Source of the DNA: a virus
Taxonomy: Duplodnaviria; Caudoviricetes
Reading direction: 5' to 3' (one strand)
Virus record (IMG/VR): IMGVR_UViG_3300032038_000011
Location: 64,001-128,000 of that record
DNA length: 64,000 nt
Part shown: piece after piece, positions 1 through 64,000 of the stretch
How positions within the stretch are numbered: the stretch's first letter is position 1
Layout of the letters: each line of letters begins with the position of its first letter
The notes under the pieces: generated by a model
The model's input: the letters and a program-made list of their open reading frames with translations, nothing else
What the model was told of the DNA's origin: nothing
Databases searched by the model: none
Position numbers and translations under genes: made by a program

Positions 1-236
1 TCATTATAAGCGGGGTCGTAAGAATGGGTAAACCTATTGCGATACCAATAAATGGCATAGCCCAACAAACCTTCCCTACGCCAAGTGGGCAAATTGTTAA
101 AGGTAAAACACTTGGGAACACCCCTGACAGGCTTGCCAGACTTGCCGATAAACTGCCCGGTGGTAATATCCCACGCGCCGACCTTCAAAGAGCAATCATA
201 AGCTACGATAAAATTACGTTCCTTAACAAAATTCAT
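1..236 (-). CDS. Hypothetical phage protein, N-terminal part (runs off window)
   Basis: ATG at 236 after GAAAGGGA RBS and its own promoter; open frame MNFVKERNFIVAYD... to the window edge. Confidence 0.7.
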   Translation of the reverse strand, partial: MNFVKERNFIVAYDCSLKVGAWDITTGQFIGKSGKPVRGVPKCFTFNNLPTWRREGLLGYAIYWYRNRFTHSYDPAYN

Positions 237-404
237 TCTTAATCCCTTTCTGGTTTGTGTTGTTTTCCTTCAACTTTGTGAGTATATTATACACCCGATA
301 TGGCTATTTGTCAATGCTTTTTTGTGTTAAGTATATATAAATTACACTATACGTTTAGTCTAATTAACATTCGCTAAAAGAAAAGCGCCCCGAAGGGCGC
401 TGGA

Positions 405-749
405 TTAGGTGCGGCGGGAGTAGGTGTTATTGCCGCCATTATCGGGGCGATGAACCTCAACCTCGTCCTGCCAGAGGTTAAGCATACCATACCGCATCTT
501 GCTTGCGGTGAAGGTGTCGGGCATATCGGCACTGACGGCATCCCAAAGGTCCTTCACGGTCATCGGCTTGTCCCACGCGGCGCAAGCCATCAGGGCATCG
601 TGCGCGGCGTTATACAGTTCAGTATTAGCCCGCGACTTTGCGGTGGTACGCTCCCACTCGGCGTTGACTTCATCACGAAGCACAGACAGGTCAACAGTGT
701 TGTCGCCGTTCAGGTAGTTCTTCATCATCTCAAGAGTAGACTTCTTCAT
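405..749 (-). CDS. Hypothetical protein, possibly winged-helix DNA-binding (114 aa)
   Basis: RBS GAAAGGA, own promoter and terminator; KPMTVKDLW...ASKMRYGM pattern suggests wHTH (inference). Confidence 0.75.
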   Translation of the reverse strand: MKKSTLEMMKNYLNGDNTVDLSVLRDEVNAEWERTTAKSRANTELYNAAHDALMACAAWDKPMTVKDLWDAVSADMPDTFTASKMRYGMLNLWQDEVEVHRPDNGGNNTYSRRT

Positions 750-841
750 AGGGCATTAATTCCTTTCTCGTTTGTAGGGTGTCGTTCCCTTTGATGTATT
801 TATTATAGCACTGATTGGCTATAATGTTAAGTTAAGAGTTC

Positions 842-959
842 GTTAAAGGGGTTCGTGCGTTCCTCAAGGTTTAACCTTGCTTCTCTGTTTAACAGAGTGA
901 CATACTATTGCGACTTTCAACCGCCGCCCCACGGGTCTGTGGCTCAGAACCCCTTTAAC
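842..959 (-). ncRNA. Candidate ~118-nt structured small RNA
   Basis: Perfect promoter (-10 966-971, -35 989-994) puts the start at ~959. 13-bp terminal stem GTTAAAGGGGTTC/GAACCCCTTTAAC, four internal hairpins, no RBS or ORF. Confidence 0.7.
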
Positions 960-1070
960 ATCTTTATTATACCACGATTTCCAAACTTTGTCAAGTTAAG
1001 ATTTCGTGACGCCGTTTTTACGTGGGCTTTCTTATTAAAGTAGCACACCACTACAGGCAGCGGCCCTGTC

Positions 1071-1113
1071 TGGTGAGGGTGGCGGGAATCGAACCCGCGG
1101 TACCTTCGCCCTC
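1071..1113 (-). ncRNA. tRNA 3' fragment / minihelix-like RNA (acceptor + T arm + CCA, no D or anticodon arm)
   Basis: Minus strand GAGGGCG-AAGGTACC-GCGGG-TTCGATT-CCCGC-CACCCTC-A-CCA; own promoter at 1125-1153. Confidence 0.7.
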
Positions 1114-1187
1114 TTGACAGTAACAGTATATCAAAAATTGAACTAAAAGTCAAGTAATTTTTATGTAAACTAAAATGTACGTGCGAT

Positions 1188-1610
1188 TTAATTAACAAAT
1201 AATTTATCAAATGAATAATCCTTAAAATATTTAGAATTATTATTTTGATTATTTAACGGTTCTCTAATTCTTAATCTAATTTGCTTTTTATCTCCAATAT
1301 CTTCTATTGGAACAATTGCGATTAAATCATAAGTTTGATTTACAAAAACGAAATAATCTACCTCTCCAATATAAGTAGATAAGTTTTTATTTGTGGTATG
1401 ATTTGTAGAACTACGAGTATAACAACAAATAGCACCATTTTGTTCTTCATTACAAGTTTTAACTTGTATTCTATTGAATTTACCATTAAATTCTGCTATC
1501 ATATCATAGCGTTCATTATCTCCCCAAGGAATACAAACAGGAATATTATATTTTTGAAATTCATATAGTGCTTTTGCTTCCGATAATTGGCCTTTTGTTT
1601 TAGTATTCAT
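1188..1610 (-). CDS. PD-(D/E)XK homing endonuclease (group I intron-associated / I-Ssp6803I-like family), free-standing
   Basis: MNTKTKGQLSE...PWGDNERYDMI...RIQVKT motif pattern; adjacent to a tRNA. Confidence 0.85.
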   Translation of the reverse strand: MNTKTKGQLSEAKALYEFQKYNIPVCIPWGDNERYDMIAEFNGKFNRIQVKTCNEEQNGAICCYTRSSTNHTTNKNLSTYIGEVDYFVFVNQTYDLIAIVPIEDIGDKKQIRLRIREPLNNQNNNSKYFKDYSFDKLFVN

Positions 1611-1693
1611 ATTATCACTCCTATGATAAATAAAATTAAGGGCTGGCGTAGGAGCGCCTTATCTCATTAGTCGCGAACTAATGCTACCCCTGA

Positions 1694-1768
1694 TGGTGGG
1701 GATAGTGGGAGTCGGACCCACCGTACCGAAATTAAAAGTTTCGTGCCATACCGCTTGGCTATATCCCC
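1694..1768 (-). tRNA. tRNA-Lys(UUU) with encoded CCA
   Basis: GGGGATA/TATCCCC acceptor stem; GCC-AAGCGGTAT-GGC D arm; CGAAA-CTTTTAA-TTTCG anticodon arm; GTGGG-TCCGACT-CCCAC T arm; ACCA end. Confidence 0.88.
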
Positions 1769-1789
1769 ATACCACTTGGCTACACCCTC
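1767..1789 (-). pseudogene. tRNA 5' fragment (acceptor 5' strand + D arm)
   Basis: GAGGGTG-TA-GCCAAGTGGTATGG immediately upstream of tRNA-Lys; GAGGGTG is the exact complement of CACCCTC in the 1071-1113 fragment. Confidence 0.75.
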
Positions 1790-2019
1790 ATAAGTTTTGG
1801 GAGTTCCTTTCCTCTCCCTCAACTGTAATTATTATAGCAGAATTAGAATGAAATGTCAAGTATTGGGATAGTTAAGATTTGGAAAATTAGAAATTACGGG
1901 ATTTCTAATTAAAATGAAATTAACAGAAAAAAGTATTGACAAGGAAATGAAATTCTGCTATAATAATAACTGTCAAGAGGACAAGGAAAAGTCCTAAAAA
2001 CCAGAAAGGATTTCAACTT

Positions 2020-2322
2020 ATGGCTATGACTGCTGCTGAAATGAAGGCTACTGCTCGTCAGGCAACTATCGCGGCTATTATGCCGTCCCTCCAGGAAAAC
2101 AACGCAATTAAGTTTGCGGACGGTTCCTTCGCTATCCTTCAGAATGTTGAAGGTCAGGATATTTGGACGGAAGTAACCGTCAAGTCCAAGGCTTACAAGG
2201 ATACCAAGGTATCCAAGGCGTTCAATCCGCGCGAAGCGGCGCAGGCGTGGGAAGCCGAACGTCAGATTAAGGCAGATAATAAGGCTGCCAAAGAAGCCGA
2301 AAAGGCGGCGAAGAAGGCGTAA
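2020..2322 (+). CDS. Hypothetical protein (100 aa), probable paralogue of 2840-3295
   Basis: Own rightward promoter and GAAAGGA RBS; similar Ala/Lys-rich C-terminal helix and shared leader AAACCAGAAAGGA. Confidence 0.85.
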   Translation: MAMTAAEMKATARQATIAAIMPSLQENNAIKFADGSFAILQNVEGQDIWTEVTVKSKAYKDTKVSKAFNPREAAQAWEAERQIKADNKAAKEAEKAAKKA

Positions 2323-2396
2323 GCCTTCTTCTTTTAATTTATTGTAAATTAGGTTGAACGTATAATATAATTTACATATAGTTAAAATAATAAGGA

Positions 2397-2588
2397 TTAA
2401 ATCCTTATTATCATTCTTTCTTTTTCTTTACTATAACGATAAGATTTTACTTCTTTATATTTAAGTTTGTCAGGAATTTCACTAACTAAACCAACGTATA
2501 AAGCGCGACTGGTGTTAGGGTTCCAAATAATTACACGATTAACAATAACTTTGGTTTGTGCTGCGCGGATTAATCCTGCTACAATCAT
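2397..2588 (-). CDS. Hypothetical protein (63 aa)
   Basis: AAGGAGA RBS; stop/start overlap with the upstream gene. Confidence 0.7.
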   Translation of the reverse strand: MIVAGLIRAAQTKVIVNRVIIWNPNTSRALYVGLVSEIPDKLKYKEVKSYRYSKEKERMIIRI

Positions 2589-2725
2589 TATTTATCTCCT
2601 TTCATAGCTTCACGACAAATCTGCTTCCCTTCTTTACGTTCTTGTTTTTTATTTTTCTTCTTTGCGGGCATCACAGAAGGGCGATAGCCACACCAAGTTT
2701 CACGGTTCTGATTTTTCTTTTCCAT
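2588..2725 (-). CDS. Small basic hypothetical protein (45 aa)
   Basis: GAGAGGGA RBS before MEKKNQ; own promoter. Confidence 0.7.
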   Translation of the reverse strand: MEKKNQNRETWCGYRPSVMPAKKKNKKQERKEGKQICREAMKGDK

Positions 2726-2839
2726 TATATTCCCTCTCTTTCTATAAATAGTATATACTATTTTCTTCAATAAGTCAAGTTAATTATTTGTAATATAGAT
2801 TAAACGTACAGTGTAATTAACATAGAAATAAAGTGACGG

Positions 2840-3295
2840 TTAAACCGTCACTTCGTGGGGCAGGAACTGATTGTTATCGTCTTTTTCTTCTTCTTCAGGG
2901 TCAGGTGCGTGAATCATAGCCTGAAGCCCTTCGGTGTTGAGTTTCTTAATCGTCTTTTTCGCGGCGCGCTTGCGCTCCTTTTCTGCTGCTTCGCGCTCGG
3001 CCTTTTCCTTGCGCTTTGCTGCTTTGTCAGCCTTATCGGCCTTGACAAGTTCCCATTCATCATGGGCTGCGTAACCGTCATAGGCATCATAACCGCCGTC
3101 ACCATTGCGGGAGCCGCGCGGAATAGATACCTTAATCAGCGCAAACTTTTCATTGCCTTCGGCATCGACAACAGGCATAGCGAGTTCGCTTGCGCTAACA
3201 TCCATCACATCAGCGTCGTAGTGTTCAGACAGAGCGGCGGTCAGAACGGCAAGAACATCATTGCGAATCGCGGTTTCCAGTGCTGCTTGTGTCAT
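2840..3295 (-). CDS. Hypothetical protein (151 aa)
   Basis: GAAAGGA RBS, own promoter and terminator hairpin. Confidence 0.85.
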   Translation of the reverse strand: MTQAALETAIRNDVLAVLTAALSEHYDADVMDVSASELAMPVVDAEGNEKFALIKVSIPRGSRNGDGGYDAYDGYAAHDEWELVKADKADKAAKRKEKAEREAAEKERKRAAKKTIKKLNTEGLQAMIHAPDPEEEEKDDNNQFLPHEVTV

Positions 3296-3370
3296 AGCAT
3301 TTCCTTTCTGGTTTAGTGTTGTCCTTCACTTTGTAGGTATATTATAGCAGATTTGAGAGGAGAAGTCAAG

Positions 3371-3439
3371 TTAAATAATTGTTACGATAATTGCGGAAAC
3401 AATCAAAATGTCAACGGCAAGAACCAAATAGATAAACAT
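3371..3439 (-). CDS. 22-aa single-transmembrane micropeptide
   Basis: AAAGGAGA RBS; MFIYLVLAVDILIVSAIIVTII*; dedicated promoter (-35 at 3491-3496). Confidence 0.65.
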   Translation of the reverse strand: MFIYLVLAVDILIVSAIIVTII

Positions 3440-3558
3440 TTTGTTTCTCCTTTCATTTTCTATAAATATTATAGCATAAATTCTGTTGCTTGTCAAGTAA
3501 ATTTTTTGTTAAATACATACGACGTATAATTTAATTAACTTGAAATTAAAAAAGGCGG

Positions 3559-3999
3559 TTATCCCGTCTTTATCATTTGTGAAAGAATTTCAAAAATCTT
3601 TTCCGGTTCATAAGCTCCATTTCCCCACGCTGTGCGGTTTCTTTCTTCATCATCAAAAAGAATCCCGCCGCCTGTTACTGTGAGTTTATTTGTGCCATAA
3701 CGTTCAATTTTAATATAATCAAAATTAACGGAAGGCAAATGTTTTGCTAACCAGTAAAATTTTGCGATACTGATTTTAACCAAAAAATCGTCCGAGCCGT
3801 GTTTAGAACCCCATGAAATAATACCGATTTCATGGCCTTGGGTTTGTAGTTTGTTAAGATAACGAGCAAGCAAACTCATGTTAATAAGAGGTTTTGCCGC
3901 ATTATAAGGCGTGGTATCTTCATTTTGAAGATAATTCAACCAACCTTCAACGCCGTAAAAATCCGCAATAGTTCCATCCATATCCAACCAAATCTTCAT
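3559..3999 (-). CDS. HAD-superfamily 5'(3')-deoxyribonucleotidase-like phosphatase
   Basis: Motif I LDMDGTIADF, conserved K, motif IV ILFDD. Confidence 0.8.
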   Translation of the reverse strand: MKIWLDMDGTIADFYGVEGWLNYLQNEDTTPYNAAKPLINMSLLARYLNKLQTQGHEIGIISWGSKHGSDDFLVKISIAKFYWLAKHLPSVNFDYIKIERYGTNKLTVTGGGILFDDEERNRTAWGNGAYEPEKIFEILSQMIKTG

Positions 4000-4117
4000 A
4001 ACACAAAACCCCTCTCATTTGATGTATTAAGTATAACATATATGGATTAAGAAGTCAAGTTAAATGTTTGTTATTTAGATTGGACGTTTAACCTAATTTA
4101 CATATAATTAAAGTGGA

Positions 4118-4489
4118 TTATTCATCCACTTTAACCCATTCCATTGTGCGTGTATCATATCTAAACAGACCGACCGCGCAACTAAAATCTTCATTATATA
4201 TACATGCGCTGATATTTTCACGAATAAACTCTGTTTCATCATCTGTGAAACTACCATTTCTTCGACAAAAGACACAACAACCATAGGCATCATCAAGCCA
4301 TTTTATCCAATCTTCAACATCAGGAGAAGAGCCAGGAGGAAGAATTTCTTCCATATTTTTATCATAGAAAGAAATTTTATTAGCAATACTTAATGCTAAA
4401 CCATAACCGATATTTTCATACTGTATACACGCATGGTAGTTATCAAATTCTTTATCATCATAAGCATAATACATAGTAACCTCGCGCAT
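4118..4489 (-). CDS. Hypothetical protein (123 aa)
   Basis: AGAGGA RBS, own promoter, bounded by 34-bp sites. Confidence 0.8.
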   Translation of the reverse strand: MREVTMYYAYDDKEFDNYHACIQYENIGYGLALSIANKISFYDKNMEEILPPGSSPDVEDWIKWLDDAYGCCVFCRRNGSFTDDETEFIRENISACIYNEDFSCAVGLFRYDTRTMEWVKVDE

Positions 4490-4613
4490 AATTTATATCC
4501 TCTTTCATTTGATGTATATATTATATGCCATTTAGAATAAAATGTCAAGTTAAAATATTATTATATAAAAGAGACGTATAGTTTAATTAACATTTATATA
4601 ATAAAAAACGCGG

Positions 4614-4793
4614 TTATTGTTCCGCGTTATAGAATACCAGTAAATCAATAGCATTATTGATTTCAGTTATTGCTTTATTAAGACTTCGCTTGGCTTCGGT
4701 TTCGTAATGTCCCGCGTCTTGCGTTATAATATCATCAATAGTCATATCACAATAGTCTCGTGCGCGAATAAGAAGTTCAATATCATATTTCAT
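4614..4793 (-). CDS. Hypothetical protein (59 aa)
   Basis: AAGGAGA RBS before MKYDIEL. Confidence 0.7.
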   Translation of the reverse strand: MKYDIELLIRARDYCDMTIDDIITQDAGHYETEAKRSLNKAITEINNAIDLLVFYNAEQ

Positions 4794-4794
4794 A

Positions 4795-4980
4795 TTATTT
4801 ATTCTCCTTCCATTTTTCATATACTCTTACAAGTTGGTCTGCTGTAGCTAAAAGAGAATAGACATCTATTGCGTCTTGACTATTACCTTCAAAATCACTT
4901 GACAGCTCATTTTCCAGCTGATATAGTGTACGAATAGTAGCTTTCAGCTTTTCCAGCTGTTCAGTAGTAAGTTTCTTCAT
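4795..4980 (-). CDS. Hypothetical helical protein (61 aa)
   Basis: GGAG RBS before MKKLTTE; own promoter. Confidence 0.7.
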   Translation of the reverse strand: MKKLTTEQLEKLKATIRTLYQLENELSSDFEGNSQDAIDVYSLLATADQLVRVYEKWKENK

Positions 4981-5304
4981 ATCCAGCTCCAGCTCCTCTC
5001 TTTTTTCTATATATATTATACCAGCTTCCAGCTCAGAAGTCAAGTTAATAATAGGTTAAGTTCAGCTAAAATTAGGTAGCACTAACAGACCCGATACACG
5101 GGCCGCTTTACTTAATTTTAACAGCATCTTAACCAAAAATCAATCACTCCTTAACACAGTCATAACAATTCACCTTCTTTCCTATAATATTCCACCATTA
5201 TTAATTATACCAAATTTCGCAAGGGTTGTCAAGTTAAATGTTCGTAAATTAGAGTAGCCGGATAGTCTAATTTACATTAGCTTAAAAAAGAATAGGCCAT
5301 TGGC

Positions 5305-5592
5305 CTATTCCCAATCTTCATCAAAATTTAACATTTCCAAATCTTCATCGAAGAAGAGTTCCATGGCCTCTTCAAGTTCCTTAACGCCATCTTCATCAAA
5401 GATGTGGTTAATTCTGTCCATGTCGCGGGCCATGTGGTAAATCATGCGCCATGCGGTCTTAATGTTCTTTTTACGTCCATCTCTGAACCAATAGTCGTCG
5501 GCGTCAAAGTCCCACATGTTGATTTCAAACATGCCATTGTCGTAAATGTAACCATAAACCAAAACGTGGCGAATCTGAATCTGGAAAAACAT
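5305..5592 (-). CDS. Acidic hypothetical protein (95 aa)
   Basis: GAGAGGAG RBS, promoter and terminator; very acidic C-terminus. Confidence 0.8.
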   Translation of the reverse strand: MFFQIQIRHVLVYGYIYDNGMFEINMWDFDADDYWFRDGRKKNIKTAWRMIYHMARDMDRINHIFDEDGVKELEEAMELFFDEDLEMLNFDEDWE

Positions 5593-5755
5593 TGTAAAAT
5601 CTCCTCTCATGTTGTCGTTATTGTTGAACCGTTTTTTATTTTATTATACCACAAAAAAATGATTTGTCAATAGTTTTTCTATGTTAAAATTACGTATATT
5701 AGAATATCCGGATATTCTAATTAACATAAAAATAAAAGAAGGCAGGCGCCTTCTT

Positions 5756-5938
5756 TTAATCCTCATAGGTGTCAGTGCCTGCCTGCCGGATTGCCCACCG
5801 CTTTGCGCCGGCGATAGTTTTGAATCCTTTGCCAAGTCGCCAGCCCCAAGTACCACCTTCACCAACGTGATACTTGCCATCAGGCATCGGGGTGTCATCC
5901 CAAGTATAGTAATGTTCGCGATTGCCGACTGTGTTCAT
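5756..5938 (-). CDS. Hypothetical protein (60 aa), paralogue of 11610-11804
   Basis: AAGGAGGT RBS; shares HYYTxDxxPxxDGKYHVGEG...KTxxGAKxWA. Confidence 0.85.
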   Translation of the reverse strand: MNTVGNREHYYTWDDTPMPDGKYHVGEGGTWGWRLGKGFKTIAGAKRWAIRQAGTDTYED

Positions 5939-6061
5939 GTGAGTTACCTCCTTCATTTGATGATTTATTATAACATGGATAGGGGTATATTGTCAAGTTA
6001 AAAGTGCGTAAATTAGATGATACGTATCTTCTAATTTACATATAGTCAACATAAAAGGGGA

Positions 6062-6280
6062 TTAACCCCTTATATGTTGCGAATTGAAAGCGGCAACAAT
6101 CTCCCGAATTGTGTCGTTTTCGTTAAGAAGCGCCAAAGTACAAAATACAACTTCGGGGTTCTCGATGTAAATGATATACGCGCCCAAAGCGGCGTTAAAG
6201 TCGTTTGTATATTCTACTTTGACTTCTTCTTCTTTGGTGTACATGGTAACAAACTTGGTGGTAATGCTGTACTTTTTCAT
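6062..6280 (-). CDS. Hypothetical protein (72 aa)
   Basis: AAGGGAG RBS; promoter and site-bounded cassette. Confidence 0.8.
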   Translation of the reverse strand: MKKYSITTKFVTMYTKEEEVKVEYTNDFNAALGAYIIYIENPEVVFCTLALLNENDTIREIVAAFNSQHIRG

Positions 6281-6400
6281 GGTATTAACTCCCTTCATTT
6301 GATGATTTATTATAGCATGAATTGACGCAGTTTGTCAAGTTAATTGTGCGTAAATTAGATAGTACGGTTATTCTAATTTACATGGAATTAAAAGAAGGGA

Positions 6401-6625
6401 TTAAATCCCCTCTTTGAAAGTCGTGACTTCGATATACATGAAATTTGCTTCGTTGGTATCGGGGTCACGATAGTAAATAACTGTAACTGTGTCACCATAA
6501 TCAAATCCTTCACACAGGTAGCCACAAATCGAAAGACGATTCATAGCAGCGGCGATAGCATGGTTCATGGTATCGCGGGCGGCGATGATTTCACTGTTCT
6601 CATGGATAACGAAAATGCTCTTCAT
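6401..6625 (-). CDS. Hypothetical protein (74 aa), probable paralogue of 7113-7361
   Basis: AAGGGGGT RBS; similar MxxAIxxA...Y..xxFxYGxxxTxIxY pattern. Confidence 0.8.
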   Translation of the reverse strand: MKSIFVIHENSEIIAARDTMNHAIAAAMNRLSICGYLCEGFDYGDTVTVIYYRDPDTNEANFMYIEVTTFKEGI

Positions 6626-6763
6626 AGGTTTATACCCCCTTCATTTGATGGATATATTATACCATTTTTCAGTGTTAAAAAACAAGCAATTGGAAGTTAA
6701 ACGTTAGTAAATTAGAATCTACGTTTATTCTAATTTACATATACTTAATAAAGAAGTGGAGGA

Positions 6764-6982
6764 TTAATCCTCCACGTAAAATCGCGGGTAGCGACCGACC
6801 TCGCTGTTATTACAGTTATAATAACAAAATTCGTTGTAGAAATTGTTAAAATTGCGGAACATCCAACCGGGTTTCATGTGGACAGCGAATTGCGAATCAG
6901 GACGCATATTCGCGGGTACAATGATGAACGGCTTTTTTTGTTCGTAGAGTTTACGGGCCTGCACTTTGTTAATCTGTTTCAT
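6764..6982 (-). CDS. Hypothetical protein (72 aa)
   Basis: GAGAGGAGG RBS; FYNEFCYYNCNNSEVGRYPRFY C-terminus. Confidence 0.8.
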   Translation of the reverse strand: MKQINKVQARKLYEQKKPFIIVPANMRPDSQFAVHMKPGWMFRNFNNFYNEFCYYNCNNSEVGRYPRFYVED

Positions 6983-7112
6983 GGGATTGCCTCCTCTCAA
7001 TTTCTGTATATATTATAATACATAAAAAGCTATATGTCAAGTTAAACATTTGTAAATTAGACTGGCCGTATAGTCTAATTTACATACAGATAATAAAATG
7101 GGCTTGCGCCCA

Positions 7113-7361
7113 TTAGGTTTCAAGTTCGGCTTCGGTGATAACAATTGTGCCGGTTTCGGTTGTGCTTTCAGAGTACAAGCGCGGGACAAAGACTTTGTAT
7201 TCGATGGTAGTGTAGCCTTCGCCATAGGCGAAGTCAGTTACTTCATAGTTGGCATGGTGCGCGTATTGGATAGCGTTTTTGATGGCGCTGTCCATATCTT
7301 TGCAGATGACAACAACATCGGCCTCGCGGTTATCATAGACGACATACAGGAACTTACTCAT
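7113..7361 (-). CDS. Hypothetical protein (82 aa)
   Basis: AAGGAGGT RBS, promoter, GCAA-loop terminator. Confidence 0.8.
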   Translation of the reverse strand: MSKFLYVVYDNREADVVVICKDMDSAIKNAIQYAHHANYEVTDFAYGEGYTTIEYKVFVPRLYSESTTETGTIVITEAELET

Positions 7362-7949
7362 GGTAGTTACCTCCTTCATTTGATGTCTTATTATACCATT
7401 TTCAATGTTAAGAAGTAAGCATGATATGATTAAACGTTTGTAAATTAGATTCTACGGTTACTCTAATTTACATTGGTATAATAAAAGCCGCGCGGTTAGC
7501 TACTCCGCGCGGTTGGCTCGTTCGCGGTCAGTGCGCCACTTCTGCCGCGGGTCAGTTCACTTACGTTACGCGGGATTATGCTACAACTGCCACGTTGCAC
7601 ATTGTCCCTTGCTCTAATAGGGTGGATTCATTGTCAAGCACCTCAAACACTATTGCAGGACATTTAATGACGATGGAGGAACGGCTGACTACTGCGGTGG
7701 CTCGTTCATTCTTTATCTCCCCTTTCGACAAGTCTATTATAACATGAGATATGGGATGTGTCAAGTTAAACGTTTGTTAATTAGATAATTTGTTTTGGGA
7801 AATGAAATAGGATTTTATTTGTAAATAATATGTTAATTTTGGGAAAAGAAATATAAAATGAAATTGGAAAAAGTTAAAGGAAAGTAAAATAAAATTGACG
7901 TTGAGTGTAATTTACATAATATTAAAATGAAATTGCGGTTTCCCGCAAT

Positions 7950-8258
7950 TTACCATGTACACATTACTTTTAACATTCCATTGTCTATTTTAATTACGGT
8001 CGAAAAACCAAGTTCTTCTAATTCTGATTTTAGACCTATTTTCAAATAATTTTGTGATTCTTCTGAAACAAGTCCCATACACAGCAGATTAAAATCATCG
8101 GCTGCGCTTTGATAGCCGGCATTAGCTGCGGCAAAATTTGCTTCGTTCATTTTATATAATACCGCAGGAACAAAATCGTTTTTAATACGATTGTATTCGG
8201 CAAGACGAGCATCAGAGGAAACCTTGCGAAGAGTAGCGGCATTGTAGATAGGCGTCAT
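7950..8258 (-). CDS. Hypothetical protein (102 aa)
   Basis: AAGGAGA RBS before MTPIYN; own promoter. Confidence 0.8.
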   Translation of the reverse strand: MTPIYNAATLRKVSSDARLAEYNRIKNDFVPAVLYKMNEANFAAANAGYQSAADDFNLLCMGLVSEESQNYLKIGLKSELEELGFSTVIKIDNGMLKVMCTW

Positions 8259-8392
8259 ATTTATAATCTCCTTTGCTTTTCTTGTATATAGTATATCATA
8301 TATATAAAAGGGCGTCAAGTTAAATGATTATTAATTAGACTATACGTTCAATGTAATTTACAGAAAAGCAAAATAAAACGCGGTTGCCCGCG

Positions 8393-8656
8393 TTAAGGTT
8401 TCTTTGTACAAAGAATAACTTTGGAGTAGTGAGTGAGATATGTAATACCGTTCATTGTAAACTGAACGACATCAGATTCGTCAAAGTCGCGCCATGACGT
8501 TACTGTGCCTTCAATAAGTTCGCCGTTGCCGAGTTCAAGAATTGCGTGGGTAAAAGTCTGGGTTGTGTCCCAACCAACTTGGCGATTGCCAACTCGGCAA
8601 GCAGTCAGCGCGAGAGCAAGGGAGAGAATGAGAACCACACAAATAATCTTCTTCAT
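8393..8656 (-). CDS. Putative lipoprotein (87 aa)
   Basis: MKK + hydrophobic stretch + LTAC lipobox. Confidence 0.8.
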   Translation of the reverse strand: MKKIICVVLILSLALALTACRVGNRQVGWDTTQTFTHAILELGNGELIEGTVTSWRDFDESDVVQFTMNGITYLTHYSKVILCTKKP

Positions 8657-8837
8657 TTTGGGATACCGTTCCTTTCTTTTTTCTTGAATTTATTATAGCA
8701 TAATTATTTTGAAATGTCAAGTTAAAAGGTTGTTAAATAGAATTGACGTTTGATGTAATTTACAATTGTTTAACTTGACATTTCGGGATTGCTATGTTAT
8801 AATGATTACAGAAATTAAGAGAGCGAGGTAATTTGAA

Positions 8838-9026
8838 ATGAAAAGAAAGTGCTACGTTGTTGAAATGAACTCCGCGCTGGATGGTCTGTTTGAACAGTTG
8901 GATGATTACGGTTTTGATTATGAATGTGAAGAGCATTGGCCCGCGCCCGGTTATATAGAAATTTACGTGCTGTATTATCCTCATGAGATTCGGGACTTGG
9001 AAAATATTTTCGCGCCGTATGTTTAA
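8838..9026 (+). CDS. Acidic hypothetical protein (62 aa)
   Basis: Rightward promoter with -35 at 8775; GAGGT RBS. Confidence 0.8.
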   Translation: MKRKCYVVEMNSALDGLFEQLDDYGFDYECEEHWPAPGYIEIYVLYYPHEIRDLENIFAPYV

Positions 9027-9106
9027 CATACGGTTTTATTTTGAAATTATGTTAATTAGAGGATACGTAGTATCTAATTTACATTGAATTAAAATTATGG
9101 GATACA

Positions 9107-9241
9107 TCAAAAGATGTATCCCTGCATCATTTCATCAAATTCTGAAAATGAAATGCCGTTTTCGTCGGGGTCAAGAATGTTCGCCTGATAGTCCCAATAA
9201 ATACGCACCTGTTCCTCAGAAGTCAGATTTTCCCACTCCAT
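9107..9241 (-). CDS. Small acidic protein (44 aa)
   Basis: GAGGT RBS before MEWENL; own promoter. Confidence 0.75.
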   Translation of the reverse strand: MEWENLTSEEQVRIYWDYQANILDPDENGISFSEFDEMMQGYIF

Positions 9242-9402
9242 ACGGGATACCTCGCTTTCGTTTGTTTGCAAGATTATTATAGCAAAAATAAAATGAAATG
9301 TCAAGTTAAATGATTATTAATTAGATTATACGTGCGGTCTAATTAACAGGAATTTAAAATAAAATTGCGAAACTTTTTATGTTTCGCAATTTGAAATTGA
9401 AA

Positions 9403-9543
9403 TTAAGGAATTAATATTTCCTTAACATCCCATTTCATTCCCGTGCAATGCGTGCGCCAATTTGCCGCATTTTGTGCCTCTTCGCGCGTGCGATAGTAGG
9501 AAGAACCTTGAAAACCACCACAATAGATTGCATACACTGTCAT
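9403..9543 (-). CDS. Small hypothetical protein (46 aa), not in the ORF track
   Basis: AAGGGGA RBS; MTVYAIYCGGFQGSSYYRTREEAQNAANWRTHCTGMKWDVKEILIP*; own promoter and terminator. Confidence 0.75.
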   Translation of the reverse strand: MTVYAIYCGGFQGSSYYRTREEAQNAANWRTHCTGMKWDVKEILIP

Positions 9544-9777
9544 TTTAGGAAAATCCCCTTTCGTTTGTTTCTGAAATTATTATATCATTTTTGAAATGAA
9601 ATGTCAAGTTATTTTTATGTAAAATAGAACTTACGTTTAATATAATTTACATAAATTTAATTTGGGTTAGTTTTGGGATTGTCTAAATATTGTCATAATA
9701 AAAACTTTAAAAAGGGTTTGATTTTGAAATTAGTTTATGATATAATATATATAGAAAAGCAAGGGAGGTTTTGGGAT

Positions 9778-9957
9778 ATGCGCGCGAAAGACTATAAGAA
9801 AAGGAATAGTTTTTCATATAAAATTAAAATGTGGTTTTATCGGCTGACTTTTCGGGATGTTATGTCTACCAGTAAAATTGTTATTATTTCTATAATAAAT
9901 TTTATAATGGCGGTTTTAGGATTCTTAATCCTCTTTTTTGGCCCGTCATTTCTTTAA
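9778..9957 (+). CDS. Small membrane protein (59 aa)
   Basis: GGGAGGT RBS; C-terminal hydrophobic segment; rightward promoter. Confidence 0.7.
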   Translation: MRAKDYKKRNSFSYKIKMWFYRLTFRDVMSTSKIVIISIINFIMAVLGFLILFFGPSFL

Positions 9958-10055
9958 GAAAATGAAATGAAATTAGGGTGTGAGGTTTCGGGAATGTAAA
10001 TTATATCATACGTATTTTATAATTAACAAAAATAAAATAAAATAAAAGGTTGGAA

Positions 10056-10355
10056 TTACTTCCAACCTTCCATATATCCTGCGTATCGAATCATAACAAT
10101 TTCATCATCGTAAATGGTAGGCGTGTCACGTTCTTCCATTATCGCGGCGACAATATCACCGCAGTCGAAATCTTCGATTCCTTGCCATATCCATTCATTG
10201 CCATTGAAGTCTACGAGAACCATAAAGTTCTGTTCGTAGTTAATTAAGTCAACTACGAAAGCTTGAGGATACTGTTCTGCGCTGGCACAAGCCACAATTC
10301 CCATAAAGATAGCACAAGCAACAACGATACACCAAACAATAACAAACTTCTTCAT
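10056..10355 (-). CDS. Putative secreted/membrane protein (99 aa)
   Basis: AAGGGAG RBS; MKK + signal-peptide-like N-terminus. Confidence 0.8.
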   Translation of the reverse strand: MKKFVIVWCIVVACAIFMGIVACASAEQYPQAFVVDLINYEQNFMVLVDFNGNEWIWQGIEDFDCGDIVAAIMEERDTPTIYDDEIVMIRYAGYMEGWK

Positions 10356-10473
10356 ACTATATACTCCCTTCATTTGATGGTATAAGTATAACATATATAT
10401 AGTATGATGTCAAGTTAAACTACTGTAAATTAGATAATACGTTTACTCTAATTAACATAGAGTTATCGCGGAT

Positions 10474-10713
10474 TTAACCTCCGCGATAATTTGGATGAAC
10501 TCGTTCGTATGCACTAACTTTTCTAAAACTGTTATATTCTTGTTGCGTTATCTCTTTGCCGAATATAACCATTTTAGTGTGCTTAACACTTGGCATTTTT
10601 CGCGCTTTGTCGCAAGCCTCAAGCAAATTATTTGCTTTGAAAACAAACTTAATTTCAGTGCTTCGACCTGTTCCGCAATGTCCACGATGACAAACGACTT
10701 CAAAGTATTTCAT
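10474..10713 (-). CDS. Hypothetical protein (79 aa)
   Basis: AAGGGAG RBS; CHRGHCG motif. Confidence 0.8.
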   Translation of the reverse strand: MKYFEVVCHRGHCGTGRSTEIKFVFKANNLLEACDKARKMPSVKHTKMVIFGKEITQQEYNSFRKVSAYERVHPNYRGG

Positions 10714-10827
10714 GGTTGTTACTCCCTTCTTTTATTCTGGTTATATTATAACATAGTTCTTGACCTTTGTCAAGTTATGTTTATGTTAATTAGGTTGGAC
10801 GTTTAATGTAATTTACATTAGCTTAAT

Positions 10828-11000
10828 TTCCAGTTCCAGCTTTCCAGCTCCATATAAATGTTAAGTTTATGTTAAAGTTTCCAGCTCCAATGTTAATTTT
10901 ATGTTAATTAGAATGCGGCTTCCAGCTCTCAGTTCCAGCTCCCAGCTCGCGGCCGCGCCGGAGCCGAGGAACTTCCAGCTCCACGCAAATTTCCAGCTCC
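10828..11000. repeat. Cluster of ~10 TTCCAGCTC-like short repeats
   Basis: ttccagct(c) recurs through 10828-11000, all in one orientation, below a promoter at 11136-11163. Confidence 0.8.
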
Positions 11001-11307
11001 CCACCGGCACGCCGACCGGAGCCGAGGCAGGCCAAGGGCGCCCGCGCGAACCGAGCAAATTTACGCATAATTCATATTCTCTTAACATAGCTTTAACAAA
11101 CCTCGCTTCTGAGGGCATATTCCCCCATCCTCTATATTATAGCAGATAAATGTTAATTGTCAAGGTAGTTTATGTTAAAAGTATGTGAATTAGATTAAAT
11201 TTAACAAAGTTAAGCTGACGTAAATTAGACTGCCCGGATAGTCTAATTTACACAGGCTTAATGTTAGTGGTGACTAACTACTATGTTAAAAAAAAGAAAA
11301 GAGGGCG

Positions 11308-11559
11308 TTAAGCCCTCTTTTCGTGGTGGCGCTCGATGTAGCGCAGGCTGTGCAGGCAATCTTTGACGGCCTCGCGCGCGGTCTCCGCTACCCACAAAAA
11401 CGTGGTCTTGACTTCCCACTCGGTCAGGTCAGTAACCTCGATGGTCCATCCCATCGCGGTCTTATTCATCGAAAGTTCAAAGTGTCCGCTCGCGCTGTCG
11501 TTGCCGTGGTCGAAAGTGTAATGGTTGGCGCTGATCTTCTGGATGTAAAGGTTCTTCAT
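11308..11559 (-). CDS. Hypothetical protein (83 aa), last gene of the GC-rich operon
   Basis: AAGGAGGAG RBS; followed by a terminator. Confidence 0.85.
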   Translation of the reverse strand: MKNLYIQKISANHYTFDHGNDSASGHFELSMNKTAMGWTIEVTDLTEWEVKTTFLWVAETAREAVKDCLHSLRYIERHHEKRA

Positions 11560-11609
11560 GATTGTCTCCTCCTTAATTTTAGGTCGTGGGAGGGCTTGCG
11601 CCCTCCCGA

Positions 11610-11804
11610 TTATTCGCGGTAGTCGTCGCGGCCGCCGTTCTTTTTGACGGCCCAGTTCTTTGCGCCTCGGGCAGTTTTGTAGACGCCCTTGTGTTCCCAG
11701 TGGTACTGGGTGCCCTCGCCCACGTGGTACTTGCCATCGCGGTCAGGCTCGGTGTCGTAGGTGTAATAGTGGTATTTGCTGCCGGTGTAGCCTGCCTTCA
11801 TCAT
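11610..11804 (-). CDS. Hypothetical protein (64 aa), paralogue of 5756-5938
   Basis: GAGAGGA RBS; shared DGKYHVGEG motif. Confidence 0.85.
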   Translation of the reverse strand: MMKAGYTGSKYHYYTYDTEPDRDGKYHVGEGTQYHWEHKGVYKTARGAKNWAVKKNGGRDDYRE

Positions 11805-11832
11805 TGTAACTTCCTCCTCTCAGGGACGGGCA

Positions 11833-12216
11833 TTAAGCCCGTCCCGTGCTCCTCAAGTATTCCTGCCAGACTCGCTCCACCTCGGCGAGGTAGTCATTGA
11901 CTACCTTGCCGGTGAAGCGCTGAGCTGCGTAGTACAACTCGCGCAGGTCGTAGTGGTGGAACGCTTCCAACACGTCCCTGCCCTCGTCGGACTGGTTCAG
12001 ATCGTAGTCCCTCAGGCTGGGAGTCAAGTCCTCGGGATGGCCGTAGTAGACCATGACCGCGAGGCGCTTCTCGGGTTCGAACTCGACGTGGCCGAAGCCG
12101 CAGTTCTCAGCCTCGGTATCGAGGTCGAAGTTCATGGAAAACTGGGCCATGCAGAACTGCTCGTCAAAGAGCAGGCCGTACTCGGTAACGGTGGTGTTGT
12201 AGTTGCAGATCATCAT
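11833..12216 (-). CDS. Hypothetical protein (127 aa)
   Basis: AAGGAGGT RBS before MMICNY; GC3-rich codons. Confidence 0.85.
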   Translation of the reverse strand: MMICNYNTTVTEYGLLFDEQFCMAQFSMNFDLDTEAENCGFGHVEFEPEKRLAVMVYYGHPEDLTPSLRDYDLNQSDEGRDVLEAFHHYDLRELYYAAQRFTGKVVNDYLAEVERVWQEYLRSTGRA

Positions 12217-12271
12217 TGTAGTAACCTCCTTGTATTTGGTCGTTATTGTAAAGCTGAGGGGCTTGCGCCCC

Positions 12272-12391
12272 TCAGTGGTTGCGGCCATGAATTACCTCAT
12301 TCATGCCTTTGATTTCTACCTCGTTCGCCTTGAACTGTTTTTCAAGGCTCCGCAGGTCCAGCACCATAGCGATTATAAACAAAGTCAACAT
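12272..12391 (-). CDS. Small protein (39 aa), not in the ORF track
   Basis: AAGGAGGT RBS; MLTLFIIAMVLDLRSLEKQFKANEVEIKGMNEVIHGRNH*; bounded by hairpins like its neighbours. Confidence 0.65.
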   Translation of the reverse strand: MLTLFIIAMVLDLRSLEKQFKANEVEIKGMNEVIHGRNH

Positions 12392-12428
12392 GTTTTTACC
12401 TCCTTCCAAAGGGTGAGGGCTTGCGCCC

Positions 12429-13001
12429 TCACTCCTTCATATCGCGGTCGATCTCGCTGGGGCAGTAGGCCGTGATCCGACCGCCGAGGCCCTTGACCTC
12501 GTCGCGGATCTTGACCTCGTTGCCGTCGGCGTCGGTGATGATGGTTACGCCGTCGATCTGAACTCGGTTCAGGCCGCCGACCCACTTCGCGCCGATGGTC
12601 TTGCAAACCACCTTCTCGAAGGTGCGCGCCCTCGGGCCGGCGCAGGGGCTGGGGTCGAGCGGCAGGTCCGAGTAGGTCCGGAACTTCTGCTCGAGCTGGC
12701 GAACCGTGATCCGGTTGCCGAAGGTCTTGCGGAACGCGGTCTCGCTGATCTTGCGAACCTTCAACACGTTGTCGCTGATCACAAGGAAGCCGGTCTCGAG
12801 GGCGCGGTCGTTGCCAACAACCTCGATCAGGGTCTGGCGGCTGACGCAAGCCAGAACCAACTTGCGGGTCGCGCCGTGAACGCCTGCGCCGTCGGCGGTC
12901 GTCATGGCGAACCAATAACGCTCGGCGTGGCGCGGGTCGTTCAGGTAGTTCAACGCGGTGAGCTTCGCGGCGGCGGCGATGGTGGGATCGTACTTCTTCA
13001 T
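12429..13001 (-). CDS. Hypothetical protein (190 aa), possible PD-(D/E)XK-fold nuclease
   Basis: AAGGAGGT RBS before MKKYDP; C-terminal FE...IDG...EVK spacing resembles the motif (inference). Confidence 0.7.
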   Translation of the reverse strand: MKKYDPTIAAAAKLTALNYLNDPRHAERYWFAMTTADGAGVHGATRKLVLACVSRQTLIEVVGNDRALETGFLVISDNVLKVRKISETAFRKTFGNRITVRQLEQKFRTYSDLPLDPSPCAGPRARTFEKVVCKTIGAKWVGGLNRVQIDGVTIITDADGNEVKIRDEVKGLGGRITAYCPSEIDRDMKE

Positions 13002-13302
13002 GGGGTTTACCTCCTTTTTTGTGGGTCGTTGTGTTTTGTGCTGGTTGGTCGTGCGGTCGGCGGTCGGGTTCAGTTGCTGCTCGCCTGTCGGGTTCATCAC
13101 TGCTCGGCGTTCACGGCTCTCACGTGCGCTGGTCTGGGCAGCTTCCTACTCCCGTCGGGGTCCTTGCGCGTCGCGTCTGGCAGCCGCGACTGGCGGTGGG
13201 CTGTTCAATTTTCAAGGTTCGCCGCTTGCTCGACCTGCTGGCCGTCCAGCCCGGCGGGTTCCTCGGGCTGCGGGGTTCTCGCTCATCCCCCCAACAGCTA
13301 TG

Positions 13303-13345
13303 ATTATACTCGCCCCAACGAAAAAAGCAAGCATTTTTTTTTATT
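13303..13345 (-). promoter_or_regulatory. Leftward sigma-A promoter with A-tract UP element driving the GC-rich operon
   Basis: TTGCTT-N16-TATAAT on the minus strand preceded by an A9 tract. Confidence 0.7.
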
Positions 13346-13486
13346 CATCAATATTCATAGCAAAGGGGGGGGTTATACATAGGATTCTGAATAATTATGC
13401 AATTTTTCGGCACCCACCCTCCCCATTTTCCACACCCCAGTTCAAAATAAAACACCCTCGGCTCCAAAGCATAAAATCCCAAATAC

Positions 13487-13515
13487 TTGACAAATCTAAT
13501 AAAATATGATAAAAT
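13487..13515 (+). promoter_or_regulatory. Rightward sigma-A promoter (extended -10)
   Basis: TTGACA-N17-TAAAAT with TG upstream of the -10 box. Confidence 0.8.
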
Positions 13516-13552
13516 TTAAAATGAAGGAAGTTGTATCTTCAGATAAACGGAG

Positions 13553-14896
13553 ATGCAATATATGAAAAAGAAATACTCACTCGACTACTCTATTGAGCGA
13601 GATACCGACCGATTACACGCCGTTGAAGAAATTTTAGATACTTTGGATACCAAACCTTCCAATTCTGAATTAGAGCAAATGGCTTCCTATATTCTATATG
13701 GTAAGGATGAAGAAGGTAAAAACGCCGTACAAAGGGGCGAAACCACCGACTCCAATAAACGCTACAATAGCTTTCAACGTGCCGCGGACAAAGTCCAATC
13801 GCTTGATGAAATTTTAGAAAACCCATTAAACGACCAACAAGCCCTTCAATCGCTTGAAACCCGCTATATTTATACAAAGAAAAAACCAGCTATACATCGT
13901 CCCAAATACGATAAAAAAACTGGTGAATTAATCGATCCTGGCGATTCCGAAATTCCAGGTATGCAAGACCTTTGGGATTGTATTGACCGCCTAGATCGCA
14001 TCGTAGCAGTAAACGAAGGTAAAATTCCACCCGATGAAAATACCCAAATTTTTAAAGACTCATATCGTCTTTACCAATTAAAGCATTCCCTTATTGATAT
14101 AAGACGCCACCAATATTATCTTAAAGATGCCTACAAGCCCACCCTCCATTTTCTCGCGCTAACCCCTCCCAAAGCTCAAACTTATAATTGGGACGAAGAT
14201 TCCTATTACTGGATGCCCCTCGACAAATGGCAAGAACGCGTTAATAATGCCCTTCTACATACAATAAGTAAAAATTTAGAAGACTATGAAACACGTGAAA
14301 ATCCATACACAAAAGAAATTGAAGTAAAATGGGTAGTGCGTAAACACACATTTGATTGGGAAAACCCATCCCACATTAAAGCATTAATAAACAATTATTC
14401 AGCTATTTATATGGAGCTTAACGAAAAATTAGATAGTTGGGGGCGCACCCTTATTTATGACTTTGACCGCTATTTTGATATGTCTGGGTTTAGTGAAGCG
14501 CGCGAATACATACTAACAAGAAAAATAGACCATGCTTCTTACACCGAAATTCGAGAAGAACTTCAAGAAAAATTTGGTCTAAAATACAATGAAAACCACA
14601 TTTGTACTATTCTCGCAAAAGAAATTCCAGAAAAGATGGCGGCAACAGCTACTAAACATCGAATGCTTTTAACAACGCCAATAACAGAACGCAAACGCTG
14701 TTTTACTTGCAAGAAGTGGTTGCCGCGAAACAACTATTTTTTCGCTACCAATAATAGCCGCAAAGATAAATTTGCTTCTAATTGTAAAGAATGCGAAAAA
14801 CAAAAAAGAATAGCAAGAGGAGGTCAGTCCGCGTATGACAGACGAAATAAAGACGCGAAGATGCTTGAAGTGCAGGCAGGAGAAACCAATTCATGA
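13553..14896 (+). CDS. Phage protein with HTH-like segment and C-terminal zinc finger (447 aa)
   Basis: SYTEIREELQEKFGLKYNENHI helix pattern; CFTC...CKEC. Confidence 0.75.
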   Translation: MQYMKKKYSLDYSIERDTDRLHAVEEILDTLDTKPSNSELEQMASYILYGKDEEGKNAVQRGETTDSNKRYNSFQRAADKVQSLDEILENPLNDQQALQSLETRYIYTKKKPAIHRPKYDKKTGELIDPGDSEIPGMQDLWDCIDRLDRIVAVNEGKIPPDENTQIFKDSYRLYQLKHSLIDIRRHQYYLKDAYKPTLHFLALTPPKAQTYNWDEDSYYWMPLDKWQERVNNALLHTISKNLEDYETRENPYTKEIEVKWVVRKHTFDWENPSHIKALINNYSAIYMELNEKLDSWGRTLIYDFDRYFDMSGFSEAREYILTRKIDHASYTEIREELQEKFGLKYNENHICTILAKEIPEKMAATATKHRMLLTTPITERKRCFTCKKWLPRNNYFFATNNSRKDKFASNCKECEKQKRIARGGQSAYDRRNKDAKMLEVQAGETNS

Positions 14897-15764
14897 GTTT
14901 CAATACACTTCGTCCAACTTTTTTCCTTCTCATCGCTCTCAAATTTGTACTTCTTGTCTTGAATTAATGATAGACCAATCGAATATGGGTGAAGTTGATA
15001 GACTTTGCCGCTGGCTTGATGTGCCTTTTGATCTTAATAAATGGGCGCAATTGTATTCTATACACAAAGATCATACTTTAACAGCCTACTTCAATACACT
15101 ACTAGACGACCACTACCAAGCTTTGCAATGGGCAGATGAAAATGAGAGATGGCGTCTTGCGCGCGAAGAAGGTACAATTGATGATGAAATTGAAGCTTTA
15201 AGTGAAGCTAAAGTGCGGAAATTAAAAAGAATTTGGTCTACTAATTACTCTAATGAAGAATTACTTTTTCTCGAAGATTACTACAATCAGATACTTGCTA
15301 CTCAAAACGTTTCAACTCCAATTCTACAGCATTACGCGCGAGATTTATGTGAAATTGAACTTCGCATAAAGAAAGGTTTGCGCGAAGGCTTAGATATTAA
15401 AAAGGATATGGATGCGCGCGATAACATAATAAAAATCGCGCACTTCGAAGCAAATAATGCCAAAAATGCCGCAGACTTTGAAAGTGTAGGTGAATTAATG
15501 GTCTATTACGGCAAAAAAGGTTGGCATCCAAAATGGCATTCAGAACCAAAAGATGATGTTGATTTCTGTATGCAGAATATACAAAATTATTTGAAACGTT
15601 TAGTTATTAATGAAGGTAATTTCTCCGAGCAAGTTGAAGATAGACGTGAACGCTATAATTTAACTGAACGTTTAGAAAATATAGAAAATGAAGCTGTTGA
15701 ATTTGATGAAACTGCTGATATTGAGTATGAGGATGAATCAGCTTTGATTCAAGATTTAGTATGA
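14835..15764 (+). CDS. Zinc-finger protein upstream of terminase; candidate terminase small subunit
   Basis: N-terminal CLKC...CTSC; directly before and overlapping the large terminase. Confidence 0.55.
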   Translation: MTDEIKTRRCLKCRQEKPIHEFQYTSSNFFPSHRSQICTSCLELMIDQSNMGEVDRLCRWLDVPFDLNKWAQLYSIHKDHTLTAYFNTLLDDHYQALQWADENERWRLAREEGTIDDEIEALSEAKVRKLKRIWSTNYSNEELLFLEDYYNQILATQNVSTPILQHYARDLCEIELRIKKGLREGLDIKKDMDARDNIIKIAHFEANNAKNAADFESVGELMVYYGKKGWHPKWHSEPKDDVDFCMQNIQNYLKRLVINEGNFSEQVEDRRERYNLTERLENIENEAVEFDETADIEYEDESALIQDLV

Positions 15765-17554
15765 CAGACTTTATTACTCAAAAAGTTGAATTGCGCGATG
15801 GCGTCCCAATTGAGAAAGGAGTTGTTCTTACAAAAGAGTTTCTTGACGCAAATCAAGAATTATTTACTAGTTATTTAAATTATTGGCTGCTATACCCAGA
15901 TTTATTTTTAGATGCTATACAACAGCAAGACGACGCAAAAAATTTTCATTTGTTTTTCTATCAGCGAATAGCTTTACGAGCTTCAATGCGTTACCGTTAT
16001 CATTATTGGACGGCAACTCGCGCGACCTCTAAATCTTTTACTGCTTATTTAAGTGCTGTTGTGCGCGCAGTTTTATTACCTGGTTCTAACATATTTATTT
16101 CTTCTGATGTTAAGGGTACAGTTATTAAGATTGCTGAAGCTAAATTTAATGAAATTTGGCGTCACTGGCCTATGCTTAAAAATGAGTTACAAACTCGTGA
16201 AAGTGGCGGCCAACAAGGTGAAAAGAAAAGTGGTAACTATTATGAGTTACGTTTTCGTAATGATAGTATGATTACAGTTGTTTCTAAAGATACTAGCCGT
16301 GGTTTAAGAGCGACAGCAGGTATTCTAGAAGAATGTGCAACCATTGAAGAAGAAGATTATAACGAAGTTCTACTACCTCAAATGAACGTTGCTAGAAGAG
16401 AAGTAGATGGAACTTTAAATCCAGAAGAGCCTACCTCCGCACAAATATTTATTACTACCGCGCGCGAAAAGACTGTATTTATGTATAGTAAATTAATAGA
16501 ATGTGCGGTGAACGCTATTTTGCGACCAAACGAATATTTTATTTGGGGTCTTTCTTATGAAGTACCATTACATTATGGGCTTTTAGATAAAGCAACCTTA
16601 ATGGACCAACGTTATTCTAATACAATGAGTGAAGATTCATTTGCTCGAGAATCATTATCAATTTGGACCGGGAATAGCAAAGAAGCTTGGTTAGATTCTA
16701 AAAGGATTAATAAGCGACGAACTCTATTAAAATGTGAGCGAAAAGCACAAGAAAATCCTACTAACCCAGATACTTTTTATGTGATAGGAGTTGACGTTGC
16801 CAGATATGAAGCTAATACAGCAATTATGGTAATTAAAGTAATTCCTAATTTAAATGGTTTTAAGAAAAATGTTATTTATACAGAAGTCATTCATGGAGCT
16901 AACTATATTACAGATCAAGCTCCTCGTTTAAAGAAATTAATTGAATTATATCATCCTAAAGAAATTGTTATTGACGGTAATGGCCCAGGTATTGGCTTAT
17001 TAGATGCTATGGCTCTTCCTTCTTTTGACGCAAAAACTGGGGAACAATTTCCTGCTTATTTTGCTTTCAATAACGAGCATCATTTACCTCCAGAAAAGAA
17101 AAATGAATCGGAAGAACCATTACCAGAATACAATGCTATTATTTATGATATAAAAGCTGGTTCATCTAATGATGACGCGATTCATTCGAACTTTTTCGCG
17201 CAATTAAGTAATGGTACATTATCTTTACTCGCGCACGAACGAATCGTAAAAGATAAATTACTTCATACTAATAAAGGTAAGAAGATGTCTCTTTATGATA
17301 GAAGAGTTTATTTATTACCTTATGAAATGACTTCTCGATTAGTTGATGAATTAAATAATTTAAAATTAAAACCAACTGGTGTGCAAAATCAATTTAAAAT
17401 AGAAAAAATTTCTAGTTCTGTAAATAAAGACCGTTTTTCTGCTTTAGAGTATGGCTTATATAGAGTTAAATATTATGAAGATAAAATGATTAAACGTTCT
17501 AAGAAAAAGAATTTTGCACAATATGTTTTCTATAGTCCAAGAAAAAGGGGGTGA
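15761..17554 (+). CDS. terL: Terminase large subunit
   Basis: Walker A-like ATRATSKS, RGLR, Walker B ILEE, coupling motif ITTA; nuclease motifs GVDVAR, IDGNG, KDRFSA. Confidence 0.92.
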   Translation: MTDFITQKVELRDGVPIEKGVVLTKEFLDANQELFTSYLNYWLLYPDLFLDAIQQQDDAKNFHLFFYQRIALRASMRYRYHYWTATRATSKSFTAYLSAVVRAVLLPGSNIFISSDVKGTVIKIAEAKFNEIWRHWPMLKNELQTRESGGQQGEKKSGNYYELRFRNDSMITVVSKDTSRGLRATAGILEECATIEEEDYNEVLLPQMNVARREVDGTLNPEEPTSAQIFITTAREKTVFMYSKLIECAVNAILRPNEYFIWGLSYEVPLHYGLLDKATLMDQRYSNTMSEDSFARESLSIWTGNSKEAWLDSKRINKRRTLLKCERKAQENPTNPDTFYVIGVDVARYEANTAIMVIKVIPNLNGFKKNVIYTEVIHGANYITDQAPRLKKLIELYHPKEIVIDGNGPGIGLLDAMALPSFDAKTGEQFPAYFAFNNEHHLPPEKKNESEEPLPEYNAIIYDIKAGSSNDDAIHSNFFAQLSNGTLSLLAHERIVKDKLLHTNKGKKMSLYDRRVYLLPYEMTSRLVDELNNLKLKPTGVQNQFKIEKISSSVNKDRFSALEYGLYRVKYYEDKMIKRSKKKNFAQYVFYSPRKRG

Positions 17555-19116
17555 CAACTTTGGAAGGCACAAATAAGAAACATGATTTCTCAAAATTTCG
17601 ATTACAAGTAACAAGAAATCTCGCGCGAGCACCTATAACAGAAAATGCTTATCTTCGTTGGGGTTATCGCAATGGAAAAAGAGTTTCCAATGATGATTTT
17701 ACTCTAGAAGAAATAAACGCTATTATTCGTTCTGGTGAATTAGATGCTTATCGTGAATTATCTAATTTTTATTATCGTACTAATGGCGATTATAGGAATA
17801 ATATAGATTTTCTTGCTTCTTTACCTTTATATGATACGGTAGTAATTCCTGTTTTAGCTTCTGGTAAAGGTTCACACGCGCAAATTATTAAAGATTTTGA
17901 AAGAGCTTGTATTTTTATAGAAAAATTAGATATACCTAATACTTTTAATTATATTACTAAAGAATGGTTAAAAGTTGGTGTATATAACGGTATTTTGAGA
18001 GAAGATGGTGAAGATGTAATAATTCAAGATTTGCCTTTAGAATTTTGTAGAACTCGTTTTAAGGATTTTAATAATCTTCCCATCTTAGAATTTAATTTAC
18101 ATTATTTTGAGAGAATACATGACGAAGAACTTCAAGAAGAAGCTGTTGAAAGTTTTCCAGAAGTTGTTAAAAAAGCCTGGCGAGATTATGAAAATGCTAA
18201 AAAGCTAATTGATCCTTGGATAATGATTCCTGCAGAATCTGGTGGTATTTGTTTTACTTTTATTAACGATCAATCACCTTTATTAATAGCAAGTATTCCG
18301 CAATTAAAGAAATTAGAGGATGCTGTTGGGCGTGAAGAAAAACGTGATGAAAATGAATTATATAAATTATTAATTCAACAAATGCCTATAGATGATGGTG
18401 AATTAGTATTCCCACTAGAAGAAGCCGCAGAAATGCACGCTTCTGTCGCAGCGATGTTAAGTGGAACAGATACAGTAGATGTTTTAACTACTTTTGGAGA
18501 TACAGATTTAGAAAGTCTACAAGATACTTCCGCGGCTGCGCAATCAAATGATAGAATTAAAAAATATCGTGATAATGCTTATGATTTCTTAGGCAGAAGT
18601 TCTTTATTATTTAATGCAGATGGTAGCTCTACGTTAGCTTATACTATTAAAAAAGATGAAGCTTTAATGATTTCTTACTTAAATGTTTATGAAACTTGGA
18701 TTAAATTTCATTTAAATAGTAAGTTTTCTCGTCCAGGATTAACTTTTGATTTTGAAATTTTGCCTACTACAGTTTTTAATAGACAAGATATCCAACAAAA
18801 TTATTTCCGAGCTGCACAGTATGGTTATTCTAAAATGTTTGCGGGCGTTGTAATGGGTATTAAACAGCGCGATCAAATTAGTTTAATGGAATTTGAAAAT
18901 GATTTTTTAAAGATGTCAGAAAAAATGATTCCATTACAATCTTCTTATACTACTCCAGGCGGAGAAGTCGCAAATGAAGAAAAAAATAATTCTTCGGGAC
19001 AAAAAACAGGAAGTACACAAAAGAGTGATGACCTAAATAATAAGGGAGGTCGTCCTGAACTCCCTGACGAACAAAAATCTGAAAAAACTCAAGCTAATAT
19101 TAAAGCTGCTGGGTAA
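17551..19116 (+). CDS. Portal protein
   Basis: 521 aa directly after terL; C-terminal PLQSSYT...GGRP motif typical of portals in SPbeta-like modules. Confidence 0.85.
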   Translation: MTTLEGTNKKHDFSKFRLQVTRNLARAPITENAYLRWGYRNGKRVSNDDFTLEEINAIIRSGELDAYRELSNFYYRTNGDYRNNIDFLASLPLYDTVVIPVLASGKGSHAQIIKDFERACIFIEKLDIPNTFNYITKEWLKVGVYNGILREDGEDVIIQDLPLEFCRTRFKDFNNLPILEFNLHYFERIHDEELQEEAVESFPEVVKKAWRDYENAKKLIDPWIMIPAESGGICFTFINDQSPLLIASIPQLKKLEDAVGREEKRDENELYKLLIQQMPIDDGELVFPLEEAAEMHASVAAMLSGTDTVDVLTTFGDTDLESLQDTSAAAQSNDRIKKYRDNAYDFLGRSSLLFNADGSSTLAYTIKKDEALMISYLNVYETWIKFHLNSKFSRPGLTFDFEILPTTVFNRQDIQQNYFRAAQYGYSKMFAGVVMGIKQRDQISLMEFENDFLKMSEKMIPLQSSYTTPGGEVANEEKNNSSGQKTGSTQKSDDLNNKGGRPELPDEQKSEKTQANIKAAG

Positions 19117-19127
19117 GGAGAATAATT

Positions 19128-20423
19128 ATGGAAAAGCAAATACCTATTTATTTTGATAGCGTAGTGATTGATTCTCCCTTTCAAGGAATATCTGAAAGTA
19201 ACCCAAATATTGGTCGCTTAAAGGTACGAGTATTTACCAAATACGGTAATAGAAATGGTTCTTATATTACTGAAGCAGTAGCTAATCAGTTGATAGAATC
19301 TGCTACTCAAGGTACTACTCCCGTAGTTGGTTTCTTTGACCCAGCAACTGAAAGCTGGGCCTCTCACAGCGGCCCAACTTTAGCTAATGGCTATGGTTAT
19401 GTAGAAAATTTCCTTGGCTGGGAGCCATTTGAAGATACAGATGGCGTTACAAGAGAATACGCAGTTTTTTCAGTAGTGCTTTTTACTGATTATTATGAAG
19501 AAGCAAAAAAGATTTTTGGCCAAAATCAATCTATGGAACTTGATCCACTTTCTATTGATGGTGATTGGACAATGATTGAGGGTCAAGAATACTTTGTTTA
19601 TACTAAAGCAAAAATGCTTGGCTTCTGCGTAATTGGTGAGCACGAACCATGTTTTTCGGTATCCTCATTCTTTTCTAAGAATGATGACATATATAAATCA
19701 CAATATGAGAAGTTCTCTTCACTTCTGTTTAACCTCAAAGCACAAGTAGAAGAGGCTGAAAAAAATAATGAAGGAGGAGAACAACCAATGAATGAGTTTG
19801 AAAACAAGGAAACTGTAGAACAGGTTGAGAATCCTCAAGTACAGGAAGAAGTACAAGATACGTTTCAGCAAACTCAAGAAACTGTTGAGCCTGAAGTCGC
19901 CGAAGCTTCAGCTGCAGAAAATTTTGAGGAAAAACCAGCTGAGGTTGAACCAGAAGTTCAAGAACCAGTATCAGAGGAACCTTCTGAATTTGAAGCTTTA
20001 CAAACCAAATTCAATGAACTACAGGAATCCTATAATCAGTTACAATCTGATTACTCCACAGCACAAGCTCGCATTGAAGAACTTGAACAGTTCCAAACCT
20101 CAACCAATACAGAGCTTGAAACTCTTCGCTCTAAGAACGAAGAACTACAGACTTCTTTACAGACTTACACAAATCAAGCCTTAGAAGCTGAAAATAATCG
20201 TAAAAATGAACTAATAAAGAAATACGAAAAAGTAATGAAAGAAGAGGAAATTAGTGATATTAAAGAGAAGGCTAATGACTTTTCTTATGATGAATTAGAG
20301 AGCAAGTTAGCAATTGCTTTTGCTAATAAACAAATGGCTGGTAATGAAATTAAGAAAGTACCACTACCAGATCCAGAACATGCTCAATTCGCATTATTTA
20401 TGGAAAAATATCGTATAGATTAA
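19128..20423 (+). CDS. Prohead protease / scaffold fusion
   Basis: N-domain with NRNGS, QSMEL, CVIG..EPCF; acidic coiled-coil C-half; lies between portal and capsid genes. Confidence 0.75.
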   Translation: MEKQIPIYFDSVVIDSPFQGISESNPNIGRLKVRVFTKYGNRNGSYITEAVANQLIESATQGTTPVVGFFDPATESWASHSGPTLANGYGYVENFLGWEPFEDTDGVTREYAVFSVVLFTDYYEEAKKIFGQNQSMELDPLSIDGDWTMIEGQEYFVYTKAKMLGFCVIGEHEPCFSVSSFFSKNDDIYKSQYEKFSSLLFNLKAQVEEAEKNNEGGEQPMNEFENKETVEQVENPQVQEEVQDTFQQTQETVEPEVAEASAAENFEEKPAEVEPEVQEPVSEEPSEFEALQTKFNELQESYNQLQSDYSTAQARIEELEQFQTSTNTELETLRSKNEELQTSLQTYTNQALEAENNRKNELIKKYEKVMKEEEISDIKEKANDFSYDELESKLAIAFANKQMAGNEIKKVPLPDPEHAQFALFMEKYRID

Positions 20424-20437
20424 GGAGGGAAATTATT

Positions 20438-21070
20438 ATGGCTTTAACAAGATTTCCACTAACAAATCCCAATAGCCTATCTAGCAAGTATCGCCCAGGC
20501 GAGAAGCTATATGCAACTCTAGAGCTAAATCAGGTTGCTTTCCCAAAGACTGGTATGGTAGTTTCTCAGACCCCACTATCTGAAGAATTTACAATCAACG
20601 CTCCTTGTGAGAATGGTATGTGGGTTGTAGGCGATAAGGCTGCTGGCGTTATTGCTGCTCCAGCTGCTGCTACTGATAAGCCTATTGGTATTGTTTATAC
20701 TGCTGAAAAAGAATATGATGATTATCATTATGGTCTAGCACGTTTTGGTCGCAAGATTGCTGGCGACTATCCTCGTGTTGGTTTACTAGGTATCGGTGAT
20801 ACCGTAACTACTAACTGCCTACAGTATGATGCTGGTCAAGGTGCTGCTTTTGCTGATTTTGATGCTCTAGATACCTATTTAAGCGGTGATCTAAGTGGCA
20901 CAAATAAGGCTTATGTTATTATTCCTAGCGGACAAGATGATATTAAGTGTGTCCCACAGATTGTTAAATCTCTACCAAATGGCTATGCTGGTATTTATGG
21001 CCGCATTGTAAAATACTACACTGTACCTAACGGCGAAAAGGGCGTTAAGTATCAGATTATTAGTCTATAA
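20438..21070 (+). CDS. Putative head decoration / capsid-associated protein
   Basis: Directly before the MCP; ENGM motif; high-expression codon bias. Confidence 0.6.
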   Translation: MALTRFPLTNPNSLSSKYRPGEKLYATLELNQVAFPKTGMVVSQTPLSEEFTINAPCENGMWVVGDKAAGVIAAPAAATDKPIGIVYTAEKEYDDYHYGLARFGRKIAGDYPRVGLLGIGDTVTTNCLQYDAGQGAAFADFDALDTYLSGDLSGTNKAYVIIPSGQDDIKCVPQIVKSLPNGYAGIYGRIVKYYTVPNGEKGVKYQIISL

Positions 21071-21085
21071 TAGGAGGTGCGAACT

Positions 21086-22192
21086 ATGAATAAGCTACAA
21101 GTTCTAATGAATGGTGTTTTCGGCCGCAAGGTTCCTGCTGAGTTCGCTGCCGAAAATTATGACTATGAGGCTGCTCTTCGCGACGAGCTAACTAAGCTAC
21201 TTTGCGACGATAAGGGCCGTTTAAATCGCTATAAGTTTGAGCGTAATAAGATTGATCTATTTGAATTACTATCTCAGAATCTAGAGGAAGTTCTACCACG
21301 TAATATTCAGAGTGCTCTAGATATGTTTACAGAAGTTATTCGTGTACCACAGGGTTCTCGTTTAGAGTTCCGTGTAACTCGTGGTAAGCAGCGTGGTCGT
21401 CAGTTTGTTACTCGTGCTACCGAATCTGGTAACTATGAGACTTTCCGTCTAGACCGCGATAAGTTTGATGTATATCCACAGGCTATCGGTGGAGCCGGTT
21501 ATGTAGACTTCGAACGTTATCTCGATGGTCTAGAGAACATGACTGATATTTATGAGATTATCCAACAGGGTATTACTGACCGTATTTTTGAAATGGTTCA
21601 GGAAATGCTTCTAAGTTCTTGGAACATGGCTGGTCGCCCAGCAAAGAATAAGGTTATTGCTTCTAGCTTTGACCCAGCTTCTATGGTTAAGCTTTGCAAT
21701 GTAGTTGCCGCTTATGGTGATCCAATTATTTACTGCACTCCAGAGTTCGCCGCAGAGATGGTAAATGCTATTATTTACAATAACACTACTAAGATTTCCG
21801 ATCAGGATATGCTTGAGGTTCGTGACCGTGGTTATATCGGTCGTTTCCGTGGTGTTCCAGTTGTTGTAATGCCACAGTCTTATACTGATGAAAAGAATGA
21901 GAAGTTAGTTATGAATCCTTCTTTCGCATATGTAATGCCTGCTGGTAAGGAAAAGATCATCAAGCTAGGTTTTGAAGGTTCTCCTTATTTCCGTGAGTGG
22001 GATGACCATGAGGGTGACAATCAGATTGTTCTACAGGGTTATCTAAAGGTTGGCGTTGGCATGATTGGTACTCCTAATTATTGGGGCATCTATTACAATG
22101 CTGGTATCGAAGCTGATGGCTGGAAGGATTATAATGATAATCTAGATGCTAAAATCGCTAGCACTTATGCTGCTGCACATCCAAATAGCTAA
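21086..22192 (+). CDS. Major capsid protein
   Basis: 368 aa, AGGAGG RBS, strong codon bias, GYIGRFRGVPVV motif, followed by a terminator. Confidence 0.85.
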   Translation: MNKLQVLMNGVFGRKVPAEFAAENYDYEAALRDELTKLLCDDKGRLNRYKFERNKIDLFELLSQNLEEVLPRNIQSALDMFTEVIRVPQGSRLEFRVTRGKQRGRQFVTRATESGNYETFRLDRDKFDVYPQAIGGAGYVDFERYLDGLENMTDIYEIIQQGITDRIFEMVQEMLLSSWNMAGRPAKNKVIASSFDPASMVKLCNVVAAYGDPIIYCTPEFAAEMVNAIIYNNTTKISDQDMLEVRDRGYIGRFRGVPVVVMPQSYTDEKNEKLVMNPSFAYVMPAGKEKIIKLGFEGSPYFREWDDHEGDNQIVLQGYLKVGVGMIGTPNYWGIYYNAGIEADGWKDYNDNLDAKIASTYAAAHPNS

Positions 22193-22213
22193 TTAATATA
22201 AACAAATCACTTT

Positions 22214-22250
22214 AATGGGGTGGGTGAGAATCTCGCCCATCCCATTTTTC
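22214..22250 (+). terminator. Intrinsic terminator after MCP
   Basis: aatggggtgggtgaga..tctcgcccatcccatt followed by a T-run. Confidence 0.8.
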
Positions 22251-22276
22251 TTTTAGAGTTAAAGGAGGAAATTATT

Positions 22277-22726
22277 ATGGCAAAAATTACTTTAAAGAAT
22301 ATTAGTTCTGCTACTGTTGTTATTGGTACTTCTGATGGTGCTATGAGAAGTCGTAGTCTCGCGCCAAATCGTGTTATTACTCTTACTCCTACTGAGTATG
22401 AAGATTTAATGTATGAGCCTGGCGTTCAGAACATGATTCGCGGCGGTTATATTAAGATTGATGGTGTTGCAGAAGATCGTGCAGTAATTGAGACTCCTAC
22501 TAATGTAATGAGTCGTGATGAAATTATTAAGATGCTTAATAATCGTGATATTACTGCTTTTGCTAATTATATTAAGATTGCACCTTCTGCGGCAAAAGAT
22601 ACTATTGTACAATATGTAGTAGAGAATAACATTACAGATAATGCTTTTACCGCTCTTATTAAGAAATATTGCGGCATTGATGTAATTCAGGCTATTTCTG
22701 TAAAGCATCAAGCTGAAGAGAAATAA
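22277..22726 (+). CDS. Virion-associated hypothetical protein (149 aa)
   Basis: AAGGAGG RBS before MAKIT. Confidence 0.75.
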   Translation: MAKITLKNISSATVVIGTSDGAMRSRSLAPNRVITLTPTEYEDLMYEPGVQNMIRGGYIKIDGVAEDRAVIETPTNVMSRDEIIKMLNNRDITAFANYIKIAPSAAKDTIVQYVVENNITDNAFTALIKKYCGIDVIQAISVKHQAEEK

Positions 22727-22729
22727 TTT

Positions 22730-23227
22730 ATGGCTACTCCCTTTCTCAAAGTATACGATGCCTTTTTGGCACGAATTACCGCGGATGAATGGACACTTGA
22801 GGAAGAATTAGCAATCGTTGAGCGGGATTGGCAAGAACTTCTAAAAATTGCCATTTTTAGATTTAAGTATCCGCGGACAAGTCTGGATACACAAAAAGTT
22901 GAAACTACTGATTCTGATTCTAATCAATTAGAAGTTTATGAATTTGTAGATGATTTAACCAATGACGAAATACAACTTTTAGCCTTGTACATGAAACACG
23001 AATGGGTTAAAAGATGTATTGCTAGTTGGGAAAATATTCGGCAGTTGTACGCTGATAAAGATTTTTCACAAGCAAATCATTTAGATAAATTAAATAAGTT
23101 GGAGGCCGCAATTCAAGTTGAAGTGCGGCGTGCGGAAGGAATTTATGATCGTTCGCGTAAAAAAACTCCAGCTGAATTATTTAGACGTTTAGCAGGTAAG
23201 AAAAATGCTTTACGAAGAGACGTTTGA
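22730..23227 (+). CDS. Putative head-tail adaptor
   Basis: Position after the capsid genes; DFSQANHLDKL motif. Confidence 0.6.
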   Translation: MATPFLKVYDAFLARITADEWTLEEELAIVERDWQELLKIAIFRFKYPRTSLDTQKVETTDSDSNQLEVYEFVDDLTNDEIQLLALYMKHEWVKRCIASWENIRQLYADKDFSQANHLDKLNKLEAAIQVEVRRAEGIYDRSRKKTPAELFRRLAGKKNALRRDV

Positions 23228-23483
23228 AGGTTATAAAAATAAATTAAAAGGGCGTCTTTATGGTGTGCTTTGTGAAAAAGAAAAAGAAGGCGGAGATTGG
23301 GAAAAATTTTTAAATTCAATATTAATTGAATTAAAAGGTTTAGAGCCAACGTCTATTAATTATTGGCCGCTAATGGGAAAATTAAATTCATTACGATTCT
23401 TAAATTATGAATATTTTAGAAAAACAATTTTTGAATGTATGAATTTAATTGGTAGTTTAGAGGTTCCTAATGAATTACCTTGA
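23205..23483 (+). CDS. Hypothetical protein (92 aa)
   Basis: Overlapping ORF within the operon. Confidence 0.7.
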   Translation: MLYEETFEGYKNKLKGRLYGVLCEKEKEGGDWEKFLNSILIELKGLEPTSINYWPLMGKLNSLRFLNYEYFRKTIFECMNLIGSLEVPNELP

Positions 23484-24669
23484 TGTTTATTTTTCAAGAA
23501 TTAATCACTTAGGTGAAACAACTGCTGAACGAATACGAAATGGTGGGAAACGTTCTTTTGAAAAATGGCTTGCGGAATCGCCTCATACTTTAAGAAATTT
23601 ATCTGTTGAAAGAGGAATATATTTTGATGGAATTATTCTTACTAGTAAAGATAAAGAATATGAAAAAATTATGTTTTTAGAAGTTGCTTTAGATATTCCT
23701 ATTAAAGTAGGAGATATTATGAATTGGACTCTTGACGATGGTTCTATTGAAAAATGGATTTTAATTCAGGAAGAAAAGAAAGTTAATGGAACTTTTAGAA
23801 GCTTTTGGATTGTTCGCTGTAATTATCTTATGAAATGGATAGATAGTGAAGGACATTTGCAATCTTCTTGGGCGTATTTTGTAAGTTCTTTAGATAGCAA
23901 AATAAAGGGAAATTTTAGGACATGGAATAACTTAATTACTCCACAACCTAATAAATTCGCGGAATTATTAATGCCGCGTTATTCTATAGATAGAGCAACA
24001 AATTTTATTGTAGAAGATGAATCTTGGACGGTAGTTGAATATGATTACTCTAGTGTTCCAGGAGTTATTTATCTTTCGCTAACAGAAACTAAAGTTAATG
24101 CAATATATGATGATACTGTTAATGATATTGCAGATTTAGATAAATTAGCGGTTTATGATATATCTATTCCAGAAATAACTCAAAAATTTAAAGTTAATGA
24201 TATTATTGATCTAACTTTTACTTTAATGAAAAATGGCGTACCTTCAAATGAAGAAGTTGAGTTTATTTCTAGTGATAAAAAAATAGCTAAAATAATTGAT
24301 AATAAATTAACTGCTATTTCTAAGGGAAATGTAGATATTATTATTCAATTAAAACAATATCCTACAATTCAAAAAATTATTTCTATTGAAATTGGGGATG
24401 AAGAAAATGAATTTTCTGCATATATTGAAGGAAATGATAATCTTCGATTAGATAGAAAAGGAATTTATATTTTAAAAGGGACTGGAGAAATTTCTGATAA
24501 AGTGGTTTTCACAATTAATGATACTACTCTTGCGCGAATTATTAAAACTACTAATAATAGTTGTGAAATACAAGCAAATTCTAAAAATAAATTAGGAAAA
24601 GTAGTATTAAGTGCGACTTATCAAAATGTAATGTATACTAAAGAAATTTCTATTATTCCATTATGGTAG
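23470..24669 (+). CDS. Putative head-closure/neck protein with C-terminal Ig-like domains
   Basis: FISSDKKIAKI...LTAISKGNVDI resembles a Big_2-type Ig-like repeat. Confidence 0.6.
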   Translation: MNYLDVYFSRINHLGETTAERIRNGGKRSFEKWLAESPHTLRNLSVERGIYFDGIILTSKDKEYEKIMFLEVALDIPIKVGDIMNWTLDDGSIEKWILIQEEKKVNGTFRSFWIVRCNYLMKWIDSEGHLQSSWAYFVSSLDSKIKGNFRTWNNLITPQPNKFAELLMPRYSIDRATNFIVEDESWTVVEYDYSSVPGVIYLSLTETKVNAIYDDTVNDIADLDKLAVYDISIPEITQKFKVNDIIDLTFTLMKNGVPSNEEVEFISSDKKIAKIIDNKLTAISKGNVDIIIQLKQYPTIQKIISIEIGDEENEFSAYIEGNDNLRLDRKGIYILKGTGEISDKVVFTINDTTLARIIKTTNNSCEIQANSKNKLGKVVLSATYQNVMYTKEISIIPLW

Positions 24670-25223
24670 GTGATTTTATGAATGAGTTAAATCAAACTAT
24701 AAAAAAAGAAAAACCCACTCAAAGACGCTTTGCTGTAATGGGAGAAAATACATTTTTAATTGCTAATAAATTAATGCAAAATCAAGCAATTTGTAGATTA
24801 TTAAAATATCCAACAAAAGATCCTTTTTCTGAAAAAGACCCAGTTACTGGGAAAGATCAACCAGATGTTGATGGAATCGAATTAATTAATAAACAAATAT
24901 TAATTGTTCCAAAAATATATGATGATTCAAATGATGAAATGTCTTATATTGTAACAGTATTTGATGATTTTACTGTAAATACTTTAAATCCAGAATTTAA
25001 AATAACTACTTTACGTTTTGATATTGCTTGTCCTTATGATAAGTGGCTTTTAAATGAAAGATCTCTTCGACCATATTTAATTATGGAAGAAATAGATAAG
25101 ATGTTTAATCAGGGTAAATTAAAAGGAATTGGTAATTTGCAATTTTATCGCGCAGATAATTTAACTTTGTCTCCCTGGATTGGAGGCTATTCCATGAGGT
25201 ATAAAATTAATGAATTTAACTGA
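24663..25223 (+). CDS. Putative tail completion/terminator protein
   Basis: Position; LRPYLIMEEID...GIG motif. Confidence 0.55.
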   Translation: MVGDFMNELNQTIKKEKPTQRRFAVMGENTFLIANKLMQNQAICRLLKYPTKDPFSEKDPVTGKDQPDVDGIELINKQILIVPKIYDDSNDEMSYIVTVFDDFTVNTLNPEFKITTLRFDIACPYDKWLLNERSLRPYLIMEEIDKMFNQGKLKGIGNLQFYRADNLTLSPWIGGYSMRYKINEFN

Positions 25224-25989
25224 TACTGAGACTTTAAAATTTTTAAAAGGCTCTCCAGTTTTTTTAGAAGATATTTGCGCGGTTTATCCTGTTACAATTG
25301 GAGAAATTGTTGACGAGGGTTATGATAATTTTCAAAAATATTTAGGAATATTAATTTCAGAAAAGCCTATTGTTAATTCTAAAGATGATCCTGAATTAAA
25401 AGAAATGTTAGATAATTTAACAGATTTTCAGTATCTATTACTAATGGCTTCTATAGATTTTGAAGTTAATGATACCTTAAAGAAAGCTTTTAATTTTTTT
25501 ATTAAAGAAGAAGTTGATTTTTCTTTTGACCCCGCACAAATTATTATAGGGCCAGTTGAAGAAAACCACTTATTAACAGAGGAAAAGTTTTATGATTTAC
25601 AAAGACTTTTACGTCGAATGTATTTTATAGAACAAGAGGGCGATGAAATTATTATTTATCCAGATGACCCTCCCGCAACCAAAAGGATTAAAATGCAAAT
25701 GCGAGCTAATCGAGAAAAAGTTCGAAAAGCTAAAGCTAAAAAGGCTGAACGAGAAAAATCTGATTTAAAATTTTCAGATTTATTAGGAAGTATTACAATT
25801 AATGATTGCGGCTTAAACATGGATAATATATGGAATATTACATATTATGCTTTTCACGACCAGTTAAAAAGAATGGGTTGGCGTGATCAGTTTAATATAA
25901 ACAATCGCGCCGCATTAGCTGGTGCAAAATTAAAAAAATCACAACTCAAGCATTGGATGCGTTCCATTGCGAGTTCTGATAAATCATGA
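25210..25989 (+). CDS. Hypothetical tail-assembly protein (259 aa)
   Basis: IWNITYYAFHDQ motif reminiscent of tail chaperone C-termini; precedes the tail tube gene. Confidence 0.5.
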   Translation: MNLTDTETLKFLKGSPVFLEDICAVYPVTIGEIVDEGYDNFQKYLGILISEKPIVNSKDDPELKEMLDNLTDFQYLLLMASIDFEVNDTLKKAFNFFIKEEVDFSFDPAQIIIGPVEENHLLTEEKFYDLQRLLRRMYFIEQEGDEIIIYPDDPPATKRIKMQMRANREKVRKAKAKKAEREKSDLKFSDLLGSITINDCGLNMDNIWNITYYAFHDQLKRMGWRDQFNINNRAALAGAKLKKSQLKHWMRSIASSDKS

Positions 25990-26006
25990 TTTAGGAGGTA
26001 ACTCAC

Positions 26007-27056
26007 ATGGCTGTTAATATTTTTGAAAAATACGGTATTAAGGAAGTTGCCAATGTTTATTTTGAAGCTCTAGAAGACGATCCTAAGTCTAACGTTTATA
26101 AGGGCGACATTGTTCTATTCCTAGATACCCTAAAGGTTTCTACTATTGAAACAACTGCTGAGACCACTGATGCTACTGGTGGTTGGGGCAATCCAAAGCT
26201 AATTTCTTGGGACTATGGTAAGGAAATTACCATTACTCTAGAAGATGCTCTAATTTCTCTAGAGTCTCTACGTTTCATGCTTGGTGGTGCTATTCATCGC
26301 TCTGGTGTAAATGAAGAGTCTGTAATTGTACGTTATAATGAGGAAATTGAAGTTAAGGAAGATGGCAAGATTTCTATTCCTATTGACCATATTACAGGTA
26401 AGAAGTTTGCTCGTCCTATTGTTGGTACATCTGATCATCCAATTCGTCTAATTAATTTAGGCGGTGGTAAGGATAGTGCAACTGCAGGCACTCGAACACA
26501 AATTACTAATGGAACTTTAGAAGATAATACTTCTATTACTTTCTATAATAAAGCTATGGGCGTTGGTAGTATTTCTGGCACTGGGGATGACGCTCAAAAA
26601 ATTGGTGTTGCTCCTAAAAAGGGTGATCGTATTCGTATTTTCTGGGAAGAGGAAGTAAAAGAAGCAAAAGATAAGGATTATGCTGTTGAAGTAACTATTT
26701 CTCCTGATACTTTCCCAGGTACTTATCGTGTTGTTGGCGATACTTTCATGCGTTCTCAGGCTACTGGTAAGGACGAAGCATTCCAGTTTGTAATTGGTAA
26801 GGCTAAGGTTCAGTCTAATGTAACCATTACTCTAGAAGCTGAAGGCGATCCTTCTACTTTCGAAATGACTCTAACTGTTCTACGTAGTGATGGAGATAAT
26901 GGTCAAGAAATGATGAAGCTAATCCGTTATGGTACTGCTGCTGCTGATGCTGCTAATGGTGGCGATGACATTGGTTCTCTAACTGCTCCTACAGGCGGCC
27001 AGGGCGACAATCAAGGCGGCCAGGGCGACAATCAAGGTGGCCAAACCGGTAATTAA
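26007..27056 (+). CDS. Major tail tube protein
   Basis: AGGAGGT RBS, strong codon bias, GGWGNPKLISWD and AEGDPSTF motifs, followed by a terminator. Confidence 0.8.
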   Translation: MAVNIFEKYGIKEVANVYFEALEDDPKSNVYKGDIVLFLDTLKVSTIETTAETTDATGGWGNPKLISWDYGKEITITLEDALISLESLRFMLGGAIHRSGVNEESVIVRYNEEIEVKEDGKISIPIDHITGKKFARPIVGTSDHPIRLINLGGGKDSATAGTRTQITNGTLEDNTSITFYNKAMGVGSISGTGDDAQKIGVAPKKGDRIRIFWEEEVKEAKDKDYAVEVTISPDTFPGTYRVVGDTFMRSQATGKDEAFQFVIGKAKVQSNVTITLEAEGDPSTFEMTLTVLRSDGDNGQEMMKLIRYGTAAADAANGGDDIGSLTAPTGGQGDNQGGQGDNQGGQTGN

Positions 27057-27075
27057 TAATTGAATATAAAAATAT

Positions 27076-27110
27076 AAAACTAGGGGCATTAGCCCCTAGT
27101 TTTTATTTTT
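27076..27110 (+). terminator. Intrinsic terminator after tail tube gene
   Basis: aaaactaggggc-atta-gcccctagtttt. Confidence 0.85.
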
Positions 27111-27112
27111 AG

Positions 27113-28003
27113 GTGGTGAATCAGATGCTTGATCAGTATTTTGGCATTAAAGAACTTTCAGAAGTTGTTTTAAAAGCCCACGACCCTATGCAATTTGGTT
27201 CAAGATACCTTGAAGCGGGAGAGCCCGTATTATATTTTGAAAAAGTAAATATGGCTGTACTAAATGAACGACAATCTACAATTATGGCACGAGGAGGTTG
27301 GTCCAATATGCCTCGTGTTATCTGGGAGGATCGTTCAGAAGTACAATTCTCCCTTACTGAAGGTGTTATGTCTTCAATTAGTATGGGAATTTTATTAAGT
27401 GCTTCTGTTTCAGAAGCTAAGCAAAACAAAGAATCTCTTTTAGTACCTAAAAGAGAAGGTCCATTTGAATTAGAAGATGGATGTATTTATATAACACATC
27501 AACCTGTGTTATATCCTGAGAAAAAAGTTTTTATTTATCAATACGAGCGAGGAGTCGCTCAGAAAAAAGTTTTTGGGCAATTAGATCCAGAAAATAATAA
27601 ATATAATCCTTTTTTAGACGAAACTGAAATATGTATTAAAGTGTTTGAAGATAAAGAAAGGAAAAAAGAAGCGGACGCCACAAAAGAATATATTGTGGAT
27701 TATTATTATGAGTATAATGATGAAGCATTGCTTTATACAATACAAAAAGAAAGATTTAATGGATTGTTCACTCTTGAGGGTAAGTTTTACTCCAAGGATG
27801 AAAACGATGGCTTAAATTATACAAATTTGATTTATATGCCAAAAGTAAGAGTCGTGAGTGATATAAACTTACGCTTGGGAGAAAGGGCTGATCCAACTAC
27901 GTCCGTATTTAATATTATTGGATTACCAGAAAACGTAGGCGGTAATAGAAAGGGTATGATTTTGGAGATTACGCGTTTAAGCGAAGATATAGACGCTGAA
28001 TGA
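27113..28003 (+). CDS. Tail-tube paralogue (minor tail protein)
   Basis: FGIKE..V, PVLYF, ARGGW..P..IWE and ADP..F align with 26007-27056. Confidence 0.7.
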   Translation: MVNQMLDQYFGIKELSEVVLKAHDPMQFGSRYLEAGEPVLYFEKVNMAVLNERQSTIMARGGWSNMPRVIWEDRSEVQFSLTEGVMSSISMGILLSASVSEAKQNKESLLVPKREGPFELEDGCIYITHQPVLYPEKKVFIYQYERGVAQKKVFGQLDPENNKYNPFLDETEICIKVFEDKERKKEADATKEYIVDYYYEYNDEALLYTIQKERFNGLFTLEGKFYSKDENDGLNYTNLIYMPKVRVVSDINLRLGERADPTTSVFNIIGLPENVGGNRKGMILEITRLSEDIDAE

Positions 28004-28038
28004 GCCACTTCCTAAGTGTAGGGAAGTGGCTCTTTTTT
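28003..28038 (+). terminator. Intrinsic terminator immediately upstream of the tape measure gene
   Basis: gagccacttccta-agtg-tagggaagtggctc followed by tttttt. Confidence 0.85.
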
Positions 28039-28065
28039 ATTTGGTGCAAAAGGAGAGTGAAAAGT

Positions 28066-31000
28066 ATGTCTAATGAAATAGGCAGTTTTGTAGTTAGTAT
28101 AAAAGCTCAAATAGAAGGTTATCAAGAGCAAATTAACGCTATAAAAGCAAAATTAGTTGAAATTGGCAAAGATACGGATATTGGAAAAGAAATAGCGAAA
28201 TCTTTAAAATTAGCTGAGTCACAAGTAGAACGCCTTGGGAAAACCATGGATAAACGTATTTCTTCAGAATCTCAAATTACGGCATTAACGGATAATTTAC
28301 AAAATATTAGTCGTTTAATAATGGATATTGGAGATTCTTTTGGGAAAGTTACTTGGAATGATTTAAATGTTGATGGTTTAAGAGATAAAATTCAAAGTGC
28401 TAAGTCTGAAATTGATAATTTAACAAACTCAATGCAAGAAAATGTTTCTAAAGGTTTTGCAGAAGCCTTAGCTTCATCTGCAGAAATGAGAGATGTTTTT
28501 AAGTCTTTAAAAATTGACCCGGCTCAAATGGGCGTAGAAGAAGTTACTGAAAAATTAAGACTTAGTTTAATTCAAGCAACTTCAATTTTAGAAAATTATA
28601 AAGCTGAATTAGATAAAATTATTCCAAAAGCAGAAGAAGCTACTCAAAAAATGAACGCTATTGAGATAGATAAAACTAAAGCAGAGCAAGCAAAAGCTAG
28701 TATTAATGACATTTTTAAAAATTTGCAAGTTGTTTCTAAAGTAGACACTAATTCTGCAGTTGGTGAACTTTATACAGAAATTGTAGGAAAATGTGATGAG
28801 TTATATTATGATTTAGATCAAAAAGGAAAAGGAATAGTAGATAAAATTAAAGAGCTTAATTTTAAAATGTTAAATGAAACAGATCCAACAAAATTTAAAG
28901 AATATTTAACTCAAATAGATGAAAGTTTTAAACAGTTAAATGGTAAAGGTTTAACTGCGAACGTTGATGGTTTTGGCACTCGCTTAGAAAGTATTTTTAA
29001 ATCTATTATGTCAGTAGATAGTCATAAATTTGTTGAAGGTATCGAGCAAGTTAGAACTGCCTTAGAAGGATTATTTGCTGATAATAAAAATTTTAATTTA
29101 TCTCCAGAAGACGCAAAAAGTTTTATTGAAAAAGTTTTAAATATTGAAGCAACAAAAGAATCAATAAAAGCTAAAAGAGAAGAGGTCTCAGCACTTATAA
29201 AAAGTTATTTAACTGGAGTTTCTCAAGATTATAAAGAAGCTTCTAAAGTGGCAACTGGGTTAAATAATTCAAAAAATACTGCTCAGAAAAAATATGATGA
29301 AGCGCAAGCAAAAAGTGAAGCAATTAAAACTGCTGAAACAAAATATTTAGCTGAAATAAAAGCATTAGAAAATAAAAATGCTGAATTAAAAGCTCAATTA
29401 GATAATGCAGTAAAAAGATTAGAAGCTTTAGAAAAAGAATCTGAGTCTCGTAAAAATGGAAAATCTCCAATGGGAGATTTTGGTAGAAAACAAAAGCAAA
29501 CTGCCGCTCAGTCTTTAAACGATGCTGCAAATGCTGCTGGAAAATATAGTGCTCAATTAGAACAAGTAAAAGCGCGCGAACAAGCTATTGGTAATATACA
29601 ATCTTTTGTTCAAAGATGGTTTAGTGTTTATGCTGCGGCACGTTTAGTATCTAATGCGTTTAAATCCATGAAAACAAATTTACAAGATTTAGACGATATT
29701 ATGACTCAAATTTCTATAGTTACTGATAAAACACAAGGTGATTTATGGAAACAAATGCCACAGTATTCTGATATGGCAAAGCAATATGCTTCTTCTATTA
29801 AAGGCGTTTATGAAGTTTCTCAGCTATACTATCAGCAAGGTTTAGGTCAAAATGATGTTATGGCTCTTACTGAGCAAACATTAAAAATGGCTAAGATTTC
29901 TGGTTTAGAATATGCAACAGCAACTGACTATATGACGAATGCTGTTCGTTCTTTCAAAATGGAAATGTCTGATGCGCAGACTGTTGTTGATGTATATTCT
30001 GCTATTGCCGCGAGTTCTGCAACTAATACTGCGGAATTAGCTACCGCAATGAGTAAAACTGCTTCATCTGCGCAAGCTGTTGGTTCTAGTTTCGAGAATA
30101 CTTCTGCAATGATGGCAGTTATGATTGAAGCTACTCGTGAATCTGCAGAAAATATTGGTTCTGCTATGAAATCTATCATTTCTCGTTATGGTGAAATGAC
30201 AAAGAGTCCTTCTAAGTTAATTGACAGCGAAGGTGAAGCAATGAGCCTTAATAAGGTTGATACTGCTTTACAATCTGTTGGAATTTCTATTCACGATGCG
30301 CAAGGTCAATTTAGAGATTTTGATGATGTTATTACTGAATTATCAGGTAGTTGGGATAAAATTGATAAAAATACTCAACGTTACATTGCTACTGTAATGG
30401 CTGGTAATAGACAACAGTCTCGTTTCTTAGCCTTGGTTTCTAATGGAGAACGTTTAGAAGAATTAACTGAAAAAGCTGCGAATGCAGAAGATACAGCTAC
30501 TTTACAAGTATTAAAAACTATGGACTCTATTTCTGCAAAAGTACAACAATTGCAGACTAGTTTACAAGGTTTATATACAGAGAGTGGATTTGAAGATTTA
30601 TATAAAGGTATATTAGATGGGTTAACTAGAATTATAGATACTTTTAATAATATGCCTAAAATGTTTAATTCTATTCCAGTTACTGCTATAGCAACTTTTG
30701 CTCAATTATTTGTTAATATTGGTAGTTTAATTGGCTCTGCTGTTTCTGCTTGGAAAGCTAAGTGGTCTACTACTAGGACTGATTTAGAAAATGCTATTTC
30801 AAGTGGCACAGCGAATGGAGTTCAAGCAGCTCAGTTAAATGCTAATAGTTTAGTTAGAATGTTTGAGAGTGCTGCAAATAGAATTAAAAATGTATTAACT
30901 GGAGCAATTGCGCAAGGAACTTCTCCAACCTCTAATGAATTAATTACAACTAATACAAAATATCAGCCAATTGAAGTTAATAAAAAATGGAGTGAAGAAA

Positions 31001-34000
31001 AGCAACAAGCTGCTACTGCTTATAATAATACTTTTAATACTCCTCAAACAGAAGCTATTCGAGAGAAAAATTATCAACAAGCTCTTGATTTAGGGCTAAT
31101 GAAACCTCAATTAACTTTTTGGCAGCAATATGGTACTACGATTAGTAATGCTGCTCGTGCAGCTGGTGCTGGTTTACAAATTTTATCTGCTACAATGGAT
31201 AAAACTACTAGAAGTGGAGAAAAAAGTGCAGCAGCAGTTAATTTATTAGGTGGTGCTTTAACTACTGCTGGATATATAGGTATGGGCCCAATGGGCTGGG
31301 CTGGCGCGGCTGTTACTGCTATTACTACTTTAATTAATGTAACAGACGCTTTTATTGAGACTTCTCAAGAAAAAGTAAAACGACTACAAGAAGCAGCTAC
31401 AAAATCAAATAATGAATTTTTACAAAAGAAAACAGATTATAAAGAATTAGATGAACAAATTAAAAAAGTAGATGAATTAAAGAAAGCTCGTTTTGATAGT
31501 GCTGAAGCTAATAAAGAATATTTAGACGCCAGTAATGCTTTAGCTTCTTTAGCTCCTGATTTAATTTCTTATATTGATAGCGAAGGCAACGCAGTATTAG
31601 ATTTAAGTAAATCATATGAAGTTTTGTCTGAAGCTCGTAGACAAGCTGCTGAAAGTGGAAAAGAAGCCGGGCAAAATAGTGTTGATTTAGCTCTTGCTCA
31701 AGAAGAAGAAGCAAATGAGAATTATAATAAAGTTATAAGTCAAATTGCTAGTGAAATAACAAATATTGATTTTGAAAGTGCTATGCCTTTCGCAAGACGA
31801 AATGTAATTAATAATGCTAATATTTCTGAAAATAATAAAGGTTTTTATCAAGATTTCTTTAAAAACTTTTTTGAAAGTAGTCAAGGTATAGGCGTTTTAA
31901 ATGGAACAAGTGATATTGGTCAAGCAGTTGATGATTATCTTTTAAGTCTTGAAACTGATATTGAAATTAGCTCTGAGCAATATCATGAAATTATAGAATT
32001 AATGACAGAAATGGGAGCACAAGGATTATCTACTGTAAAAGAAGCTTTTAATTTTGATGATATAGATCTATCTGATTTTGAAGAAGAAAAAGAAGAAGTT
32101 AGTCAAGGTGCTGTTAATAAAGTTAAAGATTGGATTGCAGATTTATCACGCGGTACAGAACAAGTGTCTTTTGATAGATTATTAAGTGATAATATTGGTG
32201 GAATTAATTGGGATGAATTAAATCAAGCAACACAAGAAAGTATTTTAAATTTCTTGGATGAAAATTCTAAACTTTATGCTGATAGGATTAGAAAAATATA
32301 TTCTGTTAAAAAATCAGAACCTGAAAAAGAAATTGAAGTTCCAAAAAATTATGAGCAATACTATAATGCTTTTGAAGAAATAATGCAAAATATATCAGGT
32401 ATAGAAAATGCAGAAAGTGAAACAGAAAAAACAGAGAAAGCTCAAGAATTAATTTCTTCAATAATTGAAAACGAAGAAATTGTTAAAGAGCTTTTAAATG
32501 ATCAAAATGATGAATTTTGGAATTTTATAAAAGAAAATTTTTCTATGAGCGAAGAAGAAATAGCTCAAATAAAAGATAATTTAACAAAATATCTTGATTT
32601 AACTAATAAAGGTTTACCTGCTCGTCAAAAGAAAATTGCTGCTGAACTAAATACAAGAAATACAGAATTAAAAAATCTTCAACAATCAATTTGGTTAGAA
32701 GGAGAAGCATTAGAAAATTCAAATAAACAAGAAGATATTAGTAAACAAGAAATGCTTAAAAATTTGCCAAATGCTAATGATTTAATTACTCAATACATAA
32801 CTTATATGTATGATAATTTTGATGGCGCTAGTGGAGATTATGCTAAAGAAGATTTTACTGGAGATTATCAAAAAATTACAGAGGCTTTATCTAATTTATA
32901 TTCTAATATGACAAAAAATGAAATACAACAATTTTCTCAATTAATTGAAAATAAAGGAAAATATTCTGAAAAAGAATTAAATGATAAAATTGCTAATTTA
33001 ATTGGTGAAAATAAATTAGACCCTGAAATTTCTAAAGCTATTTCTAAATATTATGAAAAAGTATTAAATCAAGAAAAAGTTGGACAACTTTTAGAAGAAC
33101 GCGCGAATAAAATTAATATTGATAATTTAATGGTTAATACTAAAAATTTATTAACTGGAACAACAGATTTGCTCGGCGCGGATGAATGGCAAAAATTTGT
33201 AGAAGTTTATGATAACATTGCTTCTTTACAAAAAGATGGTTCTATTTCTATGAAAGAAGCTTCTACTGCTTTAGAGCAATATGCAACTATTTTAACAACA
33301 ATTAGTAAGGCAGTTCCTGCTGATAAAATAGATGAAGTTTCAAGCATTATTGAAAATTGGGATGATTTTTCTTTTGTTGGTTTAGATGAATTACGTAAAA
33401 AATTAAAAGATGTTGGCTTAAATGATAATTTAACAAATCAATTAATTCAACAAGCAACAGATTTTTCTAAATTAATACCAGAAAATTTAATCGTTGATTT
33501 TGACAGTTTAAGTCAAAAAATGATTACTGAATCAGAGAATTTTTCTAAGGCGCTAAGTAAAGCTTCAAAAGGAATGGATATAAAAGATGCTACTGAAATG
33601 GCATCTAAATTAGATGTTTCTGTTACCGATTTTACATTTAAAAATGGTAAATATTTTATTGAAAATGCGGAAGCTATCCAGCAAGCCTATACTGGTATTA
33701 GTGATCAGTTAATGGAAGATTTAAATACAGAATATGATTCTGAATTACAATCTTTAGGACAAGAAGCTTACAAAGCTGGTATTTCAGGAGATAAAGAAAA
33801 AGTAAAAAAGATTAACAAACAAATTGCTGAATTAAAAAATAAAAAAGCAGAATTAGACACTATAATCGAGCAGTGGGGCAAATATCAAACTGCTGAAATA
33901 TTACTTCAAATGGGTCAAATTGACACATTTTTAGATCTTTTAAAAATTGAAGATACTGATCGTAGAGCTAGTATTGAAGAGGCTATTAAATCTGGAAATA

Positions 34001-37000
34001 TTGATGAAATTAATAAATTTGAAGAATTATCTCCTTTTACAGAAAGTATTGTAAAAACTTATGGAGAAATTGTTTCTGGATTGACTAGTCAATTAGCAGA
34101 TAGTGTTAAAAAAGGAAGTATTTTAGTTCAAAAGAATGGAACGAATGATTCTTATTTAGAATCTTTAGTCGCGGCAGGATTAGCTGATTATAATGAGGCT
34201 AAAGATGGAATTATTATTAATACTACTGATAAAACTTTCAATGATGTAATAAGTTGGCTTAAACAATATAATCCTAATCCTAATATGTCTAATGCAGAAT
34301 ATGCTGAAGCATACGAAACATTATTTAACGCATTTAATAAAGATTTAGTAAATAAATTTACCAATTTAATAACTGATAGTTCTGTTTCTATGAAAGATGC
34401 TTTGTCTTATACTTTAGCTTCAGGTGGAGCAGCCGATGATGTTTATTCAGTAATGTCTGAATTAGGCTTTACTTTTGATGAAGTAACACAAAGTTTCGTA
34501 AATAGTACTAAAGATTATGAAGGCCTTAAAAATAAATTAGAAGAAATAATTAAAGATAGTGATAATTTACAAGAAGTTAATGAAGCAAAAGCTAAATTGG
34601 CTAAATTAGAAAATGAACCAGTTCGTAATTTATCAAGTTCTGTAACAGATTTAGTACAACATCGAAATGATCTTACTGAGGATATGATTAAAAATTTTGC
34701 CAAGGCTATTGGAGAAGATTTTGATGCTCTTATTGACGGGCATTACTTTAGTAGTAATGGTAAAGGTGGCTATAGATTAGATCGAAGTGGTACTTTAAAT
34801 TTACTTATTGCTAAATATGGAGAAGCTAGCGAAGTTGTTAATAATTTTAAAAATAGTTTATTTGATAGTGCAATTGCTGATTTAGAAAAAATTGGGAATA
34901 TTCAATTTAAAGGAACTACTAATTTTTCTGATATGCAAACTGCTGTAGATAATATTAATAGTAGTTTAGATTCTAATTTATCTGTAGATGAAATTTTTGA
35001 ATACAATGACAAATTACAAGCTTGGGTATATAGTCAAGAAGGTATTAAGAGTACAGTTGAGGCCGCGAAAAAAGAAGCAGAAAAAGCTGAAAAAGATGGC
35101 AAAGATACTCAAAAAATACTAGAGAAAACTATTGGAGAATCTTTCTTAGGTGATATTGATTTATCTTCTTTTATTAGTGGTAATTTAGATAAAACAAGTC
35201 AACAATGGACAAAAATACAAAGTGCAATTAGTGCTTATAATACTGCCATAGAACAAGTTGGCGGAGAAATGATTTCTAGTTCTGAAGAACTTTATACTGT
35301 ATTAAGCAAAGGTGGTAATGAAGCCGTACAAGCAGCTAAATCTATCGCAGAGACGGGTAACCAAGAATTTAGTTCAGAAGATGCTAAAACAGCTTATTTA
35401 TCAGAAATTACTCAATTGAAATCTATTTCGGAAGAAATTAATAATATGACTATTGGTTCTATAATTAGTGGATCAACTAAAGCGATATTAGAAACTATTG
35501 AAGGTTATGATTTTTCTGAACAACCAATTGAAGGAACTAATAGTTATATTCTTACAGCTATGGGCTCAGTTTCAGAAGCTTTATTAGACGTTTATAAAAC
35601 AATGATTGCAGAAGGCAGTGAAGCCACCATTGAAGAAATTAATACTGCTGGTGCACAATATTATACTGCTTTAGACAACGAAAATGGTACAGTTAGTGCT
35701 ATTAATACACTAAAGAATGCAATGAATATGTCTTATGATGATTTAGGGAAAATATTTACATCAAAAGGCATGGATATGGTAGAATTATTAGGAGAAAATT
35801 TTGAAAAAGCTGCAGATTATGGTATTAAACGTAATTTTGATGGTACAGTTCAAATTTTTGATTTTGATTCTTTAGCTTCTAAAATGAATTGGGACCCAGA
35901 TTCTCCTGAATATGTTGAGGCACTTAATCAATATCATGATTCATTAATTACTTATAATAAACGAGTTAGTGATAGTATTAAAGATGAATTTGGAAAATTA
36001 ACTTCTACTAACATTGGTGATGAAATTAATTTAACTTATTTAGTTAAAGCTTTTGGCGAAAATACAGATAAATTAGCTTCTTTACTTGGTGTTGCTCCAG
36101 AAGATTTAACAGATGGAATTGTGACGGCAACAAAAGATACTGCTTCAAAAGCTGTTTCAATTATGGCAAAAATTATTGAAAATCAAGGCTCTATTGAAGG
36201 AATTGATTTAGAAGGATTAAGCTTAGATGAAATTTGGGCTACTTATAGCGAAATTATAAAAAATGCTCAATCTGAAATTAGTTCTGCTCAATCAACTTCA
36301 ATTTTAAGTTCTCAAACGGCAGCTTTATTAGTATCTTATAATAGTGCTTGGTCTGATAAATTGAGTAGTGATGGAACTATAGTTTTAAGTTCTGCAGAAG
36401 AATATATTCAAGCTACATCTGATATTTATCAAATTGTAAAAGAATCTTTTGAAGCTGGAAAATCTGATTTACAAACTTTAAATAATTCTTTTGCCAATTT
36501 AATTAAGGCTAATAATTCACAGGATAGTGCTGTAAATTCAATGCTTTCTTCCGCGGCAAATTTATCTGTAGATACTTTAAATAATTTTGCTACAGGAATG
36601 GGACGTGAATTAGAAGATTTTATAGATGAATCTGGTAAACCTTTATTAGATAGTATAAAACGTGTTGGCATAGATAGTTATCAAGTAACTAACTGGCAAG
36701 ATTATATTGCAGAATTACAAAATAAATTAGGAATTAGTATAGATAATACAACTCAAGATTATATTAATGCTTATATAGCTTGGTTAGATAGTGAAGCTAA
36801 TACCGCTCCTAACCCTAAAGAGGCATTAATGACTTCCTTAATTCCAAATTTAGAAAAGTTATCTTATGCTGAAATTGGTCAAATTGCTAAAACTTTTGAA
36901 ATGACTGTAGAACAAGTTTTAGCTTTAGTTGAAAATAATGGGGATAATACTTTTAATGCGAAAGATTTATTAAATGTCTTACCAATTGATAAAACTAATG

Positions 37001-40000
37001 AAGAATTCGCGCGAGCATTATCAACTCAGTTACAATCAGTAACTTCTAATATGACTTCTGCTATGGTTGCTTTTGTTGAAGCCGGAGCAGATGGAAAAAG
37101 AACTAATTTAGATATTAGTAATTTAAAAAATGCTATTTCTGATTTTGAAAAAGGAATGCAAGCATTAGGCCAGAGTGTTTCTGTTCAAAATATTGGTTTA
37201 GCATTAGTTCAAGGTGGCGAAGCTGCTGTCGCTGCTGCAGAACAAATTGCTGCACTTTCTGGACAAGAATTATCTGCTTCTGATGTAGCAACTTTATATC
37301 AAGGTCAAGTTAGTAAGTTAGTTAATGCTGTTAATACTGTTGTAGCACAACCTGGTGAAATTGTTGATGCAGTTACTGCTTCAATTATAGGTCAATCTGG
37401 TGGCCAAGTAAGCCAGTTAGGTACTACTGGTCAATATGTAGTTGAGTCTGTGGCTAATTTGTATGAAGCTTATAATAATTTATTACAAAAAATGGTCGCT
37501 ACTGGTGAAGCTACTTTAGCCGATTTGAATAATGTTGCGGCAAAAGCTCTTGAAAATAGAGATGGCGAGCAACAAGTTATTGATGCTCTTGGTGACGCGT
37601 CAAATATGACTTATACTCGTTTTGGTGAGATATTAGCACAACAAAATATTAGATTAACTGAAGAGTTAGTAAACTCTTGGAGTGATTCTGGAATTATTAA
37701 ACAACTTGGCGGCTCAAAAATGGCAATTACTGATTTTAGTAAATTTGCTGATGTTATGGAATGGGAAGCAGGTAGTGAAGAATATACTAGTGCTTTTAAA
37801 ACATATAATGATTCTTTAATCAATATGAATCGTCAAGCTGAGAAAAATATTCTTGAAGAAGTTTCTAAAGTTGGAGAAGCTAAAGGTGGCGACTGGATTA
37901 ATCTTACTCAAATAATGGATAAGATGCGAAAAGGATTCGCGACATTAGCTGATAATTCTGATGCTCCTTCTTTTGAAGTAATTAGTCAAGCTTTAAGTGC
38001 TTCATTAGCACAATATAACGCAAAAATTGAAAATGGAATTTTAAAATTAGACGAAGATGCTAATATTCCAATGGTTTTCCAAACAATTGCTGATAATGTT
38101 ATTAATTATGGAGAACTTTCTGCTAATGAAACTGCTCAATTATTAGATACCATAAAAAGTGTATTACAAAATTATGCCAATTTAATAAGTAATGGAATAG
38201 ATGGGACTCTTAGTAATTCTGGAGCAGAGCAATTAAAACAATTTGCTTCTGGTTTTGGAATTAAAGACCTTACATTTTCTGAAACTACTAAAGGATTAAA
38301 AGTTTCTACTGAGCAAGCTTATAAATTATATCAAGCAATTAAAAAGATAGATGCCTTACAGGGGAATTTAGTTTTTAGTAAGTTAGCAGAATCTTTACGA
38401 GCAGATAAAGGCGGAGATTTTTCTAGTGCTTCAAAAACTATGGCCGCGGTTGCTCGTGTTGAAAAACAAATTGAAAAAAATCAGCAAAAAGTAAATGAAG
38501 CTCGTGAAAAAGGAATGGGATTAAGCTTCCAAGAATGGCAATTATTAGAAAAACAAAATACAAAGTTAAAAGAAAAGAAATCTTTATATGAAGATATTCA
38601 AAAAGAAATGGCTTTTTCTAATATGGATAATCCTGATTCTTTTAATTTTATGAATCAAGATTTGCCAAAAGCTATGCAAGGACCAATTAATTATTGGGAC
38701 TCTGTTGGCAAAGCTTTTGCTGCGATGAATGAAGCTGGTCAAACTGGTAAGATGGCTATTCAAGACTTTTACAATATTGTAAATGAAATGAATAATTTAA
38801 TAGCTCTTACTGGTAATGAATTAGTTTTAGCTGGAGTTACTTTGGATGGTTCGGCAGAATCCGCTGCAGCATTAATTCAAAAAGGTATGAGTTCTCTTAC
38901 AAATATTGATGGTAAGGGCGTTAAAGTTAATCTTCAAAATTTAGGTATTGATTTTGTTTCTGGAGCAGAAGGAGCTAAAAATAATTTCCACAGTGGCGTT
39001 AAAGCTTTAGCCAAATCACAAGTTGAAATGTTAGACGCAGCAATTAAAGTTCTTGAAATTGTTGTTGCGATGGAAAATCTTGGTAATATTGATGTTGATG
39101 GAAATAATGTTTTTAGTATTGGGGACATTTTTAAACTGGATACCGAAGGAAACCCATTACCAGAATATACAAAAGAATATCAAGCTTTTGCGGAAGATTT
39201 ATTAAAACAAGCTAAAACTAATGAAGATATAAATGAAGCTTTAGAAGCGGTAAAAATTAATGGTATTACAATGAAAGAATTGCTCCAAGATGCTGCGGAT
39301 GGAATGAGAAATGTAAATCTTTCTGAACAGGAATATTTCGCGGTTATGGATGCTTTTGTAAAAGCGGCTCAGAGTGGAGATTGGGATTTAGATAATATTT
39401 TTGAAAGCGTAAAAGATATTATTAATTCTTCTTTCCCAGATGGAATGACTGTCGATGTTGGAGATAAAACTTTTGTTATTTCTGGCGGTACTGTTGGCGT
39501 TATTGATTGGAATGATTCGGGAACTCAAGAAGCTATAAAGATTTTTGAAGGAAAAGTAGAAAATTCTAAACAAGCGGTTATTGATAGTGTAACTAAATAC
39601 CAAAATAATACTGGTGGTCAAGTTGATGTAATAGTTGGATTAGCTGTAAATGGAGAAATTGATATTAATGTTGATGAAAAAGGAAATATTACAGTTAAAG
39701 ACCCAAATGGAAAAGAATTTGACCCAAATAGTAATATTGGAGCCTATTTAATTGCTGAAGCCGCAATGAAAGCAAAAGGTATTGAACCTCCATTTTCATG
39801 GTCCTGGACAGAAGAAAATGGTGGCCAAGCTAAAACGACTATTAAAGTTGGAACAGAAGAAAGAGTTGTTTTTACAGATTCAAAAGGTAATGTATGGTAT
39901 CATTCTGATAGAACTGGACAGGATTATTCTTCTAAACAAGCATTAATTGATGCGGAAGTTGAGCAATTAAGACAGCAGTTAGAAGAAGATGGAGATTATG

Positions 40001-43000
40001 TAACTTATGGAGAAGCTTATGAAATTTTATATCATGAAGAATATAAATTTAAAGCAAATATTAAATCAGATTTAAATGATGGAGAAATTGCTCAAAAAGC
40101 TAGAGAAATTGTAAAAGAAGGTTCTAATAAAATTAAAGATAAGATTAAAGAAGCTGGAGAAGCAGAAGAAGGAGATAATTATACTTATACAATTAGTGAA
40201 GATGGAAAAACAATTACTTTTGATTTAAATGGAGTTCAAGTAGAAGTAGCTAATACAGGGAACCCACAAAAGGATCTAGAAGCTGCTATTAGCACGCTGG
40301 GCGATGGATTAGAATATACAGATTTAATTACTAAAATAGAGACTGGTATAAATAATGCTTTTTCTGGAGATACAGTAAAGCAGTCTATTACAGGAGCTAT
40401 TCAGTCTGCTTTAGGTATTAGTGGATCTGATGGTTCTGGAAGTGGAATTCCAATTCCTCAAGTAAAGTTGTTACCATCTGGTATAACAATTGATATTTCT
40501 CAAGCTGGTCAACCAACTTTAAGTAATACCGCAGGTACAAGAGATTTGGTTATGGAAGAAGTAATTTTAAAACCAAATAGCGTTAAATTGAATGTTGATG
40601 GTCTTACACCTACTCTTGAAGGTGGCGCGGATTCATCTGGTACTGCAAAACCAATTCAAACAGGTGAGGTTACTTTAGTGCCTGGTAATGTTTCATTAGA
40701 TGTAAGTACTAAAAAGCCAACGCTTAAAGGTGCGGAAGATAATACTGCTATTGATTCTGACCCTGTAACTTTAAAACCTTCTAGTGTTACTTTAGATGTT
40801 AGTAGTAAAAAGCCTGAAATAAGTGGAGATATGCAAGATGCAGAATTAGATACTTTAGCGGCAAAAGTTGGCACAATTGATGCTTCATCTTCTAAAGCCC
40901 CTGCTATTAAAAAAGATGGTATGCCTACTGCTACGATAGATACTTTAGATGCAACAGTTACTACTATAAATGCTACTGCAGAAACAGTAGATGCTTCTGG
41001 AGCGGCCACTTCGATTGCTGATGATATACGAGCAAAATTAGAAGGCGAAGAATTTAAAGTTAAAATTGGATTGGAATTAGATCTTGGCAATAATAGTGGT
41101 GGAAACCCAAATAAAACTGATACTCCTGATGTAGGAGATGGAGGATTAAGTGGATTAGCAAAAGCTATTAGTGATTTAACTAATGCTGCTTCTGGCGCTT
41201 CTGGTCCTCTTGGAGATGTTAAAACAGCTTTAACTGATGTTAACTCTGAAGAAATAGTTAATGCTAGTAAAGCTACTACAGATGCTAGAGCTTCTGAATT
41301 AGTAAATGCAAGTAAAGCTACGACTGATGCTAAATCTGCTGAAATGTCTAATGCTATGCATGCTATTAACGATACTCAAGCCACAAAAGTTGTTACTGCT
41401 ACTGGAGCAATTAATAATATTAATAGTACTCCAGCAACTAATGCGAGAACAGCAATTAATGGTATTAGTTCTACCGGAGCTGGCAAAGCTAAAGAAGCAA
41501 TTAATAATATTAATTCTGGTCCAGCTGCCGCAGCAAAAAGTGCTTTAAATAGTATTTCAGTAAATTTGCCAAGTAGTAAAGAAACTGATGTTACTTTAAG
41601 ATATAAAGTAAGTAAAACTAGCGCGAAAGGTAATGTTGGTAATTTTGCCCAAGCTAAAGGTTCTGGACCTGCTAAAGTTGGCGGTTCAACAAAAACTTTA
41701 ATGGGAGAGCTTGGTCCAGAATTAGTAGTATCAAATGGGCGTTATTTTATAGCTGGGGCTAATGGGGCAGAATTTGTTGATTTAGCAAATGATGCTATCG
41801 TATTTAATCATTTACAAACTCGTCGTTTAATGAGCCAAGGAGCTATAGGCGGAAGAGGTCGTCCTACCACTAATGAAAGAGAAGCTGTTGCTTTTGCTAA
41901 AGGTAAAGTACCTTCATTTGGTCCAGCACGCGAGACAGGAGAAGATCAAGATTCAAAACAACAAGCTCAAGAAAAACGAGAATCAGAAAAAATTTCTAGT
42001 GTTAGCGTATCTCCTTCTTCTCATACTTTTCATAATTTAGTACAATTTAAATCTAGAGCTAAAGGCACTGGTCCTGCAATGGCAAGTGCTTCAGAAGCAC
42101 TCGCGCTATTAAAACAACTCCGTGCAATGTGGCAATCACTCGCAGACGCTTCTCTTAAAGATATGGGAGGCGGAGCCGGTGGTGGCGGCGGAGGCGGCGG
42201 CGGAGGCGGCGGTAAAAATGACGAAAATAATGATGAATACGTTGCCGGTGTCGTTGCTGAAGTTGAGCGTTGGTATAACTGGTTAAAAGCTATTGAAAAA
42301 ACACAAGAAAATATTAATAAATTAACTAAAGAATATAATATAATGGGAAAAGAGGGAATTTCCACTGAAGAAAAATTAAATAATTTGAAAAGCCAACGAG
42401 AAAATACAGAAAGAGATAGAACTATTAGAACAAAATTAGTAGATGAACAAACACGTTATCGTGAAGGTTTATACAATCAAATTCGAAAAGAAAAAAGTGC
42501 TGCATCAGCTTTTTATCGAGTTGGCGATAATGGTGAATTATTACTTGCTGATGATGCAGCTTTCCAGGAATTTGTTAATAAACAAACAGGAAAAGATAAT
42601 TATTGGAAAGGTTATCGAGCAAAAAAACAGCATTCTTTAAGTAAAAAAGAAGCAAATGCTCTTAATACAGCAAATAATGCTTGGAATAAAGCTCACAAAG
42701 ATGATAAAAATTTTAAAGAAAGAAAAACAGATTATGCAGCAGGAGAAGTGTTTGAAGGAAAATTAAATGCCGAACAAGTTAAAGCATTAAAAGGTTTAGA
42801 TAGTAAAAAATATAAAAATTTGAAAGCAACAGGTACTTGGACAGATGTAGAAAAAATAAATGTAAATTCGGGCCTAGAATTAATGAAACGTTTACAAGAA
42901 AAAGATAAATATGGAAATTTAAAATTAAGTGCAAAACAACAATATAAAATGTTATCAGATTTAGGTTTCGGAAAATTTATGGCAACAAATTCAGCCGGTA

Positions 43001-45987
43001 AACCGTTAGACACTGAGCAAGAAGGTTGGGAAGCTACAGCTGTTCAAAACTTTTATGATAAAGTTGAAGGAATGAAAGATGAAATAGAAAGTTTATCTAG
43101 TTCTATTACTACACAAGAAGATGCTATTTTAGATGATTATGCTGCGATTGCTGATATTAATAGTCAAATTCGAGAACTTCTTACTCCTGTAACTGGAGTA
43201 ACCGAGGGATTTACTAAATGGTACAACGAAACTCAAAAAATTAAAACTGCTCAAGCTGAAATTAATAAATTAACTAAAGAGTTAAGTAATTTCCAAAATG
43301 ATTTTATAGCTAATGGATTTAAAATCTTCAAGAATTATAAAGACCAGGAAGATTCTTTAAATAGGCAAAATAAAATAAATGAAGAACTATTAAAGAAGAG
43401 AGAAGATTTGGCTGGCACTCTTACTAGTAAATATAGTGGCTTAATAAATAAAGGAATTATTTCGGTTGATGAAAATGGTACAGCTACTTTTTCAAATTCT
43501 AAAGTTAATAAAGGAAAGATACAAACTTCTTCCAAACAAATTGCTACTAATGATAAAGGTTATCAAATATATGAGATAAAAAATGAAAAAGGCGAAGTAA
43601 CTCAGGAATATTATGTTGATAATAAAGGTGTTGTGCGGGATAATAAAAATAATGAAGAAATTAAGGATGAAAATATTATTCATTCAGGAATTCTTAGATA
43701 TGAAGATAAAGGTTCTTCTTATAATACTAATGGAAAAACATTTGAACAAATTATAGAAGATATTACTTCTCAAGATGCTTCTGGCAATGTCGCTTATAAC
43801 GCAGAAGAACAGTATCAAATTCTAAAATCTTTAGGTTTAGAAGATTTTATGAAATACGATGAAAAAGGCAATCAAATTTATAAAGATTTTGGTGAATTAA
43901 GTAAAGAAGATATGCAAAAAGCTGTTGAAGCTGGTATAAAACGCATACAAGGTTCTGTTGAAGAAATTAATGAAAATAATGATGAAATAACTAATTTAGA
44001 GCAAGAACAATTAGAAATTCAAAGTCAATTACAATCAATCCAAAAAGCTTTAATAGATAATCAAATCGAAGTTGAAAATTTGGTTAAAGACGCTGTTGTT
44101 CAAGAACACCAAGATGCTATTGATGCGAAAAAAGCTTTTGCTGATGCGATAAGTGATGCGGCTTCAAAAACTATTGAAGGCATGAGAAAAAGTCTTGATA
44201 ATGAAAAGAAAAGAAATGAATCTGATAAAAATAATAAAGAATTAACTTTATTACAAATGCAATTAACTACCGCCCAAATGTCTGGCAGTTCTGTTTCTAA
44301 AATTAGAGATTTACAAAAACAAATTCAAAATAAGCAGCAAGAAATGTATTATAATGAAAGAGAAGCTTTAATTAGTGAATTAGAAGATCAAACTAATGAA
44401 ACAGTAAAAGCTTTGAACGATCAAACTGAAATTGCACAAACAGCTTTAGACTATCAAGTTAAATATGGTGAAATTTGGGAAGAAGTTAATGAAAAAATAA
44501 AAGCTTTCTCAGAAGAAGGATTAGCAGGTTATGTTCTTAAAAATACTCCAGATTATTTAAGTAGTAGTGAATTAGCTCGTCAAAAAACTGAAACAAAAAT
44601 TTTAGAACAAATACAAACTCTTGCTGCAGAAAATAAATATCAGCAATTAGAAAATGAAAGTAACGCTTTATTATCAAAACAAACTGATTCTAGATTTAAA
44701 AATAATAATGTTAAAGAAGCAGTTTTAAAAGCTGGTCAAGAAGCCTTTAAAGATACCGATGGTACTTTAGAACAAAAGAATGAAGCGGCTAAAAAGGCAA
44801 TGAGTTCTAAAATAAATGAATATCAAAATACTTTTAATAATCAAGACGCTGCTTCTAAAGTTACTAGTCAAATTAATAATCTTGGTAATATAACTTCTTT
44901 GAATCAAGAATCTAGTGTACAGAACGCTCGTAAAGCTTATGACAGTTTAGGAAATGCAAAGAGCTATGTAAGTCAAGATACTTTAAATAAATTAATTGCT
45001 GCTGAGAAAAAGATTAATGAATTAAAACAACCAAAAAAAGAAGAAAATCCTCCTTCTCCTACTAGTGGAACAGGAACATCTGGAGAACCAACGAAACAAG
45101 ATCCTGGAGATAAGAAGCTTATTGCTGAAGGAGGAGCAACTCCTCCTATTTCTTATGGATATGCTATAACTGATGATTGGGAGAAAAATGAAAAAACTAG
45201 AGATATTGCAAAAGCTATAAAAGAAGTTTCTCCTACTTATGGTTTAGATGCTCTTCATGAAAAAATTAATGAACTTTATAATACTAATAAAGGTAATGAA
45301 GCTAAAACTTATAAAGCATTAAATAAATTAAATAATAAAACAGATTTAAAAAAGATTGTTAAAAGATATCGAAATAAACATAATCAATGGCCAATATATA
45401 CTACAAGTAAAAGAATTAGATATTATGCAACAGCAAAAGATGCTTTAAATAATACAAATCCGTCTGGAATAATACAAGCTAAAACAAAAATACCATTTGT
45501 TGCAATTAGTAAAAGTGGACGAAAAACAGACAAAGCTCAAATTTTAAAAGGTCGAGATGGAAAATTTTATCCTTATTTAAAAACTACTGGTAAATTAAGT
45601 AAACAAATAGAGATTCCACAATTTGCTAAAGGTGGAGATATTGATTTTACAGGTATTGCTCAAGTTGATGGAAGTAAAAGTGAACCAGAACATATCTTTA
45701 ATTTTAAACAAATGGAAGCTTTACGAGCACACTTACTTAGTGGTGTAGATACTACTTCTCGTGCCGTGACTGGGTTATCTAATATTATAGAGAATTTACC
45801 TAATGCTAATACTTATAATAATATTAATAATGATAATTCTGGAATTAATATTAATAATCTTGAATTCCATATGGAAGTTAAAGAAATTTCTAATGATTAT
45901 GATGCTCGTAGAGCAGGACAACAAGCTATGGAAGAAATGGTTCGTATTGCTTATAAAGCTGGTAATCGTTCAATATCTAGGAGGTAA
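28066..45987 (+). CDS. Giant tail tape measure protein (~5970 aa)
   Basis: Single uninterrupted ORF after the tail tube genes; TP901/PhageMin_Tail-type core (LYYQQG...ATRESAENIGSAMKSI...AGNRQQSRFLAL); MGELGPEL and FAKGG motifs; AGGAGAG RBS before MSNEIG. Confidence 0.92.
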   Translation: MSNEIGSFVVSIKAQIEGYQEQINAIKAKLVEIGKDTDIGKEIAKSLKLAESQVERLGKTMDKRISSESQITALTDNLQNISRLIMDIGDSFGKVTWNDLNVDGLRDKIQSAKSEIDNLTNSMQENVSKGFAEALASSAEMRDVFKSLKIDPAQMGVEEVTEKLRLSLIQATSILENYKAELDKIIPKAEEATQKMNAIEIDKTKAEQAKASINDIFKNLQVVSKVDTNSAVGELYTEIVGKCDELYYDLDQKGKGIVDKIKELNFKMLNETDPTKFKEYLTQIDESFKQLNGKGLTANVDGFGTRLESIFKSIMSVDSHKFVEGIEQVRTALEGLFADNKNFNLSPEDAKSFIEKVLNIEATKESIKAKREEVSALIKSYLTGVSQDYKEASKVATGLNNSKNTAQKKYDEAQAKSEAIKTAETKYLAEIKALENKNAELKAQLDNAVKRLEALEKESESRKNGKSPMGDFGRKQKQTAAQSLNDAANAAGKYSAQLEQVKAREQAIGNIQSFVQRWFSVYAAARLVSNAFKSMKTNLQDLDDIMTQISIVTDKTQGDLWKQMPQYSDMAKQYASSIKGVYEVSQLYYQQGLGQNDVMALTEQTLKMAKISGLEYATATDYMTNAVRSFKMEMSDAQTVVDVYSAIAASSATNTAELATAMSKTASSAQAVGSSFENTSAMMAVMIEATRESAENIGSAMKSIISRYGEMTKSPSKLIDSEGEAMSLNKVDTALQSVGISIHDAQGQFRDFDDVITELSGSWDKIDKNTQRYIATVMAGNRQQSRFLALVSNGERLEELTEKAANAEDTATLQVLKTMDSISAKVQQLQTSLQGLYTESGFEDLYKGILDGLTRIIDTFNNMPKMFNSIPVTAIATFAQLFVNIGSLIGSAVSAWKAKWSTTRTDLENAISSGTANGVQAAQLNANSLVRMFESAANRIKNVLTGAIAQGTSPTSNELITTNTKYQPIEVNKKWSEEKQQAATAYNNTFNTPQTEAIREKNYQQALDLGLMKPQLTFWQQYGTTISNAARAAGAGLQILSATMDKTTRSGEKSAAAVNLLGGALTTAGYIGMGPMGWAGAAVTAITTLINVTDAFIETSQEKVKRLQEAATKSNNEFLQKKTDYKELDEQIKKVDELKKARFDSAEANKEYLDASNALASLAPDLISYIDSEGNAVLDLSKSYEVLSEARRQAAESGKEAGQNSVDLALAQEEEANENYNKVISQIASEITNIDFESAMPFARRNVINNANISENNKGFYQDFFKNFFESSQGIGVLNGTSDIGQAVDDYLLSLETDIEISSEQYHEIIELMTEMGAQGLSTVKEAFNFDDIDLSDFEEEKEEVSQGAVNKVKDWIADLSRGTEQVSFDRLLSDNIGGINWDELNQATQESILNFLDENSKLYADRIRKIYSVKKSEPEKEIEVPKNYEQYYNAFEEIMQNISGIENAESETEKTEKAQELISSIIENEEIVKELLNDQNDEFWNFIKENFSMSEEEIAQIKDNLTKYLDLTNKGLPARQKKIAAELNTRNTELKNLQQSIWLEGEALENSNKQEDISKQEMLKNLPNANDLITQYITYMYDNFDGASGDYAKEDFTGDYQKITEALSNLYSNMTKNEIQQFSQLIENKGKYSEKELNDKIANLIGENKLDPEISKAISKYYEKVLNQEKVGQLLEERANKINIDNLMVNTKNLLTGTTDLLGADEWQKFVEVYDNIASLQKDGSISMKEASTALEQYATILTTISKAVPADKIDEVSSIIENWDDFSFVGLDELRKKLKDVGLNDNLTNQLIQQATDFSKLIPENLIVDFDSLSQKMITESENFSKALSKASKGMDIKDATEMASKLDVSVTDFTFKNGKYFIENAEAIQQAYTGISDQLMEDLNTEYDSELQSLGQEAYKAGISGDKEKVKKINKQIAELKNKKAELDTIIEQWGKYQTAEILLQMGQIDTFLDLLKIEDTDRRASIEEAIKSGNIDEINKFEELSPFTESIVKTYGEIVSGLTSQLADSVKKGSILVQKNGTNDSYLESLVAAGLADYNEAKDGIIINTTDKTFNDVISWLKQYNPNPNMSNAEYAEAYETLFNAFNKDLVNKFTNLITDSSVSMKDALSYTLASGGAADDVYSVMSELGFTFDEVTQSFVNSTKDYEGLKNKLEEIIKDSDNLQEVNEAKAKLAKLENEPVRNLSSSVTDLVQHRNDLTEDMIKNFAKAIGEDFDALIDGHYFSSNGKGGYRLDRSGTLNLLIAKYGEASEVVNNFKNSLFDSAIADLEKIGNIQFKGTTNFSDMQTAVDNINSSLDSNLSVDEIFEYNDKLQAWVYSQEGIKSTVEAAKKEAEKAEKDGKDTQKILEKTIGESFLGDIDLSSFISGNLDKTSQQWTKIQSAISAYNTAIEQVGGEMISSSEELYTVLSKGGNEAVQAAKSIAETGNQEFSSEDAKTAYLSEITQLKSISEEINNMTIGSIISGSTKAILETIEGYDFSEQPIEGTNSYILTAMGSVSEALLDVYKTMIAEGSEATIEEINTAGAQYYTALDNENGTVSAINTLKNAMNMSYDDLGKIFTSKGMDMVELLGENFEKAADYGIKRNFDGTVQIFDFDSLASKMNWDPDSPEYVEALNQYHDSLITYNKRVSDSIKDEFGKLTSTNIGDEINLTYLVKAFGENTDKLASLLGVAPEDLTDGIVTATKDTASKAVSIMAKIIENQGSIEGIDLEGLSLDEIWATYSEIIKNAQSEISSAQSTSILSSQTAALLVSYNSAWSDKLSSDGTIVLSSAEEYIQATSDIYQIVKESFEAGKSDLQTLNNSFANLIKANNSQDSAVNSMLSSAANLSVDTLNNFATGMGRELEDFIDESGKPLLDSIKRVGIDSYQVTNWQDYIAELQNKLGISIDNTTQDYINAYIAWLDSEANTAPNPKEALMTSLIPNLEKLSYAEIGQIAKTFEMTVEQVLALVENNGDNTFNAKDLLNVLPIDKTNEEFARALSTQLQSVTSNMTSAMVAFVEAGADGKRTNLDISNLKNAISDFEKGMQALGQSVSVQNIGLALVQGGEAAVAAAEQIAALSGQELSASDVATLYQGQVSKLVNAVNTVVAQPGEIVDAVTASIIGQSGGQVSQLGTTGQYVVESVANLYEAYNNLLQKMVATGEATLADLNNVAAKALENRDGEQQVIDALGDASNMTYTRFGEILAQQNIRLTEELVNSWSDSGIIKQLGGSKMAITDFSKFADVMEWEAGSEEYTSAFKTYNDSLINMNRQAEKNILEEVSKVGEAKGGDWINLTQIMDKMRKGFATLADNSDAPSFEVISQALSASLAQYNAKIENGILKLDEDANIPMVFQTIADNVINYGELSANETAQLLDTIKSVLQNYANLISNGIDGTLSNSGAEQLKQFASGFGIKDLTFSETTKGLKVSTEQAYKLYQAIKKIDALQGNLVFSKLAESLRADKGGDFSSASKTMAAVARVEKQIEKNQQKVNEAREKGMGLSFQEWQLLEKQNTKLKEKKSLYEDIQKEMAFSNMDNPDSFNFMNQDLPKAMQGPINYWDSVGKAFAAMNEAGQTGKMAIQDFYNIVNEMNNLIALTGNELVLAGVTLDGSAESAAALIQKGMSSLTNIDGKGVKVNLQNLGIDFVSGAEGAKNNFHSGVKALAKSQVEMLDAAIKVLEIVVAMENLGNIDVDGNNVFSIGDIFKLDTEGNPLPEYTKEYQAFAEDLLKQAKTNEDINEALEAVKINGITMKELLQDAADGMRNVNLSEQEYFAVMDAFVKAAQSGDWDLDNIFESVKDIINSSFPDGMTVDVGDKTFVISGGTVGVIDWNDSGTQEAIKIFEGKVENSKQAVIDSVTKYQNNTGGQVDVIVGLAVNGEIDINVDEKGNITVKDPNGKEFDPNSNIGAYLIAEAAMKAKGIEPPFSWSWTEENGGQAKTTIKVGTEERVVFTDSKGNVWYHSDRTGQDYSSKQALIDAEVEQLRQQLEEDGDYVTYGEAYEILYHEEYKFKANIKSDLNDGEIAQKAREIVKEGSNKIKDKIKEAGEAEEGDNYTYTISEDGKTITFDLNGVQVEVANTGNPQKDLEAAISTLGDGLEYTDLITKIETGINNAFSGDTVKQSITGAIQSALGISGSDGSGSGIPIPQVKLLPSGITIDISQAGQPTLSNTAGTRDLVMEEVILKPNSVKLNVDGLTPTLEGGADSSGTAKPIQTGEVTLVPGNVSLDVSTKKPTLKGAEDNTAIDSDPVTLKPSSVTLDVSSKKPEISGDMQDAELDTLAAKVGTIDASSSKAPAIKKDGMPTATIDTLDATVTTINATAETVDASGAATSIADDIRAKLEGEEFKVKIGLELDLGNNSGGNPNKTDTPDVGDGGLSGLAKAISDLTNAASGASGPLGDVKTALTDVNSEEIVNASKATTDARASELVNASKATTDAKSAEMSNAMHAINDTQATKVVTATGAINNINSTPATNARTAINGISSTGAGKAKEAINNINSGPAAAAKSALNSISVNLPSSKETDVTLRYKVSKTSAKGNVGNFAQAKGSGPAKVGGSTKTLMGELGPELVVSNGRYFIAGANGAEFVDLANDAIVFNHLQTRRLMSQGAIGGRGRPTTNEREAVAFAKGKVPSFGPARETGEDQDSKQQAQEKRESEKISSVSVSPSSHTFHNLVQFKSRAKGTGPAMASASEALALLKQLRAMWQSLADASLKDMGGGAGGGGGGGGGGGGKNDENNDEYVAGVVAEVERWYNWLKAIEKTQENINKLTKEYNIMGKEGISTEEKLNNLKSQRENTERDRTIRTKLVDEQTRYREGLYNQIRKEKSAASAFYRVGDNGELLLADDAAFQEFVNKQTGKDNYWKGYRAKKQHSLSKKEANALNTANNAWNKAHKDDKNFKERKTDYAAGEVFEGKLNAEQVKALKGLDSKKYKNLKATGTWTDVEKINVNSGLELMKRLQEKDKYGNLKLSAKQQYKMLSDLGFGKFMATNSAGKPLDTEQEGWEATAVQNFYDKVEGMKDEIESLSSSITTQEDAILDDYAAIADINSQIRELLTPVTGVTEGFTKWYNETQKIKTAQAEINKLTKELSNFQNDFIANGFKIFKNYKDQEDSLNRQNKINEELLKKREDLAGTLTSKYSGLINKGIISVDENGTATFSNSKVNKGKIQTSSKQIATNDKGYQIYEIKNEKGEVTQEYYVDNKGVVRDNKNNEEIKDENIIHSGILRYEDKGSSYNTNGKTFEQIIEDITSQDASGNVAYNAEEQYQILKSLGLEDFMKYDEKGNQIYKDFGELSKEDMQKAVEAGIKRIQGSVEEINENNDEITNLEQEQLEIQSQLQSIQKALIDNQIEVENLVKDAVVQEHQDAIDAKKAFADAISDAASKTIEGMRKSLDNEKKRNESDKNNKELTLLQMQLTTAQMSGSSVSKIRDLQKQIQNKQQEMYYNEREALISELEDQTNETVKALNDQTEIAQTALDYQVKYGEIWEEVNEKIKAFSEEGLAGYVLKNTPDYLSSSELARQKTETKILEQIQTLAAENKYQQLENESNALLSKQTDSRFKNNNVKEAVLKAGQEAFKDTDGTLEQKNEAAKKAMSSKINEYQNTFNNQDAASKVTSQINNLGNITSLNQESSVQNARKAYDSLGNAKSYVSQDTLNKLIAAEKKINELKQPKKEENPPSPTSGTGTSGEPTKQDPGDKKLIAEGGATPPISYGYAITDDWEKNEKTRDIAKAIKEVSPTYGLDALHEKINELYNTNKGNEAKTYKALNKLNNKTDLKKIVKRYRNKHNQWPIYTTSKRIRYYATAKDALNNTNPSGIIQAKTKIPFVAISKSGRKTDKAQILKGRDGKFYPYLKTTGKLSKQIEIPQFAKGGDIDFTGIAQVDGSKSEPEHIFNFKQMEALRAHLLSGVDTTSRAVTGLSNIIENLPNANTYNNINNDNSGININNLEFHMEVKEISNDYDARRAGQQAMEEMVRIAYKAGNRSISRR

Positions 45988-45993
45988 TGGAGA

Positions 45994-47469
45994 ATGGCTA
46001 ATTTAATAGGACAAGAAATTTTTAGTAATTTAAATAATAAAGGTCAAGTATATTTAGCGACACATGATGGGGTAGGCAATAGCCTACCCTATATGAGTCG
46101 TTCTTTTATTAGTTTTACTTTTGGAGGTAAGGCTATTGAAGATTTTGGTTTAATTGCGACTTTTGAAGATAGAATGGAAAATAATTTATATGCTTCTTTT
46201 TCAGATTTAACTTCAACATATGATATGATTGATGGTCAGTTATATTGGGGAACTCGTTTTGAAGCAGGACAATTAAGTTTAAAATTATCTACTGATGGAA
46301 TGACTGAAAAACAATTGGATGATTTTAAATATTGGTTTTCTCCAGGCATTATTAGAGAATTAATTTTAGCCGAGCATCCAAATCGAGCTATTTTCGCGCG
46401 AGTATCTGAAAGACCTGTTTTTTCTTGTTTACCATTTGAACAAAAAACTTCTTTAAAAATATCAGGTATAGATTATGAAACTAGTACAACTTTATATAAG
46501 GGCTCTATAACTTTGTCTTTTGTTATGGATGAACCTTATTGGCATACAAAATTAAATTATATACCAACTTTTATTAATTTAAAAAAAATGGCTCCTTTTG
46601 ATGAAGAAAAAGATAATATTAATGATAAAATAAATTCTCTAGAAAATAAAGATACAATAAAAATTATGTTAGAAGATAATATTCCTCATCAGTCACTTCT
46701 TCGCGGAGATATGTTTTTAGGCGGAAATATATTAGTTACTTCTGAAGCTAGAACTAATTCAGCTTTAGTCGGTCAAGCATACTTAGGAATTATTACTACT
46801 GAGTCTGATGGATTAATTTTAAATAGTGATACCCCCAGAAGATTATTTTATTGTGGAACAGCAAAAAGTTTGCCAATTATTAAATTTTCTATGGAATTAA
46901 AATTTAGTGATAATAACTATATTACTAATCCTACGAATAAAATTTATAATAGTGAATTAAAAGAAGAAGATTATTCTTATATAGCGATTGGAGATAAAAA
47001 ATTTAAATTTACTACTCCAAGTATTTTAACTAGTTATAATCAAGCTATTAAAATTTTTTCTTTGGCAGAATCTTTTAATAAAGTAGAATTATTACAACAA
47101 ATTAGAGATACTGTCAATGAGTATTATGCTCGTGCTTGGGCGATTGATTGTGTTAACAGACATACTTCTAAAGAAGATGCTATATCACAAATGAGAGATT
47201 TTTTTGTCAGAGATTTAGTTACTTTTATTATTAATTCCAAAACTGGAGAAGCAATTGGAGATTTTACTATTAAGTATAGAAATGATATTGAAAATATTGA
47301 AGATAAAACAATAAAACAAAATGTTGGGGATATGATTCGTTCAGATTACTTAATTATAGAAGGACGAGATTATCTTAATGAAAATGGAGAGATAAATCAA
47401 TGTCATGAAATTACCACAAATGAAGAATTATCTAATATGTTAGTTCTTTATGAAAATATGTTTTTATAA
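45994..47469 (+). CDS. Putative distal tail (Dit-like) protein
   Basis: Directly after the TMP; SFTFGG..EDFGL, IDGQLYWG and F...EPYW patterns. Confidence 0.7.
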   Translation: MANLIGQEIFSNLNNKGQVYLATHDGVGNSLPYMSRSFISFTFGGKAIEDFGLIATFEDRMENNLYASFSDLTSTYDMIDGQLYWGTRFEAGQLSLKLSTDGMTEKQLDDFKYWFSPGIIRELILAEHPNRAIFARVSERPVFSCLPFEQKTSLKISGIDYETSTTLYKGSITLSFVMDEPYWHTKLNYIPTFINLKKMAPFDEEKDNINDKINSLENKDTIKIMLEDNIPHQSLLRGDMFLGGNILVTSEARTNSALVGQAYLGIITTESDGLILNSDTPRRLFYCGTAKSLPIIKFSMELKFSDNNYITNPTNKIYNSELKEEDYSYIAIGDKKFKFTTPSILTSYNQAIKIFSLAESFNKVELLQQIRDTVNEYYARAWAIDCVNRHTSKEDAISQMRDFFVRDLVTFIINSKTGEAIGDFTIKYRNDIENIEDKTIKQNVGDMIRSDYLIIEGRDYLNENGEINQCHEITTNEELSNMLVLYENMFL

Positions 47470-47492
47470 GAGTTAAAGGAGGAAGAAGCTTT

Positions 47493-50400
47493 ATGATTAA
47501 TAAAAAAAATATACGTGATTATGAAGTTTCTATTTGGACGCTTCAAGATAGTTTTATTACTATCTTGAAGCCTTCTCATTTAGAAAACAAAGGAATGATA
47601 CAAGAACCTAAAATGGTTTTAAAAGACGATGGAGAAAATAGTTTTTCTTTTAAAATTCCTATGTATATTTATGAAGATACCAATCTAGAAGAAGAACCTT
47701 ATTTTAAAAAGGAAGAACTTTTGATGGAAAATCCTATTTGGTTTAATGTTCGAAATGGTAATTTATTAGTAGATATGCGAAAAATAAAAGTTATTTTTAA
47801 TAAAAAAACTGAAGATGAAGAAATTTTTGAATTTATTATTACTAATATAAAAGAAAGCCATGAAGGTTTTTCAAAATATTGTGAAGTAACCTGCGGAGGA
47901 TTAGCTTTTCATGAATTAGGTAAACAAGGTTATAATATAACTTTATCTGAAAATGATTTTTTCTATGAATATGAAGAATGGATTGCTTCTGGGAAACCAT
48001 TGAATAAAGAGCCCATTGAAAATATTAATTATTGGATAGAAAAAGTATTAAAAAATTCTAATTGGGGTTATGAAATACAGATGGATTGGTCTTTATATGA
48101 CCCTACTTGGAACACTTCAAAAGTTTATAAAGAACCCTATGTTTCTTCTTGGAAAATTAAAGATAACATTTTAATTCCAGAAGAAAGTGTATTTAAAGAA
48201 AATCAATTAGAAAAAGTACAACCATTAGAAGAAAAAGAAAGTAATAGATATAATTTATTACAAAAGATTGCAGAAACTTTTCAAGTTTATTGTAAATATA
48301 AATATTATTATGACGATAATTATCATATTATTGATAGAAAAGTTATTTTTTATAATAATTTTTTAAGTGATAAAGAAGAAATTATAGATTTTACTTATGG
48401 ATATAATACTAGTCAAATTACTAGAGAAATTGATAGTATGGATTTAGTAACAAAAATGTTTGTAAAACCTATGAAAGATAGCGGAACTTTTTCTGGAGAA
48501 ATTAAACTATCTGATTCCGCCGCGAATAAATCTTTAGAAAATTATTTATTAAATTTTGATTATTTATATAAGATAGGAACTATTACTCAAGATCAATATG
48601 AAGAAGTAAAAAATTATGAAAAAGAGTTACATGAAATTAATTCTTCTTTTTTATCTAATAGTAGAAAATTAATTTATTATACTAATCAGTTACCTATTGA
48701 AGAAGCAAAAAAAACTGATGCTGAATCTTTAATAGAAAATAGTCAAAGAAGAATTAATAAAGCTAAATCAGAAGAACGTGAAATAGCGAATGGTAAAAGT
48801 TCTTGTTCTTATACTTCTACGAATCCTTTGCCTTTTATTTTAATAAAACCTACTGGTGATGAAAGTAATCCATATATTACTTTACAAAGTGTATTTGGTG
48901 AATTAAATCAGCCTTCTTTTCAATTATATACTGAAATTTTATCTACTGGAGAAGTTAAAAAAGAGTCTGAAATTAAAAATAATTTTGATTTTACAATAAA
49001 AAATGGTTTAGTAACTAAAATTACAATAAAAAATGCAAATTTAAGCAATGTAACAAAAGTATATGCCACTTTTAAGTATAAGCCAAATATTCCAAGTCAA
49101 AAAGTTCAGCAATTATGGTTAAGTAAACAAAAACAGGCTGAAAAAGAAAAAGCCGAAGCCGAAGCTCAATTATTAATAATTAATGGTGAAATTGATTCTT
49201 ATACTAAACAAAATAAATCACTAAAAAAACGAAAACAAGAAATTATTAATAATTTTGAACGCTTTATGGGCCCAGCTATTAGAGAAGGAACTTGGAATCC
49301 AGAAGATAGTTATTCTAATTGTCAAACCAATGAAATTTTTGAATTAGACAATAGTTCTTTAATTAAAAATTCAAATACTGATAGAAATAATTCTGTTGGT
49401 TTTATTTGGAGTAATACTTTATTTGAAGGAGAATATGAAATTTCTTATCCTTATGGTTTAGATACAGATACTCCTAATAGATATTATCCTTGTATCAATT
49501 TAAGTGGAATAAATATAAATAGTTTAAACGGAGAAAATTTAAATTTAGTTTACAGAGATTATTACTGGGGTTTGAATGATAATGATTCAAAAGATTATCA
49601 AGACCCCACTAAAAATCATTATTTAGCATTAGGAGCTGAAGATGAATTAAAATTAGTTTTTTTACGAAATAAAATATATAAAAATATTATTCCCGCTTTA
49701 ATTGTTTTGGGAGTGCGCTCTTTATTAGATGAAGAAGATGATAATGGTAAATCTACAACTCCTTATTCACAAGTTCAAAAAAATGCTAGATTAAGTACAA
49801 TTAGTTATGAGAGTAATGGAGATTTTATTGAAACTGTTGTTATTAAAGAAGATTCTTTAAAAAATCTATGGATTGGACACATAGAAGATTATGAAATTGT
49901 TTATCCAAGATTTTATAATTCTTCTTTAAAATTTTTAACAACTACTCCAGAAAATATGATTTATTATGGAGATACTGCTTTAGAAAAAGATAAAGATTAT
50001 TATATGCTTTTTAGAGCAGATAAAGATGAAGATGAACAAAGTGGAGGCGGTCATTTAGCACATTATTTAACTTTAAAGCCTGAATCAATAATGTTTAAAT
50101 TAGATAAAAAATATTCTTTCCATTATAGTTTATCTACTGCGGCAGATGCGATTTATTTAGACGCTTTAAAAATTTTAAAAGAAAATTCAACTCCAAAAGT
50201 GTCTTATTCTTTAACACCTTTGGCAAAAGATGAATCTTTTATTAAAAAAGCTTATAATAGAATTGGACAATTAGTTCATATTAATGATATAGATTTAAAA
50301 TTTGAAAACGTTCAAGGTTATATTTCTGAAGTTAATTTAAGTTTAGATAAACCTTGGGAAGATAATTATACTGTTAAAAATTATAAAACTAAATTTGAAG

Positions 50401-52763
50401 ATTTATTTTCTACCATAGTTGCGCAAACACAAGCAATGCAACGCAATTCTCAAACTTTTACTATGGCTTCTAATTTATTTGATAATAATGGATATATTAA
50501 TTCTGATTTATTAAATAAATCTATTAATAAAGCTGGTAATGAAATCGAGGTATTTGAAACAGTTGCGGTAACTGAAGAAGCCATGTTTGCAAGAATAGAA
50601 GAGCAACTTTATAAAGTTACTTCTGACGCGGCTTTAATTTTAAATGGTAATATTGGTTTAGCTTTTCCAGCTACAGATACTATTGATGGCATTTCTTTAA
50701 ATAATCAAGTTGGTTTAAGAATTGATGGAACTATGAAAAGAGTGAAGAGAAAAGAGAATGGCGAACCTGAATTAATAGATGGTTCTTATCTCTATGATGA
50801 TAAAAACACTATAGAATCTTATTTTAGAGTAACAAATGGAGCAATGGGTTTCTTTAAAAAAGGCTCTGAAAATGAAAAAGATGAAGGAATGATGTATTTT
50901 GACGCTCTTACTGGAGATATGGCTTTAAAAGGAACTTTATGGGCCAAGGCTGGTGGTTTTGGAGTTGTCTTAGGCGAAAATGACAAACCTTCAAAAGGAT
51001 GGTTAATTGAAACGGGAACTTTTAAAAGTTTGAATGGTAGAGCTACTTTTACTTCGGGGGGACTAAACGAGAATCCGAAGATTATTTTAAAAGGTGATCA
51101 AAATCAAGAGATTTTTAAATTTGATGGTGAAAATTTAACTATTACTGGAGTAATTACTGCTAAACAAGGCGGCAATATTGCTGGTTGGATAATAGGTGAT
51201 AAGGCTTTATATAAAGAAGATGATAAAGGTAATGAAGTTGTAGGAATTGGTCCTGGTGATAGTTCTGGTGATATTTCATTTTGGGCTGGTGGTCCCGCGA
51301 ATGATGCTCCTTTTAAAGTTACTAATGGAGGAGCTTTAACTGCTACAAACGCGGATATTACTGGGGCAATTACAGCTACTTCTGGAACTATTGGGCAAAC
51401 TAATGCTCCAAAAATTAATATAGGCAGTACAAGTGATGCTAGTACATCACCATCTTGGATTTATAGTGGTAGTAAAAAATCAAAAAATTTTGCTAGTGAC
51501 GGTTTTTATATTGGAACTGATGGAATTTCTTTAGGAGAATATGATTCTAAATCAGGACACAATCCTTTTGAAATAAGTACTTCAGGAATTTTATATGCGA
51601 CTGGAGCAACAATTTCAGGAGCTCTTACAGCAACTTCTCTTACTGTTGGTAATTCTATGACTTACAGTGATTCTGATGGATTAAAAATTGGTACAGGAAA
51701 TAATTCTTTAGAATATAAAAACTCTAAATTAACGATTAAAGGTAGTATTACTGCGACGAGTGGAAGTATTGGCTCAACTTCAGCAAATCAAATTATTTTA
51801 GCAGATGGTGTTATTCGTTGGAACAGAACTAATACAGCTGATACAGAAGATAAAACTGGCTTTTATTTAAGTAAAGACGGGCTTTTTATCGGGAATAAAA
51901 ATAAATTTAAAGTAACTGCTACAGGAGCAGTTACAGCTTCTGATATAACTATAAAAGGAGGAAGTTTAACAATTGGTTCTACTTTTTCAGTTACATCTGC
52001 AGGATATTTAACGGCAACATCTGGTTCTATTGGTGGATGGTATATAGGCTCTAATTATCTTGGTTCCGCAGATAAATTAGGAAATAGCGTCGTAGGTATT
52101 TCAAATCGTGGAAATAGTGATTATGCTTTTTGGGCTGGAGGAGTTAAAAATGATGATAACAGTCTAAGCGGTGCTTCTTTTTCTGTTACAAAAGAAGGAG
52201 CTTTAACAGCAGCAAAAGCTAATATTACTGGAGGAGAAATAAATCTTTCTCGAACAGAAGATATTTCCTATACCATTGAAGGAGAAGAATTAACTTATAA
52301 TTATAATGGAGCTATTTCATTAAACCAAAGACATTCTGAAACAATTGAAAATATCACTAGAACAGTTCCTTTTACTCTTTATCTTCGGGAAAGAATTAAT
52401 TATGGAAAAGATGAAGAAACTGGAAGAGATAGAATAACAAATTATAAAATGTTTTATCATGAAGGAGCTTTAGATTTTAGAGAAACAGATATTTCAAATG
52501 GAACATCAATTACTGCTGGTTTTATTTTTAGTAAAAGGTTTTCTACAAAAAAAATTGATATAAGTGACGAAACCAGTTCTATCGCTATAAATAATGGCAG
52601 TCTTGGACTAGAAATGATTGGTGGAACAAAATATGTTGGATTAAGAACTTATAATACAAATGAGTGGATAATTTATAAAAGTGTAGAGAATAACAAAGTT
52701 TATATAAAAGGAAATGTATATGTAGAAAATGGTGCTGGTGGTTGGAAAAAAATTTCTGGTTAA
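47493..52763 (+). CDS. Tal-like baseplate hub / central tail fibre (1756 aa)
   Basis: After Dit; coiled-coil middle; C-terminal GxIxATSGxIGGW beta-repeats. Confidence 0.75.
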   Translation: MINKKNIRDYEVSIWTLQDSFITILKPSHLENKGMIQEPKMVLKDDGENSFSFKIPMYIYEDTNLEEEPYFKKEELLMENPIWFNVRNGNLLVDMRKIKVIFNKKTEDEEIFEFIITNIKESHEGFSKYCEVTCGGLAFHELGKQGYNITLSENDFFYEYEEWIASGKPLNKEPIENINYWIEKVLKNSNWGYEIQMDWSLYDPTWNTSKVYKEPYVSSWKIKDNILIPEESVFKENQLEKVQPLEEKESNRYNLLQKIAETFQVYCKYKYYYDDNYHIIDRKVIFYNNFLSDKEEIIDFTYGYNTSQITREIDSMDLVTKMFVKPMKDSGTFSGEIKLSDSAANKSLENYLLNFDYLYKIGTITQDQYEEVKNYEKELHEINSSFLSNSRKLIYYTNQLPIEEAKKTDAESLIENSQRRINKAKSEEREIANGKSSCSYTSTNPLPFILIKPTGDESNPYITLQSVFGELNQPSFQLYTEILSTGEVKKESEIKNNFDFTIKNGLVTKITIKNANLSNVTKVYATFKYKPNIPSQKVQQLWLSKQKQAEKEKAEAEAQLLIINGEIDSYTKQNKSLKKRKQEIINNFERFMGPAIREGTWNPEDSYSNCQTNEIFELDNSSLIKNSNTDRNNSVGFIWSNTLFEGEYEISYPYGLDTDTPNRYYPCINLSGININSLNGENLNLVYRDYYWGLNDNDSKDYQDPTKNHYLALGAEDELKLVFLRNKIYKNIIPALIVLGVRSLLDEEDDNGKSTTPYSQVQKNARLSTISYESNGDFIETVVIKEDSLKNLWIGHIEDYEIVYPRFYNSSLKFLTTTPENMIYYGDTALEKDKDYYMLFRADKDEDEQSGGGHLAHYLTLKPESIMFKLDKKYSFHYSLSTAADAIYLDALKILKENSTPKVSYSLTPLAKDESFIKKAYNRIGQLVHINDIDLKFENVQGYISEVNLSLDKPWEDNYTVKNYKTKFEDLFSTIVAQTQAMQRNSQTFTMASNLFDNNGYINSDLLNKSINKAGNEIEVFETVAVTEEAMFARIEEQLYKVTSDAALILNGNIGLAFPATDTIDGISLNNQVGLRIDGTMKRVKRKENGEPELIDGSYLYDDKNTIESYFRVTNGAMGFFKKGSENEKDEGMMYFDALTGDMALKGTLWAKAGGFGVVLGENDKPSKGWLIETGTFKSLNGRATFTSGGLNENPKIILKGDQNQEIFKFDGENLTITGVITAKQGGNIAGWIIGDKALYKEDDKGNEVVGIGPGDSSGDISFWAGGPANDAPFKVTNGGALTATNADITGAITATSGTIGQTNAPKINIGSTSDASTSPSWIYSGSKKSKNFASDGFYIGTDGISLGEYDSKSGHNPFEISTSGILYATGATISGALTATSLTVGNSMTYSDSDGLKIGTGNNSLEYKNSKLTIKGSITATSGSIGSTSANQIILADGVIRWNRTNTADTEDKTGFYLSKDGLFIGNKNKFKVTATGAVTASDITIKGGSLTIGSTFSVTSAGYLTATSGSIGGWYIGSNYLGSADKLGNSVVGISNRGNSDYAFWAGGVKNDDNSLSGASFSVTKEGALTAAKANITGGEINLSRTEDISYTIEGEELTYNYNGAISLNQRHSETIENITRTVPFTLYLRERINYGKDEETGRDRITNYKMFYHEGALDFRETDISNGTSITAGFIFSKRFSTKKIDISDETSSIAINNGSLGLEMIGGTKYVGLRTYNTNEWIIYKSVENNKVYIKGNVYVENGAGGWKKISG

Positions 52764-52765
52764 AT

Positions 52766-52808
52766 AAAAATAAACCCTCTACTATTTAAGTAGAGGGTTT
52801 ATTTTTTT
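52766..52808. terminator. Bidirectional terminator between the convergent late and replication blocks
   Basis: aaaaataaaccctctact..agtagagggtttattttt. Confidence 0.9.
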
Positions 52809-52815
52809 TCATTTA

Positions 52816-53196
52816 TTACTCAAAGAATATTTCAATATTTAACATTTCTTGAGGAGTTATTTCAAAATTATCAATACTATCCATAGGTAGTTTATCAGCA
52901 TTAATTTCTAATTCAGTTTCTAATAAAGAATTAAATTCTTGATTAATTTCTTCTATATTAGCATTATCAAATTTAACATTACCATTTTCATCTATAATTA
53001 ATTCGCCATTTTCATCTTTATTACCGTACTTTTGAATAATCTTTTGGCGCTCTTCATTAAAAGTTTGCATTTCCTTGTCTAATTCGCGTGCGAGTCTAGC
53101 AATCTTAAAAGCAAGAGAACCTTTGAAAGACTGCTGCATAATTTTATTAAAAGTTTCAGTAGCATTTACTACATTACTTAATTTAATCTTAATCAT
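52816..53196 (-). CDS. Phage protein, DUF1617-like (126 aa)
   Basis: AFKIAR...EERQKIIQKYG.KDENG pattern (recognised from memory). Confidence 0.55.
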   Translation of the reverse strand: MIKIKLSNVVNATETFNKIMQQSFKGSLAFKIARLARELDKEMQTFNEERQKIIQKYGNKDENGELIIDENGNVKFDNANIEEINQEFNSLLETELEINADKLPMDSIDNFEITPQEMLNIEIFFE

Positions 53197-53939
53197 AAAG
53201 TTTCACCCCAAGTAGATTTTGTTTTCTTTAAATAACTGACAAAATATTTTCCAATACAAATTGCATCGGCTTCATCTTGCGTACAATCCTGATTGTACCA
53301 TAACTTAACTTTATCTTGTGCTTGTTTCTTTTTATTTTCGCGGCCAGTACCTTCACCAACGCCGCAATATTTTCGCCATTCAACGGCATAAACAAGTCCA
53401 TGATCTATACATGCCTCAAAAGCTACATCAATTAATACTCCTTGTAAGTTAGCTAAAACTCTGTATGTTTCAACTTGGAACTGTGATGAATTTTTGCCAT
53501 AACTTTGGAGCTGGATATGCTCGAAGCCGAGGAAGTCGGGCTCCCACTCTTTAATCGCGGCAATTAACCATTTTTTAATTTGATTAATTCTTTCTTCTGT
53601 TGGAAGGTCTTTATCAGCTTTATAAGTTCCATAACTAACAAGAACACCATCATCATAGATTGAGTAACCTGTGATGATTGTTGCCGCGTCTAAAGCTAAA
53701 ATTCTAGTCGTGTCAATCTTTTTGATTGGCACTTTATTTTTTTTGACTTTATAAGGGTCACCAGCCATACATATTTCACATTGAGGATGTTTACGCCAGT
53801 GACGATAAGTCTGAGTTTGTAAATGCCCTTCGGGGCATTTCATTTCTAATTCCGTATCTAAATTTTTATAAACGTCCGAAATCAATTGCCATCCTTCTTC
53901 TTCTAAATGATTTCGGACGCTATAAACATTTATAGGCAT
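53193..53939 (-). CDS. ruvC: RuvC-like Holliday junction resolvase with N-terminal zinc ribbon
   Basis: RILALDAA..TGYS, FE..Q, WRK, DEADAICIG; CPEGH...CEIC. Confidence 0.8.
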   Translation of the reverse strand: MPINVYSVRNHLEEEGWQLISDVYKNLDTELEMKCPEGHLQTQTYRHWRKHPQCEICMAGDPYKVKKNKVPIKKIDTTRILALDAATIITGYSIYDDGVLVSYGTYKADKDLPTEERINQIKKWLIAAIKEWEPDFLGFEHIQLQSYGKNSSQFQVETYRVLANLQGVLIDVAFEACIDHGLVYAVEWRKYCGVGEGTGRENKKKQAQDKVKLWYNQDCTQDEADAICIGKYFVSYLKKTKSTWGETL

Positions 53940-54749
53940 TTACTTACCTGTGCTACCAAATCCGCCTTCACCACGTTCAGTCGTAGGAAGAATATCAACT
54001 AGTACTGGTTTAAATCGTTCTACACGCTCAACCCATACTTGTGCGATTCGGTCGCCAGCTTTAATTTCATAATCAGAATCAGAAATGTTATCATAAAGTA
54101 CGCCAATTTCTCCACGGTAATCTGCGTCAATAATTCCAATAGAGTTGGAAAGACGTAGACCAGTCTTTGCTCCGATGCTTGAACGAGGAGCAATTTTTGC
54201 TACCCAACCTTCTGGTAAAGCAATCTTTAATCCAGTAGGAACTTTATTAGAGATAGAGTGTGCAGGAATTATGGTGTCTTTAGAAGCGTAAATATCCGCA
54301 CAAGCATCAGTATCGTGAGCGTAAGTTGGCATTTGGCCGCCATCTTCTAATTTAACTGGAAGCTCAAAAGCATAAGAATGATAACGTGAAAAAGCTTCAT
54401 CAAAAACATCATAGAAGAAATCAAAAGTCGCATCAAGTAAGGCTCTCTTATTAGGAGAAGGCTCTAATTCATTAATTGCTTCTTGAATTGCGTTTTTATT
54501 TTGAGCGACAAAATTTGCGGCTTCCGCACGAGTTAGATTATCATCTTCAAAGCCTTTAAGAACGTCTTTAATTGAGTCTTCTCTAATTCGAGGAGTTAAA
54601 GCTCCTTTAATCATTCCAGAAATAATTTCTACAGAATCTTCATTTAAGTTTTCTTCTGGAATAGTCATAATTTGTTCAATCATATCTAGTAAAGGGCGAG
54701 CCTGCTCTTCCATAGAAAGGCCATCCGCAAGATCCATAAAATTTGCCAT
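53940..54749 (-). CDS. dut: Trimeric dUTPase with ~125-aa N-terminal extension
   Basis: ACAD, PRSS, GIIDADYRGE, GDRIAQ and RGEGGFGSTG motifs. Confidence 0.95.
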   Translation of the reverse strand: MANFMDLADGLSMEEQARPLLDMIEQIMTIPEENLNEDSVEIISGMIKGALTPRIREDSIKDVLKGFEDDNLTRAEAANFVAQNKNAIQEAINELEPSPNKRALLDATFDFFYDVFDEAFSRYHSYAFELPVKLEDGGQMPTYAHDTDACADIYASKDTIIPAHSISNKVPTGLKIALPEGWVAKIAPRSSIGAKTGLRLSNSIGIIDADYRGEIGVLYDNISDSDYEIKAGDRIAQVWVERVERFKPVLVDILPTTERGEGGFGSTGK

Positions 54750-54750
54750 A

Positions 54751-54969
54751 TTACATTACCTCGTATTCTTTAGTCACACTTACAAGCCAAAACTCATCAA
54801 TAATTTCGTGAGTTTTTCTATCCTTCTTAGACTTGTAAGTCGTGTTATATTTTGTAAGAATATAACCATCTACAGATTGATTATTCTTATATTCTTCAAT
54901 AGTTTCCATTGCCAGCTGTTCACTGTCTACCTTAAATACTAATGTTTCAGTTTTCAGTTGCTTGTTCAT
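54751..54969 (-). CDS. Hypothetical protein (72 aa)
   Basis: AAGGAGA RBS before MNKQLK. Confidence 0.7.
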   Translation of the reverse strand: MNKQLKTETLVFKVDSEQLAMETIEEYKNNQSVDGYILTKYNTTYKSKKDRKTHEIIDEFWLVSVTKEYEVM

Positions 54970-55456
54970 GATTTTCATTCTCCTTCTTTTCATTTAGCTC
55001 TCTTAGCTGTTGAATTAAATTTATATAATTAAGTTTTTTAGCTGTCTCGGAAATTGTCCCAAATTGCGCGCGACCAGTTTTTCCTAATTTCTTAGCAAAA
55101 GCTCGTCTTTCAGCACGATTGTGAAATTGTGGTTGTTGAATTTTTTCTTCTATTTTTTCAGTAACTGCTTCTGTAATTTTAGAAGAATTATCTAATGTTT
55201 CATTATATAAATCTGTTAAAACAGATGAAGCAGCCAAATCTATTTTATAATTTTTTATTGGATAAACAGAGGAAGAAACACACGCAGTTTCTGCTGCTGT
55301 GCACTCATCATAAGGTTTTGTTTCTATATCTATTGGAGTAATATACCCGGACGTCGTTATTCCTTCGGGTAACTCAGGAACTTCTGTTTTAATTTTTTCT
55401 CCATCAGAATTAGTTATTGTTACAATACTCATACTAAACTCTCCACTACTGAGCAA
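54947..55456 (-). CDS. Hypothetical protein
   Basis: ORF in operon; NRAERR motif; start uncertain (possibly MSIV). Confidence 0.7.
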   Translation of the reverse strand: MLSSGEFSMSIVTITNSDGEKIKTEVPELPEGITTSGYITPIDIETKPYDECTAAETACVSSSVYPIKNYKIDLAASSVLTDLYNETLDNSSKITEAVTEKIEEKIQQPQFHNRAERRAFAKKLGKTGRAQFGTISETAKKLNYINLIQQLRELNEKKENENHEQATEN

Positions 55457-55752
55457 ATATGCTCATATTCTTTTTCATTATCTATTTCAATAATATGAAA
55501 AATATGATTTTGTCCAGTAGGCTTTAATGGAATATTTATTTCGTAATTTTCATAAATGCTAAAAATCATTTTTCGAGCGAGGCCTAAATCATAGTCTGTG
55601 GTTTCTTTTTCTGCATTAATAACTAAACCACTAGTTAGCGCATAAAACACAAATAATTTATCTTTTTCGTTTAGAGCAAGAATACAAATATATTTTGAAT
55701 TACCCTGATATTTTAAAACTTCTTTAATCATTAGACTCTCTCCAGGTTTCAT
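55429..55752 (-). CDS. Hypothetical protein
   Basis: ORF in a tightly packed operon. Confidence 0.65.
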   Translation of the reverse strand: MKPGESLMIKEVLKYQGNSKYICILALNEKDKLFVFYALTSGLVINAEKETTDYDLGLARKMIFSIYENYEINIPLKPTGQNHIFHIIEIDNEKEYEHICSVVESLV

Positions 55753-56065
55753 AAAAAGTTAAATCAGTTTTATTATAATCTCCTTTTATGATAACATGTT
55801 TAAATACTCGTGCAGGAATATCATAAATTTTTTCACCATTTTCTGTAAAAACTTTTTTAACTCCAATCAAAACATATGATTCATAGGGTTTTGCTATTAG
55901 CATATTTAAATCATTAATATTTAAATTTGTAGTAACTAAATGTAAAATACATAATTCTTTACTATCCCAAATAAAATCATATGAAAGTAAATTTTCAAAT
56001 TTAATGGTATAAATTATTTTCCCTTTTTCCATTAATTTAAGTGTTGCAATTGTTTGAAAATTCAT
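55724..56065 (-). CDS. Hypothetical protein (113 aa)
   Basis: GAGGT RBS; operon context. Confidence 0.7.
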   Translation of the reverse strand: MNFQTIATLKLMEKGKIIYTIKFENLLSYDFIWDSKELCILHLVTTNLNINDLNMLIAKPYESYVLIGVKKVFTENGEKIYDIPARVFKHVIIKGDYNKTDLTFYETWRESND

Positions 56066-56069
56066 ATTA

Positions 56070-56540
56070 TTACCTCATATTCATTAGCTTTTCGCGTTCT
56101 CTTGGCTTAAACTTTCTTTTTTTAATAGAAAAGGTTAAAAACCATTCAGTAGGATCTCCTTCCGGAGTTAACTCATATTGTACTTTTAATTTATTAAAAG
56201 ATCTTTCTTCACATTTATAAAAATGGTCTTTCCCTGTTTTTTGACTTCTCCAAATTTCATAAGTTGTAAGTCCGTAATGATGGCAACCTTGTCGTAAAAT
56301 TTCTAACATTTCTGGGCTTAATATTGCTACTCGTAAAATAATTTTCCTATCATTACCAGGATTTTTAAATTCTTCATAATATCCTGATAAAGTATCTATA
56401 AAGAAAGAATTTAATACATGATTTTCATTATCATATAAATTTAACTGAATATTAGGAACTTCTTTTTCTCCAAAACCATATTTTGTTTTCTCTAAGTATA
56501 TTTCACGAACATCTTCTTCGCTCATTTCTTTATAACTCAT
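56070..56540 (-). CDS. Hypothetical protein (156 aa)
   Basis: Stop/start overlap with the upstream gene. Confidence 0.7.
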   Translation of the reverse strand: MSYKEMSEEDVREIYLEKTKYGFGEKEVPNIQLNLYDNENHVLNSFFIDTLSGYYEEFKNPGNDRKIILRVAILSPEMLEILRQGCHHYGLTTYEIWRSQKTGKDHFYKCEERSFNKLKVQYELTPEGDPTEWFLTFSIKKRKFKPREREKLMNMR

Positions 56541-57556
56541 TAACCTTCTCCACCCTTAGTTTTATTAAAACCAAATTCATTTGATTTGAAAAAATCTATA
56601 TAATATTTTTCTAATTCATTTAACTGCTCTTTATCACAATACATAATAACTTCAATAGTCCAATTCCAAAATCCTGTTTTCCAAATTTCATGATGAACAG
56701 CTTGGTCAGCAATTGTTTTAATTCCAATAGAACTTTTAAAATGGTCTGTAATTCGTTTCTTTATATTAGTACTTTTACCAATATAACATTTTCCACTATC
56801 TATATTAGTGATTTTATAAATGCCAGGTTTATCTTCTATACAAGCGCGTTTAAAAGTTTCATCAATATACGGTTTAACATATTCTGCCCAAACAAGTTTA
56901 TTAATAATATCTGGGTGTTGAACTTTTTGAGAAACAGTTGTGATTAGAAAATTTATATCATCTTTATATTCATCAGGAACTTGTATTGTATAATATAAAC
57001 GCTCCTGTAAATTTTTTTCATATTGCCTTAAAGGTTCTAGTAAAGCTTCATATCTCTGTTGTTGATACAAAGTGTCTGCGAGAATATTATTTTGGCTTTT
57101 TCTCGCGGCTTCAATAACATCTGCAACTTCTTGTTTAAATTTATGTTCTTTTTCTAATTCTTCTCGTTCAAGTTTAATATACTGATTTTTTAAATTTTCT
57201 TCTTTTTCACGCCACAATCGTTCAAAATCTGTATCCATTTCGGACTGCCGTGTATTCTTTTGATGCTCAAAATATATATTTAAATCCTCTGTTTTTTTAT
57301 TTAATTCTTCTCGGTATTTATTTTGAACGGTAAGGATTTTATCTTGATAATCTTCAATTAAATCTTTCTGAGAACAAATATCTTTTTGTAAATCTTTTTT
57401 TCGATTTGATAATTGTTCAAATTGTCGTTTCGCATCTTCGACTAAAAGATTTAAGTTATTTAATTCTTTATAATCGGTTTGAACTTTTTCACTAAGTTTA
57501 ATGCTTAAAATAATAATAATTATAATTAATATTCCTATAATACCATATAATACCAT
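56540..57556 (-). CDS. Membrane-anchored coiled-coil protein with C-terminal GIY-YIG domain
   Basis: N-terminal TM helix, ~160-aa coiled coil, then GIYKITN...YIGKS...R...E.YYI...GFN. Confidence 0.85.
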   Translation of the reverse strand: MVLYGIIGILIIIIIILSIKLSEKVQTDYKELNNLNLLVEDAKRQFEQLSNRKKDLQKDICSQKDLIEDYQDKILTVQNKYREELNKKTEDLNIYFEHQKNTRQSEMDTDFERLWREKEENLKNQYIKLEREELEKEHKFKQEVADVIEAARKSQNNILADTLYQQQRYEALLEPLRQYEKNLQERLYYTIQVPDEYKDDINFLITTVSQKVQHPDIINKLVWAEYVKPYIDETFKRACIEDKPGIYKITNIDSGKCYIGKSTNIKKRITDHFKSSIGIKTIADQAVHHEIWKTGFWNWTIEVIMYCDKEQLNELEKYYIDFFKSNEFGFNKTKGGEG

Positions 57557-57588
57557 CTACATCACAACCACTCCTTTACTTTATAATA

Positions 57589-57617
57589 ATTATAACACGG
57601 TTTTTTAAAAAAGTCAA
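57589..57617 (-). promoter_or_regulatory. Leftward sigma-A promoter
   Basis: TTGACT-N17-TATAAT on the minus strand. Confidence 0.8.
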
Positions 57618-57641
57618 ATATTAAAAGAAAAAGAGCAGGCA

Positions 57642-57794
57642 TTAAGCCTGCTCGTTTTTAAATTTATCAGAATCACAATAAATAGTTCTATAATCTATGC
57701 AATCTTCAGCATAATCAATATTATCTTCATCATACATAAAATCCCAAGGGCACTCTTTTCGCTCAACTTTCCAACGGCATTCATTACAAGTCAT
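57642..57794 (-). CDS. Small Cys-rich protein (50 aa)
   Basis: MTCNEC...C...C directly after the nrdJ stop, followed by a terminator. Confidence 0.6.
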   Translation of the reverse strand: MTCNECRWKVERKECPWDFMYDEDNIDYAEDCIDYRTIYCDSDKFKNEQA

Positions 57795-57795
57795 A

Positions 57796-60033
57796 TTAAC
57801 CGCACTTACTCCATCCACAACTACTACAAATAACACAACCGCCTTCTCTACGAATGGGTTCGCCGCATTCAGGACATTTTTCATTCGTCTCAATTTCAAT
57901 AGCTTTCTTACTTTTTACAATATTTTTTTGAGGTTTTTCTTCTTCTCCGTAATAAAAAGCCTGTAAAGTTTTAGCCATAATATCTGGACAAGATAAACCA
58001 TCTACAGCTTTACTAGTTTTCGCACAAGCTGGACAATAAATACCTTTTAATTGGTCAATAATTTCAGTTACTTTTACTCCGGAACGCAGACCGACAGAAA
58101 TTAATCTATTTACTGCCGCAGTATTAGCTTTACAAATGCCGCCTTTGCTACTTTCAATAAAAGTTTCGACTAAATTACCTTCATCATCACAATTAACTGT
58201 AATATATAAAGTTCCGCAAGCACAATGACGACAATATGTATTACCGTGCGTAGTACCTAAAGTTTTGCGAGAAACTGGAGTAATGGAATCAAAAATTACC
58301 GGGAAATCTTCTGGATGGATTTCTTTTACTGAATTTTTCTTTTCCGTAGTTAGTATTCCTGCACGACGACAATTATTTCTAAAAACAGTAATGCCTTTTA
58401 AACCTTTTTCCCAAGCTTCCATATAAATATTCATAACATCTTCTACAGTTGCTGTTTCAGGAAGATTTACTGTTGAAGAAATTGAAGCGTCAATATACTT
58501 TTGCCAAGTAGCTTGCATATCTATTCTTTGATGGTAATCTAATTCTCCTGCGGTAATAAAATAATCTGGAAGTTGGCTATCATCAGAAAGATGATTTTTC
58601 TCCATATATTTTTTTACAATAGGCGTATAAACTTTATATTCAACATCTTTTCCATAAAGACTTTCAGTTTTACGAGTATAATAATTCGCAAAAATTGGTT
58701 CAATACCGCCACTAATACCTAACATAGTACTTAAAGTTCCAGTTGGTGCAATTGTTAATAATTGACTATTAGCAAGGCCATTTCTTGCAATAATTGCACG
58801 AACTTTATCATTTAAATTATCAAAAAAGAAATCTGATTGATTTAATTTATGAAAATCATATTTAGGAAAAGTTCCTTTTTGAGCAGCTAAATTACAAGAA
58901 GCATATGCAGCAAAATTTAATATATCATGAGCGATAGTATCACATAATTCAAGAGATTCTTTACTACCATAACGTATACCCATTTTAATTAACATATCTG
59001 CAATTCCCATTACTCCAAGGCCAATTTGTCGCCAATTTTTTACACTTTCTTGCTGTTCTGCTAATGGATGTAAAGGAAGTCCTTCATCTAAAACATCATT
59101 TAAAGCTTCTACTGCGATATATACTGTTTCTGCTAAATCATCAAAATCAAAATAAATTGAACCCGCGGGACTTGTTTTTACAAATTCAGATAAATTAATT
59201 GAGCCAAGTAAACAACTTCCTCCTGCTGGAAGTGGTTCTTCCGCACACGGATTTGTTCCAGCATATTCAAAATCTTCAAAGCCAGAAAGTAAATTATGTT
59301 TACTTATTCTATCCCAGAATAACATTCCAGGCTCACCCATATCCCAATTATTATAAGCCATTTTTTTAAATAATTCATAAGCATCAATAGTTTTATTAAT
59401 TACTTCTTCAGTTTCTTCTCTTGTAAAAGATAAAGTATATGGTTTATGATTTTTTGCTGCTTTCATAAAATCATCGAAAACTTTAATAGAAGTATTGGCT
59501 TTTGTAACTCTATTTAAATCACTTTTAATATCTATAAAATCTTCAATATCTGGATGATTACAATTCATAGATAACATTAAAGCACCGCGTCTGCCATTTT
59601 GACTAATAAGCCCTGTAACCATAGAATATAAATCCATAAATGATACTGCTCCGGAGCTTTCTTTCGCCGCATTTCGAACTCTTGCCCCTTTAGGAGCGAG
59701 TTTTGATAAATCTACTCCAACTCCGCCACCATATGAATAAGTTCTTGCGAGACTTTTTGCACAATCAAAAATAGATTCAAGATTATCTTCTGGAGGAGAA
59801 ACTACATAACAATTAGAATATGTAATTTTTGTTGAATCTGCAAGGCCGCGATTTGCTAAAATTCGTCCGCCAAATAAAAATTTCTTATTACGAATTATTT
59901 CTTTAATATTTTCTTTATTGCCACTTATTCTATTTAACCAAGTTTCAAAATCTTCACCATTATGCTGATATTTTCTTTCCCAAATAGAAATACCAATTTC
60001 ATTATCTTTACCAAGCCATTCTTGAATAGTCAT
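57796..60033 (-). CDS. nrdJ: Class II (adenosylcobalamin-dependent) ribonucleotide reductase
   Basis: SNCY, GGGVG, GRRGA, TNPCAE, CLLGSINL, IAPTGT, KGITVFR; C-terminal TSCPD-like domain and Zn ribbon (EGGCVICSSCGWSKC). Confidence 0.93.
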   Translation of the reverse strand: MTIQEWLGKDNEIGISIWERKYQHNGEDFETWLNRISGNKENIKEIIRNKKFLFGGRILANRGLADSTKITYSNCYVVSPPEDNLESIFDCAKSLARTYSYGGGVGVDLSKLAPKGARVRNAAKESSGAVSFMDLYSMVTGLISQNGRRGALMLSMNCNHPDIEDFIDIKSDLNRVTKANTSIKVFDDFMKAAKNHKPYTLSFTREETEEVINKTIDAYELFKKMAYNNWDMGEPGMLFWDRISKHNLLSGFEDFEYAGTNPCAEEPLPAGGSCLLGSINLSEFVKTSPAGSIYFDFDDLAETVYIAVEALNDVLDEGLPLHPLAEQQESVKNWRQIGLGVMGIADMLIKMGIRYGSKESLELCDTIAHDILNFAAYASCNLAAQKGTFPKYDFHKLNQSDFFFDNLNDKVRAIIARNGLANSQLLTIAPTGTLSTMLGISGGIEPIFANYYTRKTESLYGKDVEYKVYTPIVKKYMEKNHLSDDSQLPDYFITAGELDYHQRIDMQATWQKYIDASISSTVNLPETATVEDVMNIYMEAWEKGLKGITVFRNNCRRAGILTTEKKNSVKEIHPEDFPVIFDSITPVSRKTLGTTHGNTYCRHCACGTLYITVNCDDEGNLVETFIESSKGGICKANTAAVNRLISVGLRSGVKVTEIIDQLKGIYCPACAKTSKAVDGLSCPDIMAKTLQAFYYGEEEKPQKNIVKSKKAIEIETNEKCPECGEPIRREGGCVICSSCGWSKCG

Positions 60034-60257
60034 ACAATTCCTCCTGTAGCAAAATGCATTCCACAATACGGACAAGTATCATTTGTTATAGCCCAATTAT
60101 AATTATTATCAAAATGAGGGCATTTTGATTGATTAGCAATAATTTGTTTTTTAATTTCAAAAACTTTATCAGAACGTTCCATTGTAGCTAATGCAATACG
60201 CAATTCACGCTCTAATTTTTCGTGGGTAGCAATAATATCATCTATCATATACGCCAT
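60030..60257 (-). CDS. Small zinc-binding protein
   Basis: CPH...CPYCG. Confidence 0.7.
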   Translation of the reverse strand: MAYMIDDIIATHEKLERELRIALATMERSDKVFEIKKQIIANQSKCPHFDNNYNWAITNDTCPYCGMHFATGGIV

Positions 60258-61327
60258 CTCCCTTGTTTAAAAATTTTATTGAAAGATTGTTCAAATAAAT
60301 CTTTCGCAGAAGGATGAAATTTTAAAAGTAAATCTTTTTCTTCTTTCCATAAATTATTTTTTTTACGTTTATCTATTTTATAATTTAATGAATAATCACG
60401 TCTATTAGTATGACTTATATCAAAAACACTTTCTGCAAGTTGTGATAAATTAATTAATGGATTTTTAAAACCTAAATTTGACTCTTCAAACTTTATTTTA
60501 ATCATTATACCACAACTCCAAAAAGAATACAAGAGATTAAGTTTATAAATAAAATCTCTAAAATACAACATTTGAGTTGGGAAAGAGCCTCCCAATATAA
60601 TATAAACATTAGATGTTTGAGTAATATCTGCTAAAAATTGATTTTTATATTTTTTTAACATATAATAAATTTCATCTAATGGTATATTTAAATCTAAAAT
60701 TATTTCATTAGAACGAGAAAATTTTTGAAAAGACCTTAAAGTAAAATATTCTGTTAAAGTATGACAAATTATAGGGTGTAGTCGAACAATATTCGCGGGA
60801 GAACGATCTGAAATTTTATTTAAAGTATCTTGCCAATCATCATAAAAGAATTTTCTATCATACAAGTAAACTCTTTTTCTTGGAAGTATAGCTGGTAAAG
60901 GAAGTTTATTTTCTCCAGCATAATTACGATAATAAGTATCATCAAGAACGTGAGAAATAACTCTCGCTTTGACACCATCATTATATTTTTGTTTTAAAAA
61001 TTCTTTATAAATAAAAGGTTTTGGAATTGTATAATCAATAATTTCATCTTCAAAAGGAATATAAATTCCATTTGTAAAAGCTGTCCCACCATAAATAATA
61101 TTGTTCGCGCGCAAATAATGCTCTGGGATTTGAGGATTTTTATTTAATTCGCTAAAAAAGTAAATTTTGTCACAGCTACTTAACTCTTGATCTTCAAGAG
61201 TTAGTAGCCGACAAAATTGGTTTTTTTCAGTTTTATAATAAGTTGCGAGTTTCATAATTTCGATATTGGGAATAAGAACAGAAGTCTTATTAGATACGCA
61301 TAAATCATAATCTAATAATCCTATCAT
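60245..61327 (-). CDS. Protein resembling phage radical-SAM-type proteins at the N-terminus but lacking CxxxCxxC
   Basis: MIGLLDYD...PNIEIMKL..YYK...YGGTAF; no cysteine triad. Confidence 0.5.
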   Translation of the reverse strand: MIGLLDYDLCVSNKTSVLIPNIEIMKLATYYKTEKNQFCRLLTLEDQELSSCDKIYFFSELNKNPQIPEHYLRANNIIYGGTAFTNGIYIPFEDEIIDYTIPKPFIYKEFLKQKYNDGVKARVISHVLDDTYYRNYAGENKLPLPAILPRKRVYLYDRKFFYDDWQDTLNKISDRSPANIVRLHPIICHTLTEYFTLRSFQKFSRSNEIILDLNIPLDEIYYMLKKYKNQFLADITQTSNVYIILGGSFPTQMLYFRDFIYKLNLLYSFWSCGIMIKIKFEESNLGFKNPLINLSQLAESVFDISHTNRRDYSLNYKIDKRKKNNLWKEEKDLLLKFHPSAKDLFEQSFNKIFKQGRWRI

Positions 61328-62166
61328 TAAGCATCGACCTCCGCTCTTTCATCATATTCAAATAAACAATTTTTATAAGGTTTTCCATTTTTTAAATGAT
61401 ACGTTAAATTAGCCAAATGACTTTGTGGAGTAGCGTTATTATTGACATTTTCATATAGCCACAAAGCAGCATCTAACTTTTTACGAAAATGTTTAATTTC
61501 GCCAGTTTCAAGATTTGTAATTTTAATTCGTCTGCTAGAACTTAAAACTGGACGAATGTCAGTTACTTTTATTTGATGTTTTTTAAGAAAACCTTTAATT
61601 GTTGGAATACTAACTGAAAAAGTTTCTGCTATTTCTCTCAGATTATATTCTTCTTCAATCATTTGTTTGATTACTTCGATTTGTAATTCTTCGTGGCCTC
61701 GTAGTGGATAATCTTTTCCTTCTAATCGCCACGCTTTTCCTTGGTTGATACGATTTATTTGGGTCTTAGATAAATTATAATTTTGAGCAATTTGGATTAA
61801 TTTATCTGTACTATTTTCTATATCAAACATTATATCTAAGACACGTTGTGGAACAGATTTATTAGTCCAATGCGTTTCAGCCTGATTAATATTATATCCA
61901 TTTGGAACATAAGAATTATAATAAGCAATCCAATAATCTTCTTTATCAGTAAGTTCTTCAATTTCACATTCTTCTAAAATAGAAAATTGAAAATTTTCTA
62001 GCCCATATTTTCGCATAGCTTGATATAAAGGTAAATTTTTTACTTTACTATCACATCTATGCCCACTCCAACGGGCATAGATGTTTTTACTTTGTCCGAT
62101 ATATTTTTTATGATTTATCAAATTTTCTATAAGATAAATACCAGTTTTAATTGTAGTCCGTGCCAT
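61327..62166 (-). CDS. Free-standing GIY-YIG homing endonuclease
   Basis: TGIYLIEN...YIGQS...R...H...E..WI...GYN; C-terminal HTH-like repeats. Confidence 0.88.
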   Translation of the reverse strand: MARTTIKTGIYLIENLINHKKYIGQSKNIYARWSGHRCDSKVKNLPLYQAMRKYGLENFQFSILEECEIEELTDKEDYWIAYYNSYVPNGYNINQAETHWTNKSVPQRVLDIMFDIENSTDKLIQIAQNYNLSKTQINRINQGKAWRLEGKDYPLRGHEELQIEVIKQMIEEEYNLREIAETFSVSIPTIKGFLKKHQIKVTDIRPVLSSSRRIKITNLETGEIKHFRKKLDAALWLYENVNNNATPQSHLANLTYHLKNGKPYKNCLFEYDERAEVDA

Positions 62167-62168
62167 AT

Positions 62169-64000
62169 TTATTCCTCCACAGCAGGTCTTTCATATTGAA
62201 AAGTTAATTCCCCATCCTCTCCTACTGTAAGTATCTTTGCTATGACTGGATACACACTGTTTTTTCTCTTTTTTGGTATAAAATCGGTTCCTCTTCTTAT
62301 GCCCTGCACCATTAACATAGTTCCTTTTGTAAACCAACTTTTCTCAATTACGTGTTTCTTACCATCTTCTCCTTTCTCAGAGATTTGTTTATCATAAATT
62401 GCGTATTGATTTTTATAAATTTTAACTTGAACCACACCTGTTGGAGTAAGAAGTGAAATACTATTTTTTAACTTATTTTTATCAATTACTGTTCCAATAA
62501 GTTTATGAAGTTTAAACACTTTTACTTCCTGACCATTTGAACCTGAGAAACTATACTCAACTTCTGGTTCTTCGCTTAATTCAAAGAAATCATCATAATT
62601 TGAAGCTGCGGCCGCAAGTTCGTGCTCGTGATAGTAAAATGAAATACTATCCATTTCCCATTTACTAATATTACCTTTGCCATACTTTTCAGCTACGTCA
62701 TTAAATAAAGAGTTATTTAACTTTTCTAACATTACTTCTTTATTGTCTTTAAGGTATTGACGCATTGGTTCCATAGCTTTTTTATAAATATTATCCCAAG
62801 TTTTTTGAGAAATATAAGAACCATCTTCTACTAAATCTATATCAAAATGCTCATTAATAAAATTAATTGCTTGTTCATTTAAATAATAATTAATTCCATC
62901 TTTACAAGTCTTTAGATACTTATTAAATAAGAAAAGTTTCGCGTAAAAAATCATTTCTTCAGGAATTAAATCTTTATTAATTAACATTTGCATATTTTGT
63001 AAAGTTAATCTTTGCTTTTGATCTGCGATACTTAAAAGATAATTGTGCATTATTTCTTCCCTAGATTTTCCTTCAATCGCATCAAAAGCTCCAGATTTAA
63101 TTAGATTAATTGTTTGTAATTTATTAGTTCTATTTTTAATCATAAAATCATTAAATGATTCATATGGTCTATTTTTCATAATTAATCTAATTACATCATT
63201 TGAAACTCTTGTAATACCACGAAGTCCATAAGTAATACTATTTTGTTCGACATTTGGTGCAAAAGTAAAACTTGAATTATTAATGTCAGGAGGAAGAATA
63301 TTAATTCCATAAGATTTGAATCGACCAATTGCTCGCGCAGTTTTACCATAATCAACAGTTTTCTTTACTCGCTTAACTTTTTCTTTTGAATCAGTTTTTA
63401 CTTCTTCATCTTCTTCATCATCATCTTCTTCAACTTCTGCCATTACTTCTTCAATGTTTTCTGCAACTTCATCTTGGTCTATATCTTCGGGATTTTCACC
63501 ATCATCTACGCCCGCACTATCAACAATTAGATTTGCTGTATTCCAGAATATAATTGGATAATTACAAGCGAGATTCATATTTTGAAGTCCAACAATACTG
63601 TAAGCTAATGTATGACTTAGGTTAAATGAATAACCTCGCTGGGTATTAACAAGAACATTCCAAAAATAATTACAAAGTTTATTATCAAGATCTTTTTCTT
63701 TAACAGTATCAAAATATTTTTGAGACAATTGTTCATAAAGTTTCGGGTCTTTCTTTGCAATTGATTTGCGAAGCATATCACTGTCTTTTAGACTCCAACC
63801 ACCAAGTTGAGGATCTTGAATCATAGACATAATATCTTCTTGCGAAGCACAAATACCATACTCATAATCAAGATATTTATGAAGAAGTTGTTTTTGCTCG
63901 CTTGTTAATCCATACTGATTCATTTCTTGTTCCCATAACATTGGATTTTTCTTAAAGCGAGCATATTTTTCAAGAGGTTGTTCCGCGCCTTTTTCACTTG
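62169..64000 (-). CDS. dnaE: DNA polymerase III alpha subunit (C family), C-terminal part; continues beyond the window
   Basis: YGICASQE, LRKSIAKK, YSFNLSH..AYS, ILPPDINNS, LIKSGAFD. Confidence 0.92.
   Translation of the reverse strand, partial: SEKGAEQPLEKYARFKKNPMLWEQEMNQYGLTSEQKQLLHKYLDYEYGICASQEDIMSMIQDPQLGGWSLKDSDMLRKSIAKKDPKLYEQLSQKYFDTVKEKDLDNKLCNYFWNVLVNTQRGYSFNLSHTLAYSIVGLQNMNLACNYPIIFWNTANLIVDSAGVDDGENPEDIDQDEVAENIEEVMAEVEEDDDEEDEEVKTDSKEKVKRVKKTVDYGKTARAIGRFKSYGINILPPDINNSSFTFAPNVEQNSITYGLRGITRVSNDVIRLIMKNRPYESFNDFMIKNRTNKLQTINLIKSGAFDAIEGKSREEIMHNYLLSIADQKQRLTLQNMQMLINKDLIPEEMIFYAKLFLFNKYLKTCKDGINYYLNEQAINFINEHFDIDLVEDGSYISQKTWDNIYKKAMEPMRQYLKDNKEVMLEKLNNSLFNDVAEKYGKGNISKWEMDSISFYYHEHELAAAASNYDDFFELSEEPEVEYSFSGSNGQEVKVFKLHKLIGTVIDKNKLKNSISLLTPTGVVQVKIYKNQYAIYDKQISEKGEDGKKHVIEKSWFTKGTMLMVQGIRRGTDFIPKKRKNSVYPVIAKILTVGEDGELTFQYERPAVEE

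Follow-up and report, generated by a model that had tools for sequence, protein, structure and literature searches.

The locus studied here raises the question why a palindrome with an invariant central CG recurs at the boundaries of small phage genes. The palindromes lie in an 18-kb array of early genes within the 137-kb genome (G000) of a siphovirus-like phage, the host of which probably belongs to the Bacillota. This array occupies genome positions 56963–75252, corresponding to −7037 to 11252 of the window (the whole stretch of 64,000 nucleotides analyzed), and extends beyond the left window edge; its part within the window (1..11252) carries small ORFans, most of which are encoded on the minus strand. 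Most units of the array possess their own consensus promoter (TTGACA-17-TATAAT, sigma-A/sigma-70-type) and an intrinsic terminator. An initial annotation had read the palindromes as candidate crossover sites of a gene-shuffling system, an interpretation that is partly supported by the analyses described below. We lean modestly towards an operator/boundary element bound by a regulatory protein beside early promoters, shuffling being a by-product.

Palindromes in the early-gene array

All 25 palindromes reported for the window were recovered (starts 336 to 11219, at most five mismatches), and CG was present at positions 17–18 in 25/25 copies. A scan of the window with the annotated pattern, allowing up to three mismatches, returned 22 matches as compared with 0 in 100 shuffles, so that none is expected by chance. 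In a recurrent arrangement, the −35 box of a left-hand promoter is 10 nt away from the palindrome edge and a terminator lies on the right. This was found at 2789..2822, 3507..3540 (4 mismatches), 4069..4102, 4559..4592 (5 mismatches), 5243..5276 (CCGG centre), 6007..6040, 6349..6382, 7051..7084 (perfect), 8329..8362, 9315..9348 and 10424..10457 (perfect). The same layout is seen at 336..369 and 5693..5726 (CCGG centre) with promoter distances of 21 and 22 nt, respectively. A left promoter at 10 nt also adjoins the sites 10784..10817 and 1164..1197 (3 mismatches), the latter being located within a 663-bp endonuclease/tRNA insertion. At 6706..6739 there is a right terminator and, on the left, only a weak and atypical promoter. 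No promoter above threshold was found at the perfect site 7439..7472, the site at 7883..7916 (4 mismatches) has a right terminator and no adjoining promoter, and at the last site of the array (11219..11252, CCGG centre) the left promoter is 55 nt away.

Three sites had been described as lying between divergent promoters. This applies to 1881..1914 and 8731..8764, which are flanked by divergent 12/12 consensus promoters at 21 nt and 10 nt from either edge, respectively, but less so to 9618..9651, where one promoter adjoins on the left at 10 nt and a second, weaker and rightward, is 66 nt off. The sites at 2343..2376, 9050..9083 (perfect) and 9995..10028 are indeed promoterless and located at convergent junctions, as had been claimed, the first two being surrounded by two convergent terminators. 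It is also correct that almost every unit is bounded by a palindrome; “every unit” would be wrong because the array also contains seven near-consensus promoters that are not accompanied by a full palindrome. These seven still retain WACA-N5-TTAAC.

Genome-wide, 34 copies were found, all at 56963–75252 and none outside the array; across genomes of 137–184 kb, too, the palindromes are confined to a single array. Related phages and metagenome contigs contribute about 600 further palindromes. The motif is restricted to the early array of one phage clade: the relative Phass-1 has no copies and bacterial genomes (596 Gb scanned) gave three exact matches.

Conservation and promoter spacing of a 52-bp dyad

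The full symmetric motif spans ~52 bp and reads TTAA-N5-TGTWAATTAGA-N4-MCGK-N4-TCTAATTWACA-N5-TTAA. A sequence logo of the 34 G000 sites displays five conserved blocks, namely TTAA, GTWAATTAnA, CG, the mirrored arm and again TTAA. The constancy of CG was tested by searching for sites through their arms only, leaving the centre unconstrained. CG was present in 181/181 such sites of six related phages and in 529/529 of metagenome contigs, as in the window. The base flanking CG shifts with lineage, G005 having mostly CCGG and the others ACGT.

The variable positions 12–15/20–23 are complementary in merely 9–17 of the 34 G000 sites; therefore, there is no covariation. Folded as single strands, the sites give hairpin energies between −10 and −1.9 kcal/mol, and certain sites fold no better than shuffles. 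Among 35 orthologous site pairs, the conserved blocks were altered in 0–2 pairs and spacer positions in 6–12. Judged from sequence comparison, the five blocks are under purifying selection. These observations bear on a selfish, REP- or MITE-like extragenic palindrome colonizing intergenic spacers, with which the multiple extragenic copies adjoining terminators would agree. REP/RAYT systems combine a Y1 HUH transposase with covarying hairpin stems and both are absent here (PF01797, Y1 transposase, was not found, nor any other transposase). With all copies confined to one array, exactly one per boundary and at fixed distance from the −35 box, such an origin appears extremely improbable.

The spacing between palindrome edge and −35 box is strictly constrained. 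Among 133 promoter sides in five of the six records of related phages, it was 10 nt in 107 and 21–22 nt in 17. The larger set of 601 non-redundant sites comprised 523 promoter sides, with 10 nt in 432 (83%), 21–22 nt in 54 (10%), 9 nt in 1 and 11 nt in 0. The two preferred spacings differ by one helical turn. Terminator stems are found 9–17 nt from the palindrome without preferred spacing. About 22% of the sites lack an adjoining promoter. Their agreement with the consensus is just as good (2.51 vs 2.60 mismatches), so a link to promoters does not account for the whole function. Of the two halves of the palindrome, the one near the promoter departs slightly more from the consensus (1.52 mismatches, against 1.08 in the distal half), which one would not expect if the sequence were constrained by RNA polymerase contact alone.

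A protein-independent architecture was considered as well, in which back-to-back, UP-like, curved AT-rich elements for the alpha subunits of host RNA polymerase would have spread by duplication of promoter modules. Several features agree with such elements: the AT-rich arms are positioned at about −56 to −46, the −35 box is directly adjoined by TTAAC, which is kept with WACA-N5 at the palindrome-less promoters, and the spacing matches the helical repeat. UP-like elements are degenerate, however, unlike the invariant CG and the fully conserved G/C positions seen here. At one-sided promoters the distal arm and its TTAA are conserved too, even slightly better than the proximal ones, promoterless sites are conserved to the same degree, and in bacterial genomes no promoters preceded by the motif were found. 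We thus regard this architecture as unlikely. The missing covariation, the erratic hairpins, the restriction of change to the spacers and the −35 phasing together fit a site for a sequence-specific protein and not a structure.

Cassette differences among relatives

In close relatives (~85–95% identical) whole units are present, absent, replaced or translocated, and these differences terminate in junction modules. The proposal that cassettes are gained and lost is borne out by this, whereas inversion is not: the three plus-strand (inverted) cassettes have the same orientation in all relatives compared, across deep divergence. The sole inverted gene is the one at window positions 4118–4489, in the distant relative G001.

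Breakpoints are scattered across palindrome arms, promoters and leaders. The half-cores were equally diverged in 37 one-sided junction comparisons (mismatch 0.43 proximal vs 0.45 distal), and the central position was excluded as the breakpoint in 20 of them. Seven independent indels, all flanked by sequence of ≥93% identity, could be mapped sharply. One lies at palindrome positions 16–21 (L036 vs L058), one in the right arm (27–36), one at the promoter and two at leader/RBS repeats; another is a deletion that left two intact palindromes 29 bp apart, and the last is a homing-type insertion into a tRNA gene. A break exactly at CG, as predicted in the initial annotation, could fit only one of the seven. 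The exact runs common to junction modules have a median of 11 bp and reach up to 26 bp.

Profile searches with PF00239 (serine recombinase) in the six records and with PF00589 (Phage_integrase) in G000 and G001–G005 gave no match at E≤1, so the rest of the genome did not yield the serine or tyrosine recombinase that had been suspected there. The statement that no recombinase is visible in the window can accordingly be extended, since Resolvase, Phage_integrase, Y1_Tnp and IS110 domains are absent from the whole of G000 and from the 100%-complete G001 and G005. The genome encodes Sak4-like AAA_24 and RecJ-like genes.

Several features of the array would suit dedicated integron- or shufflon-like crossover sites at CG, served by a recombinase encoded elsewhere or by the host, or belonging to an unknown family. 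There is one site per junction regardless of gene orientation, including the well-conserved promoterless convergent junctions, and the CG is palindromic besides being invariant. Each inverted single-gene cassette has a divergent site at one end and a convergent site at the other, which inversion between sites would predict; relatives differ by whole cassettes, and the indel at positions 16–21 could lie at the centre. Against these stand the equal divergence of the half-cores with the frequent exclusion of the centre, six of the seven sharply mapped indels being located elsewhere, the fixed orientation of the inverted cassettes and the lack of the recombinase domains named above. Furthermore, recombination does not foresee a strict −35 spacing of 10 or 21–22 nt. 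We consider such crossover sites improbable, and the serine-type crossover at the central CG put forward initially finds no support in these comparisons. The chances are similarly poor for a variant in which a dedicated cassette-exchange recombinase or nuclease of an unrecognized family, encoded among the early ORFans or by the host, recognizes the 52-bp dyad and cuts in or near the site, not strictly at CG. If this were true, the array would represent a phage analogue of the integron for self-expressing host-takeover genes.

Another DNA-processing enzyme might recognize the sites, either as strong type II topoisomerase/gyrase sites relieving supercoils between units under heavy transcription or as site-specific nicking/cleavage sites. 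The length and symmetry of the site with its central 4-bp palindrome (ACGT or CCGG) may hint at this, as may its location at every boundary including convergent ones, where positive supercoils would build up. A Pfam survey of ~119 proteins revealed no topoisomerase genes, though, and the only PD-(D/E)XK nuclease of the array is missing in close relatives that retain the sites. Since an enzyme target of this kind would not explain either why the site abuts the −35 box so exactly, we judge it to be very improbable.

A candidate operator array and its relation to known systems

Features of an operator array are present in the form of a two-fold symmetric, sequence-specific motif and a helically phased, fixed position relative to promoters. 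In the operator/boundary model that we favor, the palindrome would be the core of a ~52-bp two-fold symmetric recognition site in duplex DNA. The putative binding protein would most likely be a sequence-specific oligomer (dimer or dimer of dimers), probably encoded by the phage. The array proteins gave no HTH or other DNA-binding match against Pfam and PHROG, no RHH, p4-like or HU-like proteins were recognized, and homologues of phi29 p4 and of HU/TF1 were not found; most early proteins are ORFans.

Each transcription-unit boundary in the early, host-takeover-type array is marked by one site. Where a promoter exists, the outer TTAA abuts its −35 box, placing the site centre at about −62.5 or, a helical turn farther out, −73.5. 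In this model, control by the bound protein would be exerted on the early promoters, which are very strong; because they already match the consensus perfectly, shut-off or modulation is likelier than activation. Since the promoterless convergent sites are equally conserved, the putative protein probably has a second role as a boundary or roadblock separating units; we infer this boundary role from their conservation. Cassettes may be gained, lost or replaced via recombination at short regulatory repeats, namely the palindrome arms, the TTAAC-TTGACA promoter and the leader/RBS. Shuffling of the kind seen with promoter-early stem-loops (PeSLs) would then be a by-product of the motif and not its purpose.

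Integrons and serine-invertase shufflons resemble the array in being composed of small gene units with an imperfect palindrome at each border. Integron cassettes, however, are promoterless and expressed from a common Pc, whereas most units here carry their own promoter. An integron needs an adjacent tyrosine integrase (IntI) and none is present here. In attC sites it is the folded strand that is recognized and the sequence is poorly conserved, while here the sequence is conserved and the structure is not. Shufflons flip often, in contrast to the stable cassette orientation among these relatives.

The p4 sites of phage phi29 have the form 5'-AACTTTTT-15 bp-AAAATGTT-3', and a small early protein dimer bends the DNA there and switches early promoters off (PMC1904284, PMC3100819). 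The long inverted repeats described here are similar in that their AT-rich arms are ~23–24 bp apart centre to centre and they are located upstream of, or overlap, sigma-A promoters. They differ by the invariant central CG and the outer TTAA blocks, by their number (34–43 as compared with a handful of sites in phi29) and by the absence of a p4 homologue, binding here being putative.

Dozens of copies of one site in intergenic spacers are also known as the “stoperators” of mycobacteriophage L5/cluster A, reportedly described by Brown et al. in EMBO J in 1997, at which bound repressor is said to block transcription passing through. Stoperators are 13 bp long, asymmetric and orientation-dependent, and occur genome-wide for the lysogenic repressor. 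The sites analyzed here, with their putative binding, are unlike them in being 52 bp long and symmetric, in occurring solely in the early array and in keeping a fixed phase to promoters. Nevertheless, boundary or roadblock sites that are not near promoters have a precedent in L5.

In T4-type phages, PeSL cassettes consist of a terminator and a strong sigma-70-like early promoter flanking ORFans (Arbiol et al., 2010, PMC2839356; Comeau et al., 2014, PMC4122927). Their layout comprises an AT-rich upstream region, the promoter and the stem-loop at variable positions, and homologous recombination between motifs was proposed as the driver in these hyperplastic regions (PMC2839356, PMC4122927). The present phage is siphovirus-like and probably infects Bacillota. 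Its long, sequence-conserved dyad with an invariant centre has not been reported for PeSLs, and the 52-bp element is −35-phased and occurs also at promoterless junctions. As with PeSLs, small ORFans are surrounded by repeated composites of early promoter and terminator stem-loop, and close relatives differ by indels and replacements that terminate in repeated motifs.

The phage and its early-gene array

The 136,935-bp IMG/VR record is estimated to be about 80% complete, and genes for terminase-like, portal and tail proteins lie in the window. The portal protein shares about 30% identity with those of the gut phage Phass-1 and of large siphoviruses of Enterococcus, Lactococcus and Bacillus, and the host of this siphovirus-like lineage is probably a member of the Bacillota. 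Among about 119 proteins of the record, a Pfam survey identified a Sak4-like AAA_24 ATPase, a RecJ-like nuclease, DnaB and GIY-YIG endonucleases. A single plus-strand ORF of 5,995 aa (window 28000–45987) contains a PhageMin_Tail (tape-measure) domain at residues 591–799 and nothing else recognisable; for a tape measure it would be exceptionally long.

The array comprises small genes without recognisable function, mainly on the minus strand, and lies a short way upstream of both a sigma-factor-like gene and the packaging/structural module. The region contains 18 perfect 12/12 TTGACA-N16–18-TATAAT promoters, most of them with an extended −10 TG, and numerous intrinsic terminators. A search of the phage collection for near-identity with the array returned no match. 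In Phass-1, which among named relatives comes nearest in portal protein and promoters, the early promoters differ and the palindrome is absent; its stretch 108888–132934 (OQ749652.1; L022) carries another clade-specific promoter embellishment, different from the palindrome.

Between the array and the sigma-like gene lies a stretch of 44–53% G+C (window 11300–13500; about 32% phage-wide), weakly conserved in the related record G004. Searches of Pfam and PHROG gave no match for its minus-strand ORFs (83, 64, 151 and 190 aa), and at E ≤ 1 the stretch matched nothing in Rfam. The sigma-like protein (447 aa; window 13553–14896, plus strand) has a match (E = 1e-20) to a PHROG that carries the annotation sigma factor, and its C-terminal part resembles zinc-ribbon/endonuclease VII-like families. 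The gene has its own consensus-like promoter, without palindrome, at window position 13487, directly past the array.

Anatomy, distribution and promoter spacing of the element

The pattern TGTWAATTAG-N5-MCGK-N5-CTAATTWACA, put forward in the initial annotation, gave 22 matches at ≤3 mismatches versus 0 in 100 shuffles, and a looser scan recovered the 25 copies reported there. The full genome contains 34 copies, all between genome positions 56963 and 75252 and none elsewhere, so that the array starts outside the window, beyond its left edge. Another five IMG/VR records, among them two complete genomes (184 and 181 kb), carry 9–43 copies each, and the motif is also present in 54 metagenome stretches. 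Across these relatives, more than 700 copies mark essentially every transcription-unit boundary. The central CG, described as invariant, is indeed found in 181/181 sites from related phage records and 529/529 metagenome sites, picked by their arms alone with the centre unconstrained. The bases beside it vary (ACGT, CCGT, ACGG, CCGG) and shift by lineage, the complete genome G005 having mainly CCGG. Restriction avoidance was considered and is unsupported, ACGT not being avoided genome-wide (observed/expected 1.04). The exact-arm pattern had only three isolated matches in 596 Gb of bacterial genomes, which makes a host regulon unlikely.

Aligned flanks and a symmetrised logo extend the conserved element to about 52 bp, TTAA-N5-TGTWAATTAGA-N4-MCGK-N4-TCTAATTWACA-N5-TTAA. 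The variable positions 12–15 and 20–23 are complementary in only 9–17 of 34 sites, approximately the expectation from base composition, and at positions 4 and 31 the choice of A or T on one side is independent of that on the other. The symmetry thus reflects a pair of conserved half-sites and not selection that maintains base pairing. Folded as single strands, the sites have energies between −10 and −1.9 kcal/mol, some being no more stable than shuffles. With no covariation, such erratic energies and a location between terminator and promoter, a function as an RNA or hairpin was rejected. Among 35 orthologous site pairs from genomes about 75–93% identical, positions in the conserved blocks had changed in 0–2 pairs and spacer positions in 6–12. 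The contrast in these alignments is the mark of purifying selection acting on five putative contact blocks about one helical turn apart.

The element keeps a fixed distance to promoters. Of 133 promoter sides in the first five records, 107 have the palindrome edge 10 nt from the −35 box and 17 have it at 21–22 nt; for 601 non-redundant sites the corresponding figures are 432 and 54 of 523 promoter sides, a 9-nt distance occurring once and an 11-nt distance never. Assuming the usual −35/−10 geometry, the site is centred at about −62.5 or −73.5. The outer TTAA sits right against the −35 box, and it remains with the palindrome in promoters of the 21-nt class. Terminator stems begin 9–17 nt from the other side of the site, without preferred spacing. 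Junctions in six records were classified as promoter/terminator (105), divergent promoters (9) and convergent terminators (11), the remainder being partial. Seven near-consensus promoters within the array lack the full dyad and retain WACA-N5-TTAAC, one of them with the proximal arm only.

Outside the array, 16 promoters have the exact form TTGACT-17-TATAAT (genome 1368–56884, 121617 and 130219). Their upstream sequences are unrelated, with no such element, which suggests a second promoter class that may be a different temporal class.

About 22% of all sites have no promoter beside them. Their fit to the 52-bp consensus is as good as that of promoter-linked sites (2.51 versus 2.60 mismatches, p = 0.2), and G001 and G005, both distant relatives, retain those at convergent junctions. 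Where a promoter is present on one side only, the distal half of the site is slightly nearer the consensus than the proximal half. Taken together, these observations indicate a role of the element independent of a neighbouring promoter.

Cassette turnover and the position of breakpoints

The initial annotation viewed the array as an integron-like system in which cassettes are exchanged at the central CG. Cassette maps bear out the non-collinearity that this predicts, relatives differing by whole units absent, inserted, replaced or moved. The record and its relatives G002, G003 and G004 share a collinear backbone, and the more distant G001 is further rearranged; cassette 60, for instance, occupies different places in G002 and G004. 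The predicted exchange at the CG was not borne out, as breakpoints scatter. By change-point likelihood the centre is excluded in 20 of 37 one-sided pairs, the break falling left of the palindrome in 5, in its near half in 9, in its far half in 2 and beyond it in 4; with genomes at most about 95% identical and spacers evolving fast, single assignments are uncertain. In three-way alignments of deletion/insertion junctions the whole palindrome goes with the left unit, with the right unit, or matches neither. In 31 one-sided pairs the half-core near the conserved flank has diverged as much as the far one (0.43 versus 0.45), the same measure being 0.17 where both flanks are conserved and 0.56 for random site pairs.

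No pure indels were present among pairs at least 96% identical; flanks of at least 93% yielded 10 events, 7 of them independent. In the related stretches, the break of L036/L058 maps to positions 16–21 and is compatible with the CG, that of L051/L065 to positions 27–36 in the arm and that of L042/L068 to the promoter. L042/L060 and the present record against L054 break in repeated leader/RBS sequence. In L068, a 365-bp deletion has both ends outside palindromes and left two intact sites 29 bp apart. Such 'empty' junctions, with two full palindromes 29–34 bp apart, occur at L068:915–1010 and G004:7239–7340.

The remaining indel is a 663-bp segment (window 1104–1766) that has taken the place of the 19-nt anticodon arm in a resident tRNA-Lys gene, intact in G004. 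It contains a promoter, a palindrome at 1164, a minus-strand PD-(D/E)XK endonuclease gene (1188–1610; PDDEXK_5, E = 4e-29) and a second tRNA-Lys(UUU) (1694–1768) differing from the resident one. It looks like a homing-type element with its own replacement tRNA.

The recombinase envisaged for the rest of the genome did not appear: no Resolvase (PF00239), Phage_integrase (PF00589), Y1_Tnp (PF01797) or IS110 DEDD (PF01548) domain was detected in the record or in the complete genomes G001 and G005, nor did the Pfam survey include any site-specific recombinase. Crossover by a recombinase of unknown family or by a host enzyme is a less likely alternative. As to inversion, all relatives agree in the inverted orientation of the genes of the three plus-strand cassettes, and only a single gene is turned round, in G001, as judged from clusters of real genes because antisense ORFs make protein-level orientation noisy. 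The divergent and convergent sites flanking inverted cassettes would be the product of any exchange within a symmetric element, and hence a dedicated enzyme is not required.

Exact runs common to junction modules have a median of 11 bp and reach 26 bp, sufficient for rare short-homology exchange. In the promoter-early stem-loop (PeSL) model of T4-type phages, recombination takes place between repeated regulatory sequences (PMC2839356, PMC4122927). From the comparisons made here, cassette turnover is best explained in the same way, the palindrome arms being merely among the longest shared runs.

Predicted function and relation to known systems

The best-supported reading of the sequence data is that a symmetric protein would bind the element sequence-specifically as duplex DNA, the site marking unit boundaries and being coupled to adjacent early promoters. 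Since these promoters are already perfect consensus, the putative protein would repress or modulate them (early shut-off) and have a boundary or roadblock role, rather than activate. The L5 stoperators are a precedent for roadblock sites. Such a protein would more likely be phage-encoded, as the motif is absent from bacterial genomes.

No DNA-binding family match was found among the array proteins, and no homologue of phi29 p4 or HU/TF1 is present. A weak Trp_repressor-like match falls within a homing endonuclease of the GIY-YIG family. An early protein of 79 aa, basic in composition (window 10474–10713, minus strand), is 75–100% identical in all related phages; its resemblance to clusters of the RNA polymerase epsilon subunit (RpoY) in the ESM atlas (score 0.86), a lead only, lacked Pfam support and was not accepted. 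Paralogous early proteins with Lys/Ala/Glu-rich, histone-tail-like C-termini (window 2020–2322, plus strand, and 2840–3295, minus strand; genome 61374–61733, minus strand) form a family conserved across the clade and could be DNA-binding proteins.

Arrays of small early ORFans are the lytic phages' store of host-takeover and counter-defence tools. To our knowledge, their regulation and turnover are poorly understood outside T4-type phages. The present clade is an unusually clean case, with one long symmetric invariant-CG element, helical-phase-locked to perfect consensus promoters and kept even without a promoter. Should a protein bind it, that protein would regulate or insulate the early region globally, from a well-defined operator. 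In the literature searched, no array was described whose every unit boundary bears a long conserved dyad in fixed phase with early promoters.

The array does not show the defining features of integrons, serine-invertase systems or REP/RAYT elements. The spacing of the palindrome arms is similar to that of phi29 p4 sites (PMC1904284). Most similar in working is the combination of PeSL cassettes with a multi-copy operator system. The comparative data extend such modular shuffling of the PeSL type, known from T4-like myoviruses, to this siphovirus-like lineage, and suggest that an array can come to look like an integron with no site-specific recombinase at work.

Follow-up and report, generated by a model that had tools for sequence, protein, structure and literature searches.

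Class I activators of the CRP type occupy sites centred at -61.5, -71.5 or -82.5. The attC sites of integrons are conserved in structure rather than in sequence; they need the IntI integrase, and the cassettes that they accompany lack promoters. In the PeSL (promoter-early stem-loop) cassettes of T4-type phages, each small ORFan of a hyperplastic region comes with its own terminator and with a sigma-70 promoter close to consensus (PMC2839356, PMC4122927). SPBRE, a repeated intergenic promoter motif of SPbeta, had long been a sequence-based prediction when ChAP-seq proved it to be a repressor operator, that of the master repressor MrpR (PMC10516654). The phi29 protein p4, as summarized in PMC4461284 (Monsalve et al. 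1996, cited there), binds an upstream inverted repeat and contacts the alpha subunit of RNA polymerase, whereby it represses the strong early promoter A2c by blocking promoter clearance; from a similar position it activates a weak promoter, the late A3. Factors that stabilize RNA polymerase have been found to repress stronger promoters more (PMC11806353).

The DNA considered here belongs to an uncultured rumen phage of 137 kb (record of 136,935 bp, about 80% complete), of which the window covers 64,000 nucleotides; all coordinates are those of the window. An earlier note on its sequence had described a repeated site of 34 bp. The site is real, but its core measures 32 bp, GTAAATTAGA-N5-CG-N5-TCTAATTTAC, the figure of 34 being this core plus one base per side. 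A flanking GTTAA reported in the same note corresponds to a TTAA that stands six bases out from the core, and since such flanks occur on both sides the element is a dyad of ~52 bp, TTAA-N6-GTAAATTAGA-N5-CG-N5-TCTAATTTAC-N6-TTAA. The outer TTAA is almost invariant toward the promoter; toward the terminator, 53% of cases read TTAA and 22% ATAA. All 34 core copies in the record lie between -7036 and 11251, within one 18-kb early-gene array, and a scan of the whole 136,935 bp found none outside it. Across ~30 related rumen contigs 422 core copies were counted, with the central CG kept in 389 of 391 sites, and a search of 185,579 bacterial genomes returned nothing but one mis-binned phage fragment.

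Of the described systems, PeSLs share the composite architecture: terminator stem-loops and early sigma-70 promoters flank ORFans in a plastic region, most cassette genes belonging to no known family, and terminator, site and promoter occur together at 255 of 376 junctions. Where close relatives differ by indels or replacements, the modules are found at the same places, marking gene gain, loss and swaps. However, the context is not that of a T4-type myovirus, the terminase being nearest to those of Geobacillus E3 and SPbeta-like siphoviruses of Bacillota, and the stem-loop of a PeSL is the terminator itself, whereas here a separate, conserved, non-hairpin dyad of 52 bp lies between terminator and promoter, helically fixed to the promoter. 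As in SPbeta, to which the terminase makes this phage a distant relative, a large siphovirus of Bacillota repeats one motif in the promoter regions between many of its genes, but SPBRE is 15 bp long with about 10 copies, and a homologue of MrpR (YopR) was not detected here; lysogeny of this phage is doubtful, as the record encodes no integrase. Compared with p4 of phi29, whose roughly four sites share a single control region, the 34 sites here extend across a gene array, and the site sequence is unrelated, the resemblance being functional only. Integron attC sites are likewise imperfect inverted repeats bounding single-gene cassettes, yet here the sequence is conserved without covariation, each cassette has its own promoter and the integrase is absent. 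Identity with an integron was rejected on the lack of a tyrosine integrase and of compensatory changes in the hairpin; the 137-kb record (about 80% complete) yielded neither a serine nor a tyrosine recombinase (PF00589 and PF00239 without match).

The spacing between dyad and promoter is rigid. Two classes are distinguished by the gap between site and -35 box, class A with 10 bp and class B with 19-22 bp, and axis positions are given on the assumption that the -10 box spans -12 to -7. The whole record holds 24 pairs at 10 bp and six at 19-22 bp. The 16 pairs with a 10-bp gap listed earlier were all recovered, as were the two distant pairs, at site 11220 (55 bp) and to the right of site 9619 (66 bp), and the six pairs given as 20-22 bp, except that the gap of site 7439 proved to be 19 rather than 20 bp. 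Among 369 unique pairs from ~30 related contigs the gap is 10 bp in 268, 19-22 bp in 59 and 32 bp in one or two, stray values of 17, 28 and 37 being miscalls. The distance from axis to -10 box in these pairs is 49, 50 or 51 nt in 2, 251 and 14 cases, 60, 61 or 62 nt in 12, 44 and 3, and 72 nt in one or two. The dyad centre, placed near -62 or -73 in the earlier note, is thus at -62.5 (267 unique pairs) or -73.5 (59), with a rare third step at -84.5 (1-2). In class B, gap and -35/-10 spacer compensate each other (r = -0.88 to -0.91; a tightness that 10,000 shuffles never reached), so that the conserved quantity is the distance from axis to -10, which stays at 61±1 nt in about 27 distinct sequence types. 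The helical phasing described earlier is under constraint, as this compensation shows, together with the loose spacing on the other side, where 6-21 nt (SD 4.2 nt) separate the site from the terminator hairpin. The fixed spacing is far from chance, although many of the pairs are orthologues or paralogues and part of it could be inherited rather than selected. In the main class the outer TTAA adjoins the -35 box and the element extends to -37; in class B an additional 11 nt, AnWMAAAASTA, an A-tract resembling a UP proximal subsite, separates the two. The central CG falls at -62/-63, and conservation of the promoter-distal arm runs to -88.

Within the window, class A sites with a minus-strand promoter occur at 1165-1196 (-35 at 1148-1153, -10 at 1125-1130) and 2790-2821 (2773-2778, 2750-2755), both with the axis at -62.5, and at 3508-3539 (3491-3496, 3468-3473), 4070-4101 (4053-4058, 4030-4035), 4560-4591, which is degenerate (4543-4548, 4520-4525), 5244-5275, with a CCGG centre (5227-5232, 5204-5209), 7052-7083 (7035-7040, 7012-7017), 8330-8361 (8313-8318, 8290-8295), 9316-9347 (9299-9304, 9276-9281), 10425-10456 (10408-10413, 10385-10390) and 10785-10816 (10768-10773, 10745-10750). 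Two further sites of this kind, 6008-6039 (5991-5996, 5967-5972) and 6350-6381 (6333-6338, 6309-6314), have 18-bp spacers and an axis at -63.5. Site 8732-8763 serves divergent class A promoters, on the minus strand (8715-8720, 8692-8697) and on the plus strand (8775-8780, 8798-8803), and site 9619-9650 has a class A promoter on its left (9602-9607, 9579-9584) and, 66 bp to its right, a plus-strand promoter at 9718-9746. Class B is represented on the minus strand by 337-368 (309-314, 286-291; axis -73.5) and 5694-5725 (5665-5670, 5643-5648; axis -73.5), the latter joining a gap of 22 bp to a spacer of 16 bp. Site 1882-1913 is class B on both sides, each with the axis at -73.5 (minus strand, 1854-1859 and 1831-1836; plus strand, 1936-1941 and 1959-1964). 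Weak -35 boxes paired with an extended -10 are found at the class B sites 6707-6738 (TTGTTT at 6680-6685, -10 at 6656-6661; axis -73.5) and 7440-7471 (CTTACT at 7414-7419, -10 at 7390-7395; axis -72.5).

Promoters are absent at 2344-2375, between the convergent terminators of genes 2020-2322 (plus strand) and 2397-2588 (minus strand), at 9051-9082, also between convergent terminators, and at the tail-to-tail junction 9996-10027. Site 7884-7915 lacks a proximal promoter, the one in relatives being 82-83 bp off, and the promoter nearest to the last site of the array, 11220-11251, is 55 bp away (-35 at 11158-11163); three junction families have promoters 55-83 bp off, with no clear phase. Conversely, the array promoter at 802-830 (minus strand) has no full site and keeps only TAAC-N6-TTAAC upstream of its -35 box, as do the promoters at 966-994, 3341-3369, 5015-5043 and 7736-7764; the earlier note had described a half-motif at such junctions (831, 3370 and 5044). 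A stranded half-site at 7775-7789 adjoins the promoter 7736-7764.

Variation of the dyad is that of a site read as double-stranded DNA. Compensatory variation between the arms is absent, complementarity at variable positions equalling chance expectation in 142 and in 376 sites, and this lack of covariation points to a protein site rather than a hairpin. The centre is ACGT in most contigs and CCGG in L008, L018/L032 and L041, a lineage-wise shift; arm variants differ from contig to contig, and the promoter-distal and proximal arms are conserved to the same degree. The dimeric protein postulated earlier fits in so far as independent arms and a centre that changes by lineage suit a dimeric sequence-specific binder, but no such binder was found among the encoded proteins. 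Among 136 ORFs there was no Pfam match to an HTH, RHH, AbrB or other DNA-binding family, and a six-frame search with SPbeta YopR gave no MrpR/YopR homologue at E<=10, although a structural homologue is possible. The sole weak matches were those of small zinc-ribbon proteins to a PHROG annotated as DNA binding. The candidates proposed earlier gained little support: the product of 13553-14896 is sigma-like (phrog_5767), and neither that of 405-749 nor that of 11308-13001 has a recognisable domain.

Taken together with the restriction of the site to the early array and its absence from bacterial genomes, which count in favour of a phage operator, we see about an even chance that the dyad is a phase-locked operator of a symmetric dimer or tetramer serving early shut-off or insulation. 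The anatomy, the phasing, the lack of hairpin covariation and the lineage-wise drift of the site are shown; that a protein binds, that it touches RNA polymerase and in which direction it acts are what we infer, and sequence alone does not tell the direction. Against the operator count the failure to find a binder, the 17% of sites with no proximal promoter, and the array and long-arm promoters that manage without the site. The docking protein, putative and probably phage-encoded, would sit on double-stranded DNA, and selection would keep the element on one helix face relative to the host-type sigma-A early promoters. The axis precedes the -10 box by 50, 61 or, in rare cases, 72 nt, and in the main class the outer TTAA stands at the -35 box, so that sigma region 4 or the alpha C-terminal domain would be within reach of a bound protein. 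These promoters already match the consensus, and they have to work at a time when no phage protein has yet been made; a negative effect would therefore be more probable than activation. It might consist in early shut-off, with polymerase held at the promoter as by p4 at A2c, in occlusion of the UP region, or in insulation of each unit from read-through, and the last would also account for the equally conserved promoter-less sites behind terminators.

Among the alternatives, true class I activation has fared best, though we consider it unlikely. A dimeric activator at -62.5 or -73.5 would here recruit RNA polymerase by way of the alpha C-terminal domain, turning the early promoters on in concert. 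The geometry in the earlier note stands: as with CRP, the dyad lies upstream of -35 in steps of one helical turn on one face, within 1-2 bp of the class I series, and a single site can serve divergent promoters, as at 1882 and 8732. The site precedes about 30 strong early promoters of the phage; the earlier note had spoken of more than 20. The activator role fares worse. The core promoters are not suboptimal by sequence: 129 of the 268 class A promoters match the consensus at 12/12 positions, 78% have a TG extending the -10 box, and their -35 boxes match at 5.5/6 positions on average; most of the promoters score 11-12/12 with an extended -10. Judged by sequence, such promoters need no activator. 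By the same measure, the eight promoters of the array that lack a full site and some 20 strong ones in the long arm are equally good. Furthermore, 65 of the 376 sites (17%), about a sixth, have no proximal promoter, ten of these lying between convergent terminators, yet they are conserved as well as the others. An activator of early genes must also pre-exist infection, whereas bacterial genomes lack the site, and an element of 52 bp reaching -37 is not a pure class I layout. Activation is most plausible where the -35 box is poor (TTGTTT or CTTACT), in the few promoters, about 15 unique class B cases, that could need help, but a brake or insulator is more likely than an activator.

Cassettes are also exchanged and inverted among related phages, with the shared terminator-site-promoter modules as the seams. 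That this is their whole function, with the element an exchange or inversion seam used by homologous recombination (as in PeSLs) or by a nuclease, without a role in transcription, and with the -35 distance simply inherited with the module, seems quite improbable. In keeping with it, one site stands at each type of junction (head-tail, head-head and tail-tail), the plus-strand cassettes 2020-2322, 8838-9026 and 9673-9957 are each flanked by sites on both sides, as expected after inversion, and cassettes are shared with relatives in mosaic fashion, 22 junctions having only one homologous flank. Chimeric sites occur, L008:13804 joining the left half of site 5694 to the right half of site 6707, and joints of metagenome contigs fall inside promoter or site modules, though their short flanks make this weak evidence. 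One PD-(D/E)XK and two GIY-YIG nucleases are encoded, but the former gene is missing from relatives; no serine or tyrosine recombinase is encoded in the record, and crossovers do not regularly coincide with the axis. Descent alone leaves unexplained the gap-spacer compensation and the 61±1 nt held across class B.

Two 151-nt contigs from an RNA library, 10801-10951 and 11085-11235, have their outer ends exactly at the C^G of neighbouring sites, the first starting at the axis of 10785-10816 and the second stopping at that of 11220-11251. The 435-bp fragment that they delimit, which also counts in favour of the recombination reading, hints at cleavage, something that the operator model does not predict. 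It is the sole direct hint for a dual-purpose element that docks a phase-locked RNA polymerase regulator and is cut exactly at the invariant C^G axis, which we hold to be very doubtful; if true, promoter-gene-terminator units would be released or exchanged axis to axis, an integrase-free cassette system in lytic rumen phages. That the element works as a folded strand (an RNA or ssDNA hairpin, whether attC-like or a processing site) or as a site cut at its axis is highly improbable: the 10-nt arms could pair, and the contig ends would suit it, but the arms show no compensatory variation, the sites come after terminators and ahead of the points where transcription starts, Rfam holds no family matching the element, and the library fragment is a single case at depth 2 without repeat.

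At Bacillus phage promoters, curved DNA upstream is effective only when its rotational orientation is correct (McAllister and Achberger 1989, pmid 2543669, listed in PMC9825172). A protein-free bidirectional UP element or curved DNA touching RNA polymerase directly is nevertheless the least probable reading, for although the proximal arm and TTAA coincide with the distal and proximal UP subsites, TAAC-N6-TTAAC is kept at site-less promoters and the extra 11 nt of class B look like a proximal subsite, the invariant G/C positions, including the central CG, and the equal conservation of the distal arm to -88 rule against a purely A/T-rich element (-59 to -38), the invariant G/C positions being unexpected for curvature too, promoter-less sites are just as conserved, and the concerted change from ACGT to CCGG by lineage points to a trans-acting reader.

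The dyad sites lie in an 18-kb array of small genes (window -7036 to 11251; negative coordinates fall in the same record, left of the window) within a single phage record of 136,935 bp, of which the window represents bases 64001-128000. Most genes in the array possess their own near-consensus sigma-70/sigma-A promoter (TTGACA-17-TGnTATAAT), ribosome-binding site, and intrinsic terminator. All 34 copies of the site in the record are located within the array, 25 of them in the window. The same architecture is found in five IMG/VR contigs and ~25 rumen metagenome contigs, and in total the related contigs provided 422 copies of the site and 369 unique promoter-site pairs, confirming the original observation and extending it well beyond the window. 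The large terminase shares ~38% identity with its counterpart in Geobacillus virus E3 and ~32% with those of SPbeta-like phages; a megablast search of the array against GenBank phages returned no match. Parts of the phage stretch turn up in sequencing runs from gut metagenomes of bovine, sheep, and goat origin, each run holding at most 29% of its words.

The site has a core of 32 bp, GTAAATTAGA-N5-CG-N5-TCTAATTTAC, which the 34-bp site described in the earlier note exceeds by one base per side. A further TTAA block lies six bases beyond each arm, almost invariant on the promoter side and represented by TTAA (53%) or ATAA (22%) on the terminator side; the extra GTTAA half-motif noted previously is this outer block, and the full element is a dyad of ~52 bp. 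Of 391 sites collected without requiring a central CG, 389 have it. At variable positions of the arms and flanks, complementarity equals the expectation from column compositions (142 and 376 non-redundant sites). The one exception, position 15/18 (ACGT vs CCGG), is explained by lineage structure: the centre is mainly CCGG in contigs L008, L018/L032, and L041 and ACGT in the remaining contigs, and arm variants are likewise contig-dependent. The lack of covariation between arms speaks against an RNA or single-stranded DNA hairpin or an attC-like structure, and Rfam recognized only tRNA in the array region. Taken together, these features are consistent with a symmetric protein that recognizes the site as double-stranded DNA.

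The spacing between site and promoter is highly constrained. All 16 window pairs described as having the 34-bp site at a gap of 10 bp from the -35 hexamer were reproduced, as were the two distant pairs at 55 and 66 bp; the six pairs of the second class (site 337, both sides of 1882, and 5694, 6707, and 7440) were likewise recovered, but with a range of 19-22 bp and not 20-22 bp. In the whole record 24 pairs have a gap of 10 bp and 6 a gap of 19-22 bp; with related contigs included, these classes, A and B, rise to 268 and 59 unique pairs, respectively, and 1-2 unique pairs have a gap of 32 bp. Isolated gaps of 17, 28, and 37 bp proved to be miscalls, such as site L035:929 in a related contig, which has TTGACA at a gap of 10 bp; promoters 55, 66, or 82-83 bp away belong to three orthologous junction families. 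When phasing was measured as the distance separating the dyad axis from the start of the -10 hexamer, values of 49, 50, and 51 nt were seen in 2, 251, and 14 unique pairs of class A, and of 60, 61, and 62 nt in 12, 44, and 3 unique pairs of class B, with a third class of 1-2 unique pairs at 72 nt. Taking the -10 box as -12 to -7, the axis falls at -62.5 and -73.5, in agreement with the earlier estimate of -62 or -73, and additionally at -84.5.

Class B pairs show compensation, in that a gap of 22 bp accompanies a 16-bp spacer between -35 and -10, 21 bp a 17-bp spacer, and 19-20 bp an 18-bp spacer (r = -0.88 to -0.91); none of 10,000 shuffles gave an equally small variance of the sum. Class B comprises ~27 distinct sequence types and therefore does not represent one inherited insertion. 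The distance from terminator hairpin to site varies from 6 to 21 nt (SD 4.2), indicating that rigidity is specific to the promoter side. The 50/61/72-nt ladder with its compensating spacers makes an unusually clear natural case for an upstream operator being coupled to RNA polymerase on one face of the helix.

The preferred reading of the dyad element is the phase-locked operator of a putative regulator. The extra 11 nt of class B (AnWMAAAASTA) resemble a proximal UP subsite, suggesting that in this class the alpha C-terminal domain fills the interval separating the bound protein from the -35 box. Protein bound just behind each terminator could also insulate units against read-through, which would give promoter-less sites a function. 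A precedent for the operator reading is known from a Bacillota phage: phi29 p4 attaches upstream, makes contact with the alpha subunit, and acts as repressor of the strong early promoter A2c, where it prevents promoter clearance; it also serves as an activator of A3, a weak promoter (PMC4461284). In a systematic survey, repression by factors that stabilize RNA polymerase was greater on stronger promoters (PMC11806353). The SPBRE repeats of SPbeta were long suspected of being operators, and binding by the master repressor MrpR was later shown by ChAP-seq (PMC10516654). Among the papers searched, nothing was closer to the dyad array than PeSLs, p4, and SPBRE; the known kinds behind it are operator arrays and PeSL-like cassettes, of which the array is a variant. 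If a single protein reads the site, one factor controls or insulates about thirty host-takeover genes in a widespread rumen phage lineage, and phased dyads may be a general, under-described organization of large-phage early genes.

The earlier note had proposed that a dimeric protein co-regulates more than 20 early promoters through the site, in the geometry of class I activators such as CRP. The phasing and the reading of the site by a protein hold, but the activator role is doubtful in view of near-perfect promoters, promoters without sites, and sites without promoters. All 12 of 12 positions are matched in 129 of the 268 class A promoters and 78% carry the extended -10 TG, so that promoter strength is already as high as sequence allows. 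The site has been lost from eight array promoters, which retain only TAAC-N6-TTAAC upstream of -35, and was never present at ~20 strong promoters of the long minus-strand arm; the two sets look just as good. Conversely, 65 of 376 non-redundant sites have no promoter within 35 bp, ten of these being located between convergent terminators; promoter-less sites in the window are 2344, 9051, and 9996, and site 7884 has no proximal promoter. Arm conservation is equal in promoter-less sites (17.75 of 20 positions) and the rest (17.78 of 20), and the promoter-distal arm is conserved as much as the proximal arm. The element's outer TTAA extends to -37, beside sigma region 4 and the proximal UP position. 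Furthermore, an activator of the first-expressed genes must pre-exist infection, yet a strict-pattern scan of 185,579 bacterial genomes, which would miss more degenerate host sites, returned a single occurrence. That occurrence, which leads us to reject the operator of a host transcription factor, is on a contig assigned to an Acetobacter MAG (L015; JAZLEM010000151.1, 2,202 bp); with six site copies at gaps of 10 bp and 20-22 bp, this contig almost certainly derives from a phage of the same lineage and was mis-binned.

Recombination may be a role additional to that of a phase-locked operator. Each plus-strand cassette in the window is flanked by a site on both sides, the pattern expected of inversion between two palindromic sites, and cassettes are common to relatives in mosaic fashion. 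At 22 junctions with one homologous flank, site identity (0.87 for orthologous sites, 0.42 for background) is intermediate. The clearest chimera, site L008:13804 in a related contig, joins the left of site 5694 to the right of site 6707. A crossover exactly at the axis was rejected, as the 22 one-flank junctions are mixed and L008:13804 crosses within an arm, not at CG. No dedicated recombinase was detected by Pfam among 136 ORFs or by searches with PF00239 and PF00589. An integron-like machine does not fit, while cassette exchange is consistent with PeSL-style recombination through homologous regulatory modules (PMC4122927).

Several cassettes (405-749, 2840-3295, and 5756-5956) have a G+C content far above the phage average, and at 11-13 kb (window 11300-13100) it reaches 52-59% vs about 30% for the phage overall; that G+C-rich cassettes carry standard AT-rich promoter and site modules suggests that the genes were acquired from elsewhere. 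A gene for a PD-(D/E)XK endonuclease (PF11645, 1188-1610), equipped with a promoter and site of its own, is flanked by tRNA-Lys (1694-1768) on one side and a tRNA-like fragment (~1040-1110) on the other. The gene is absent from relatives' metagenome contigs, which join 1103 to 1767, and the segment at window 1040-1768 has the look of an insertion of homing type in or next to a tRNA gene.

No site-binding protein was found among the phage products examined: Pfam searches of 136 ORFs matched no HTH, RHH, AbrB, or similar domain, and no MrpR/YopR homolog was found in the phage. Three genes had been proposed previously. The product of 13553-14896 matches the phage sigma-factor family phrog_5767 (E = 1e-20) and is sigma-like; this protein of 447 aa, with a zinc ribbon at its end, is encoded at the head of the plus-strand late operon, just before terminase, and is probably a late-transcription factor. 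The other two proposed loci, 405-749 and 11308-13001, gave no family match; the 12432-13001 product has no match among solved structures either. Genes set aside comprise one of 413 aa at the array edge (helicase-like by motifs), one of 339 aa (DEDD exonuclease by motifs), and one of 348 aa (PcfJ-like by eye only). The left array end (-6934..-6719, -4910..-4731, and -4729..-4541 in window coordinates) encodes three paralogues of ~60-70 aa, each a four-cysteine zinc-ribbon protein with an acidic tail; their matches to phrog_1305 ("DNA binding protein") are weak, and this family is also matched in 4 of 14 control genomes. A basic 79-aa protein (10474-10713), highly conserved in 10 related contigs, showed a likeness of 0.86 to the RNA polymerase epsilon subunit RpoY in the ESM Atlas (searched as 10477-10713). 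This is a lead only; the protein could be an RNA polymerase-binding mimic or inhibitor. The site itself offers a handle for fishing out its putative factor.

One RNA-library run contained two 151-nt contigs of depth 2, 100% identical to the window at 10801-10951 and 11085-11235, whose outer ends coincide with the central CG at neighbouring sites 10785 and 11220, falling on its G and its C, respectively. The two look like mates of one fragment cut axis to axis, a hint from one case; none of the other six contigs listed from the run ends at a site. Because sites 10785 and 11220 are not perfect palindromes, a graph artefact is unlikely.

Short repeated words, TTTGGGAA/TTTTGGGA and ATGAAAT, cluster round plus-strand cassettes and the broken junction at 7764-7884 (window 7785-7870, 9655-9700, and 9950-9995). 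The word TTCCAGCT/CCAGCTCC recurs in runs that flank a pair of junctions, at window 4975-5040 and 10820-11000, the latter followed by a very G+C-rich stretch. The late (structural) operon includes one open reading frame of 5,973 codons (window 28066-45987).
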